The notes under the pieces are model-generated. The model saw nothing but the letters and a program-made list of their open reading frames with translations. It made no database searches and had not been told where the DNA came from. Made by a program: the position numbers and the translations under genes. A DNA stretch of 57,368 nt, counting the filler, from Circinaria calcarea (lineage: Eukaryota), in assembly GCA_051942165.1 (NCBI GenBank). It is 7 parts of 7 records of this genome, joined end to end, with 100 filler letters (N's around TTAATTAATTAA, not from the genome) between each part and the next. Parts side by side here need not be neighbours in the genome. Positions count along the whole stretch, not along the records: positions 8,217 to 16,331 come from JAVECS010001175.1; 6 more parts are not named here. One strand, given 5' to 3'. Position 1 is the stretch's first letter. Every line of letters begins with the position of its first letter. This document shows, piece after piece, positions 1 through 57,368 of this stretch.

Positions 1-110
1 CCGCCGGTCTATTGGTAGTGTCCTCGAGAGATCTCCCGGCCTGGTACTCTACCCCTCTTTCTTCTGCACCCAGCACTGCTTTTGCCTGTTCTTTTTGCCT
101 ATGCATGTAT

Positions 111-210
111 CCATGCCTCATGCCCATGACCATGACCCGTAACCGTGACTGTGACCGTGACCGCGACCATAGCCGTGACCGTTGATCGTTGACCATATCC
201 ATGACCACGA
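111..210. repeat. Degenerate hexamer repeat (CCATGA/CCGTGA)n
   Basis: ccatgac catgacccgt aaccgtgact gtgaccgtga ccgcgaccat agccgtgacc. Confidence 0.7.
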
Positions 211-2504
211 CGACTTGTACCGGTATCCAGGGGGCGGAGGGTGGAGGGTGAGGATGGTTGGGGAGGACGAAGGAAGAATGGGGCCAGTCAGTCGCCGGTC
301 AACTGCGGAGCCTGATACATGACTCCCTATTCTGCTGGCTTAGCCCTGCCGACGCTGCAAACCGCCAGCGCGCTTGTTTCTCCTTTAGCCTACACCTGCT
401 CGTTCTCCCTGTCTTAGCGCTCGGTGCCGAGGGTCCGGCCACCAAAATCCCCCCATTGGACTCTACGGCCAGTGCCCACAATGTACTGAGAATGCTTACA
501 GCTCCCTCGGATTGGTGCGACCATACTCCAGCGCCGACATGTCCATCTAAGCCTGTATGCGCCGCTCGTGGCACAGGAGATAACCTCGGACGCCTTACCC
601 GTCCATGCGCTCCTCTATCAAACCTCATCGCCGGAGGGCTACACTCTTTCGCCGTTGACCTAGGGATATCTTTTCCCTGCGACATCTTCTGAACAACCCG
701 AATCGTTCAGAAGCCACTCAGACGAGCATCAGTATCCGCGTGCCATGGGAAGGGTACCGAATGATCTTCGACCACCTCTTCGGTGATGGTCGGAGTAGAT
801 AGGATGGATGGTCGAAAGCCTGTGGCTAAATGGCAATGAAAGAATGGACGGGGGGTCGGTCAGGAGATCGTTTCACCTTCCCCATCGAAGCGCTGGAGGG
901 TTTTTTCTTCCTTTCACAATATCCAGGCGACTTCCCTCCCTGATTGGATGGTTGACAAAGAGACCTGGGGTTTCCCCGGGAAAAGTAATAGAGATCCCTT
1001 CCCCATGCTTGGCCATCCCTCTCGGCGCGCAGACGTGATAAGCTGAGGCCGCCCAGTTGGAGTGCATGGCGCCATAGATGATGGAGCAATCAGCGTTATC
1101 ACGTAATGCCGCTGCTGATGCCCAATCAGATTAGGCTGAACGGATAATTGCAGGTGAATCTGATAGACAGAACAGCAGACCGCGAGCAAAGAGTCGTCCG
1201 GTTAATCACATAATACTTGTAGCACTTGAAGATACCCCTAACCCCGGAGAAAGCTAAGTCTACAGATGGGCCGGAGATGACGGTTCCGCATAGGGGAATC
1301 TTCTCCCCCGGGAAAGGGCTCCTTGAGTTCAACTGCTAGACGGCGTCTATCGTCTGAGGATAGGTAATACAATAACCCGCTCAATAGCAGGATGACTACT
1401 TGCTCCCTTGTGCTACTCGAGACCGGCGTTCGACCTTGGGGAAGATCATGCACTCCGCAAAGTTTGATTTCGCAACTTCGCCTGGCTGATGCGTCTGCTG
1501 AGACCCCACAAATCAGGCGACCAGTGGGCACCAGTGGGCATTCTTGCGCAACAAAGTCGCACATCCTCCCGGCTACCGAGACGGCGGGGCGAGATATCCA
1601 TCGTGGTGGGGCAGCCGTGATCCATTCTTATAAGGATGACCGGAAAAAATGTAGATTGGATGACTACCTCTAGTACGCCAGTATCCCTCCTAGACGCCCC
1701 TAGGCCTAGATCGGACGTCGATTCCTCTGCAAATATCACCCGGCGACGCCGACGCCGACTTCCTTCCGCCGAAGTGGAAAAGGGAGGTGTGCTTACTGCT
1801 CTACTCCTATCAAGTTGCTGGCTTCTGGGTTGCTTCCAGCAGCTCATGCCTGCTTTGACTGCGATACGCCTGAGTCCGGGCTAGGACCAGGGGCAGTGTA
1901 TGGGTATTCCGAGTCACACATATCAGGGTCAGCGCCCTGCCTACTTATGTCGGTGTCAGTGGAGGTTACGCGCTCCGTAGTTTCTTGTGGCTCGAGGCTC
2001 TCTCGGTGAGGTGAACGGTGCAGTGACCCTATTTGCTGACCTCCTCCCTACTTCTTTCCTTACCCTTGACGATGGTTTAATCCAGTTACTCTTCGCCTGC
2101 AGACTTCCTCGTCTCGGCTGGTGGGAAAGGTAGGAACGAAGGCTCATACGGGTTGCCAAATCTGAGTTCAACGCATCGGAAACGGTTGAGGGCCTTGTGG
2201 ATCTCTGTAAGCCGGTTGGGCCTCGGCTAGGTGGATATATTGTCATATACACGGTCGAATAGCAGCCTGAATAGACCCTGCTACCCACATATATCCCGTC
2301 GGGGCACTACCGCTGCCACTATACTACTAACGTCGGCTGCGTGGAGATCACGGTCCCACGTGCATAGATATTTCCTTCTAGAAGGATCGCGTTAACATCC
2401 TAAGTGGGGATGGAAGCACAAGCTCAGCCAGATCAGTCGGATTTAGCCGTGCTTGGGCGTTCCACTACTACCTCGAAGGAAATTCATCATACTATCCTCT
2501 ACCG

Positions 2505-4025
2505 CTAGCGGCAGCTGTCAACAACACCGCTGTTATCACGAGTCGCTGAATTTGCCTTGCCTTGATCACTCCTTACTTCCATCAGCATCCGTCGAATGAC
2601 CCTCTGCAGCCGTTCAACCCCTTCCACAAGTCGGTCTTCCTCCTCCCATGAGAAGCAGATCCGTACCTTTCTGCCGAGGTCAACGACGGTAGTATCGCCG
2701 TAGACGCCGAAAAGGGGGCCTGGCGCTATGATCACATTCTCCTCCTCTCGGGCACGGAGTGCAAGTTCGTCTGCCTGGAGAGGAGAGGGCAAGGAGAACC
2801 AGAGAAAGTATCCACCCATGACGTCTCTGTCGGTCTGAGGCAAAGTGACGCCTAAAGGCACTAGGTGTTCCTGCATCGCAGAAAGAAGATTCTGGAATCG
2901 CCTGGCGTAAGTAGGTTGCAGAGTGCTGTAGATGTGCTGCTGGAGGTCGCCTGACTCGAGCAACTTTGATATAAATGTTGCGGTCAATTGCGAGGGGGCG
3001 CCCCCCGACCTTGACGACCCTCTAGTCATGTGTCAATTTAATGCAGTCTAACAATTATCCAGAAAAGACGAACACTTGTGACAAGGCGTATGTAAACTTC
3101 TCCGTTCCCTCTGCCCATCCTGTGCGACAGCCAGGGCCAACGATCTTGCTGAAGCTACCATTGCTGACGGCATTCCCGAATCCATCGGCCGCCGACCTTT
3201 CTGGCCCACCTTGGAACCAGCGATCAACGTCCACTATACGTGGGAGAACCGCCTTCTCCAGGGCCGTCTTTGTCGCTGTCGATGCAGCAGGCCATTGTAG
3301 CTGATCATACACGTCGTCGGTGAGAACTAGCGCGTCATACTGCCTTGCGACACTCACGAGCTGCTGCCGACGAGCAAGGCTCATGGTCTTGGACGATGGA
3401 TTGGAGAAAGTTGGCACGGCGTAGATGAGATGGCGATAGATCTTACTCCATGGTCGCTGAGGTTTGAATTTCTAAGTTCCTGATCAGCGCCCATGGCCAG
3501 GGGAATGCAATCTAGTCCATGTACAATGCTTGTCTCTCATACCGGCTCATTATTTCCCTGCAAGGCAGCCTCCTCTTCACTAACTCGCAGGGCATCCCTC
3601 AAGAAGTCGATGTCTATCCCTTCCTCGTCCTCGGGCACTGATCGCAGTCGCCCATGGAAGCCGGAATCCTCAAAGATGCGACAGGCCAGGAAGTAAGTCG
3701 GAGACACCATCCACACCTGCCTCGTGTAGACCGGGTCGGTGAACAGCTGCAGGACGCAGGCGAGGTTTTGGCTGGCCCCACCCGTGATACAGATCCTCTT
3801 GGGGCTGATGGCTTGTGGCGCCTCGTAGAAATGCGTCAGCCAGGTTGCAATCTGCTCTCGCAATGGCTCGTACCCTGCATCGGGGCCGTACAGCATTCCC
3901 GGAATAGCCACGGCAGGATCCGACAGTGCCGACGTGGTGGCCGCGGTGATTTGAGATAGGGGAAGGAGGGCGGGATTGGGCCATCCGCGCAGGAGGTTGA
4001 TGAGAGCCTTGGAAGATCCGTTCAT
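2505..4025 (-). CDS. PLP-dependent aminotransferase class I/II (YER152C/2-aminoadipate or valine-pyruvate transaminase-like); 3 exons ~4025-3543, 3471-3074, 3021-2505
   Basis: INLLRGWPNPALLP N-terminus, YGPDAG, ITGGASQNL, YAVPTFSNPS, TDDVYD, GSFSKIVGPGCRTGW (PLP lysine), GGYFLW; GT-AG introns join the three ORFs in frame. Confidence 0.93.
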
Positions 4026-4787
4026 AATGTCGGCGGTGCTTCTTGTTGATACTCATCCGATAACGGGTGGAACAACACTCATCAGGACGGACGGCTTGGC
4101 TACCACGTTGCGTGCCTGAGCTGATTCGATGTTAGAGTGTTGGAGGAAACAAATCATGAGAGGAGAAGCTCTACCCCAGGTCTTGGCGCAGCAGAGACGA
4201 AATGCACGCTCAAGGTACCTGTAGGGAGTACCATAGTGGTAGCGGTACGGAATAGTAGTATCAGTATTAGGAATCATGGCTGCTCTCAGCTGTCTCCTGC
4301 ATGCAATGGATTTTTCCATTTTCCACGTAAATGTCTGGTGCGATGCCAGACGCTGCTCAGGGGGGTAGTGTGCATTATTTCTGTTATGGTATTCCGCCCG
4401 ACACAATGCTGTTGTATCATGCCGCGTGTCTCACTCTCCGCCGCCGCCGACCATTTTCTCCTTTCACTAAGGGAAGCGGGTATGGTACTGGTGACGGTAC
4501 ACAGCCGCCACCGTTTCGTTGCTTCATCCAACACACTGCCCAAGATGGTTGATTGCCAATGAGTGGCAGAAGATGCTCCCTTCAAGTATCGCCCTCGGCG
4601 CCTCTCTTGACTGTCTGCACATATCGTCTCAATTCACCGCGTACTCAACCGATACGATTGCGCCACTGCTGCCAAGAAACGTGATCGGGATAACCGTCTG
4701 CTCGTCGAGTTCTGCCGAGTCATAGGACGAGCGACTGATACTCTCAACCCGATAGACTGCCCTAAGGGACGGGCATATTTCTCTGCC

Positions 4788-7596
4788 ATGGCTACGGATG
4801 AAATGCTACCTGACAATCGTGTCTCCTCCCTCTCATCCATCGGCAGCGACTTCATCAGGACGGACAAGGATTCTGGCCTCTCCGGACTCCGGCCCCTTCC
4901 AGACGCAAGACTACCGAGCCCTACGCAGCATCACCACCATCCCAGCGTCGATACTTCGACCTTCTCACCCCAGATCCCACATCCATCCTCTCGAAATACT
5001 AGTCCTCGAGTCCTAACACGATCTCTCGGCTCGGGCCGACCAGTTTCATTCTCTGCGTCCACGCTCCACTCACCGAATCATGCCCGAGCAATCTCCCTCA
5101 CACCGTCTCTGGAGGCGTACTCGTCTGCGCCCTTGGGCCACCGGGCACATGGCGGGTCTCCACTTACAACCCAACAAATTGGAGAAATTAGTCCTGACCA
5201 CTCCTCCTCTTCCCCGCAGAGCAGACCTAGCAGTAGGGGGGGCAGTGGATCTGGAAGTCGACCATCGTCCCCGGCTCTCGATCTCTTACGTCCTGCGACA
5301 CCAACGGAGGGGAAGTTGGTAAAGAAGAAAGGTTGGCTAGCCGCCAAGTTTCGTGGACGGTCTGGCAGCAAGACGGACAATACCCATGAACCGACAACAT
5401 GGGCTATTGCTCCTCAAGGGAGGTCGCCATATGATCTTGCGTCCCTTATGAGCGGTCAGGTGGGTTGCAGAGAGCCGAACTCAAAAAATCCCTGCTAATA
5501 CTTTATGGTAGGTACCAGAACTATGGGATAACAGCGGCGACATCTTTGTTCATATCTACCCTAGAGACTCCCTACAAGGTCCTTCCTTTCGGATTCACTC
5601 TTCTCTCATTGCTTCATCACTTACGCTGGCGTCTTTCGCTGAGAGGAGCCTGCAATCCGAACATGGTCATTGTCGGAATGGCCAATATCTTAACAAGCAC
5701 ATGCGGAACTTGTCACTTGGTATTCCTCGCACGCCTACAATAACACCCCCAACCACAGGGAGGAGACTCTCCTTTAGCAGCTCGAACTCTGAAAGTCACT
5801 CAGACGACCGGTATAGAGATTCTCGTTTCATTGATCACATGACAGAAGAAACATCAGCAGAATACCATATGTACTTGCCCTTGAATATCGACCCTACAAA
5901 TACCTCATCTGGATTGTCTTCTGAAGACATTGAGAAGATTGTGGCTGTTAGGAACCTCTTTGCGTTCTTAGCTAGGGAAGCTATGGTCGCCACACCCGGA
6001 CAGCCGACCCTCTTCGCTATCCTTTCGAATGTTGCTAAAATGCTAGAACATTACGATTTCTCCAACCAGGATGGGTCCAGCTTTGGGGAAGTCCCAGCTC
6101 TCAGCTGTAAACACTACATTGATACGTTTAACCTTGCGGATGTCAGGACTAGCCGGGAGAAAACATTGCAAGCTATCATTCTTGGCGAGCGAATGAAGTC
6201 CTGGGACCTGTATAACGAAGGATTCGTCCATGGGGTTGGAAAATGGGATTATATCATGCAATTGCACAGTCCGCTCTTTGACCAGATCAGCGACATCACT
6301 CGAAAACGGATGGAGAGAGCTTTCAGTGACTTAGAGAATCGTCGCAGAAGCATGGAGACACGCCTTCAAGATTTCGATTTTCCATCGCTCTTTGCGGGTG
6401 TCGCAGCTTCTAGCGTCGAGAATAAGTCAATCGACTTCAAGGCATGGAAAGCCTCGTTTATGTCTATGCGGAAGCATACTTTGACCCTGTACAAGAACCG
6501 ATACGGATCTTGGCCACCAAAAGCCAAATCGAAGAAGAACAACTTTGAAGAAAGTGGCTTGAATCGAGTACTACTCATGGAGGTCTATCAGGATTTCTCA
6601 GACTTGTACGATATAATGGTAGATCGAAAGGAGTTGACCACGCGCACATTGGATTTTTTCTCCAACGATGGATCTTCCATGCCAGGGCCAACAGCGCCGA
6701 TCCCTCATGCGCTACGTCGGCTGTTAAGTGAGTTCGACCGCAGTACCCCACCTGTTCAACCACCTATACCCTTTGATATTCCCATGATGCCTGACCTGAC
6801 AACAACAAGACGAGACTTCGAGAGCCTTTCCGCCAAGAAACAAGCAAAAGAGCGTGGGAAGAAGCTGCGAGACAATGAAATCAACCAAGCTCTTCTACAG
6901 TCTAGTAACCGAGACTTGATAAAGGCAACGCCGTTTATCGAGTCCTTTCTCGCGTTCGAAAGACAATCCGCCCGTGGGAAGTCCATCGAGGAAATCAACG
7001 ATCTCCGTATCGGCCAATGGATATTCATGTACGTCATTTTGCAATCTCTTCCCCTGGTGGTTGTCGATGCTCCAGCACTGCGGTATACTGAAGGAGTCGA
7101 GTACTTTCTCTGTGAGGTGCCCAAAGGAGCGGTTCCGTGGAATGTGGAAGATGGCGGATTGAAAAAGGCGTGGTATGGCGTAACAGGTGGATCCGGGCTC
7201 GTCAGCCTACCTGCCGATGTCGTGGATCATGGCGTTGAGGGTATTTACCAAAGAAGCCATTGTTGGCAAGTAGCGGAGATGTGGATCAGTGGTGGAGAAC
7301 AAGGTGGTTATCCTCCGCGACCGTCCAGTATAAGTGGTGACCCGTTACTCCCGCCTCCACTCGATCCTGATGCCGTCCTTGGATCGAGATCAAGTTCACC
7401 TGATCGAGCGAGCTCGGTGAGACTCGGGCTGGAAGCACTTCCACTACCCGCTGGTGTCATGCCTTATAATCGATCCCAGGCAAACACCACATTTGATCCG
7501 ACGAAGAATTTCGAGGCAATCCTAGGGCCCGCTTCTTCCCCAAAGGCGCGGTCGCGGTCACCAAGAGGGTTTTCACCGAGAAGGAAAATGAAATAG
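4788..7596 (+). CDS. Conserved fungal hypothetical protein (S/P-rich N-terminus plus conserved core); intron 5460-5511
   Basis: GTGGGT...CTAAT...TAG intron joins ORF 4788 to VPELWDNSGDIFVHIYP...GPSFRIHSS, in frame with the 631-aa ORF at 5701; resembles a conserved Pezizomycotina family (recalled as DUF8004, unverified). Confidence 0.85.
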
Positions 7597-8116
7597 GGCA
7601 TGTACCGACTTGCCTCGTAATTTCATCTTGACGTATAGGTGGGAAGCATCATATACGCATAATATCCTTTCGATGATTTATGAAATCAATATAGAGCGCG
7701 TTTCCCCGGAGTCGAAAGTCCAAGGTATGTATTCATACAGATGAAGAGTGACTTGTTACTGTACGAATAGAATAAAAAGAATCCGGCTTTTTATGATGCG
7801 GAACAAATTCATGCTAACAAGCTGGGTACAGTCTAATTGGTCGTCTCTGGCTATCAGGTTAGAATGGAGAAATACCATCACATTCTAGCAGCATCTTTTT
7901 GTATCATATCATAGTACCTAAGGTGATTGGCAATCAGCACGTCATTAAATGTATCCAACACGAGTACCTCATACCAAGCAATTCAATAGTGCAATTATCA
8001 TTGGCCCTCCTCGAGTTATTGCCCCTATTACACCTTGTCTTTCACCTCCCCCCTCCCCCTCCCTAAACTGCTTAAAGAAGACCGGAATGGTGTCCTTCAC
8101 TCCCATGTCTTTCCTC

Positions 8117-8216
8117 NNNNNNNNNNNNNNNNNNNNNNNNNNNNNNNNNNNNNNNNNNNNTTAATTAATTAANNNNNNNNNNNNNNNNNNNNNNNNNNNN
8201 NNNNNNNNNNNNNNNN
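8117..8216. other. Artificial contig-joining linker (N44-TTAATTAATTAA-N44)
   Basis: 100-nt N run with a central six-frame stop sequence; identical at all six junctions. Confidence 0.98.
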
Positions 8217-9165
8217 AACCGTTAACTCGGGTGGTGTACCCTCCCAAGCGGGTTCACGTCCCAGGATCTTCAGCACCATTAGAACAGAGGACTTCCCTTT
8301 CGACTTGATAAGTAACGGCCCTTTGGTTCTAGGGTGCTCATTGTGCTGTCAACAACACCTTAGCCGGTGCCTCGTAGCCCAATGTGCCTTCTATTTAGAG
8401 TTAGGCGGCTCCCCTGGGGAGTAATGAGCTCTAACCGCCCTACTTTTCAACGTGTGTCTATTTGCAGTCACCGGGTGGTAGGAACACCCTTGCAATCTCG
8501 TGCAGTGTTACCACTGCTAAAGATACCTGGCGCCTCGAAACCTTCTCCGCGTGGCTTCCTCCCCCTATCCGAAGACGGGTTACAGAAATCTCGTGGCACA
8601 GAGACCACAAAATCGCGCCCTATTTATCCGCTTAACCTGGATAGGGGGTGTATCTGCGTACTGGCACCGGAGGTCTACGCTGTCCCAGGCGGGTTCGCGG
8701 ACTTTAGTATAAACCAGGGTGTACCACGGGGAGGTACCTCGCGAACACTCGACACCCCTAGAATATGATGGTGTGATCACTAACATGATTGGTGATACAA
8801 GTGGACAGTAGGCTAGAACACTTTCCATGCTTGAACATGCTGGGAGCTGCACCTGCAGCTGTACCAGCGTTTAATGCTGATTTAGTAGTATAACAGCCAT
8901 TGCTTTTTGGGGACTGATAAGGCTCCGATGAGTGTGACTGCGCCGAGTGGTTGTTTGACCTGGCAAGTCAATAGAATATGTGAAATCACAAAAAATGTAC
9001 AATATTTGGGGCCAGCGCTGCGACATGTGGCTTTCTGCACATCGCGCGAACGCGACGCTACTACTGCCTAAGGCACATATATACATGGCACCTATGCACA
9101 AATAGTTATTTTGACGCCCATATCAAGCATTCATGATGCTGCTCTGATGATACTTGGCAGGTAGG

Positions 9166-9293
9166 CAAGGCTTCCAATAGTACAACCGGTGCTGTGCAGA
9201 GCACTGCACTGTACCGTCTTGGCAGTGCAGATAGCACTGATAGTACAGGCTTGGCAGTGCACTGCTGCACCGGCTGCACTATTAGAAGCCTTG
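9166..9293. mobile_element. 128-bp hAT-type MITE with 8-bp TSD CAGGTAGG
   Basis: Terminal inverted repeats CAAGGCTTCCAATAGTACAACCGGTGC vs revcomp CAAGGCTTCTAATAGTGCAGCCGGTGC (24/27); CAGGTAGG at 9158-9165 and 9294-9301. Confidence 0.8.
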
Positions 9294-9384
9294 CAGGTAG
9301 GAGAATTCTCCGGAAAACCCCACTGCCAATACATTGCAGATCGCTGCCCGTGCTGATACAAAATCTACCGTTACGCTAAAACTA

Positions 9385-9509
9385 TCCCTTAAACCATTGC
9401 TCAGGCACGCCGAACCATGCGTTTTTTGGCCAGCTATGTTGGCACGGACCAGAGGTTGGTCCGTTCGAAAAACGCACGGTTCGGCGTGCCTGAGCAACGG
9501 TTTAAGGGA
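9385..9509. mobile_element. 125-bp Tc1/mariner-type MITE with TA TSD
   Basis: 42-bp TIRs TCCCTTAAACC(A/G)TTGCTCAGGCACGCCGAACC(A/G)TGCGTTTTT (40/42), flanked by TA at 9383-84 and 9510-11; internal hairpin ACGGACCA/TGGTCCGT. Confidence 0.8.
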
Positions 9510-10638
9510 TACAGAGACCTCATATCTTGTCGGAATCAAGAAATAAAAGCCATACTCTAACTACATCGTATTTGGGCCTATATTCTCACCTCCCAATCCT
9601 TCGGATAAGAGCTGGCCATTTAAAGTACTGTACGATCCAACAAGCGCCGATCCCGTATGCCTCTGGAGTCTGTACCATACTACGTACTTTCAGCCTTGCT
9701 CATGCACAAATAACAGTCGCATACACTGCCGAGTAGGACAGGAGTTTTATATTTTAAGCATCAGGCTGCAAAGTAATCCTTTGCCGCCTGCCTACTGTGT
9801 GTGGCCTGGCTGAGCATCCCAATCGGGGACTCCTCGTGTAAAGTTCTGGAATGTGGATAAGTTCCAATTCTCCTCAGCCTTGCTACCTCTCCCCCTCCGT
9901 GCTCGTATGAATCATGCAGAACCTATCTAATAATTTTACAATTCTCCTCAGCCTTTCCGCTCTCCCCTATCTATCCCCTGTCCATCTTCTGTTTCTCCCC
10001 TCCATGTCATGCTTACATGTATGTACGAACTAATGACCCCGGTAGGAGCCGTCTCCAACAGTTGGGATTCACTTCATCAAAGACTTCGATTTCAAAGCCA
10101 AAGTCTTTCGATGTTCTTCCTGCATATCGAGTAGTTCTAGCCAATATGACTCCCGAGTCTTACACCTAGGGAGTTTAGAAACGCATTACCGATGACGGGC
10201 TGAGTATTGCACAGCAGCCGCGCATACGTTTTATAGCTCTTAAAATAGATAGTCTAGACAGAATGGATGATGCTGTGTTTTGGATGAAGGCGCTTATTGT
10301 AACGCTGCCAATTAGACAGTGCATGGAACTCGATATAGTACAGAAAAAGTCAGCCTCTTCGATAGCTGGTAGAGGAATACATATATGGCGGGAAGAAGAC
10401 CCTCCCTATAATCTATGCCACACAGTCCGCAGCTAATCGAGCAAAATTCATAAAAATCTACAAATGTGTGTGATCCCCATATTAGTTTGGCATCACTGAC
10501 CTTGGTAGAATCAATCTTGATCAGCCGAAACCTGCGGCTTCCGCTTTCTTTTCAAGCCCTCGTTGAGTTCCGAATTTCTCCACTTCAAAGAAAAGACTGC
10601 TCCTTGTCGATAAAAGAGGCATTAAACTCAAAGACTCA

Positions 10639-11610
10639 ATGGCCGACCGTCCGGATCCACCATCCAATGATCAGTTTAGAGTGGGATGGATTTGCGCGCT
10701 TCCGACGGAAATGGCCGCCGCCACCGCCATGTTGGATCAACAGTTTAATTCTCTGGTCCAAGATAAATCGGACCACAATAGTTACGCCTATGGCTGGATT
10801 CGTCACATTAATGTGGTTATCGCTTGTCTTCCTGCGGGTCTTGCCGACACGGTTACTGCAGCAACAGTCGCGAGTCAGATGCTTAGAAGCTTTCAGTCGA
10901 TCAAGATCGGATTGATGGTCGGAGTTGGTGGGGGCGTGCCTACTCCACATAAAGATATACGATTAGGCGATGTGGTTGTGAGCAAGCCGGCGGGCCAGTC
11001 CGGAGGAGTGGTACAGTATGATCGTGGGAAGAGAACCGCTGGAGGAGTCTTTGAAAAGACAGGGGTGCTGAATAAACCCCCTGATGTGTTACTGAATGCG
11101 TTGAATAAGCTGCGAGCGGATTTCGAACGCCACGCTCCCCAAGTTGAGGAACTTCTCACCGAAACGCTTCGGAAAACATCACCCGGGATGCTGAACACAT
11201 TCTGCAGACCTGACGCAGTGGACAAGCTTTATCGCCCCGACTACGACCATCCTCGCGACACTGGGGATTGTACTAGATGTGATCCGCAGAAACTGGTCCG
11301 TCGGTCTCAAAGGACGGAACTTAAAATCCATTCTGGTATTATTGCCTCTGGAAACTCGGTGATTAAGGATGCTGCCGAGAGAGACAAGATAAGCAAAGAC
11401 CTTGGTGGTATTCTTTGCTTCGAGACAGAAGCCGCCGGGCTAATGGACGGTTTTCCTTGCCTCGTGATTAGAGGCATCTGCGACTATGCTGATTCACATA
11501 AGAATAACCAGTGGCAAAGATTTGCAGCGGCAACAGCGGCTGCTTACGCTAGGATGCTAGTAACGATTATGCCCCCGAGCGAAGTGGAGAAAACGCAGCC
11601 TGCACAGTAA
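10639..11610 (+). CDS. Nucleoside phosphorylase (PNP_UDP_1) domain protein of the fungal NLR-effector type; intact 323-aa portion
   Basis: VGWICALPTEMAAA, HNSY..G.I..INVVIACLP, GLMVGVGGGVP, DIRLGDVVVS, GGVVQYDRGK, IHSGIIASGNSVIKDA.ERD, LCFETEAAGLM, CLVIRGICDYADSHKN.QWQ.FAAATAAAYA. Confidence 0.93.
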   Translation: MADRPDPPSNDQFRVGWICALPTEMAAATAMLDQQFNSLVQDKSDHNSYAYGWIRHINVVIACLPAGLADTVTAATVASQMLRSFQSIKIGLMVGVGGGVPTPHKDIRLGDVVVSKPAGQSGGVVQYDRGKRTAGGVFEKTGVLNKPPDVLLNALNKLRADFERHAPQVEELLTETLRKTSPGMLNTFCRPDAVDKLYRPDYDHPRDTGDCTRCDPQKLVRRSQRTELKIHSGIIASGNSVIKDAAERDKISKDLGGILCFETEAAGLMDGFPCLVIRGICDYADSHKNNQWQRFAAATAAAYARMLVTIMPPSEVEKTQPAQ

Positions 11611-11634
11611 ATAGTCTCACACAATAACCATCCT

Positions 11635-11895
11635 GTGTCGGGTACAAGTACGCCATTGGGTCAGCGATCGCTATCCCCTTCTGAACGGAGCCCGTATTTC
11701 TAGCAGGGGCTATCTCCTCCTTTGTCGGGTTCAAGTTCGCCATTGCTACAGCGATCGCTACCCCCTTCTAGACAGAACTCGACTTTCCAGCAGGGGCTAT
11801 GTCCTCCTTTGTCGGCTTCAAGTTCGCCATTGCTACAATCATCGCTACCCACTTCTGTATGGAACCCGACTTTCCAGCAGGGGCCATCTCCTTCT
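11635..11895 (+). repeat. 3 x 87-nt (29-aa) coding tandem repeat, LSGSSSPLLQRSLPPSRQNSTFQQGLCPP
   Basis: Unit starts at 11635, 11722, 11809. Confidence 0.9.
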
Positions 11896-12216
11896 GAGAA
11901 GTTCCGGCGTGAAGATTTTGGCCAAAAGTTTGGTGGCATGGAACGGAAGCCCCTACCTAGAGAGAGTGTAGGTTACAAACAGCCAGCCGGAATGTATCGC
12001 CCGCAAAGGCCGACAAAGAGCTACTCCGATCAATCTGGCCAACCTACCCAGTATCACTACAGCCCATCCATACCACTTCACCCGTTGCCAGGGCTAGAAA
12101 GCAAGCCAATAGGACGAACAACTCCCCGTGAGACACCCTTGGGGCTGGCCGCAGACTATTATTTCGGACCTCAGAATATGGACGGTGATAGCCAGCACGA
12201 GAACACCAAAATCAGG

Positions 12217-12360
12217 GGTAACCACGGCAATAATAAGGACCACAGCGACAAGAATAGCGGTAAACACGGCAATAACCAGCAACACAGCAACAAGAATAGC
12301 GGTAACCACGGCGATAACCAGTGTTACAGCGACCAAAAAAGCGGCAACCACAACGGGTTA
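12217..12360 (+). repeat. ~3.5 x 42-nt (14-aa) N/G/H-rich coding repeat, G(N/K)HG(N/D)NxxHSxKNS
   Basis: Unit starts at 12217, 12259, 12301, 12343. Confidence 0.9.
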
Positions 12361-12469
12361 AAATGGGGAAATTAGCATATTGACGGCCATGACCAGTACC
12401 ACAGTAACCAAATCAGCAGCCACCACAACGAGCCAAGCTCGGGACATCACACAGGGTATGAGGGAGAAG

Positions 12470-12885
12470 TAGACCACGACGATAATGTTGACACCCTTTT
12501 CATTTCTGGTACTAGGCCTTATAGCGGCCACCACGATGAGGGCGAGGATGAAAGTGTTGACAACTCTCCAATTCCTCCTTCTGGGCCTTATGGTAGCCAC
12601 CACGATGAAGGCGAGGATAAAAGTGTTGAAAACTCTCCAAGTCCTCGTTCTGGGCCTTATGACGGCCACCACGATGAAGGCGAGGATGAAAGTGTTGACA
12701 ACTCTCCAACTCCTCGTTCTGGGCCTTATGGTGGCCACCACGATGAGGGCGAGGATGAAAATGTTGACAACTCTCCAAGTCCTTATTCTGGGCCTTATGG
12801 CGGCTACCACGATAAGAGCGAGGATAAAGATCTTCACGAATCTCCAACTCCTCGTGCTGGGTCCTATGGCGGCCGTGACGATGAG
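12470..12885 (+). repeat. ~6 x 69-nt (23-aa) acidic His-containing coding repeat, GPYGGHHDEGEDESVDNSPxPRS
   Basis: GG(C/T)C(T/C)TAT anchors at 12515, 12584, 12653, 12722, 12791, 12860. Confidence 0.92.
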
Positions 12886-13582
12886 AGCGGCCATGACGAT
12901 GAGAGCGACGATGAGGATTGCTGTGGTGGTATATTCTCTTGTTGTTGTAGTATATTCTCCTGCCTTGGCGATGACAATGGAAGTACTAGAGGGGACCATG
13001 ATCACGATCGGCATGATTATTAGGACAGTCGGCGCGGACAGGCGGGTTTAACCAAAAGGAAGCTTCCAGCGGGCGTTATGTTGGAGTTTTTGGTATGGCA
13101 ACTTCACTAATAGTAATCCAATCTGGAGCAGGCCTAGAGTCCTTTTTAATGCATGTAATAGTGGATTCATGTAAATACTTTTTGGAGAATGAAAAGATGG
13201 TACGCAGCTCACACTGAATTTCCTTTTGCTTTGCAGAATTGCTTAGACTGGCACGCTACGAAACGCACGCCGCAAAGCACCCACCAGAGCACTGCGAGCA
13301 GGGAGGGAGCCTTTGCTTTCTTGGGCCTTGCAAGGTATCTGTATGGAGTCAGGGCACGAGATTGTGTAGCATGATTCGAGCGCTGATTCCGCGTTGCTTA
13401 GAACACGGAGCAGGATTGCAAAGCAATTGATAACAGTCGGCTCCCTCCCGTAAAGTGAGGGCTTTGTGTCCAAGGCAAGTAAGCCTTGCGGAAATATAAC
13501 ATCTTTAGGAGTGGTGTCAGTTCACGGGTTCCATTCCCTGAAGCTTATATTGGCGTAAGAAACTGAGATATGCTCGAACCTT

Positions 13583-15025
13583 CTAGCGTACTCCTCCGCC
13601 CACCGTATACAGATTGTTTCTAAACAAGCTCCCTAATATTGTGCGCATATAATTACCGGTCTTCCACGTAGTCCTCTTGCGGTGGTACAAATATGACAGA
13701 ACTGCTGCCGTGGAAGCGACTGGAATAGAAATCGCCCAGTAAACCCAGAACTTGTTAGAAAGATTCCACTTGCCACTATCGATATTTTGCCTGGTAACTA
13801 CCAGGTCGAAGAGCGTAGCAATATAGCTGAACGGGATGAAGACTGCCGTAGTAAGCCCAAGAGTTCTCATGACGGAGCTGTCGGACTGAATAATCCGATT
13901 AATACTCATGGATGCGCTGGCAATGTTCTGTGCTGCCATATTGAAAGAGAGTTGTATCTCGTTCTGCAAACGATCCTTATTGGAGATTGATCGCAAGCGT
14001 AAGCCTTGGATGGCCTCGCTGTAGAAAACAAGCTGATCGTTTATGTGGTGTTGAGTAATCTTGACTGTCGCGTCCGTTGTTGTTATTTCAGAGGCAAATT
14101 GATCATTATGCAATATCATGCTATCGAGAGTCCGAGCCGCAAGATCTAAGGTTTCGAGCACGTGAATTGCGTGCCTGGCGAGATCATGAATAACTGGGAA
14201 ATCTGAGCTCTGTAACGTACGTTCATGTTCTATAGATCGGACTAAGTTGCGAATTTTCCAGACGGCATTGTTCTGGAGACGGAGTACTTCCCCAGCAAGC
14301 AGTACATGGCTGAAATACGGATCGCCCAAGCTTATGGAATCGACGGCACCGGCAAAAAGAGTTGTCAGATGGTCTTTCATAGTTGGACTAGCATCGAACA
14401 CGATAACGATAGTTCCTTTGGTAGAAGCATTCCATCGAGTGAAGACGTTAAGCTTAACCCACTGGTAGTCTTTGCCGTTTCCAACGAACATCTCCTTGTA
14501 GGATGTGTGAAGTGTCTGTTTGACGAGAAAGCGGAACCAGGTGTCTGTTGCCAAGTTGGTTGAGATCATCCGCATCAATCGGGAGACATACTGTATCCCT
14601 TTTGTTCCCCATCGCCTCCACCCGTGACCTCGCAACCAAAGTATCCATTGGATCGACGACACCATGGAGACCACCACACCTTAGGTATTCCGAATACCTC
14701 CGTGAAATGGCGTTTGCAAGTTAGGCAATCTCTAACTTTGTCCGCTTGAGCAAAGCTGGCATCCGTCAGTACCAAATAGTGTTCTATAAATGTGGTTGAA
14801 CTCTTTACATCAAAGTCAGCGGAATCGAGTCAATTTGTTGCGTTCGTAGGTTCTCGATCGATATTTGATTGGATTTCGGGTAGCATCCGCCTGGAACTTG
14901 GTAAACCCAATTCATTAGTCTACTGATAGAACTACCTGTACGGTAAGACGGAGATCAAAGGTCGCACCTTGTTCCATCATCACTCTCTCCAATATTGGAC
15001 AATCTTGGCAACCAAAAGGGGCCAT
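13583..15025 (-). CDS. Fungal CorA-like membrane protein (two C-terminal TM helices), multi-exon; 5' end approximate
   Basis: WW...CRRSNGYFGC, TWFRFLVK, IHDLARHAIHVLETLD, RLQNEIQLSFN, DSSVMRTLGLTTAVFIPFSYIATLF and FWVYWAISIPV; GT-AG introns near 14585-14548, 14808-14756 and 14967-14891. Confidence 0.8.
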
Positions 15026-15556
15026 CTCTATGTTAGTGAATTAGCAATAACCTAGTCTCAGCTTCACGGCTTTACTATCGTTGGAATTTGGCGTAACGAT
15101 AGCTGGCACAAGTGACAATGATGTAGAGTCAGTTTCCTCTTCTTAAGAGTAACATAGACAAGAGATGCCTTGCTTTATAGGCACCTTACGCCTCTTGGGC
15201 ACCTTTGCATCTTAGGCATCTCTCCAATCTATGTACCCTCAATTCCACCTATTATTTGATCCCAGCGCTTGGACGTAGAGGGTAAATCATACCTAATGGT
15301 CTCCGTCACCTGCATGGCGCAACGGTGGGGCGGCGCTCACTTGATGCCCGAAAAAGGGTGCAGATTGCCGTCTTCTTGTGGGAACCAATAGCCCGACGCC
15401 CCCTTTCTTTGCCCGAATATCCCTATTTCTTTGCCCCGACACCCTCCGCTTTTTTTGGTTTAGCGGCTGCTTTATGAGGTTTAGAATAACTTCTTAAATA
15501 GTAAAAGCTTTATACATACAGCAGGTAACATATGCTGCTATACCACTTTAATCTAT

Positions 15557-16050
15557 TGTAAAGGAAATCATAGGATGATCCACAGCAACCTAGGCAAGGT
15601 TTCGTGTGATTATAAGATCTGGCACCTCCGCCCGTAGTCGACTAAGCGGTGAGGTTTTGTTAGATTAGGGGTGGATCACTCGTTTAGGCCTAGTGTAGAT
15701 AGAGCTTTCCTATAGAGGATCCCATCTCGTCTGACGAATAGATCAGATATTGACTACCTCATGATCTATTAGTTATGAGCCCGGAAGTAATTCCCGTATA
15801 GTAAATTAACTGTCGTACGAAGCAATTCGCAAATACTGCCAGTTGAAGAGCATTGTATGAAACGATTAGCAAAAATGTCCACACCTGTGATCAAGACCCA
15901 AGTATTCCTCAATGAACTCAAGGGTTGGGATAAATGGCTTAGGCTACTTTAGTTTGTTGCACGAGCAGAAAATATTTGGGAATTCGAGAACCCCGCGACC
16001 CCAAAAGAGTAGCTATCTAAATTATTAAGATTTATTCGACCAATAATGTA
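15557..16050 (+). mobile_element. Decayed Ty1/copia LTR retrotransposon 5' end (putative LTR ~15557-15771, PBS, gag N-terminus)
   Basis: (A)GTTATGAGCCC PBS-like motif at 15771-15782; ATG 15875 gives MSTPVIKTQVFLNELKGWDKWLRLL*FVARAENIWEFENP (gag-like W..W...IW...P) with TAG stops; AT-rich. Confidence 0.6.
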
Positions 16051-16331
16051 AGGATCTTCTACGAATAGTATGAGGATCTTACGAAAAGGGGTCGGTAAAT
16101 TGTGTGATAATGTGCTTAATTGGTTCGTATAGCGTATAAATTATTGCTAAAGAATTCTGGTGTAATACTTCGCGAGGAAAACCTTTCTCGCTAAGCTAAT
16201 ACCTCGTGACCTCGGTATATAATTCACCCGTAGGGTTCGTAGGGTTCTCTGGTAGAGACCTCTATAGTCGGAAGGGGGAATAAGATTTACGATTACGTCG
16301 AATTCCTATTTTGCTGTTTTCCCCCCGGGGG

Positions 16332-16431
16332 NNNNNNNNNNNNNNNNNNNNNNNNNNNNNNNNNNNNNNNNNNNNTTAATTAATTAANNNNNNNNNNNNN
16401 NNNNNNNNNNNNNNNNNNNNNNNNNNNNNNN
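16332..16431. other. Artificial contig-joining linker
   Basis: N44-TTAATTAATTAA-N44. Confidence 0.98.
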
Positions 16432-16739
16432 GACAGTTATAATACTATACAATACCAGGCGTCAACGATCAACGGCGCTAACAGATCTCACAGAGTATGA
16501 TACCTTAATCACTTCCTTATTCATACTTACTAGTACGGTAGCCCGCCATGCAAAAGTTTTTGGTATGGCAAGGTTAAAATAGATAGCGGTGTCATTTTTT
16601 CAGTGGTGATGTGAGAATGGTAATGCCGAGTTGGTTGTAGGACGCTATTGTAGTAATTGTTAACGCCTGGTATCGTGGTATTATAGGGTAGGTTCTCTCC
16701 CTTTCCCTTCCCTTTCTCTTTTCCAAATTTACATATCGC

Positions 16740-16785
16740 TCTCCCGCATTCGCCTTCTCCCGCATTCGCCTCTCCCGCATTCGCC
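16740..16785. repeat. 3 x ~15-16-nt tandem repeat TCTCCCGCATTCGCC
   Basis: Directly visible. Confidence 0.85.
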
Positions 16786-17475
16786 ACTACCATCGAAACT
16801 ATAGACCGCAGCCTCTAAGCTTTCAACTTTCAACTTCCGGCTAGATAGATACCTATTACCTAAGCTAAGACCGTTTATTGGTTAGGTCTGATGGGTAATC
16901 TAGTCTCCCTTAGGGAGTTATAGAGTAGATTGTATTAGGTAGGATGGATTGGACTACGGGACTTCCGACGCGGGAGAAGGGAGTTTTTCGGCGGAAAAAA
17001 GGGGGTAAAGGGCGATGGGTCTTGACGAAGGAAGGGGTTAAGAGCCGTGCTTATTCGAGTGAGTTCCCTCCACAGTCCGCTCAACCCCACGCGGCTTGCA
17101 TGATTGGGGGGTTTATTTGGAGCAGGGCGGATGAGCAGTCCGCAGTCGGTTCGGGCCAAGGGATGGGGAGATTGGGAGATGAGTAGGAGAGTGGGGAGCA
17201 GGAGTGGGGAGTGGGAAGTGAAGAGTGGAAGGAGAAATAAATGTAGGTTCTACAGATTACAAAAAGTCGATCAAGGAGCATGCAAATGTTAAAGAACAAA
17301 GACAATGCGGGTTCATTTGCAACAGTTATGTTAGCTGCCGCCAATGACTATCGTCAAAGAATCCCCCCCCTGGCGGATATGAACAACTACGACGCGATGG
17401 TTTCCCATTTCTTCCAGTCTGGCGGATTTCCGGTTGCGAGGAGATAGAGAGTATCTCGACGTTGGAGGTAAATCT

Positions 17476-18336
17476 CTAAGCAGCCATTTTCCGTTCCAAG
17501 TCCATCATAATCTCCTTGACCTCCTGGACCCCGTTTGTCAATCTGTCGAGGCACTCGCGTAACTTGTCGCAATCCGCTGAAATCTCCGCTGGATCAGTCT
17601 TTTCTCTTCCGCCTGCCTTGGTCCCTTGAAAAGCATCCACCTTTGCATTTGATCCTTTTCCTTCCATCCTCGCCTTTAGCTTCGCCAAGGTCTCGACTCC
17701 AATACATGTTTTGGGTAAAGGTTTTATAATAACCTTCTTGACTCCCGAGACCTTTGCCATTTGCTGGATCAAAAGGGAATTCATGCCAAAGCCGAGTAAA
17801 TGATCTGACAGCCGGAAATACGCCAGTGAGAAGCGCATCTCAAGTTTTTGCAGATTGTGACCATGGGAAAATATAGCAAAGGCGTTGCCCAGGTAAGACC
17901 CTCTACCTTCATTCTCCGTGTTCAGGTTGTAGAGCTCGAGGCCGATCTCTCCGGGGTAGTAAAGAGAGAGCGGATCTTCAATGAATATGTGGATCTGCGT
18001 GATTTTGGTACGGTTTTTCCCAATTAATTGGAGCCAGATGTGGAGGTATGCGATTGCGATGGCTTGGACGCAACCACAATTTGTGCAGTAAGGCTCGTCT
18101 TCAAAGTAGAACACGTTGCTTCCGTACAACATGGCAGTTCCCTCGCGATGAATCTGCACGCAAGTTCTCAAGAATGGAATACTGTCGGCGAAGACCCGAA
18201 TTGGTCTTCCTTCACTTGCGCCGATAGTGTAAATGGCATCTAAGGGATCAATTTCTATCCGGCCCTTGGAGTGTAGGAGATAGCGATAGACTTCTGTGCG
18301 AAGTTCAGCCGGTAAATCAAGAAATGGGAAAGGCAT
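17476..18336 (-). CDS. Fungal F-box-like protein, paralog 1
   Basis: PFLDLPAELRTEVYRYLL N-terminus, FLRTCVQIHREGTAMLYGSNVFYF, WLQLIGKNR; C-terminal coiled coil. Confidence 0.85.
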   Translation of the reverse strand: MPFPFLDLPAELRTEVYRYLLHSKGRIEIDPLDAIYTIGASEGRPIRVFADSIPFLRTCVQIHREGTAMLYGSNVFYFEDEPYCTNCGCVQAIAIAYLHIWLQLIGKNRTKITQIHIFIEDPLSLYYPGEIGLELYNLNTENEGRGSYLGNAFAIFSHGHNLQKLEMRFSLAYFRLSDHLLGFGMNSLLIQQMAKVSGVKKVIIKPLPKTCIGVETLAKLKARMEGKGSNAKVDAFQGTKAGGREKTDPAEISADCDKLRECLDRLTNGVQEVKEIMMDLERKMAA

Positions 18337-19823
18337 CGTTAGATGAGAAGCTAGAGGGTGTCAGTCAGAATTGTGCCAGAGAATGAAATCAGCAAATAAA
18401 GCTCCGAGTGTGAAGTTACATACGTCTGCTGCTTCGGCTAGCTCTGTGGTTGGTCAAGTGATGTTCAATCTGATGTACCTTGCTTTAGAATCACGACTTA
18501 TCAATCATGAACTAATGTGAACATCGGCTGATGTTGTGGGAGAGGGACCATTGCAGATAAGCAACGCTGATCATCAAGCAGATTGGAGGTCTTGATATGT
18601 AACTTCTTCCAATACTATCCATAGATCACTCAACCATGCTTGATGTGATAATGTAGGAATGAACTGCTAGCGGACGATCACAACCTGGATGAGTTGACAT
18701 CATGCGAGTGATTGTCTCCGTCATATCTTACTAAGTTCTTTGCTCCCTAAAGTTATGCATGACCCTTACACAGCACTAGCTACCGAGGTCTATCTGGTGC
18801 AAGCTCGAGGGATTTGGTGAGAGGTAAACCCGAGGACAACTAAGGAGATTTATATCCATGTGAAGAACTGGTAAGCCACGTGAGAATTCCGAACTACCTC
18901 CTTCTGATAGTAAGCTCGCTCAGGAAAAGGTCTAGGCCTTGGCTAGGTAGATATAGAACTTCGTGATCCATAGATAAGGGAGTACTTGTGCAGAAACCAC
19001 GAAGATCAAGGAGAATATATTCTTCTCATTGCACGAATTCTTCCGTATGTATTATATGTGCATGCGATAGTAGAGTGATGAAATCAAGACAAATAGCTGT
19101 AATAGGACCGACTGGTCGACCATGCACTCACCTGTATGGTAGCCTAGCGCTACCGTGCACCAACATCTCCATTTCTTACTTACCACCAGCGTACACACAC
19201 GATGTAGGCATAAGAAGATGGTCTGAGGGAAAATCTTTCGGGATGAGGATATGATCATGCACGGGGCGGGACAGATATTGCAGGAAATGGGTTGATTAGG
19301 GCGAGAAGACAACTGGAGAATGGATGAAGAATTGTGGGAAGGAACTATTCGCCGATATCAACACGGTTCGTAAAGTACTTTGGTAGCTCAAAGATTGTAC
19401 CAAACTAACCGTTGTAAACATGGAGGTTATCTACTAGATGAGAGTAATGTCATCTATCATATTAGCAGATTGTGTTGATGGTATCAAGGGACAATTAGTA
19501 TTGATATATTGTTAGTTTAACCCGCGGATGTTTGAGATGAATAGGCGTAGGCCAATTATTTGATTGATTTAACTGTTAAAGGACGGTTGAGGGATGAGAT
19601 GTCTAATGTCTTCCACGCGTCAGCATTATCCACCTACAACTTGCCATCCTTGTAGCTTCCTCACTTCCGTATTCCCATCCTTCTCGAGAAGGTGATCTCA
19701 AAGGTGCCCTACGTGAAAGATTGGTATACTTGAAAACGTCTGGGAGCTACTATTGCTGATGGATCTTGCTCCGGCCCTCTAGCTTCAATCTCCCAGGCAA
19801 CGGCCCCAGACTACTCCCACAGC

Positions 19824-20729
19824 TTAAATCATTCTACTCCCCATGTCCGCAATAATCGCGTTCAGTTCCATGATCCGTCTATTCTGCCTGGCGACGTTGT
19901 CTTGCAACTTTTCCCTTCATTCGGCATGAACGACAATCCTTTTTACAACCTCCTCGGTACTGACTAGATCAACAGTTGTAGATCTCGAGATGCTAGCCTG
20001 AGGATTCGGTTTCGCAGATCCTCCCTTTTCCATGCTTGATTTCAGCCTCGCCAGCCTATCGAAGCCCACCGCTGTTACTAGTAGCGGGGTAATCTTGAGG
20101 GCCTAGAGTCCTTTGATCTTAGACATCTTCTAGAGCAGGGTTGAGTTCATACCACTGCTATAAAAAAGCTCTTGTACATGGCCGTCTGCTCTAGAAAGGT
20201 CCAATTCCAGCTTCTGGAGATTGTGATCCAGCGACAATAGTTCGAACGCCTTCCCCAAATGTGGCCCATCGTACGAGAGAAGGCCTGCCCAAATCTCCTT
20301 TAAATATCCTCTCTCCGCTGGAAAAAATAGGAAGCAGGGGTTACGTATGCTGATATAGAGTTTTTTTAGTTTCATGCGGTTGTTTCCAATGCTGTAAAGC
20401 CACGAATAGAGATAGGTGGCCTGGCTCTTTCCGAGACAGTCACATTGGACCATCCACCTCGTGCGATCACGAGAACAATCTTCAAAGTAAAATGTGTTGC
20501 TGCCATAAAGGATGACTGTACCCTCTGAATGCGTTTGCGAACACACTCTCAAGAGTGGTATGCTGTCCGCAAAAATGAGGGATCTGTCTTCATTGAAGGT
20601 TGATTCTGGACAAAATGTACAACTAGCATGAACTGCAACGCATTCATTAAAAAACAAGCACCGATAGACTTTGGTCCGTAGCTCCAGAGGTAGGTCCAGG
20701 AACCGGAGAGGCATAGCTGATATAAACAT
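19824..20729 (-). pseudogene. F-box-like paralog 2 with premature stops
   Basis: RFLDLPLELRTKVYRCLF...LLRVCSQTHSEGTVILYGSNTFYF; the frame continues MNSTLL*KMSKIKGL*ALKITP...E*REKLQ...MI*, aligning to paralog 1; stops at 20130-32, 20103-05, 19917-19. Confidence 0.8.
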
Positions 20730-22528
20730 TAATCGCTGTTAGCAAAGACCGAACGAACCATCAGTGATCGCAGAGTCCTGGAAGAACTTACGGTAGATAT
20801 GGAAGCAAAAAACCCTAGAGATCAACAGCTTCGTCGGGGAGGCTATGATGGACTGGAAGTCCGGTTTCCAATTGACTGAGGATCAAGGATATCCAACAGC
20901 TTTGCTTCTTCCCCAACAACTTTGCCACCGCTGTATGTTTCCTCCTCCGATATCACTGTTGGGTCACTACGGGCGTGGACGATAAAATCCTCTGTAACGG
21001 AGTACCTATCCAACATGGAGCACAGTATGAGGATCAGGCAACTTAAACAGCTTTGATCTTGTAGGCGACCTTCTCACCGATTGTCACCTATATGCTAAGT
21101 GAAGTCAAAAGCATGGCTGCCTTGAAGTCTCGTTGTTATCGATGATCCCAGTAGCCGGTACTGGGTGTTCGCGTTTGATACGTAACTGTGATCGAGAGCA
21201 AGTCTCCAACTTCCTATTCGGGCACTCTTAATGCATTGAAAGGTCGTACTCACTCTTTATCTGCCTTGATAGAGTAGAAGTTGTCGACTTATTGTTCATA
21301 GCGGTCTACATAGGTGAAGCTCTCGCAACCGGCCCCGTCTTTTATGCGTTTATCTGCAATATATTGAAGATAGTCCATAAAATCTCTACGTATGTTATGC
21401 ACCACCATCAAGTATGATACCACCACCAACCTAGCTAGCGGAGACTGAGAAGCCAGACAACCTCTCGTGGCAGCCATACTACAAGCTAGGAAGAAATCGA
21501 TCAAAGGATGTCTCCTGCCTTTTATAAGCCCATGAGGGACAGCATAATTCATGGGGTGCGAGCAGATAGCCGGTCTAATATATGAGGTACGTTTTCTTCC
21601 GGAGGAGTGAATAATCGGAGAATTTGGGATGGGAAATTCAGGACATCGAAGGTATACTCCGTTTAACAGGATTTGAGTTGGTGCCTTTTTTTCTTTGTGC
21701 TGAGAATATATTGGAAAGCTGAATATTCGGAGTGGATTAAATTACACTTCATGAACGAACCTATAAAATGCCATGTACCATGGTGTAAAAGCGCCTACAT
21801 ATGTTAGAGAAGAGGGAAAAGTTATAAAAACATGTCTGTGAATTTTTTGTGTTGACAATGCATTGCATATCTGGTCTTGCTTTCCATGACAGGAGCGTAT
21901 CCGGCTGAACTTGTTTGGTAACTCATGGTGTTTCAGGCTTGCACGGTCAACCGTGGTGTAGCACACATATCATTTGTTTACTCTGGAATAGGTTCTGGAC
22001 TACAGCGTCTAAAGTCCGTCAATGATGTCGTTTCCCCACAACTGCTATTCTTTTTATTCCGGAGAATTTGACAGTCTTTCACAGTGGAAGTCCACTTCAC
22101 TGGAGTTCGTGTACCAATCCATACCACCACAGCAGGATTTTCTTTGAGACTCTAGTCTGCCAGAGGCTTGCTAGACGTCTTGAGGCGTACAAGATCTTCA
22201 GTTCTGGGACGTTGAGATCCTGCCTGGCTCCCTTGATGTGCGTTTGATTGTTATCGCTCGCTCTTGGACTTACAGGAAGCAGTCTTTCTTGCTTCATCTC
22301 TCGTCAACAAAAGATACGCGATTTAGGCTACCACATGTCTCCTACGACTCGCCCCTCTTCCTCATGAGGAACAACTGATTGGAAAACAATGCAAGCATAG
22401 AAGAGCCTGAAGCAGAGGGAACTAAGGAGCACTGGTGAAGTTTGCAGACAGTATGTTCAACACGCGTGTTGCCCTCAAAGCGCTGATCGGATTAACAGGC
22501 ATCAAAGGTCTACACCAATCTCCTAAAA

Positions 22529-23425
22529 ATGAGCGGCACACTGTACGTTCTACCGCCAGAAGTGCGAAAGATGATATACACTTTGCTTTTTGTTGACAAC
22601 GGAAACATTAGTCCCCGTGTTCCATCCTTTGAAGACCTTTACCGCCACAGAGAAGGTTGGAACTTACTCTACACCTGCAAAGCCATCAACGCGGAGGCTA
22701 CTCCAATAGTGTACGGGGAGAACGTGTTCTGCTTCGATGATAACGATGATGAGGACCTTTGGGAGGAAGCGGATATGCAAACCTCCAAAGACTCCGTTGA
22801 TGCGCAATTGCAACAAATCGACGAGTCTATATACATGGGCTTGCCAGTCTGGATCTACAGAACGCTTCCGACTTGTCCCATACGGGAAATGCACGCCTGG
22901 CTCCAGAACATAGGTAAACAGAATCGACAGAGCATCCGGCAGATCAGGATTCAGTTGCAGTATCGCAATTTCTGCTATTATACTGACGAACCACAAATCT
23001 GGCTGGACGAGCATGACTATTACGAAGAGGACCTATGCCATAGTCCCGCCGGAGGTATCTTCATCGGGAAAGCAATGGAGCTTCTCTCACGTGGCCATGG
23101 TCTGAGAAGGCTCGAGATTGCGTTCTCTTGTAAGAAAGAGGGCCAGACCGATCTTTGGCAACATTTCTTCCGCGAACCGTCCATGTCACAACTGATCCAA
23201 GAATTGGCGAAACTGAAGGGGGTGGCGAGCTTTTACTGCGACACCGAACAGATTGAGAAGGACATCGCGGCAGGAAATTGGCATGTCAGAGATTTGAAAG
23301 AAGCCTTGGGGGTGTACAAGAACTTGCAAGAAGCTATGAAGTCGGCGGAACTATCCAAGAACGATGACCCACTCCCTTCGGTTGCGATGAAAACAGCGGC
23401 AAACGAGAGTGTGCTTATAAACTAG
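22529..23425 (+). CDS. Fungal F-box-like protein, paralog 3
   Basis: LYVLPPEVRKMIYTLLF, LLYTCKAINAEATPIVYGENVFCF, WLQNIGKQNR, GKAMELLSRGHGLRRLEI. Confidence 0.85.
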   Translation: MSGTLYVLPPEVRKMIYTLLFVDNGNISPRVPSFEDLYRHREGWNLLYTCKAINAEATPIVYGENVFCFDDNDDEDLWEEADMQTSKDSVDAQLQQIDESIYMGLPVWIYRTLPTCPIREMHAWLQNIGKQNRQSIRQIRIQLQYRNFCYYTDEPQIWLDEHDYYEEDLCHSPAGGIFIGKAMELLSRGHGLRRLEIAFSCKKEGQTDLWQHFFREPSMSQLIQELAKLKGVASFYCDTEQIEKDIAAGNWHVRDLKEALGVYKNLQEAMKSAELSKNDDPLPSVAMKTAANESVLIN

Positions 23426-23961
23426 ATGGAGAACGGCAGAAATCAAGTAAGTCGATTGTAAAAATCCTCTGCTATCTCTGTTGTTGACGTCTAACAGTGC
23501 ACAGACTGGGGATAGAGTCCACCGATCGAATCTCCACTCTCCAAAGTCGCTCGACCTCTCTGTTGAAGGAAAGCACACGCCGAGTTCTCCCTCCTGGTGC
23601 ACACTTTACATCGTGTTCTCGCTCGGTATCATTTCCCCAGAGCCGTTCAATGAGTAACAGTTAGGCAAGGTCATAATTGAAATCGGTAGGAGAAGGGATT
23701 GCAAGGCTGAGTCTCATTGCTGTGGGAGGGGAACTTCAGAGCATCTACAGAGCTGCAGCAAGTAGTTTCATAGCACTAGAAAACAGTAGATTTCGGTCAA
23801 TGTTTGCCATGTATGCTAACAGCAACTTTGTGTACTCGTGGTCTGTCAATACAATGTAGAGACAGGTCAACAAGATCAACCTCAGCGAACAGCCCACCGT
23901 GAGCGGCATCTCCTTCATTGTCTCATCCACAAAAGCGAACCCTCCTACCTGTTCCGCATTT

Positions 23962-24545
23962 CTACTCCTTCTTCGGCTCCTCCTCCTCGTCTGCGCCTGT
24001 GAGTGCATTCCGTTTGCTGGTGAGACGTTCTTGACGTCTCTCACGTGCAGCCTTCGTCTTATCGCGCTTAGCTTGCATTTCTTCTCGGAGGATACGCTCG
24101 CGGGCAGCTTCGGCTTTGGCTTTGTGAATCTGTGGTACTTGCGTCAGCTCGTCACGGAACTGGCTACTGCCGATAAAGCGGACGAAGGGGAATTGAAGGA
24201 CATACATGTTCAACTAAGGCACGCTTATGTTTGAAAGTGTTACCCTTGCTGAGATGGTAGAGTTCATGGTAGAGGTGCTTGTCGATCTTGCCTGAAGCGC
24301 GGTATTTGACTAGCAGGCGCCGAAGTACACGAAGACGACGCATCCACATAACTTGACTAAATCAACCCTTCACATTAGCATCTTGTCATCGTACCGCCCA
24401 GTTGATATGAAAAGTAAAACCTAAGAACATCTCCAGCAACAGCCGAGCATATCCAACATACCTTGGCATCCTAGCATCGGCCGTACCCTTTCTCTTACCA
24501 AAACCTCGATGTCTCCCAATTCGCCTCGCAGCAGTCAACTCCCTG
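23962..24545 (-). CDS. RPL19: 60S ribosomal protein L19 (eL19), 3' part, truncated by contig end; exons 24545-24462, 24356-24206, 24129-23962
   Basis: [80 protein letters not shown]; canonical GTATGT...YAG introns. Confidence 0.97.
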
Positions 24546-24645
24546 NNNNNNNNNNNNNNNNNNNNNNNNNNNNNNNNNNNNNNNNNNNNTTAATTAATTA
24601 ANNNNNNNNNNNNNNNNNNNNNNNNNNNNNNNNNNNNNNNNNNNN
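24546..24645. other. Artificial contig-joining linker
   Basis: N44-TTAATTAATTAA-N44. Confidence 0.98.
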
Positions 24646-26525
24646 CCCGTTATATACAGCTTGGCTGAACGCTTCATCATCCAAGGTCGTACTCTTCATA
24701 TCGAAATCGCAGTTGATGCACCTCCGAACCGCATCACCGTACCGTTTGCCATTCTCGTCGTATACCACATCAATCAGGCGATTAGCCGTGTGCCACGTCG
24801 TGTGTATATTCGGGCTGCCATCAGAACCCAGGGGATCCTCTGAATCTCTCAGTGATTCGATTGAACGTCCCAAGGAGAGTTCGATGAGGACCACTCCCAG
24901 TGCAAAAAGTGTCTTGTTGCGAGGGCCGAGGAACTTCTCCTGTGGACCTGTTTGCTCCGGTGCTGAGGGAAAGCTTCTGGATACGTAGGCTTGGTTGTGA
25001 AGGCGTCGAGTCGTTCCGTCGTTGATCATGATGTCGTCTTTGGTCCAGTCGTCACGGAGCCATGGGGTTTTGTATAATTGGAGGACGCTGGATGCTATGG
25101 TAAGTCCGAGGCGTAGGCGGTCGCCTCTACTGAAATCGAATTTTGCGGTTGGGATCGCTGGATTCATTAATTGGGACAATGACCTGACAGTGCGTCGATC
25201 AGGAAAGGGAGTGGGCATCTCAGGAAGGTAAACTGCGAGTCGTTGTTTTGCTTGTGTGCATAGATAGCCTAGGCACCGACTGTTGGCTTTACCGTCCGTC
25301 CAATGCTTCATTGCCCAGCAAAGGTTGTCAATTGGGACTAGACCGAGGTCAATTATCTTGGGAAAAGCTGCTGTAAGTCCATTGGAAGGCGTTTGCGGTG
25401 GTGATGGTAGTAGATCAAATCTGACTGATTTTTTTTGTCGGTTAGCCTTGCTGGAAGCTCGAAAGTTCAGTCTGGAGGTTTTCTCTTCTTCTAGCTGGGA
25501 AGGTGCCGAGTGTGGTAGTGAGGTATGGACTGCAATATCTCCCCCTTGGCACGCTATCTGACTATTTCGCATCGGAGTGGAAGGCGGCGTGGTCACAATT
25601 CCTTGCAATGGCTGCGGTAGGGTGGGAGATTGATAATCAAGTAGCCGTATTTCCGTCTCTCGCCATAACCACGGTAAAGCTTGTATCCCGTTGGCATCAA
25701 CTGAAAATACCACCTTGAACTGTAGATGTGAACTCGAAATATGCTTCGTCGCCAAAGGAGCAGTATGATTGCTACATATTCGAGAATCAAGGCATAGATC
25801 AGCGAAATGGGGGAACGCGCATTTACAGGTCCAACTTTGACTGATGACATTGTATAAATTCCGGGCATGTTCTTGGATAGCCTTAAACGAAATAGATGGT
25901 CGTTGACGGCGCTGCCTGGCTGGCTCTAGGGTTAGGTTCTGGCTCGTGAGGTCTGCAAGCATGTCGTTGCCCCTTGTGATCTTCCCGACTAGGTTGTCAT
26001 GGCTTTTCCGTGACAAGCTAAACTTGATCCTTTTGTACTCATGCCTGAACGATTTGTAGTCAGTCCACAATGGCTGTATTTCGGTTCAGTACTCGTAGTC
26101 AGACAGACGAAAAGGACAGATTACGGGGCACTGACCCTCCCTTCCGCGTTGAGTTCTAGTTTTACTTTCATTTCCTCCAGAGCCTCTTTTATATCCGTGA
26201 CTGAATGCAGGTATGGCGCATATGACCTGTGTAGGCGTGCCCTGAGCTTTTCATCAAGCTCATCATCCTTCCACAGCCCACCGCCGGCGTCCTGTATGAG
26301 TCTTTCTAGATCCGGCCCGGCTACCAGGCCGTCGAGCAATAACTCGCACGTATTGAGGAACCGGGCATGTTCTGCTTCTAATGATCGTACGAGACATTGT
26401 ATCTCCTTTTTGAAATGCCACCATTTAACTATAGTACTGATCCCTTCGGCGTAGTGTTCGAGTGCCGATATAACAATTGGGAGGGATCCAAGGACAAGAC
26501 CGGCTGTTTCAATGCCAGTCACCAT
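24646..26525 (-). CDS. HeLo-like N-terminal domain plus C-terminal degenerate kinase-like domain protein; intron 26135-26074; 3' end truncated by contig end
   Basis: MVTGIETAGLVLGSLPIVISALEHY N-terminal helix; RLRLGLTIASSVLQLYKTPWL..W, LFALGVVLIELSLG, YGDAVRRCINCDF (recalled as DUF7580-like, unverified). Confidence 0.8.
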
Positions 26526-26797
26526 CGCTTATGATTCTTGCCAATATATGAAGGGAACTCTAACATGTAGAAGGTATGATTTAAAAGCAGCTGCGCAACA
26601 ATTGAGGATGGTTACCTGATAAGGCTGCATCGGGCTGCTAGACATCTGCATAGAAGACCAGCCAATCGTGGCGGGCCTGCAAATGGATCTCCGCATCCCA
26701 CTGGGGCTCAACCACCGCAGTTATACCATCGGCACGCATTTGCTACACATATATCATACTCTTTTTCCTGGCTTTGGCATAAACCTGATTAAACGTC

Positions 26798-28800
26798 ATG
26801 GCCGATTTTGATACCTCTATCGCACCACTTATCCCTCTCTGTCTGAATTCCTTTCGTGAATTTGCTACCACGCTCGCGGCAAAGGACAGGGAAGATAGTG
26901 CTGCATTACGAAACTCTTTGATAGATCAGAATGGCAGATTTAAGATATGGGCGGGCAATATTGGGGCTCACCAGACCGGGAAATCCAGTTTAGACTACCG
27001 TCTGCGAGATGCAAGTCATATAAGAACTAGAATAGTGCGGTTCTTGAAAGACCTCCAAAAGCAACTTATCGAGGGTGAGTACCATCTCTCCCAATCACTC
27101 TGTCAACAATATGGATACGATGGTCACAATCGAGTGCCCGTATACCTCCCATACATTTCTACGTGTTAACTAAATACAACCAGCCATGGCGATCGTCAAT
27201 GGTGTTAGACCAACCCTAGACGAGCTTGCCACTGAATTAAAAGTCTATGATTCGGACTCGTCTGATGAGAACGATGATTTCCCCAGACCAACCGAGTTGC
27301 AGCAACTTTTCCATGATATAGAGCATATAATCACCTGTTTATATAAAATATCTATAACCATACGAAATCCTACGCCTCATGATAGATACACCAAAGCTCG
27401 CCAAATCGATACATCGTTTTTCGAACCTTATGACATTCAGCATGTAAAGGGGAGATACCCGAATGCTCCCGATTACCTAGCAGTTCGAATCGGCAAGGCC
27501 ATATCATGTCGTCGGCAGTACTTCAAGTACAGGGAGCTTCACAGAGCCAAAATAGCACAAAATCTTGATGGAGAAAATACCGAAACTACGCTCAGCGAAA
27601 CTACTGCTTCTGGTTATGACGAAAAGCCAACAACATTTGCGTACCAGAGATCAGAAACAGCCTCCATATCTGGGATGACGGAAACGTCGTATGCGACATC
27701 GGCAGGGAGCTTAAGGGGTAATAGTGCGCGAATGCCGTCAATGCCAAAAGCCGCCGCTGACGGTCAGTGTTTTGAATGCTCGTATTGCCACATGATAGAT
27801 TCCGTCAAGGATACTCGTGCCTGGAGGAAGCATATCTATATGGATCTCGAACCATATATCTGCACTTTCGATGGCTGCTTGGTTGGGAGCAAGACGTATG
27901 ACAGTCGACGAAAATGGTTTGACCACGAAATTCAGATGCATCGCAGCTCCTGGACCTGCAGTATACACTGCCAGCGAAGCTTCCTGTCTGGTGACGAATT
28001 CATTGCTCATTTACAGCAAGCGTATCCTGGAGAAGTAACAAGCGATCAGGCACCAGGGTTGCTCAAGATGCACGCAAAGAAGGTGGTTAAGGACTCACAG
28101 ATGACCTGTCCACTGTGTAGTGTTTCAGTGTCTGGGCTTACGCGTATTCGAAATCATCTGGCACATCATCTTGAAGGCTTGGCTCTATTCGCCTTGCCGA
28201 ACGACAGTTGCGAAGACGAATCGAACGAAGAGTCTACAAGTATCAGCGATTACTCCTCCGATGTCAATCAACATAGCCTGATCACTAAATCTGAACTGGT
28301 CCATTTACAAAATGATGCACATTCCGACCAGGTTGAGTCGATAGACGGCACTTCCGGACTAGCCATGGAGCTTCAGGGCAGTCCGTCAAGCTCCAAGTTT
28401 CCTTCGATAGATATACTCCCGCTCTCCTCCTCCAGTCAGCCTTCCTCTTTGTCCAACCAGAACATTCCCACTCTTATATCATCCGCTACAGATCATGTCG
28501 CCAACGAGAGCTCTCTTAAGAACATAATTACTTCCTCAGATGAAGATCGATCAAACGTTGGAGCTTTCCGAAATTTCGATCTAAACATGAATAGTATAGA
28601 TAGACGACGGACAAGATATTTATCGCCAAAAGGAGAAAAAAGTGCTTGCGAGATGAGGTGGGTCGGATATTGTGTGGAGTGTCGTCGTAAGAAATGCAAG
28701 GTGAGTTTTTATTAATATATTAATTATATATCCGCTAATACAGCCGAATAAGTGCGCACATCGATTAGAAGAGGAATTCTTACCTCCGAGCCCGACATAG
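26798..28800 (+). CDS. C2H2 zinc-finger protein with conserved RFKIWAGNIGA...SLDYRLRDA N-terminal domain; introns 27075-27183 and 28701-~28752; 3' end decayed
   Basis: FECSYCH, WRKHIYMDLEPYICTFDGC, WFDHEIQMH, WTCSIHC, CPLC...HLAHHLE.LALFALP; late CVECRRKKCK(C) cysteine motif; TAG at 28798 followed by AT-rich stop-ridden sequence. Confidence 0.82.
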
Positions 28801-30360
28801 ACTTATAAAACTCCCTCCATACCGGGTTCGCTGCTTAGATTTGATAAGGCATAATATCTTTTTGCCCTATCATCAAATCCCTTTATATCTGGCGAAGAAC
28901 CTCATCGCAAAACCGTAGCAATATCCTTGGCGAGAAGCTCTTCACGAAAAGCGATGAAGAGTTTCACTAATGACGGTAGATAATATAGAGTTAAGATTAC
29001 CAGTGGTGCTAATTTTAAAGTTCTTTAAGTAGTAATTAAATAAAATGCTTGGTTAAAGAAGCATAATTTTTATGAAGCTAATCGGATCTGATATAGAAAA
29101 CATAAAAAAATCATAGCTTAGGAAACCAAAATGAGTGAGAAATAAAGATCGTCCGATGCTTATGCCACTGACTTTCAACTCTTTGTTTGAACCCCTTTCT
29201 TTTTCGCCTCTCCGCAACCTTATTTTATTGATCAAAACATGTTATAAGACGCTGTTGAATAGCGTTAAAAACTTAACGGAGAAACCGCCGAGAGGGACCC
29301 TATAACTAGGAAATCTGTCGAAGAAGTCTGTATAAAGATTACGGAGGGAATAATAATAATATAAGGCGAAGGCTGAAGAAGAGATAAAAACCGGGGTCCG
29401 GGAATAAACCATGGCTGCTGCCGAAGCAACTATGAAGATAAAAACTTAAAAGGAACGCAGCAGCAGCCTTTCGCGGTCTATTGGTGCAAAAACCAGTTCG
29501 GTTTAAATTACTATGGGGAGGGAATGCATATGCTAGAGGGTTGGAAGGATAGGGCAGATATTTTTACTTATTTAAAAATATCCCGCAGCATCGGTAATAG
29601 GTTTATTAATAAAGCAGGGTGTAAGGGCGCCGCAATCCTTAAAGCCTATTGAGGAATATAATAAATCCCGATTGGTGATAGCACGATTATATAGGGTGTA
29701 GCTGAATTATTGCCCTAGGCTTAATATAAAAGGAGTATATTAAACTCGTTATAATTCTATAAACATGCTATTTTAAAGAGCGGGAATAATTTATTTATAT
29801 AATACTCTGAGCACGCTGAGCATCTTAAGTATTTCCCTACTCACTTCGCTTATTCTACTCATTCGAGCACTCTAAGTATTTAGAGTATTATCCTGCTCTT
29901 TCTATTTACTCTACTCACTTCGTCAAGCGAGTTATACTAGTCTGCTTTGGACTTAATCTCTCAATATGGCGCCAGCGCCATAACACAGAGAGTAGTCGGT
30001 ATATATATTAAATTATAAGTCAGAAGGCACGTAAAGCAATATTACCCGCTCTCGGAACGAACGAGTAGTAATTTATACCGGCCGCCGTATGCTGCTCTTG
30101 AAAGTACAAATCCTAAAAGGCCCCAGCGCAACCCTATACAGCTTTAAACCGCCCTCTTATTTTAACTTTGTATTTCTGCTCTCGTCTTAACTCTGTAAGT
30201 GTAGTATTATGAAATGTTCTTTTCCCAGGCTGTACGGAGTACTATGGCCCTAATTCCGAATTAAAACACTTAACCGAGATAGCGGGATAGTATATATATT
30301 AAGCTAAAATTCGTAATACCGTTGCCGTTTTATGTAAGGTGGGTCTAATAGGCATTAAGC
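28720..30360. other. AT/TpA-rich decayed region (RIP-like), possibly a transposon relic
   Basis: Abrupt rise in AT and TA dinucleotides, no ORFs; repeated CTACTCACTTCG motifs at 29836-29922 ending in ACTAGTCTG. Confidence 0.6.
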
Positions 30361-30528
30361 GTATTGTAGCAAACCAGCATCCTGGGAATCCACATTTCGT
30401 GAGAGCTTAGGCGCCTTAGGCACTTCGTAGGTCTCAGCCTCATTTTCCCCCAATTTTTACATCTAGTCGACGCTTCGCCCTATGGCTCCGTATGAGAAAG
30501 GTCGTCCGTCTGCTACTTCCTTCAAAGT

Positions 30529-32606
30529 ATGGCATCCCTAACCTTCGGTAGCGTCGGAGACATTATTACTATTAGCGGACTTATTGCCAAAGCTATCTCC
30601 GCTCTATCAGAATCGCGAGGCTCGTCCGCCCAGTTTCAGGGTCTCATTCACGAACTCTGGAGCCTAGGGCAAGCTCTCGAGAGTGTGAAATCGTTGATAG
30701 AACGGGGAACGAGCCTCCGGCATCGCGGAAGATTGGGGATCGCTTTGGATCAATGCCGCAGATGCTTGGATCTCTACTTGGGGCGGGTGCAAAAATACTC
30801 GGCTTCCTTGAATATTGGAGGCTCCGGGAACGCTGTTAAGGATGCATTCTGGAAGTTGAGATGGGAGTCACACAAGGTCCCCATCCACCTCTCAAGCGCG
30901 AAGTAACTCGAGCTAAGACTAGTTTCAGGATGATCTGGCAGCGTTTCGGGCAGAAGTCGCATCACATGTGGCGTCGATCGGAACAATCTTGGAAGCTGCC
31001 GGAATCCAGCTGACTCAAGACATTCACCAAGAAACGAAGGCCCAGCTCAATGAGTTCGGGAAGAGGCTCCAAGGTGGACTGGAACAATGTCAGGCGTCAA
31101 GCAAGCGGCAGCAATTGGAGGTACTGGGCGCCTTATCTCAGCAGGACTCTCTCGGTCAGCAAGATCACAAGGCAACGAGAGCACAGATAGAACAGTTGCG
31201 AGTTGCTACGCTCGGGAAACTTGACGAAAACTCGAATTTACTGTTCCAGTTGGATGCCAATGTACAAAATAATGGCTCACGTTTAGCACAGATCCTGGAT
31301 TTCATCCAGAAAGTGAACAGGTACGCTTATATACATCTGTTGGGATTATGGCCTAATGGCGCTCCGATAGTTCCGACTTCGTTGACTTCCACGTCCTTAT
31401 TTACAAGATAGAGCAAGTACTACTTCAGCACAGCATCCCACGACATTTGGAGAAGGCACCGTTGATCTACGAAGACGCACTACTCCGCAAGTTTTCAGTG
31501 GACGTAGAATTTATCCCCTCTTGTAATAGCCACTGCTTATCAAGCTTCCGGATTCCTGGGCTAACACCAGTAAAGTGGAAATTTTCACATATGTCATTGG
31601 CACGCACTTTTCCGGTACTCGCGGCCAGCGGAAGATAGAAAAGATGGAGTATATCTTTGAAGATTCAAAACATCATCAACTTGATTTAAAGTCCATGTGG
31701 ACGAATAACCTACTCTCCGGGAAAATGATGTTCATGCGGGTTACGTTTGACCGCGATGAAACTCCTCAAACCACCTGCCCTGCTTGCCACTCCACGAATG
31801 CCAATGTTAACGTAACTGAGATTGAATGGTGAGTTTGCCGCTGTACGACAGAAAATGGCTGATAGCTCAAAGTCGTAACTGTGGGATACGTTACCAAAGG
31901 ATTGTGGAAATACTCGAGCAGCCTGGAGATCCCAAATCCAGGCAGTCCGTGGACGGCTTCCCGCCGCTGCACAACGAAGACGAGCCAGATTCCTTGACTA
32001 GACTGAGCTCCAAATTGGAAAACGATAGTCTAGCAGATGAGATATGCTTCTTCAAACGAATCAGAATCATAGCGAACGAAGGCGTGAATCCTGAGGAATT
32101 GGCCGTCCAGGCCCTCATCACTCACGGCTTAGCTTCGAATAAACTCGAGGCCATCGCAATGCTCCAAGTAAGCTGCCTTTACTCATCCCGCTAATAACAC
32201 GAGCTGATTCCTTCAGGCTAAAGCAGCACACTCGAGCGAGTCAGTTTCTAGTGGCGATGGTGGAATGTTAGCTGAACGTACGCGGCTAACACAAATGTCG
32301 CCAAATCTCCGCCAGAATGTTATACCAATTTCACAAGGTTCTCCTACGGAAATTCTTCCTGCTATTGTGGTGGAGCCAAGACGACTAATGACTAGGCGCA
32401 CATATGGAAGGGGTATGCAGGCATGGAGGACTCCTACATCTTACACATACACACCTGTTGAACTTTACGAGGTCGGTAGATACCTGATAAAGTGTAGTAG
32501 AATTGGGCGCTATAACACGTCTCCTATTATGAAGGATATAGGGTGCTCCGCTATGCTCCTAAGGTATAGGCAAAGACGCTGTCGAGAAGGGGTAATGGGA
32601 GCCTGA
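30529..32606 (+). CDS. Fungal STAND-type (Helo_like_N/sesA-like) N-terminal domain + coiled coil + ubiquitin-like domain + CxxC...CxxC zinc ribbon; ~6 exons, 3' end approximate
   Basis: MASLTFGSVGDIITISGLIAKAISALSESRGSSAQFQGL..EL.SL..AL; YEDALLRKFSVDVEFIPS.EIF...HF....GQRKI....Y.F.D; TTCPACH...EIECRNCGIRYQRI; GT-AG introns keep the frame. Confidence 0.78.
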
Positions 32607-32756
32607 ATAGTGAAGAATAGGAGGGTATATGGCACGAACTGACTGCTACAGTATAGTACATATATAGGAGAGGTATCGGACGGTATTAGTACTACATTTC
32701 TGACTGCTATTCTGCTATATTATACGTGTATAAAAAGTATATATATATAAGATGCC

Positions 32757-32856
32757 NNNNNNNNNNNNNNNNNNNNNNNNNNNNNNNNNNNNNNNNNNNN
32801 TTAATTAATTAANNNNNNNNNNNNNNNNNNNNNNNNNNNNNNNNNNNNNNNNNNNN
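32757..32856. other. Artificial contig-joining linker
   Basis: N44-TTAATTAATTAA-N44. Confidence 0.98.
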
Positions 32857-33107
32857 CAGAGGGCTCAGGAGGATCAGAGGGTTGAGCCATCTGAGCCACC
32901 TGAGCAACTACAGTATATAGCAGGCTGTTCCCGTTCACTTAGAATAGCATGCTTATAGACCGTGTTCAATAGACTCCATACTATTGAGCCTAGGGCAACA
33001 GTTCAACTACACCCTATGTGACCGTGCTATTACCAATCGAGACTTAACATATTCCTCATTAGGCCTCAAGGATTGCAGCGCCCTTACAGCTAGATTCTTA
33101 TAGCAAT

Positions 33108-33132
33108 AAACCAACCAACCAACCAACCAACC
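33108..33132. repeat. (AACC)n microsatellite in an AT-rich contig end
   Basis: aaccaaccaaccaaccaaccaacc. Confidence 0.85.
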
Positions 33133-33971
33133 CACCACTTAGATTTAACAGCCACCAATCAACCAAGTTACCCTCCATAGCATAGTCCCTCTCTGTATAG
33201 GGTTACATTGGTTATAGTAGGGTTGTGCCTGTAGTGTGGTGTGAGCTATTTCTTCACTCTGCCTTAGCTATGCAGCAGCATAAGGGGAACGAACGGTGCG
33301 AAGACGGAGATGGCTGCCTCAATCCGGAGGGACAGAAATGGTGAGCGAATGGCTTACGTAGGGGTTGAGTCCGCAGAATCGGTGGAAAGGCCGGCATCCC
33401 GTCAGCCGAATCACCCAGCAGGGCCATGAGTTGCAACGGGGCCTATTACAAACATCCATCTGCAAATCCGGCTCGGAATGTTACCGGATCTAGGATATGG
33501 ATCAGCGTGGTGGAAGCACGCAATATGCTTATTGGAGTTCAGGTTGTCACGGCGTGCTTGCAAGGCTCTGATCCTGATGCAGACCTGGCAGCTCTGTTAC
33601 CAAATGCGAGATTTAATGGCGTTGATTTTCCCACAGCAGGACACACTGCACTGGGGAGGCTGGGAATGTTCTCCCCTGCCTCGGGTGCTAAGATACATGC
33701 TTCCGCTGGATCTGCAAATGCGGGAAGCTCAATGGGGGAAGGGATTCATTCTCAAGTGGGATCGAGGAATTGATTGGAAACACGCAAGCAAAGCCCTGGA
33801 TCATGCATAATCCCGTGACTCATCTCTATCGTAGAAAGCCACTGAAAAAGAAAGGAGCTGCGCTATTTGACAGGGGTATTCTCGGTCGTATACGAAATGG
33901 ACTTGGATTTCTGTTTTGGCTAGTTCGGCTAAGACGCAGGAAGAGCTAGTCCAGTACGCGTCCAAGCGGTC

Positions 33972-34878
33972 TCAGACGCCTGTGTAAGACTCGATAAGTG
34001 GCAACAAATAAAGGGAAACCAGCCAGGCGTTGTAGATGCGAAAGGTGGTCCTGTCCTCCACGGTCCTTTTGATTAGAGATCGGAGGCCGATCAATACTCC
34101 TAGGATCGCCGGTGCCAAGTACCCCACGGTTGGTGTTCCCCAGTACATTGGGCAAAGCCAACTCCATCCAACCACTGCGATGGCGATGCTCCACCGCGCT
34201 GGACCGTCGCCGATAATGAGAGGAATGGTTTTCCGGCCAATACTAGAGTCTCCAGGTTGGTCGTACATGTCCTGGGTGTGTACCGTTGTGCATACCACAG
34301 CACCGACCATAAACAGCCAGGGAATCATCCCAGGCTCGATCGAAGATTGCAATGTGACTTCCAAAACTCCGGAAGCAAAACAGGTAAACCCGCATGCGTT
34401 GAGGACGTTGCGTAGCAGCCAATTGACATCCCCCCCCTTTCAGGTCGTTGTATAGATATCCGAAGAGCATCAATAGACCGCATTGAGTAGTCCCTCCACC
34501 GAACATGATGCTGACGAGCAATGCAAACGGGTAAGTAAACAGTGCAAGGCCTCTTGCTTGGACTTCTGTCAATCTTCTTGCCGGTATCTGGCGCCAGGGT
34601 TTGTTCAGCCGATCTTCTTCCAATGCACTGGCATGCCTTTGATTGTTGATAGCGAACGCCAAAAGATTGATCCATGCCCAGAATAAGGTAATAGGTATTC
34701 TCGAAAAGAGTATCAATCCGCTTCTATGGCTCGATTCTGCTCCTGGTTGATTCGCAGCAAGCCTATGGAAGATTGCAAAAGCAGTATTCGGAAACACCAT
34801 AGTTTTTAAATCGCTAACGGTGAAAAGCCAAAGCGTATATAAATGATAAAGCATATTGGTATTTATAATCTCAAACAT
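33972..34878 (-). pseudogene. UbiA-family prenyltransferase / UbiA-type terpene cyclase with +1 frameshift in a G8 run (34430-34437)
   Basis: YHLYTLWLFTVSDLKTMVFP, WINLLAFAINNQ....LEEDRLNKPWRQIPA.RL, YNDLKGG|DVNWLLRNVLNACG, TTVHTQDMYDQPGD..IGRKTIPL.IGD..ARW; removing one G restores a single ORF. Confidence 0.82.
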
Positions 34879-35349
34879 AATTCTAATCTTAAAACTGCGT
34901 CGGAATATTTTTAATTATGAGGAAATCGCAGATGAATAATGGTTCCACCGATTCTTAAAAATTTGGGAATCCCTCAGATATTAGGGGTTATAAGTTCTTA
35001 TGAATGAAACGGTGGCACAGCTTCAGCTGATCCTGCAACCATTATATCAAATATGGATTTACGGTATTATAATTTTTCTAATATTTTTAAATAGCCAAAA
35101 TCGTTATCCCTTTATTTTAACGAAGGCAAGAAAGAAATAGAAAAACTATCTTAAGTTATTAAATAGAAATTGTTAAAGGTTCAGCAGGGAGTGACTTAAG
35201 CAATGCATTGAGACGGTATTGGAAGTGTACGCAATAGTCGGTATATTGTGTACCCTTATATGTAAATTATATGGTTCGCAAAGTGCGAAGCCAAGGGGAA
35301 AACTCTGCAGCCAACGCTAATACTAATACGGGCAATACAGAACTTCTGT

Positions 35350-35740
35350 ATGGCATACGGTATGCTCGGCTCTATATTTAACATATATGCCAATACTAAT
35401 CGGGATACAAACTAAATCCTACGCAGCTTTCTCGTGAGTGGAGGATCTTGGGAAATGCATGACCTTAGGCGCAAAAAATTGTCGAGAAGTTACTCATCCT
35501 CGGAGGCGGATTTTCCATCGCGATATTCAGGACCCAATGCCACATTGCAAGAATACGCGATGCAAACGCTTTGAGAGATTACCTTGTGCAACAAAAACTT
35601 ATCAGAAAGACTTAGAGAACGCATTGCTCGAGGTCACTACGGCTCACAAGGACTTCGAGATCGCAGGAATGCGACGCGATGAAGGCGGTTTGTCTGCCTA
35701 AACTGCGGTAGTCAATTCAAGTCCACTGTTGCGGTTTCAC
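35350..35740 (+). pseudogene. Degenerate C-terminal remnant of a BTB paralog
   Basis: Frame-switching fragments NIYANTNRDTN*ILRSFLV, IVEKLLILGGGFSIAIFRTQ and FVCLNCG resemble HRIYHD...LHDYFL, YLEELLDRGGRFATDVFKVQ and the terminal CxxC of the neighbours. Confidence 0.5.
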
Positions 35741-36064
35741 TGAGAGTATCGATAATCTTTCAGCGATTACTCGAGAGCTGATCAGATCTTCAGGAGTTAC
35801 TTTACTTGGTACTGGGCGTACCTTGGTGCGTACCTTGGTGCGTAACTGCTCGTATTGCCTCTGACAACTTTCCCATGCTACTAGGACTTACTAGAAAGAA
35901 GTCAATGGTTACTCGGAACTCTTAACCATCTTGTTCTCCCTTCTCAAGTGTGTGATCCCGCTTTATTATGTTTTACCTACTAAGTAGCGGAAGACTTGAC
36001 ATGATTTCTCCTCTCAACGTGACGAACCGGCTTCAAGTGTGATAGCTTAGATAGTACGCCCCGA

Positions 36065-36680
36065 TCATCTTCCAGACGACCTCGCTGTGCATATTAGACG
36101 GCTGCTTGAGTATGTCTACTCCGGAACCTACAGTGCCAAAGGGGACAATGAACCGCAGAGCAGAGACCCAGAAGTACTTTTTGGCTGGCTCGTATGTATA
36201 TTTTGGCGGACAAATACCATCTCAATCGTCTCAAGGTGAGCACGGTGTTGAGGATTTCTAAGATTATGAGGATGTTGTTCCTTACAAAGACATCCCTTCA
36301 GATAACGCATGACATATACAAGAACACACCAGAGACGGACCGCACCTTCAAAAAGTTCTTCGCCGTCGCCTTTCCGGTAATAGTCAGGAGGGTCACTGAA
36401 ACAAGCAGCGCCTATCTCAAAGAGCTAGTTCATGGCGGGGGTATGCTAGCAAGTGATATCTGTGCTGCTCGGATAAAGGCTTTTAACTGGAACGAAGCCG
36501 CGTTGGTGGCATGCCAAGCGGAGGTTGAGCAATGGAAGGTGGAAGGTCAAATGTGGAGATGCAGAGGAGACCAAGGCAACGGCTGCCAACGCGGCCGGAG
36601 CAATGCATGCAGACAACCACGTTCGGTGTCATCGCTGTACTTTTCCAGTGCAATACCACAACCCTTGCCTTGAGCGGTAA
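36065..36680 (+). pseudogene. 5'-truncated, frameshifted BTB/POZ paralog
   Basis: HLPDDLAVHIRRLLEYVYSG (fs ~36180) LARMYILADKYHLNRLK...; a 7-nt duplication at 36533-36546 shifts the frame; corrected tail ...MHADNHVRCHRC...*. Confidence 0.78.
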
Positions 36681-37517
36681 ATCTAACACTAGGTAACTCA
36701 AGTAGTCCGCTTCGCTCCCTTTCCTCTCGGACTTCAACTGTTACAGGTACGGAACCTGATCTTGACCCTATACAACTCATGAGACATCTTTCTAATCAGA
36801 ACGGTATACAGTCAGGGATGTTAAACCTGGCCGCAGGCCTGCGCTCCGTTTGGATATCGAGATTGAGAAATCGCAGGGATGGCTGCAACATCATCAGGCG
36901 AGCGTTGTATCTCTCTGAGCAAATTCTTTCATAGTTTTCAAAACCCGGTACATTATCGAACCGTCTTCTATCCGCACCAGTTGAGAAAGACAGATCGTCT
37001 GTAGGACTCCTATTCATCTAAGCTGAATTCGGCGTCTTAAAATGCCCACAGCTACTTAGATTATGGCTTTCCTACTCCTGATATCGAATTAAGGAGAACA
37101 ACGTATACTAAAGTAAAGTACTAACGTGGAGCACAACACCCCCGCTAGGTACGCTCATCCACCTTCTTTCTTACACTCTGACCCTTCTAAAGCACGACCC
37201 ATCTCGCTTGACCAGATGAATAAATATTCATAGACGAGCAACGAGACTAAGGTCCTACACTCCAGTTTCAACACCAGCATCTTAAAACTCCCGTCAGCTA
37301 GTCTTGAGTTCTAGAATCACGCATCCATACCTGCAAGGCCGTTGGTGATACAACAATCCTCGATCCTAGGAGCTGTCGTGAAATCTAGACTCGTGCTCGA
37401 ATACCATCAAGGGCACCTAGCTGTAGACGCTAGGAATCCTGAACCGGAAGTCTCACTGCAAATCCTTTTGGCTTCCCACCCAGCGGTTGTTCAGAGTATC
37501 CACTCAATTCTGACACG

Positions 37518-38586
37518 ATGGTTGGAAATGTAGTAACTGGCAAGGAGGGCCCTAAGAGCAAAGGACCTGAGGGAGGACAAGCTGTTCCAACTACTTTGGG
37601 CAGGTAAAGATTCTACGTGACTTCCTCTTTTCGATCTACCTAACCATACATCTAGGCGCTTTGACTCAGAAGTCTTCACGATCATCGTTGGAGATACAAA
37701 ATCACGCTTCATGGCTCATGTTAGCGTCTTGTCTCAATCTCCAGTCCTTGCATGTATGTGCAGTGGACCTTTCCAGGAGAGCTTAAACCAGCTTATTAGT
37801 CTACCCGACGATGACGCCGCAAACTTTGGACTACTACTGGAATTCCTCTACCAAGACAATCTTCCAGATTTGATAGTCTCAGGGTCCAATGCGTATATCG
37901 AAACGCTCGCAGATATCTACATACTAGCGGATAAATACCAGCTACAAACCCTCAAGGAGGCCGTCATCTCGCAACTGCGCTCCTGGGATGGTCTCTATGA
38001 TACCCCAATGGACTTTTTCACAATGGCACACAGGATCTACCATGATATCTCCCATTCGGTGTCTGACAAGAGTCTGCATGATTACTTCCTCGAACAAGCG
38101 AGACTTAAACTGCCTCTCCTGACTTCCTATGGAGTCGGCTACTTGGAAGAGCTTCTAGATCGTGGAGGAAGATTTGCTACGGATGTATTTAAAGTACAAC
38201 ATGATTTGATGATAGATGTCAAGACTTTCAGAGACCAACTGGAGAAGAAACTCACACAAAGTTGCCACGACGGGGAAATAGCGGCAGAACGCTACAGATT
38301 GCTGAGCGAACGTCTAGCGAATGCAGAGGAACAACATGCTCTAAGTTTGAAGAACATGCAAGGCCAGTTGACAAAGACTCAAAAAGACTTGGGAGCTACG
38401 AGAGACAAATCTAATAAACTGTGTACTAAGTACGTGATAGCTAAAATAGACCATACGAACAACCATGATTCATGTGCTTCATGCCGTTACCCTGAAGGTG
38501 GGTCTTTTCACTTTTCTGTCCTTTACCGGTTCAGAGATTTATCAGCTGACACATATACAAGGCACATAGTGACTAATTATGGTTAG
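37518..38586 (+). CDS. BTB/POZ domain protein with coiled coil and C-terminal HxxxHxxCxxC; intron 37604-37655
   Basis: FTIIVG....FMAHVSVLSQSPVLACMCSGPFQES...ISLPDDD...FGLLLEFLY; LADIYILADKYQLQTLK. Confidence 0.9.
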
Positions 38587-39258
38587 CGGTCAACAGACTG
38601 CATCCGTTAGAGAACTGGAATTACTTGGATTATTTAACCAGATTGCGAACTGTCAGCACCACACTCTGACTGATCTATTCAATCTACACTGCCGATGCAG
38701 TTGTTGAAGGTCATGGATGTGTTCAAAAGGCGAATTGCTCCTTTCTTAGCACCTGCCTTATGCAATAGTTTCTTCAGGAACTTTGACCACCCACAAAATC
38801 GCAGAATTGTTGTGCAGTGTGTCTGTGAAAGTGCTGCAATTGCCCTGAACCTATTCCATAGTACTCTCCGAGATTTCAATTTTGAAATTCAAGTAACACT
38901 TAAAATTCTAGTAGTAATATCCTCGTGACCGCGTATGCCCTACGGCTATACCTCATTGGGTGTTAATCATTTGTCGCCACATACAACACGCAAGCGAGGA
39001 GTTAGTCATAGGCCACAAACGACCCAGGCGTATACGTTAATTCATCACCGCATAAAGTGTGGGGATCAGCATTCAATCTCTCCAAACACTACAGCAAAGA
39101 CATTCTCCATCAAGTTCTAAGATCCTGGGTCTCATGTTACTCATCTAGCTTGAGTCTTCATCCAGCATCGGGTACCTACAGTCTCAATCAACCATCGTAC
39201 GGCCTTGGTCATTCTAGCCGCCTTGAACGGATCCGTCAGTACCGAGAACACGTCTGAG

Positions 39259-40289
39259 ATGGATACTACCAAGTACTCCAGAATGGAAGAAGTAGCTATA
39301 CCTTCGGTTGAGACGCCGTCGTGCGTCAAGTTTCTAGTCGATTCTGACCAGATGGGCTCGTAAGTCTCCCGATTATCGTCAAGCTACCCACGGGTGTACC
39401 TTTAACGCTTGGCAACAGGCGGTTCGCCTCAAAGGTGTTTACCATTACGGTTGGAGACTCCAACTCGACATTCTCGGCTCATGCCAACATCTTATCCAAA
39501 TCACCGGTGCTGGCTCGAATGTGTCAAGCTCCCTTTCAGGAGAGCCTTACCGGTCACATCGACCTCCCTGATGAAAGTGCCGAGGACTTTGGATTCCTGC
39601 TGGAGTACCTGTACATTGAAAATCTGGCGGTCCCCCTTTTCGACACCGAGGAAGATGAGGTTGCGTTTGCGAATAAACTCGCCGACATTTATATCATCGC
39701 CGATAAGTATCAAGTCATCTCCCTCAAGTTTCGCATCGTCAAGGAGTTCATCTCCATCACTCCTTTCTCCGATAACCCGTCGGCTTTTTTCCAGATGGCC
39801 CATCGAATGTACCACGACACGTCCGGTTCGAAATCCGATGGACCGTTCCGCGATTACTTCGAGTACCGTGCCGCGCTTTTGATGCGTTACATGAATGATG
39901 ACGTCCTCGAAGTTCTGGACGGCCTCCTCGAGGACGGAGGCAAGTTTGCGGTGGATATCGCCAAAGCCATGCGCCGTGAGCTCGACTACGAAGTGTGCGA
40001 GAGACTCAAGGACCAGCATACGCTTGCGGAAACTGAATCAACGCTGATCGCCGTGACCTCCACCATGGAGGCGGTTAAAGAGGACCTAGTAGCCGCCGAT
40101 GAACGAGAAAAGGTGGCGGCAAGAACCGGCAAAGACGTGAAAGTGCAGTTGCGATACGAGCACGATAAATACAACAAATCGAAAATCCAGCATGGGCACC
40201 ACCATCCCTCTTGCACCTTTTGCACATTCTCGGATTCGGTGAGTCTGTATGATACAACGAAATCTGCAATGGAGAGGCGACGGTACTGA
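39259..40289 (+). CDS. BTB/POZ domain protein with coiled coil and C-terminal HxxxHxxCxxC; intron 39360-39418
   Basis: FTITVG....FSAHANILSKSPVLARMCQAPFQES...IDLPDES...FGFLLEYLY; LADIYIIADKYQVISLK. Confidence 0.9.
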
Positions 40290-40598
40290 TTTCCTGGTCT
40301 AGCAATACACCCCCAGGCCATAATCATAGGATCGTGCTTAGGAGACATTAGGGTCCAGCCAGTGTCGCTTCCTTCAGCTACCACTTCACTTTCACGACAT
40401 CTCACGCTACCACTCCGTTTACCCTACCCCAGATAGCACAACCGTTTGAGCAATCGATGTAGTCACATTTTCGCAAGACCGGTCGCTAGAGCACCACTGG
40501 TCGATGGCGCAATGGACGGGATTGTTTAGGCTGATTACTCCGAGAGCCGCAGATACGGATGATGGGGCCTAAGGGTCTTATCATAGGCAGCAGGGACC

Positions 40599-40680
40599 AT
40601 CTGTAATTGGCTAAGAAGCATACCGTGCCAAAGCGAGAGAGGTATCTGTAGTCGGCTAAGAGAACATACCGTGCCCAACC
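40599..40680. repeat. Two imperfect direct copies of ATCTGTARTYGGCTAAGA..CATACCGTGCC
   Basis: Copies start near 40599 and 40644. Confidence 0.6.
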
Positions 40681-40963
40681 TAGAGAAATTAGTTGAAGTC
40701 CGGAGGTACTGCCATTTCGATAGTTTCAGATACCTACAGCGCTGAAAAGGATTCCCTCCATGTATTCGTCTCTCTTCCCTTCTGCTCTTCCCGTCTTTCT
40801 CACATCTCACCCTCATTCAAGTGATAGCTGCAGATCATACCACAGCACTCGCCCAGCACAGCCACAAGGTCTCAATGTAAAAAAACCCGGTCATGCCAAT
40901 CTTGAATCCCCTCCTTTCACCTAGTCCTCTCAACCCCCATCGCCCTCCCTGTCTGCCCCCCGC

Positions 40964-41063
40964 NNNNNNNNNNNNNNNNNNNNNNNNNNNNNNNNNNNNN
41001 NNNNNNNTTAATTAATTAANNNNNNNNNNNNNNNNNNNNNNNNNNNNNNNNNNNNNNNNNNNN
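40964..41063. other. Artificial contig-joining linker
   Basis: N44-TTAATTAATTAA-N44. Confidence 0.98.
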
Positions 41064-41758
41064 CTCCCCGTAGTATACAAATATACCAATATACACTTTA
41101 TACACACACCCCGAACTTCAGAATTTGCCTTTGCCATTTGCCTTTTCCATTTGCCATTTTCTCGTTCCGAAAAAGGTAGTAGGGCCGGACCGGCCGGCTT
41201 TAAAAGGGAGTAGGGAGTTAACGAGGGAAGAATTAGAAAGAGGGGAGGGAGCGGAGCATTAAGGGGAAACTGAGAAGAGTTATAATAAAACAATATAGGG
41301 GGGGGGGTGTAGCAGTGGGGTAGGCCTGATATAAACTCCCATCGATGTCGACTTGAAAATGCATTTAGTTATTGTCTGGGGTACTCCTATTGGACGATTA
41401 AAAAAATATGCCTTCGGTGGCGGATAAACCTTGTGCCGTTGCCAAGACATTACGGTAGGCAAAAGTGCATTTTCGTAATTACCCACGCCAAAGACTCAGT
41501 TACGATTGCGGTTTTAAGTAGACCTCGACTCCTCAAAACCCATATATATAAACCAATTTATAAATACTGGCGGCCACGCCCGTACCCTTTGAAACGATAA
41601 TAACCTAACTCTCATCAAACCTATTATCTCCACCTTCGAAAAAACGGGCATATTTATTAGATTTGTTCCGATATCATTAGGGAATCTTTGGCGAGGGCTC
41701 TTTTACAGATGCTTGATCTCGGCTTGTTTAGAAAAATCGATCCATCGAAGAATAAATG

Positions 41759-42592
41759 TCATGAAGTCCGAAGGCCGGGCTTATTTCGTTTCTGGCATTT
41801 CATGAGAAGGGTGAGGAACGCGATTATGAGAGTTGGCAGCCCAATGCTGATGCCCACCCCTGAGCTATGTTTCGATCGGTGCTGGACCCTCCAGCAGCTG
41901 CTGTACTTGTTGTATCGGGAGGGGTCGTGGTGGCTATTGTAAGGCTAGATTGCATCCAGCTTGAATTCGGAAATACTGTAGTCGCCGCCGTCAAACGTGC
42001 GCTATCACTGCTGGTGGGGAAGGTCTCAGAGGTAGATGATTCTAAGCTTCGAATGCGGCTTAGTAGACTAGGTGCGATGGGAGCGCCGCTCATAGCGGCT
42101 CCTAGTTTATTAGTATAGCAAGTGGTATTCACCATGGATACGCCGCGTGGGCAGTAGGTCCCGTCTGTACATTTGCTAAGCTGGACTCTCGATGCAACCA
42201 CATCTTGTTGTTGAGGTCATGTCAGCAATTCTGCTCTCAAGTTGTCCAAGCGGCCGGCTTTGGCAACTTTCGCACTTACACGCAGCGATCGCGAAACAAG
42301 CCGGATCTTGCCAGGTGTAATCAGAGCATGACCGTCGCCATACAGTTTTGTTGTCATCGTCAGGTCCAACGGGACCATTCGGGCCACTGGTGCACAAACC
42401 ATCAGTCAGACAATTTTCGTCGGGTTGGCAGCACATTGAAGCGCCGACGGTGTTGAGGTAGTAACAAGCACTGGTAAAACGGTCAATGAAGCCATCAATG
42501 TTGTAGCAGGTGCCATCACCAGTAGGTGGAAAGGCAGTGACGAGAGCCATAATAATGGTAAGAACAAAGTAAAGCATGATTATGGTTTGCAT
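41759..42592 (-). pseudogene. Type I membrane protein (signal peptide, Cys-rich ectodomain, S/T stalk, TM; Mid2-like architecture) with a frameshift at the start of the TM helix
   Basis: MLYFVLTIIMALVTA signal; CY...C...MCC....CLTDGLC...WRRSCSDYTWQDPAC; intron ~42280-42206; S/T stalk; TM GVGISIGLPTLIIAFLTLL + KCQKR lies in a shifted frame from ~41862. Confidence 0.72.
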
Positions 42593-45500
42593 ATGGAAAG
42601 AACGGTTTTAGAAGAAGACTGAAATAAAGCTCTTGATCTTCAGCCTCGTCCTCGAGTCTGGCTGAAATTACATTGGGCTCGCCACCCTTGGCCGGCCATC
42701 CATCTTTTCGGCTTAGGTAGTTATGCAGTCCCTTCGGACATGGGTGTATGTGTGGTGGAAATTGACATCAGAAGTACAGTCTAGCATCAGGAAGTGCTAG
42801 ATATTCAACAAGACTTATATGTCGCAACAAAAGCCTGACTGCGAATGTGATCGGGGTTCAAATGTCGGCGAGCTCTCTCCTGGAGCCCAAAAGCTTGGGG
42901 AATTTCCTAAATCAGGAATTGATTACATGGAGCTTGGTACCTCTTTTGACAGCACCGCTGGATCCATAGAACATGGAACCGGAAGAGAGAGCCTACCTTG
43001 ACCTTCTTTCCCGTTCCCGCTCGAGAGTACCCAGACTCGTGCATAACAGAGGAACATACATTACCGATGGCCAGACTCTAACTGTGGGGTACAGGTTGAC
43101 TGGGGGCCCTCGGTACGGGGTATCATGCTGAACATGATTAGGAGACTTATTTTAGTAGGGAAGATACCGAAGCCGTCGGGACCTTTCGGTGGGAACCATC
43201 GAACCTGAAGTCAACAAGCTCGACCTCAATGCGAGTGTGACCGATCTAGACTCCCAACCCCACGAAAACAAATTGATCAAATCGCGGTGAAGGATCTATC
43301 GCCAAGTCAACCCCAGAGCCCAGACGCTGTCTGGTTGTCGTCGGGGCGAATTAAGTCCGCATTAGGGGCGGCAAAGGCGCCCGCAGATTCGATTGATACA
43401 AGGTACGCGTTTGCCCTGCATACAAAGCGTTTCCCATTCCTCACACTTTCGGTGTCACGGAGGCCCTTACAATGTTCAAATCGCCCTTGATTTACGGGGG
43501 TTGGGTACGACGACAAGTACTGTACTCGGTAGATGGGAGAATCATGGGGGAATAGCGTGGTGGTTTCGAGCAGCCCTTGAGACAAGGTCATGGGCAGAGT
43601 GAGGTCGTACACAGCGTTTCCAGGTGGTATTCCTGTTGTTATTGCGACAGAAGCGCTGTGATGCACGACAGATAAACCCCCTTGATTACGAGTGCAGTAC
43701 ATTGGAGTATTACCGCTTTTGCGCTGGATGATCTGTCATGAATCCTTTAGAGCTCGGGATAATGAAACCCAAGGATACTCTTCAATCTTGCAACTGTACA
43801 TCAGAATAGGCGTGAAACAAGTGACGAAAATGGGGTAGCGTCTACTGGGACACACAGCGCTTTGCTGCCTTCCAAATCCCAAGTGCTCAGATGTACTCTG
43901 TACTGTACCTCGCTAGTCTGACACTAAGATGCAAACAGGATTAGATTAGTTTGAGGGACTGAGAGTAGCGGGAAATTGGCCTGCCCTGTCATCGACCCTC
44001 TCCACCCGTTTCGCATTAAGGGTGTAAGGTGGGTGGCGATTATTGGAAGGATCAGTCGATCTGGATTCGGTCACCAGACCAGAACTGCTCATGCATTTCC
44101 TTTGAGGCCGAACAAAAACCGACACTTTCCTGACGTAGCGGAAGGCTGCCTTTCTGGGTAGAACACTAATCCTAAAGTAGGCGCATTTCTATCAACCCAA
44201 GATTTGAAGGGAACCACTTTTATCGCAATGTAATTTCCCTTATCCGCAGCCAGGCCTCGATCCGGTAATGAGCTCAGACCGGTGGGTGACCTTTGGTACT
44301 CTGTTCGTCGGAAAGGGAGAGAGGCCATGCCTGATCACCAGGGCTGATGACAGCGCGGGGTAAAAGTAGCGTCGCAAACGGGAGGACGAGAATGTGATGG
44401 AAACGCCTCCGCTAACAAAGTCGAGCGTGATGGTGCGATGAAGCATCCCAGTCCAGTTACAGTTATTAATTGCATAAAAATATCGATGGTGCAATCGGGC
44501 TGGTCAGTTAGGACTTGGTAGTCAACACGTCAACCACATCAGAACTGCTCGGCTGGTACTAGCTCAGTCATTCATCCAAAGGGAGCAGATCAATTCGATA
44601 GGGAGAGACTCCTCCGTCAAGTAGAGTACCAAGTAAACAAGCAGGTTGTGCAGAAAATATGCAGCTTCGGCGACTAATTGCCCTCAAACGGTTCTCCTGC
44701 AGCAAGCACATGAAAGGAGGGAGTGCAGAGTTAACAACCGACAAACAACAATCATAGGGCAGTGGAGGGAGACGCATGGAAAGCAATGGACGTGGATGGA
44801 ATGAGCTGCCCATTGATGAGACGAATCATCCAGCGCCATTAATGCAGCGACCGGACTTGGCGCCGCTAGAGACTAGTACGTCAACAGTTACGACGCATCC
44901 GATTTAGCGCTGTTGACTGCCAACGCCAACCAAGTACGGAGTACCAAGATCCAGGCACTGCTGCATACCCCATCATCTTGCCGTGCCCGCCCTCGACCTC
45001 ATCCCTCCTTCATTACCCATCATGATCCTCCTACAGCACCCCATAACCAACATCAATCCGATGAACCACGACTCCTAAACCATCGCCGGTGTTGCTCTCC
45101 GTCCTCTTGTTGTCCCTCCATATACTCGGTCCCTCGCCTTCACTCCCTTTGTTGCTCTCCAAGTCTCAAACCCCTCGCCTACCGACCTCACGCAATACCC
45201 AGCTACCTCCCTCTAATATCCACCACCCCGCCATCCGCCATCTCAAACCGACCTCCTTTGATCGAGTCCATTTCTTCACGACTGTCCCTCCTTCGACTGT
45301 TTTTCTATTCACGTTTTCGAATTATCTCGAGTCCTCGATTCCGGTTGCCTGGCGGACTTGGGGCAAATCGGCCACCTCAACCCCAGCGAAGACTCCCTAC
45401 TTCCATTACCGTTCTTCAGATCACATCGCTGCTATCCTGTCGGACCTGGACTCGGTGGCTATTTGCCGTCCTCGGCAGAGGCTGTGGGGAATCAAGAAAA

Positions 45501-46214
45501 CAGGCAGCGAACTGCGGGCCGTTGTGATTATCGCCTTGTGGCCGCTGCTCCTCCATCCTTCCCTTTGTGACGACTCGACGCAGCGATAGTTCCCAGCTCA
45601 TCAACCTTGTCGGCATATTCGACGTCCATTCCTTTCAGACACGACCAAACATTGTCTTCTTTTCGTGCCCCTCGTTTTCCCAATTTACCAATAACGAACC
45701 AGTAATACCATGCAGTCATAAACGCCTTCTCGATCCCTCGAACCTTGGGCGATCTGGCTTTCCTACCCCGGGTATTCCCCGCTGGACCTTTTTCTTTGTT
45801 TTCGAATAATATCCTTATCCAGTATATGAGTCTCTGAAAGAACGACAGGAGTTTTGCCATTTTCATGAGTGAAGGGTGGAAGATTGTGACGAGCGACTGT
45901 AGCGTTTGGTTTTTTTGCGTTTTCGTTGTCCCTATCCTGAACCCTAAAGGCTCGGCAGTACCACGACTTGACTCTGCCTCCTAGATTTTGTTCATAAATT
46001 TGCCTTCCGAACCACCACGGACCTCACACAGCCTGGGCCGCCCTGCAACCAAAGCTTTCGAGCGTTGGGTAGAGCACACCTGGATCTGTAGTCAGCTCGA
46101 CATCTCTTGACACTTTTCTGTTAGAAGTTCCTAGACGCTTTCACGTTTTAGCGACCATCGACTGTCCTAGTCTTCTGCCACGTTGGACGTACTTTCTCGC
46201 TCTCACAAACGACA

Positions 46215-48185
46215 ATGGACTGCATGAAGGATAGTTTTGTTGAAGGATTGGTTCTGGACGGTCGTTTCGAGTCAATCTCGCCGCTCAATCATGGATCATT
46301 TGGAATGGTTTTCCTGGCCAAAGATATTACCACTGGTGACCAGGTTGCAATCAAGTGTTTGACCAAGGTATCCACCACCGATGTCTGTCCAGCTGCGTGC
46401 GGCAACGACCATCTTCTGGAGCTGGCTTGCCATGCTCGCTTGGGCCACCATCCAAACATTGTCAATCTTCTCCATGCCTTTGAAACTGATACTCACATGT
46501 ATTTGGTCTTGGAGTTCTGTTCCATGGGTGACCTCTACGAAGCTATCCGTGTTGGGCGTGGCCCGCTCGAGACCGAACATGTTCGTGCATTCATGCTTCA
46601 GCTTGTCGACGCTGTGGATTTTATGCATTCGAAAGGTCTTTACCACCGTGACATCAAGCCCGAGAACATCTTCCTTACTCAAGACGGATCGATGAAACTC
46701 GGCGACTTTGGACTTTCAACCACCGAGACCTTGACTCATGAATCTTCTGTTGGGAGTGACCGATACATGGCTCCCGAGCAGTACGATCCACCGGAAAATG
46801 GCTATTCTCCTGCGCACGCTGATATCTGGGCCATTGGTATCTGCTTGTTGAACATCTTGTTCTCGCGCAATCCGTTTGTGACTCCATCCGAGTCTGACGT
46901 CCTCTTTGCCGACTATGTGCGAGACAAGCAGTCCCTTTTTGATATTTTCCCCAACATGTCTCAGGATACCTTCGAAGTTCTTGTCCACGCCATGTCAATT
47001 GACCCGAAGAAGCGTAACCTTGCAGCCGTTCGCGAGGCTTTGCAACGTGTACTAACCTTTACAATTGACGACGAGGTCTTTGATGATTTCTGTACTGAAG
47101 ATAGAGAAGTCGTTCCTGCCAGTTCTGCTCGTCCCCCTCTCCGTACACCGTCTATCCAAAGCCCTCCGGTGGAACAAGGGGGTGCGTTCCCCTGGGCCAA
47201 AGCACTCCATATGAGTCCTCCTCGGACTTCTCGTCAGCTTTCTGCCATTCCGGACATGGAGATTTGTCAAGAAGACATGTGCTCTGTTGCAGATAAGGAT
47301 CTGAATCCATGGTATTCGACTTCTGAACAGACCCCTTCCCTTGCTTCGGTCCTGGATTCAGCCCTTAGTGCGTCAGTCAAATCCATGCATTTCCGTGCAC
47401 CTGCGCCTCGTAATCCGCCTTGTGCTGTTCTGAGTCCCTTGTCGGGATCTTTGCCAGTCACTGCTTCTAAGCCTGTCTCTGCCATGTCTACCGTTTTTGG
47501 CAACAAAGACAACATGGTCTCGAAGAGCTGGAGTGATCTCTGGGACGAAGATGAAGAGGAAGAGCTTGTTGACACTCGACGCGCATTCAACGGACTCAAT
47601 TGGAGTCAAGAGAGCATTGACGACGATCCTACCATTCGTCACAATGGGTCAGCTGAAGTCAAGGCTTCGTCGCCCATTGATGTCGTGACAAAAAACGTTG
47701 ACAACGAGAGCCGCAACAAGTTTTATGACGGAATTAACGAGAAAACGGGGCTGTCGAATCAGGCTTTCAAGACGGCAAATAAGATGCCTACCTATTCTCC
47801 ACCTTCCAAACGTTCTATCTTGGACAAGTGGGCAGTGTTGGGTAATCGTCGACGTGCGTTCAATCAAGCGGAAGAGAAGAAACCAGAGTATGGGAGTCAA
47901 GATGGGAGCAAGAATGGAGGTGGACGAAAGCTTACGAGTACAGGCGGTTCCTGGAAAGGTGGGTTCGGTATGAAGGCGTATTCTGGGAATGCTGGTACTG
48001 GCGTTGGTTTCGGAGGCGGGTTCTGGCAGCGCAAGGACAAGGATACCCCGAATGCTGGGGTTAAGGTAAAGGATTGGCGTCGTGAAAACTCTCCTCATCA
48101 GTATCGTTACGGGAGAACTGGATCCTATGAGGACGATGATGCCGATATTGAGTGGGTTGGAGGTTGGCATGACCTCCACTTGTAA
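46215..48185 (+). CDS. KSP1: Ser/Thr protein kinase, Ksp1 (Ran1/Ksp1 family)
   Basis: LDGRFESISPLNHGSFGMVFLAKD, VAIKCL, HRDIKPEN, DFG, VGSDRYMAPE, DIWAIGICLLNILFSRNPF, SKSWSDLWDEDEEE; single 656-aa exon. Confidence 0.92.
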   Translation: MDCMKDSFVEGLVLDGRFESISPLNHGSFGMVFLAKDITTGDQVAIKCLTKVSTTDVCPAACGNDHLLELACHARLGHHPNIVNLLHAFETDTHMYLVLEFCSMGDLYEAIRVGRGPLETEHVRAFMLQLVDAVDFMHSKGLYHRDIKPENIFLTQDGSMKLGDFGLSTTETLTHESSVGSDRYMAPEQYDPPENGYSPAHADIWAIGICLLNILFSRNPFVTPSESDVLFADYVRDKQSLFDIFPNMSQDTFEVLVHAMSIDPKKRNLAAVREALQRVLTFTIDDEVFDDFCTEDREVVPASSARPPLRTPSIQSPPVEQGGAFPWAKALHMSPPRTSRQLSAIPDMEICQEDMCSVADKDLNPWYSTSEQTPSLASVLDSALSASVKSMHFRAPAPRNPPCAVLSPLSGSLPVTASKPVSAMSTVFGNKDNMVSKSWSDLWDEDEEEELVDTRRAFNGLNWSQESIDDDPTIRHNGSAEVKASSPIDVVTKNVDNESRNKFYDGINEKTGLSNQAFKTANKMPTYSPPSKRSILDKWAVLGNRRRAFNQAEEKKPEYGSQDGSKNGGGRKLTSTGGSWKGGFGMKAYSGNAGTGVGFGGGFWQRKDKDTPNAGVKVKDWRRENSPHQYRYGRTGSYEDDDADIEWVGGWHDLHL

Positions 48186-49041
48186 GCTTCGGTATCCCCT
48201 TGTCTCGATTGTTTACGGTGGGATATACATTCTTTTCCGCTCCTAATGGTGGCGGTATAGATGTGATGCTATCGGGATAATGTTGGCATTGAGGAGGCTG
48301 TTGGTTACGCATGTTGTGGAATTGGATGGAACCAAAACGCCGAGAACCTTCTTTTTTCCTCAAAAGGTTAGAAAGGTTGATTAGAACAGATTCAATGAAG
48401 ATAACATTTACCCACTCATACAATGGTTTGGTTTTGTTTTTCCCTCTTGATTTTGACTATCACGTGATTCGTATTGACAATTTTTCTGAAACTTGGAGTG
48501 AATAGAATAGAGTTTTCATGCAGGGCGGCGCGGGGTTGGGGAAAAGGGGGAGGCTAGGAGATTGATGAGATTTTCTCCCTCGGGCTACCTTGAGGAAAGG
48601 TACTCCCATCCTACGTTTCGTAATTCTATCTATCTATACTTGTTTGCTTGCTTGTTTGTTTGTAGAATTACGGGAGTTAAGTTACCCTACCTACCAATAA
48701 AAAGAAAATCCACTAATCTACCAAATAAAAAAAAGGTCCTTTAATAATTTAAAAAAGATTTAAACAAAGGAAGTACTACAGCCAATTGTTTTTGGTATAT
48801 ATAAATCTTTTCTTCTTTCTTTTTTTTTTTAGAAAAGGAAAACTCCGTTACGCGTATGATAAAGTGGGTAGATGGTACGCGGCGGATGGTAAAGTGGTAA
48901 GTGGTAAAGTGGGTAAAGAGTCCTTCCTTTTCTTGGCTTAATTCTTTCACTTTCGCTTTCGCGTACCGGTACCCCCGAACACCGGGGTATTTCCTGTTTT
49001 CGTTTCTGTTTCTGTACCTTTTTTCCTCTCTCTTTTCCTGC

Positions 49042-49042
49042 C

Positions 49043-49072
<30 letters not shown>
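49042..49072. repeat. (ACAT)n microsatellite next to (GGAAAC)n low-complexity DNA
   Basis: cacatacatacatacatacatacatacat. Confidence 0.9.
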
Positions 49073-49074
<2 letters not shown>

Positions 49075-49169
49075 GGGGTTTAGGGATGGAAAAAAAATTG
49101 GAACGGAAACGGAAACGGAAATGGAATGGTATGAAATTGTGCATGGACATGTGCATAGGCATGGGGTAG

Positions 49170-49269
49170 NNNNNNNNNNNNNNNNNNNNNNNNNNNNNNN
49201 NNNNNNNNNNNNNTTAATTAATTAANNNNNNNNNNNNNNNNNNNNNNNNNNNNNNNNNNNNNNNNNNNN
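49170..49269. other. Artificial contig-joining linker
   Basis: N44-TTAATTAATTAA-N44. Confidence 0.98.
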
Positions 49270-49306
49270 CTATGGGGAATGCCGCTCACATTCCTCTCCT
49301 AGTGCC

Positions 49307-52300
49307 ATGTCGTTCCCTCGAAAGCCCAACCCTACCTCTCCCAAGCGAGAAAGAAGACATGAACCGTATCGAGACTCACCTCGGCGACGCGCACGCCCCC
49401 AAGACGTTGAAGCCATTCCATACTATGACAGCCCATCGCCGCAAAGATCCCCGGCCCGAAAGCCTAAACAAGAAGCCTACATCGAAGCCTTTCCGGTACC
49501 GGGCACGCCTTCCAGTGACAGAGATCACATGATGGCTGACCCAAGTGGCCACAACGGCTTGAGTCGCAAGCGAAGTCTTGTTCGTCCTGAGCGTGGCAGG
49601 ATCGACAAGGACCACCCAAATTTCCTCTATCGTCAGCATGCTCAAAACATGACTGTGTATCCATCGACAACAGGCAATGACCCAATGAATGAAGAAATGG
49701 CGGAGGCGGAGACTGTCAGTTCGGAAGAAGCAGAGATAAAAAGCCCGAACAGGCGAGGTGGGCGCCATCGTGACGAGATGGAGGAGCTGGAAGTCGGGCC
49801 TGAAGGCAGGCGACACGGGAACACGGTTTCGAACCGGAGCGATGGTCAGCGACGTCTGCGACGAAAGAGGACGAGAAGAGAGGTGAAGAAACTCAGTGAG
49901 GAGGAAAAACAAAGGCAAAGGGAATTGGATTCAATACGGCCACCTAGTTTTTGGAATGTATACTGCGCTATCATTACCTTTTGGTGCCCAGGTCCAGTAC
50001 TTGCCTGCCTTGGCAAACCTGCAAAGGCCCAGCAACGCGCATGGAGAGAGAAGATGGGTCTTATCAGTATCATCCTTTTAATCTGTGCCTTTGTCGGCTT
50101 CCTCACATTCGGCTTCACCCAAGCCGTTTGTGGAACCCGGACCGCCGTCCGAATGAAAGTAAATCATGTTGGGAGAGATTCCATGATCTTCCACGGCAAG
50201 GCTTACAATCTGGACGGAATGAGGCATCCTGCGGCGGAAGGTATTTCTCCTAATGCTGACTTAATCTACAGTCCTCCGCACCTGTATGGCGGCCAAGATG
50301 GAAGCTTCTTTTTCCAAAACGTGAACGGGGCTTGTAAAGGACTCATTACTCTCGCCAGTGGGTCCGATGTGCCTACAGATGCAAACGACAATCTCGCATG
50401 GTATTTCCCTTGTACGGCCTTCAACCAAGATGGCTCAAGCCAACCTAATCTCACAACCGAGTATTATCTTGGGTATGCATGTCATACCACCCAGTTTGGA
50501 AGGGATGCTTTCTACAAACACATGTCCAGCTCCGGCGAAGTTTATTTTACTTGGGACGATGTCAAGAACGCCAGTCGCCACCTAACGGTATTTTCCGGCA
50601 ACGTCCTAGATCTTGATCTCTTACAATGGTTCAACAAATCCCAAGTTTCGTACCCGGCACAATTCGATCAACTCCGTGACAATAAGAACGTTCGGGGCGT
50701 CGACTTAACGCATGCTTTCCAATCGGGTGCGCAGAAACAACTAGGGCAGTGTTTATCGGAAATTATTCGGGTTGGGTCCATCGATACTGAGACTGTAGGG
50801 TGTATTGCCTCGAAAGTGGTCTTGTACGTTTCCTTGGTCTTCATTCTGTCAATCGTCCTCGTCAAATTTCTTCTGGCGCTCTGCTTTCAATGGTTCTTTA
50901 GCCGCCGGTTTGCTGCTTCCAAATCGTCGTACGGCAACAACCCAAAGAAGCGAGCTCAGCAGATTGAAGACTGGAGTGAAGACATTTACCGAGCTCCGCC
51001 TAAATTAACGGATACCACATCAGCCATGGCAAGCAAGAGAGGCAGTCTATTTCTCCCGACTACATCAAGATTCACGAGTCCGTATGCTACCGATCAATCA
51101 CAAGTCAAGAATCGACCAGCTCCAACTACCATGGCCAGCCAAAGCTCTGCCTCGCGATTACTGGCTCCTGGGTCAATGTACAGGCAGGCAAACGGCAGTG
51201 AGGGAACCCTGCCGAGCTTTGAACCATCGACCAGGCATAGCGTAGGCAACAGCCGCTCAAGTCTGGTGATGTCTAGTCAAGACCAAAGATACTCCACCGC
51301 CATGAGCGAAGTCGAGGGTAAAGGGCCTGCAGGCTTTATTCATGAAGCTGTGGTACCGCAACCTCCGCCAGATTGGCAACCGTTCGGCTATCCGCTCGCG
51401 CATGGTATCTGTTTGGTTACCGCCTATTCTGAGGGTGAAGAAGGGCTTCGAACTACCCTCGACTCCATTGCTACTACCGAATATCCCAATAGCCACAAGA
51501 CTATATTGGTTGTTTGCGATGGGTTGATCAAGGGTCATGGGGAGACTTTGACAACTCCGGAGATTGCGCTGAGTATGATGGGCGATCATGCAACCCTACC
51601 AAGCGAGGTTCAAGCATTCTCATACGTTGCTGTTGCCAGCGGCTCCAAGAGGCATAATATGGCCAAGGTGTATGCTGGATATTATAATTATGGAGAGAAT
51701 TCAATGATCCCGCCAGAGAAACAACAAAGGGTGCCAATGATGGTGATTGTCAAGTGCGGCACGCCGGACGAGGCGAAGAAAAGCAAGCCTGGAAATCGCG
51801 GAAAGCGAGATAGTCAAATCATCTTGATGTCATTCCTCCAGAAGGTCATGTTTGATGAGAGGATGACTGAATTGGAGTTCGAGATGTTCAACGGGCTGTG
51901 GAAAGTCACCGGCATATCGCCCGACTTCTACGAGATCGTGCTTATGGTTGACGCTGATACGAAGGTGTTTCCTGATAGCCTGACACACATGGTTTCAGCC
52001 ATGGTGAAGGATCCTGAGATCATGGGTCTCTGTGGAGAGACGAAAATTGCCAACAAGCGTCAAAGCTGGGTAACCATGATCCAAGTCTTTGAGTAAGTGC
52101 ACTCGTAACTAGATTGAGCGAGCGTTGGCTAATCGATTGATACAGATATTTCATTTCGCACCACTTGTCCAAATCTTTCGAATCGGTCTTTGGCGGTGTC
52201 ACTTGCTTACCTGGGTGCTTCTGCATGTACCGCATCAAGGCACCGAAAGGCGGTCAGAATTACTGGGTCCCCATTTTGGCCAATCCTGATGTCGTAGAAC

Positions 52301-53104
52301 ACTACTCGGAGAACGTCGTGGATACGCTGCACAAAAAGAACTTGCTCCTGCTGGGCGAGGATCGGTATCTGTCAACTTTGATGCTGAAGACGTTCCCAAA
52401 ACGCAAGCAAGTATTTGTCCCGCAGGCTGTTTGCAAAACCACCGTACCCGAGAAGTTCTCGGTCTTACTATCCCAGCGGCGGCGATGGATCAACAGTACG
52501 GTGCACAACCTGATGGAGCTGGTACTCGTGCGAGATCTTTGTGGCACCTTTTGCTTCAGTATGCAGTTTGTGGTCTTCATTGAGCTGGTCGGGACGCTCG
52601 TACTGCCGGCGGCCATTACCTTTACCTTCTACCTCATCATCATCTCCATCGTCAGGAAACCTGTCCCGGTGATTCCGTTAATGCTACTGGCTCTCATCCT
52701 GGGTCTACCGGCCGTGCTGATTGTACTTACTGCCCATCGCTGGTCATATGTCTTGTGGATGCTCATCTATCTATTGTCACTTCCTATCTGGAACTTCGTC
52801 CTTCCGGCGTATGCGTATTGGAAATTTGATGATTTCAGTTGGGGTGATACTAGGAAAACAGCGGGCGAGAAGACCAAAAAGGCTGGCATCGAGTATGAAG
52901 GGGAATTTGACAGCACGAAGATTACCATGAAGCGGTGGGGCGATTTCGAAAAAGGTAAATGGATGCGCCTCTCCTCTCCTGCACAGGCTGTGCTAATTGT
53001 CGGTAGAACGTCGTCTCAAGGGTACAGCGTCAGGCTGGTCTCAGCAATCCACATCTGCCGGGGGTTGGCAATCGCAGTTTCATGGGTACGAGTCCGATGT
53101 GTAG
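49307..53104 (+). CDS. CHS3: Chitin synthase class IV (yeast Chs3 ortholog); exons 49307-52092, 52146-52954, 53007-53104
   Basis: [101 protein letters not shown]; no myosin motor domain. Confidence 0.95.
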
Positions 53105-53597
53105 GATTAGTGAGCGATGGAGGATGCACCAAGATGGATAGCGTGGTGTCTGTTGTAAGCATGTTGCGGGCTAGGTAGCATTGGAGGTGCATATGCTGGC
53201 GCTTGTGGGTGTGGGCCTCTTGCGTATCCTACGCCCATGGATTATGTTGTTTGAAGGCGAAGCAGAAGAATTAATGGTTGTGCAGCGGATTTGGGTCTCC
53301 TCTTCACGACGAACCTACGCCAAAATAGCTCTCCGAGTGACTGGCAAATCTTTTGCTGTACATTAGGATCTCGTAGGCTACGGGTATTGGTTTAATGATA
53401 GTAATCACTCCATGGATAGATCATGGCAGCAATCGCAAGGCTGTGTTACTCTACTGTACGTATTCTGACCCTGCCAAGTCCGGCATACGAATCGCATAAT
53501 GATACTGGGATGTATGCGGGCGGTTGTGACAGGTCAATCTGAGGGGATTCTGTAGTTTTGCGAGCTGGACGACTTTGATGATCTCAACCACTCGGAT

Positions 53598-53670
53598 TCT
53601 TTCCCATTCATCCACCTGATTTCCCATCCACCTGATTTTCCATCCACCTGGTTTTCCATCCATGGTGGAT
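53598..53670. repeat. ~4 x 16-nt tandem repeat CCATCCACCTGATTTT
   Basis: catccacctgatttcccatccacctgattttccatccacctggttttccatcca followed by tggtggat. Confidence 0.8.
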
Positions 53671-54430
53671 TTGATTTCGGAACCCAATGATATTTGGTCT
53701 CCTTCAGTTGCCATGTAGGTCTCGCTATCTCGCAGCTGGAACTTGTATGATTCACGTCTTCTCTTCTAGGTCACATAAGGTGTCTGCACGCAGGCTACAC
53801 AACGCACGCCATCCTGCGAGCATCCGGTCTTTCAAGGTACTTGAAACGATTCTTATTGCCTATGATAACCGACTTGTTACTTGTCAAACCTATCCTTCTC
53901 TGCACGTTCCCGCCGTCCAAGGCCCGTCCCACGAATAGTAAGGACCTTTGTTCTTCAATCATCGATGAAGATGGTGAGTTGACCTTTCCATAGGAGGAGG
54001 GAGACCCAGGAACGGAGAAGGGGAGGGGTGTGCTGCTTGGCCTGAGAGGCACACGTCCTCTTCTGCAGTAAGAGAGTGTCGCTGCGCCCACTATTTCAGA
54101 TGATTTCTCACTCGACAGTTCATACATGTAGAAGAGAACCTCTCAACCTCTTCTCCTGTATAGTTGTATCTCTTGAGACTGGTGCTGGGATAGCTATACA
54201 CCTGGTTCCCCTTCAAAACCTTTATCGATTTCCAACCATCAGATTTCATTGGAAGAAGCCTTGACAAAGACTCGGCAAAATTTAGTCGTGGAGGTATAGC
54301 AGCCAGAGCAAACCTCTCACCGAGGGTACCGCCCTAATAGAGAAAGATGATCAAGCACATGTTGCCCGGATGACTAAGACCATTCCACATCACATCTTGT
54401 CCAACGTCTCGATAGCCAACACTACCACTA

Positions 54431-56518
54431 ATGTCCATTCTCAACAGTGCCCATATCCTCCCGTCTTCCGATATGAGTAATATTTCAAGCTTCAATTCGG
54501 ATGAAGAGAGTCTGGACGAAGGAACGGGAGGTGTGCTACTTCCTGATGTCGTTTTGGACTCAATGGAAACTGTCAGATACGCGTCTTCCTTCACTTCCCT
54601 GCGTTCACACCTTGTCGACCCCGACGTTGTGCCTACAACGTTCAATCACAGCGGAAGAAGATTCGATGAGATGATGGCCGAGGCTTCTGGGTACCATCAT
54701 AATCGAAATCGGCCACCTATACATTCTGGACCAATGGCTAGTGGGCCGTTACCTAACGGCTTGACAAACGCACGTCCTGTGGTAGTTTCAGAACATCCGG
54801 TGTATGTTGGTTACGCTCAACGGCAACCTGGGCTCAACCAGCCTTACCACGGTGTCCATGAGATCTCTGTTCCAAGGGGTCGATCCAGAAGTGAACTACT
54901 AGATCAGCTCTACGCATCTAATAATGGACCGCCAACTGATCCTCTAGGTCTAGAAACGGAGTATATTGCGATGAGAAACCTGCATGGCCCGCATAACGAT
55001 GAAGGGCCTCATTTTGATGTCTGCGATTTCTTCGAGTACTGGAAAGCATACCATGATTGGCCGTACTCTGGCAGTCTATGGTCCCGGATTGGGGAGAAGG
55101 CAATGATACTCCGTCACACACACAGACCGTCTCAAATCACGGCCAACGACCTTGATGGCGATCGGTGTGATTTTCAAGGACTTAATTGGTGGGAGCTCGG
55201 AACCATGAGGACGAAAGCACGGGGTATTCGCAACCATTTATATACAAACCCCTTGGCTTCTACGTTACAGACTCGGAGAGTCCCACATGCCTTGGTCTCA
55301 GCAGAGACGGAGGAGACAATCTCTTGGGCCCAAACTCCGATGAGGCTGCCCAGTTCTGATTCTCATTTTCGCTTTCGCCGCTTTGCCACAGCGCACAGCA
55401 TACATCTCTCTCATTTTGAATTACGCAGTTCGTCTCTTGCCGCATCTTCGAGGAACTCTGTGTTCTACACTGGCGAATCGAAGATAATGTGTTTCGATCC
55501 GACATTTAACACTACAAAGTGCGTCATGGACTTTACGCAAAGATCTCGAGGACAAGAAGGATCATTGCCAATGACAATCACAGCTTTGTTTGCCGGCGAC
55601 GGTGTCTTACTCGCCGGTGGATTCGAAGGCGACTACGCTATGAAGTCGTTGTGCTCGGACGACGCCGAAGCCTTTACGTCTGGTTTAGTTACAAGATGCG
55701 AGAATGGTATTACGAACCATATCCATACCTTTTTGGACCGCCGAAGTGGGCTCGCCCAGGCGGTATTTTCCTCTAATGATAAGGTCCGAGTGCTAGATTG
55801 CCATAGCAACACCTTTGTCTACGAGCATAGATTTCCCTCGTCGGTCAATTGCTCTGCCACAAGTTCCGATTCTCGCCTTCGCCTACATGTCGGGGATTGC
55901 AACCATCCGTGGATTAGCGACGCGGAGAGCGGCAAGCGCATAGCTGAACTGCAGAGTTGTCAAGGCTACGGTTTTGCCTGCGATTGGGCTGGCAACGGAA
56001 TCCACATGGCAACGAGCAGCGAAAGCGGCACTGTGCAAATCTGGGATGCACGAAACTGGGCCTACCCTTTGCAGACCATGGATGCCGAAATCGGCAGTGT
56101 ACGCTCCATGCATTTCTCACCCGTTGGCGGAGGCCGTCCGGTACTTTTGCTAGCTGAACTGGCGGATATTGTGTCTGTCGTTGACGCGGCGACTTTTGAG
56201 ACGAGGCAGCGGTTTGACTTTTTCGGGAGGATCGCGGGTGTAAGCTTTGTGCCGGATGGGAGGACGTTCTATGTAGCGAACGAAGATGGGGTTTTTGGAG
56301 GACTGATGGAATTTGAGCGGGTCAGCTGTGAGGATGGGTTTCGAGTCAACTCATCTCGACGGAAATGGATCCGAGCGGCTGTGGACTTTCGAGAGCGCGG
56401 CGATAGGGTGGCACACGATTGGGTAGACGATGATGAGTTGGATGATGATCCACGTGTGGTACATGTGGGTTCGGGGCATCGACGCAACGGGATGGACTAT
56501 GAAGATGTGATTTTTTGA
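54431..56518 (+). CDS. WD40-repeat protein with DUF2415-like C-terminus
   Basis: DGDRCDFQGLNW, HFELR, LAGGFEGDY, ITNHIH, VNCSATS.D.RLRL.VGD, GFACDW, IWDARNW, RSMHFSP, AELAD.VSVVDA, FDFFGRIAGVSFVPDG. Confidence 0.88.
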   Translation: MSILNSAHILPSSDMSNISSFNSDEESLDEGTGGVLLPDVVLDSMETVRYASSFTSLRSHLVDPDVVPTTFNHSGRRFDEMMAEASGYHHNRNRPPIHSGPMASGPLPNGLTNARPVVVSEHPVYVGYAQRQPGLNQPYHGVHEISVPRGRSRSELLDQLYASNNGPPTDPLGLETEYIAMRNLHGPHNDEGPHFDVCDFFEYWKAYHDWPYSGSLWSRIGEKAMILRHTHRPSQITANDLDGDRCDFQGLNWWELGTMRTKARGIRNHLYTNPLASTLQTRRVPHALVSAETEETISWAQTPMRLPSSDSHFRFRRFATAHSIHLSHFELRSSSLAASSRNSVFYTGESKIMCFDPTFNTTKCVMDFTQRSRGQEGSLPMTITALFAGDGVLLAGGFEGDYAMKSLCSDDAEAFTSGLVTRCENGITNHIHTFLDRRSGLAQAVFSSNDKVRVLDCHSNTFVYEHRFPSSVNCSATSSDSRLRLHVGDCNHPWISDAESGKRIAELQSCQGYGFACDWAGNGIHMATSSESGTVQIWDARNWAYPLQTMDAEIGSVRSMHFSPVGGGRPVLLLAELADIVSVVDAATFETRQRFDFFGRIAGVSFVPDGRTFYVANEDGVFGGLMEFERVSCEDGFRVNSSRRKWIRAAVDFRERGDRVAHDWVDDDELDDDPRVVHVGSGHRRNGMDYEDVIF

Positions 56519-57368
56519 TGTGAGGCAGAGTACACTGTTCTTGTATGTCCTGCAACTCCCATGAGTATAGAACTTTAGCTGCGCTGCGCTGCACTGCGTC
56601 CTTTGCAGTCTCGCACGTCTATCAAGGGTATAATATATGAATTATGGTACCATCTCCACGCAAGGACAACGGAAACCAGCTGAGAGTCTAATAACCAATG
56701 GTATCTCCTGTTGCCTCCTCGGTTATCTATTCCTCGAGCGAAACCCCTCCCCCCCTTTGATGATCTTACCCCTCATCAACCTGACCATAGATTCAATCCC
56801 CCTGCCATGAATCTGCACGTCATTTTCACAAAGAATAAATCTGCCCCGCCCTCCAAGATCCAGATCTACTATGGTTGCAGGGACAATAGATGTTAGCGTA
56901 GGTTTTGACCAAGCCGGGTACACTCAGCAAAGGCTATACAAATTCTTTGAAAAAGAGATTTAATATGGAGGACATCCTCCGGTGTATATTCCGTGTTTCT
57001 GTATGAAATAAAACTGTCATTTGGGCCTTCTATGATTATTGCAAGACAACCACACTAACATCTGTTATGCCTGCCACCATAGTACACGGTTGATTCACAC
57101 TAAACCATTACCCCTCCTCCTCCTACCTACCTAAATCGTATCTAAAGCTACCCGAGTCTACTGGGAAAAAAAACACCACGTTTTGAACCAGTTCAGGGAA
57201 TTCTTGCATACTCCTCCATCCGCATTGGATTTTATTTATCCGCTTGACTCTCCGACTTGAAAGTGCGGAAAATGTCTTACGATGACACTTATGGGAGCGA
57301 GCGTTCTGGGGGGTACGGGCGGGGAGAAAGGGAAAGAGATGGGTACGAGAGAGGTGGAGGGCGGGAGG

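Follow-up and report, generated by a model that had tools for sequence, protein, structure and literature searches.

Few effector domains occur in fungal NLRs as often as PNP_UDP, whose known control is exerted either through fusion to an NLR or through an NLR-templated amyloid motif. Enzymes of the Cap17 type convert ATP or dATP to adenine and ribose-5'-triphosphate. In fungi, the PNP domain of an NLR from Hyaloscypha variabilis, NLRN, has been demonstrated to be an ATP nucleosidase (bioRxiv 10.1101/2023.01.24.525353), and fungal NLR PNP domains fall within the Cap17-type clade according to Rousset et al. In the gene family considered here, the same domain is followed by a linker that is long and disordered and by what is probably a farnesyl/palmitoyl anchor, an arrangement that hints at control through location at the membrane as a third mode.

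The interrupted frame and its relatives

The window, that is, the whole stretch of DNA analysed (57,368 nucleotides from Circinaria calcarea, filler included), had been read from sequence alone as containing a cryptic effector of ~794 codons, spread over three ORF pieces of one frame that is broken at TAA 11608, TAG 11701 and TAG 12373 alone. Translation in frame 1 reproduced this frame and its breaks: positions 10639-13023 of the plus strand give 794 residues and a final TAG (13021-13023), interrupted by just TAA 11608-11610, TAG 11701-11703 and TAG 12373-12375 and by no frameshift. Along the frame lie the following features:

10639..11607, plus strand: intact ORF of 323 codons with a PNP_UDP_1 (MTAN-like) nucleosidase domain (Pfam PF01048, 36.7 bits, E 3.8e-9)
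11608..11610, plus strand: stop 1 (TAA), immediately 3' of the domain, context agTaa = CpA>TpA (translation and relatives)
11631..11892, plus strand: array of 87 nt x 3.0, 29-aa S/P-rich units (Tandem Repeats Finder, TRF; 84% matches)
11701..11703, plus strand: stop 2 (TAG), within the first unit of the 87-nt array; the equivalent codon of units 2 and 3 is CAG
11971..12093, plus strand: conserved linker motif GYKQPAGMYRPQ ... SIPLHPLPG, residues 445-485, G and Y invariant in a 20-sequence alignment
12217..12351, plus strand: array of 42 nt x 3.2, 14-aa N/G/H-rich units (TRF)
12373..12375, plus strand: stop 3 (TAG), context atTag (translation and relatives)
12515..12889, plus strand: array of 69 nt x 5.4, 23-aa GPYGGHHDEGED units (TRF, 85% matches)
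12869..12918, plus strand: 18-nt acidic units after the 69-nt array (TRF)
12919..12963 (TRF 12918-12963), plus strand: Cys string CCGGIFSCCCSIFSC, 6 Cys in 15 residues, 21-nt unit x 2.2 (TRF), aligned with CC-rich clusters before CaaX in relatives
12964..13023, plus strand: last 19 codons and final TAG, ending HDRHDY, without CaaX; the aligned end of relatives is C-[ITV]-[VIL]-M

The three pieces do belong to one ancestral gene, since they share a frame, relatives run through it and the stops are Gln in relatives. P0002, an intact protein of 654 aa, aligns in the same frame at 82% identity across 85% of the read-through product, so the frame is not an effect of chance. In the alignment to relatives, stop 1 (X324) corresponds to Gln in P0002, P0122 and P0123 and to Lys in P0003, stop 2 (X355) to Gln in P0122 and to the CAG of both sister repeat units, and stop 3 (X579) to Gln in P0002, P0003 and P0123. 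Every stop place is Gln in at least one close relative (the intact 654-aa protein or fragments) and, set against the Gln codons of the relatives, the change at all three is C>T at CpA. The long frame is kept by close relatives (90-95% DNA likeness), and in relatives the downstream repeats and the Cys tail are conserved in frame.

Three related organisms supplied contigs colinear with the locus (90-95% alike; all related contigs less than 99% alike). Their joints correspond to whole repeat units gained or lost, none is a GT..AG intron joint, and all seven indels within the frame have lengths divisible by 3 (87, 87, 87, 42, 84, 18 and 3), those outside the frame measuring 16, 1 and 1. Past 13023, reading on enters a stretch with 1-nt indels in relatives. 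One contig, X6, aligned over the 36-nt acidic stretch alone, and no paralogue was found elsewhere in the window.

Other long frames of the window end in TAA or TAG and its chitin synthase intron is canonical (GTAAGT...CAG), which argues for the standard code. With Gln at the stop places in relatives, the standard code and no in-frame intron over the stops, the copy is best read as a broken allele, and the idea that a cryptic 794-codon effector is made at this locus finds no support. The nucleosidase domain carries no extra damage and the frame no frameshift, which argues against an old pseudogene. We consider it quite probable that a conserved single-exon gene is represented here by an allele broken by nonsense changes, or by a pseudogene of very recent origin. 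Judged by its sequence, the window copy would yield at most a 323-aa domain-only protein, and the lesson for annotation is that a 323-codon gene call conceals a recently broken gene of ~790 codons.

The nucleosidase domain and its C-terminal extension

The first piece matches PF01048 (PNP_UDP_1) over residues 15-302 with 36.7 bits, the cut-off being 25.1; this score above gathering bears out the PNP_UDP assignment, and the other three pieces (11611-13020) gave no Pfam match. As no further Pfam domain is present in any piece, the description of a stand-alone PNP_UDP protein without NACHT or NB-ARC also holds. The protein does not have the make-up of a fungal NLR (NACHT or NB-ARC, then ANK, WD40 or TPR repeats), and the tail of a relative is predicted to be disordered. 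The domain is about 50-59% identical to fungal NLR N-terminal PNP domains and to stand-alone fungal PNP proteins. Of 108 highly conserved columns it differs at 7, as compared with 7 and 6 in intact relatives.

The fold was tested on an AF2 model of P0002, the closest intact relative (~93% identical in the domain), and not on the window sequence itself. In this model residues 1-330 form a confident domain, and from 331 on pLDDT is below 50 with no secondary structure. Foldseek matched it to MTAN and futalosine hydrolase structures with E 7e-12 to 1e-9 and TM 0.63-0.71 by target, and the modelled domain would have the MTAN-type alpha/beta fold. The acidic residues aligned to MTAN motifs are E24 (ALPTEMAA), E262/E264 (FETEAAG) and D281/D285 (GICDYAD), the N-terminal alignment being weak; in the family alignment (P0002 numbering) no sequence departs from E264 or D285, and E262 and D282 come close to invariance. 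The catalytic residues of E. coli MTAN we take to be Glu12, Glu174 and Asp197, with Glu12 and Asp197 also appearing in the titles of PDB entries 1z5n and 1z5o. The PADLOC model 'Effector, PN-superfamily' matched at E 2.8e-17 and PDC-M60C at 1.1e-16; NCBIfam PRK05584 scored 68.8 bits, far under its equivalog cut-off of 169 bits. ATP/dATP or MTA-type nucleosides are candidate substrates, and an immune or cell-death role may be supposed.

All periods called by Tandem Repeats Finder are multiples of 3. The three in-frame arrays exist with the periods first proposed and with 3 x 29 aa for the first of them, and the earlier copy numbers of 3.5 and 6 for the other two were slightly high (3.2 and 5.4 by TRF). 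The 87-nt array has one unit fewer in each related contig (87-nt joints), 2 units in P0002 and none in P0003, and the copy number of the 42-nt array also varies, the joints of related contigs skipping 42 nt or returning 84 nt. Variable copy number, predicted disorder and the lack of the published PUASM amyloid pattern all speak against the S/P-rich array being an assembly module, as had been suggested; the PUASM pattern FxGxGxQxxGxGxF was absent from the window protein in both strict and loose form.

Of 121 sequences, 19 carried the linker motif (GYxQ..M.YPQ ... IPL..LP); every one of the 13 CaaX members was among them, and none of the NLR-type matches. When the family is defined by a PNP_UDP domain and GYxQ..M.YPQ ... 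[IV]PL..LP after residue 320, the window copy belongs to it. Docking of this motif on the domain is absent from the AF2 model, where the region has pLDDT ~35-40, and this is no evidence against docking. Linker motif, poly-Cys and CaaX are combined in 13 of the 19 motif carriers (121 sequences), and the six named members among the motif/CaaX carriers are all lichen-forming fungi. By sequence comparison, this architecture is not specific to the window and defines a conserved fungal gene family.

A literature search for the architecture (PNP_UDP, linker and Cys/CaaX tail) found no paper. The middle piece (223 aa), searched against 1.84 billion representatives, gave three matches, of which P0122 and P0123 are fragments of close relatives and P0124 (34%) was rejected as an unrelated repeat protein. 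None of 13 candidates scored when the final 118 residues were searched alone. For the tail of P0019, ESM Atlas returned no feature match and structure rows with TM <=0.15, meaningless for a disordered tail, and a metagenome scan for orthologue DNA gave 21 loci with a best identity of 54%.

The Cys-rich tail was correctly recognised, since the six-Cys string is present and the in-frame tail is kept in relatives. The lipid-anchor reading gains support from the 13 of 120 relatives listed that finish in CaaX (C-[ITV]-[VIL]-M) preceded by a poly-Cys region. C-C-a-a-X with upstream CC clusters is the pattern of farnesylation and nearby palmitoylation, and the family proteins may well be lipid-modified. 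Since a Ras-like CC-aaX prenylation box is present in most members of the family, the intact protein would most likely be a lipid-anchored, membrane-tethered nucleosidase acting without an NLR part; the Cys clusters may otherwise be read as a metallothionein-like metal site. The window copy has no CaaX box at its C-terminus or in the other two frames, and P0003 and P0123 miss the Cys tail entirely, which suggests that the clade of the window copy may no longer have needed the anchor.

Origin of the stops and competing explanations

In the proposed course of events, three C>T changes at CpA would have converted Gln codons of the window copy to stops, in a RIP-like manner, and translation would then finish at codon 323, leaving at most a soluble domain-only enzyme without linker or anchor. 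Only 3.7% of random single changes give stops in this frame, so that three stops call for a mutation process with a bias or for neutral drift over a long time. For the gene, heavy RIP was rejected, since the whole-gene indices of 0.76 and 1.18 do not reach the thresholds used (TpA/ApT >0.89 and (CpA+TpG)/(ApC+GpT) <1.03), the 768-nt middle part coming nearest with 1.10 and 1.08. In the 69-nt array, departures from the unit consensus were 12 G>A and 4 C>T vs 2 A>G and 0 T>C, and 9 of the 16 GC>AT changes lie in a CpA/TpG context (polarity unrooted). The letter-level differences to related contigs are the 40 listed of 381, all before 11034. Over 10230-11033, six sites have T in the window against a C shared by X1 and X2; five of these are TpA, the background being 22% (unrooted). 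Overall, sites with T in the window and C in X1 numbered 23 vs 36 for the reverse, which is no excess. A light CpA>TpA bias is possible on these counts. Other blocks of the window pass the RIP thresholds, for example 16001-17000 (1.28 and 0.67).

A selected, working product could nevertheless be made from the first piece, the 323-aa ORF being a neo-truncated soluble nucleosidase and the 1.4 kb downstream a decaying remnant. Stop 1 lies immediately 3' of the folded domain, the domain retains all clade-typical conserved residues, and fungal proteins with PNP_UDP alone, 320-350 aa long, are numerous at 51-59% identity. However, relatives at 90-95% DNA likeness retain the long frame, and such a short gene is compatible with a broken allele rather than opposed to it; we consider it somewhat unlikely. 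A truly intact gene of ~794 codons making the full-length product, with the stops due to assembly or base-calling errors or confined to one haplotype or strain, would agree with the absence of frameshifts, the undamaged PNP domain and a downstream frame wholly open except for the stops, and since all related contigs are less than 99% alike the three T's could be assembly errors or the polymorphism of one strain. Yet this needs three substitutions that arose independently, are alike in kind and each create a stop, which is hardly expected in a finished contig, and the exact 323-aa product is found among protein records (P0125), possibly as the window's own record. Such an intact gene is very unlikely in our view.

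Even less can be said for a long product obtained by bypassing the stops through splicing, programmed read-through or a variant code. The first mutation does make a GT (caGTAAAT at 11607), and an intron-like stretch from 11607 to 11703, ending TTTCTAG, would drop stops 1 and 2, but stop 3 would persist. This intron was rejected, as its 97 nt would shift the frame to an end at 11971, relatives conserve these positions as coding sequence, and no related-contig joint falls there; a variant code with TAR as Gln was rejected as well, because other long frames of the window end in TAA/TAG. We hold bypass to be extremely improbable.

The broken allele is thus the reading we prefer. On a wider scale, the family could represent nucleotide-depleting effectors of an undescribed class, tethered to the membrane and independent of NLRs (nucleosidase, disordered linker bearing a conserved docking motif, Cys string and CC-aaX) and so far seen mainly in lichen-forming ascomycetes, and the window allele a natural null of a costly immune/allorecognition gene that arose via RIP-like CpA>TpA change and is perhaps polymorphic, a speculative proposal that we consider rather unlikely as a whole. 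The family supplies a natural set of proteins for testing, both intact and naturally truncated.

Comparison with described nucleosidase effectors

The relatives end in C-C-[ITV]-[VIL]-M after CC clusters, as in Ras/Rho-type CC-aaX anchors and cysteine-string proteins, and of this pattern the window has retained 6 Cys within 15 residues. The window copy is unlike the Ras/Rho-type anchors in having no CaaX, and the Cys clusters have very acidic surroundings; Ras-type tails are often basic. The fold resembles that of MtnN/Pfs and futalosine hydrolase (Foldseek E 7e-12, TM 0.70 by target) and the motifs ..E..,.E.E.. and ..D..D are aligned, whereas identity is 13-17% and the fungal domain has a ~90-residue insertion (150-230); together with a PRK05584 score far below the equivalog cut-off, this led us to reject a housekeeping MtnN orthologue.

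The stand-alone PNP_UDP effectors of the PUASM type (HRAM-like) likewise have no NLR part, and their C-terminal extension is thought to control the place and timing of the enzyme (PMC9815663, in which the words prenyl, palmitoyl and CAAX do not occur). Unlike their ~25-residue amyloid motif, the window tail has 470 residues and ends in a Cys string. The fungal NLR N-terminal PNP_UDP domains (Dyrka et al. 2014, PMC4986451) are of the same subtype, with matching boundaries at about residues 1-310, and the PNP domains of fungal NLRs with NB-ARC/TPR, NACHT/ANK and NACHT/WD40 are ~47-55% identical to that of the window. In contrast to these NLRs, the window protein is without a NOD or NLR repeats, and its domain is followed instead by a disordered linker, a Cys string and, in relatives, a CaaX box; among the 16 large neighbouring ORFs of the window no NACHT or NB-ARC match was found.

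Likeness to Cap17 (CBASS) and DtcC (Detocs) is seen in the PADLOC PN-superfamily effector and PDC-M60C models, both of which match the window domain, although no sensor or signalling partner accompanies the window gene. Through its fungal NLR relatives (~50% identity to their PNP domains), the window domain would be placed in the Cap17-like clade, and the ancestral function of the gene was likely that of a membrane-tethered ATP- or adenosine-type nucleosidase without an NLR part.

A single frame interrupted by three stops

Read in a single frame up to its closing TAG at 13021, the gene at 10639-13023 (+) gives 794 residues and is interrupted only by TAA 11608, TAG 11701 and TAG 12373 (stops 1 to 3), with no frameshift anywhere. 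The first piece of the frame (323 codons) matches Pfam PNP_UDP_1 above the gathering score, no Pfam family was matched on the other three pieces, and Tandem Repeats Finder located three in-frame arrays, together with an 18-nt acidic unit and a 21-nt unit coding CCGGIFS/CCCSIFS:

11631-11892, 3.0 units of 87 nt
12217-12351, 3.2 units of 42 nt
12515-12889, 5.4 units of 69 nt

Frame reading, repeat search and Pfam thus agree with the sequence-only reading on one frame broken by three stops and carrying a PNP_UDP domain and in-frame arrays; the arrays are present, but their copy numbers are slightly below those it gave.

The read-through product, with X at each stop, was used as query, and the best 120 of 641 significant matches were listed. 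The best match is P0002, an uninterrupted 654-aa protein in the same frame with 82% identity across 85% of the query; stops 1 and 3 face Gln in this protein, which lacks the repeat unit containing stop 2. Gln is also found at the places of stops 1 and 2 in P0122, a 229-aa fragment 90% identical in the domain, and of stops 1 and 3 in the relative P0123, while another relative, P0003, has Lys at the first and Gln at the third. The TAG of stop 2 lies in unit 1 of the 87-nt array, and the two sister units have CAG at that position. The Gln residues of the relatives and the CAG of the sister units indicate that all three stops are C>T changes in Gln codons, and all three are in CpA context. Judged from these comparisons, the three pieces are a single ancestral gene.

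Bypass and origin of the stops

A variant genetic code was rejected as a way around the stops, since other long frames in the window end with TAA and TAG; together with a canonical GTAAGT...CAG intron in the window's chitin synthase gene, this shows the code to be standard. Removal of 11607-11703 as an intron was also rejected, because this segment, though intron-like in look, is coding and conserved in relatives, and at 97 nt its removal would shift the frame. The locus is matched colinearly, at 90-95% likeness, by contigs of three related organisms; a 2526-nt contig among them derives from a library of the poly(A) metatranscriptome, in itself no proof of transcription. Their sole joints are whole repeat units gained or lost, none with GT..AG ends in the three organisms. 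The seven indels within the frame all have lengths divisible by three, and the three that lie beyond it measure 16, 1 and 1 nt. We conclude that the stops are not bypassed, the main uncertainty being that their T's are known from the assembly alone and that the contigs compared are those of relatives, not of the same strain. The proposal of a hidden, working 794-codon gene was therefore not borne out, since relatives have Gln at the stops and nothing bypasses them, although its expectation that the downstream part is kept in frame was correct: P0122, P0123 and P0002 run past the stop places, and the indels preserve the frame.

By comparison with 118 other sequences, the nucleosidase domain is undegraded: of the 108 alignment columns with a conservation of 90% or more in these sequences, 7 differ in the window, 7 in P0002 and 6 in P0003. 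Most of the differences are common to the three, and K305R is the only one peculiar to the window. Only 3.7% of random single changes give a stop in the frame, versus 38 of 167 (23%) for C>T at its CpA sites, and with no other damage this difference agrees better with a process biased towards CpA>TpA than with slow neutral decay. Such a bias is hinted at by 10230-11033, where at 14 sites two relatives share a base that differs from the window's, 6 of them T in the window versus C and 5 of these 6 in TpA context (background 22%), and by the 69-nt array, where G>A and C>T account for 16 of the 24 differences from the unit consensus, 9 of the 16 in CpA/TpG context. Against it, the RIP indices of the gene are ordinary (0.76 and 1.18), and T versus C counts between the window and X1, a contig of a related organism, show no overall skew. 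A light RIP-like origin of the three stops is plausible, with its chances about evenly balanced.

By dinucleotide indices, RIP-like, AT-rich blocks occur at 8001-9000, 16001-17000 (TpA/ApT 1.28, (CpA+TpG)/(ApC+GpT) 0.67, GC 0.38), 29001-31000 and 48001-49000, which suggests that RIP-type mutation is active in this genome.

Surroundings of the gene

The following features were observed in the window around the gene:

9165-9192 / 9267-9294, inverted repeat, 28 nt, 89% complementarity
9383-9426 / 9468-9511, inverted repeat, 44 nt, 95% complementarity
13583-14680 (-), 365-aa ORF convergent with the gene, no Pfam match
17476-18360 (-), 20130-20738 (-) and 22496-23425 (+), adjacent ORFs, each with weak DUF7730 / 2EXR matches near the Pfam cut-off
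24598-26085 (-), 495-aa ORF with DUF7580 (PF24476, E 1.5e-22), 11.5 kb downstream of the gene
37621-38586 (+) and 39348-40289 (+), two neighbouring BTB/POZ-domain ORFs
49226-53178 (+), class-IV-type chitin synthase (Chitin_synth_2 and CHS4 domain), interrupted at ~52093-52145 by a short canonical intron, GTAAGT...ACAG

Both inverted repeats precede the ATG of the gene by ~1.1-1.5 kb, and an RNA-library contig of one relative runs from the gene's tail into the convergent ORF. The three DUF7730 / 2EXR ORFs look like a local paralogue cluster. DUF7580 and PNP_UDP are listed together in two of the best 120 of 641 matches (P0093 and P0121), so a functional link between the two domains may exist.

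A linker motif and cysteine tail beside known effectors

An AF2 model of P0002, made from a 20-sequence alignment, has a confident domain at 1-330, beyond which pLDDT is <50, without secondary structure to the end. In a Foldseek comparison (E 7e-12), the domain came closest to futalosine hydrolase and to MTA/SAH nucleosidases, with TM ~0.70 by target and 13-17% sequence identity. By sequence the domain reaches MTANs weakly, and its NCBIfam PRK05584 score is 68.8 bits, far below the cut-off of 169; the PADLOC 'PN-superfamily' effector model matched at 2.8e-17, and the acidic residues of MTAN motifs are aligned.

Past the domain lies a linker motif, GYxQ..M.YPQ followed ~20 residues on by [IV]PL..LP, whose G and Y show no variation across the 20 aligned sequences. 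It is carried by 19 of 121 sequences (the window and the best 120 of 641 matches), namely the window, all 13 CaaX members, P0002, the fragment P0043, P0010, P0017 and P0029, and by none of the NLR-type matches listed. The CaaX members, 13 of these 120 matches, have CC-rich clusters and then a C-terminal C-[ITV]-[VIL]-M, a CaaX box; their precomputed Pfam is PF01048 only, save for P0007, which also has PF11304. Six are named, from Piccolia, Kuettlingeria, Caloplaca, Gyalolechia, Bacidia and Candelina, all lichen-forming fungi; taxonomy records for four of the six place these in Lecanoromycetes, Candelariomycetes or leotiomyceta incertae sedis. At the position aligned with the CC-rich clusters the window copy still has a string of six Cys, but it ends in HDRHDY, without CaaX, and the P0003/P0123 lineage lacks the Cys tail wholly. 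P0010, P0017 and P0029 form a subgroup that keeps domain and linker motif, with a conserved hydrophobic/amphipathic C-terminus (...GIISFFKGHVTDIIDMLDVF) replacing Cys string and CaaX, possibly as an alternative means of membrane binding.

The best reading, from sequence patterns and from comparison with Ras-type anchors and cysteine-string proteins, is that the intact ancestral protein would have been a nucleosidase held at the membrane. Its tether would be a farnesylated CaaX Cys and palmitoylated adjacent Cys residues, placed behind a long flexible linker whose one conserved short motif may serve for docking or regulation; the Cys and His clusters may bind metal. In the window copy, translation would be expected to end after codon 323, leaving a soluble domain only, or nothing if the transcript is degraded; a 323-codon product is comparable in length to many stand-alone PNP proteins that occur naturally in fungi. 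The interpretation offered by the sequence-only reading is thus supported in part: the copy belongs to a real family, but it is broken rather than a working hidden gene.

N-terminal PNP domains ~50% identical to that of the window are found in fungal NB-ARC/TPR, NACHT/ANK and NACHT/WD40 proteins, and neither NACHT nor NB-ARC was matched among the window's 16 large ORFs. For one such fungal NLR domain, Rousset et al. showed release of adenine from ATP and toxicity in E. coli (bioRxiv 10.1101/2023.01.24.525353); MTA/SAH nucleosidase activity was an earlier proposal (PMC4986451). In a limited literature collection, no relevant paper was found on a fungal PNP domain with a CaaX/palmitoyl tail or on lichen PNP_UDP, and the words prenyl, palmitoyl and CAAX are absent from PMC9815663. 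That paper gives as fungal contexts of the domain NLR fusion and stand-alone effectors with amyloid signalling motifs such as PUASM, and, unlike PUASM effectors, the window gene lacks the PUASM pattern. Taken by itself, the locus is a recently broken gene of an ordinary sort; what it points to is a conserved variant of the architecture around a known effector domain, apparently not described before.
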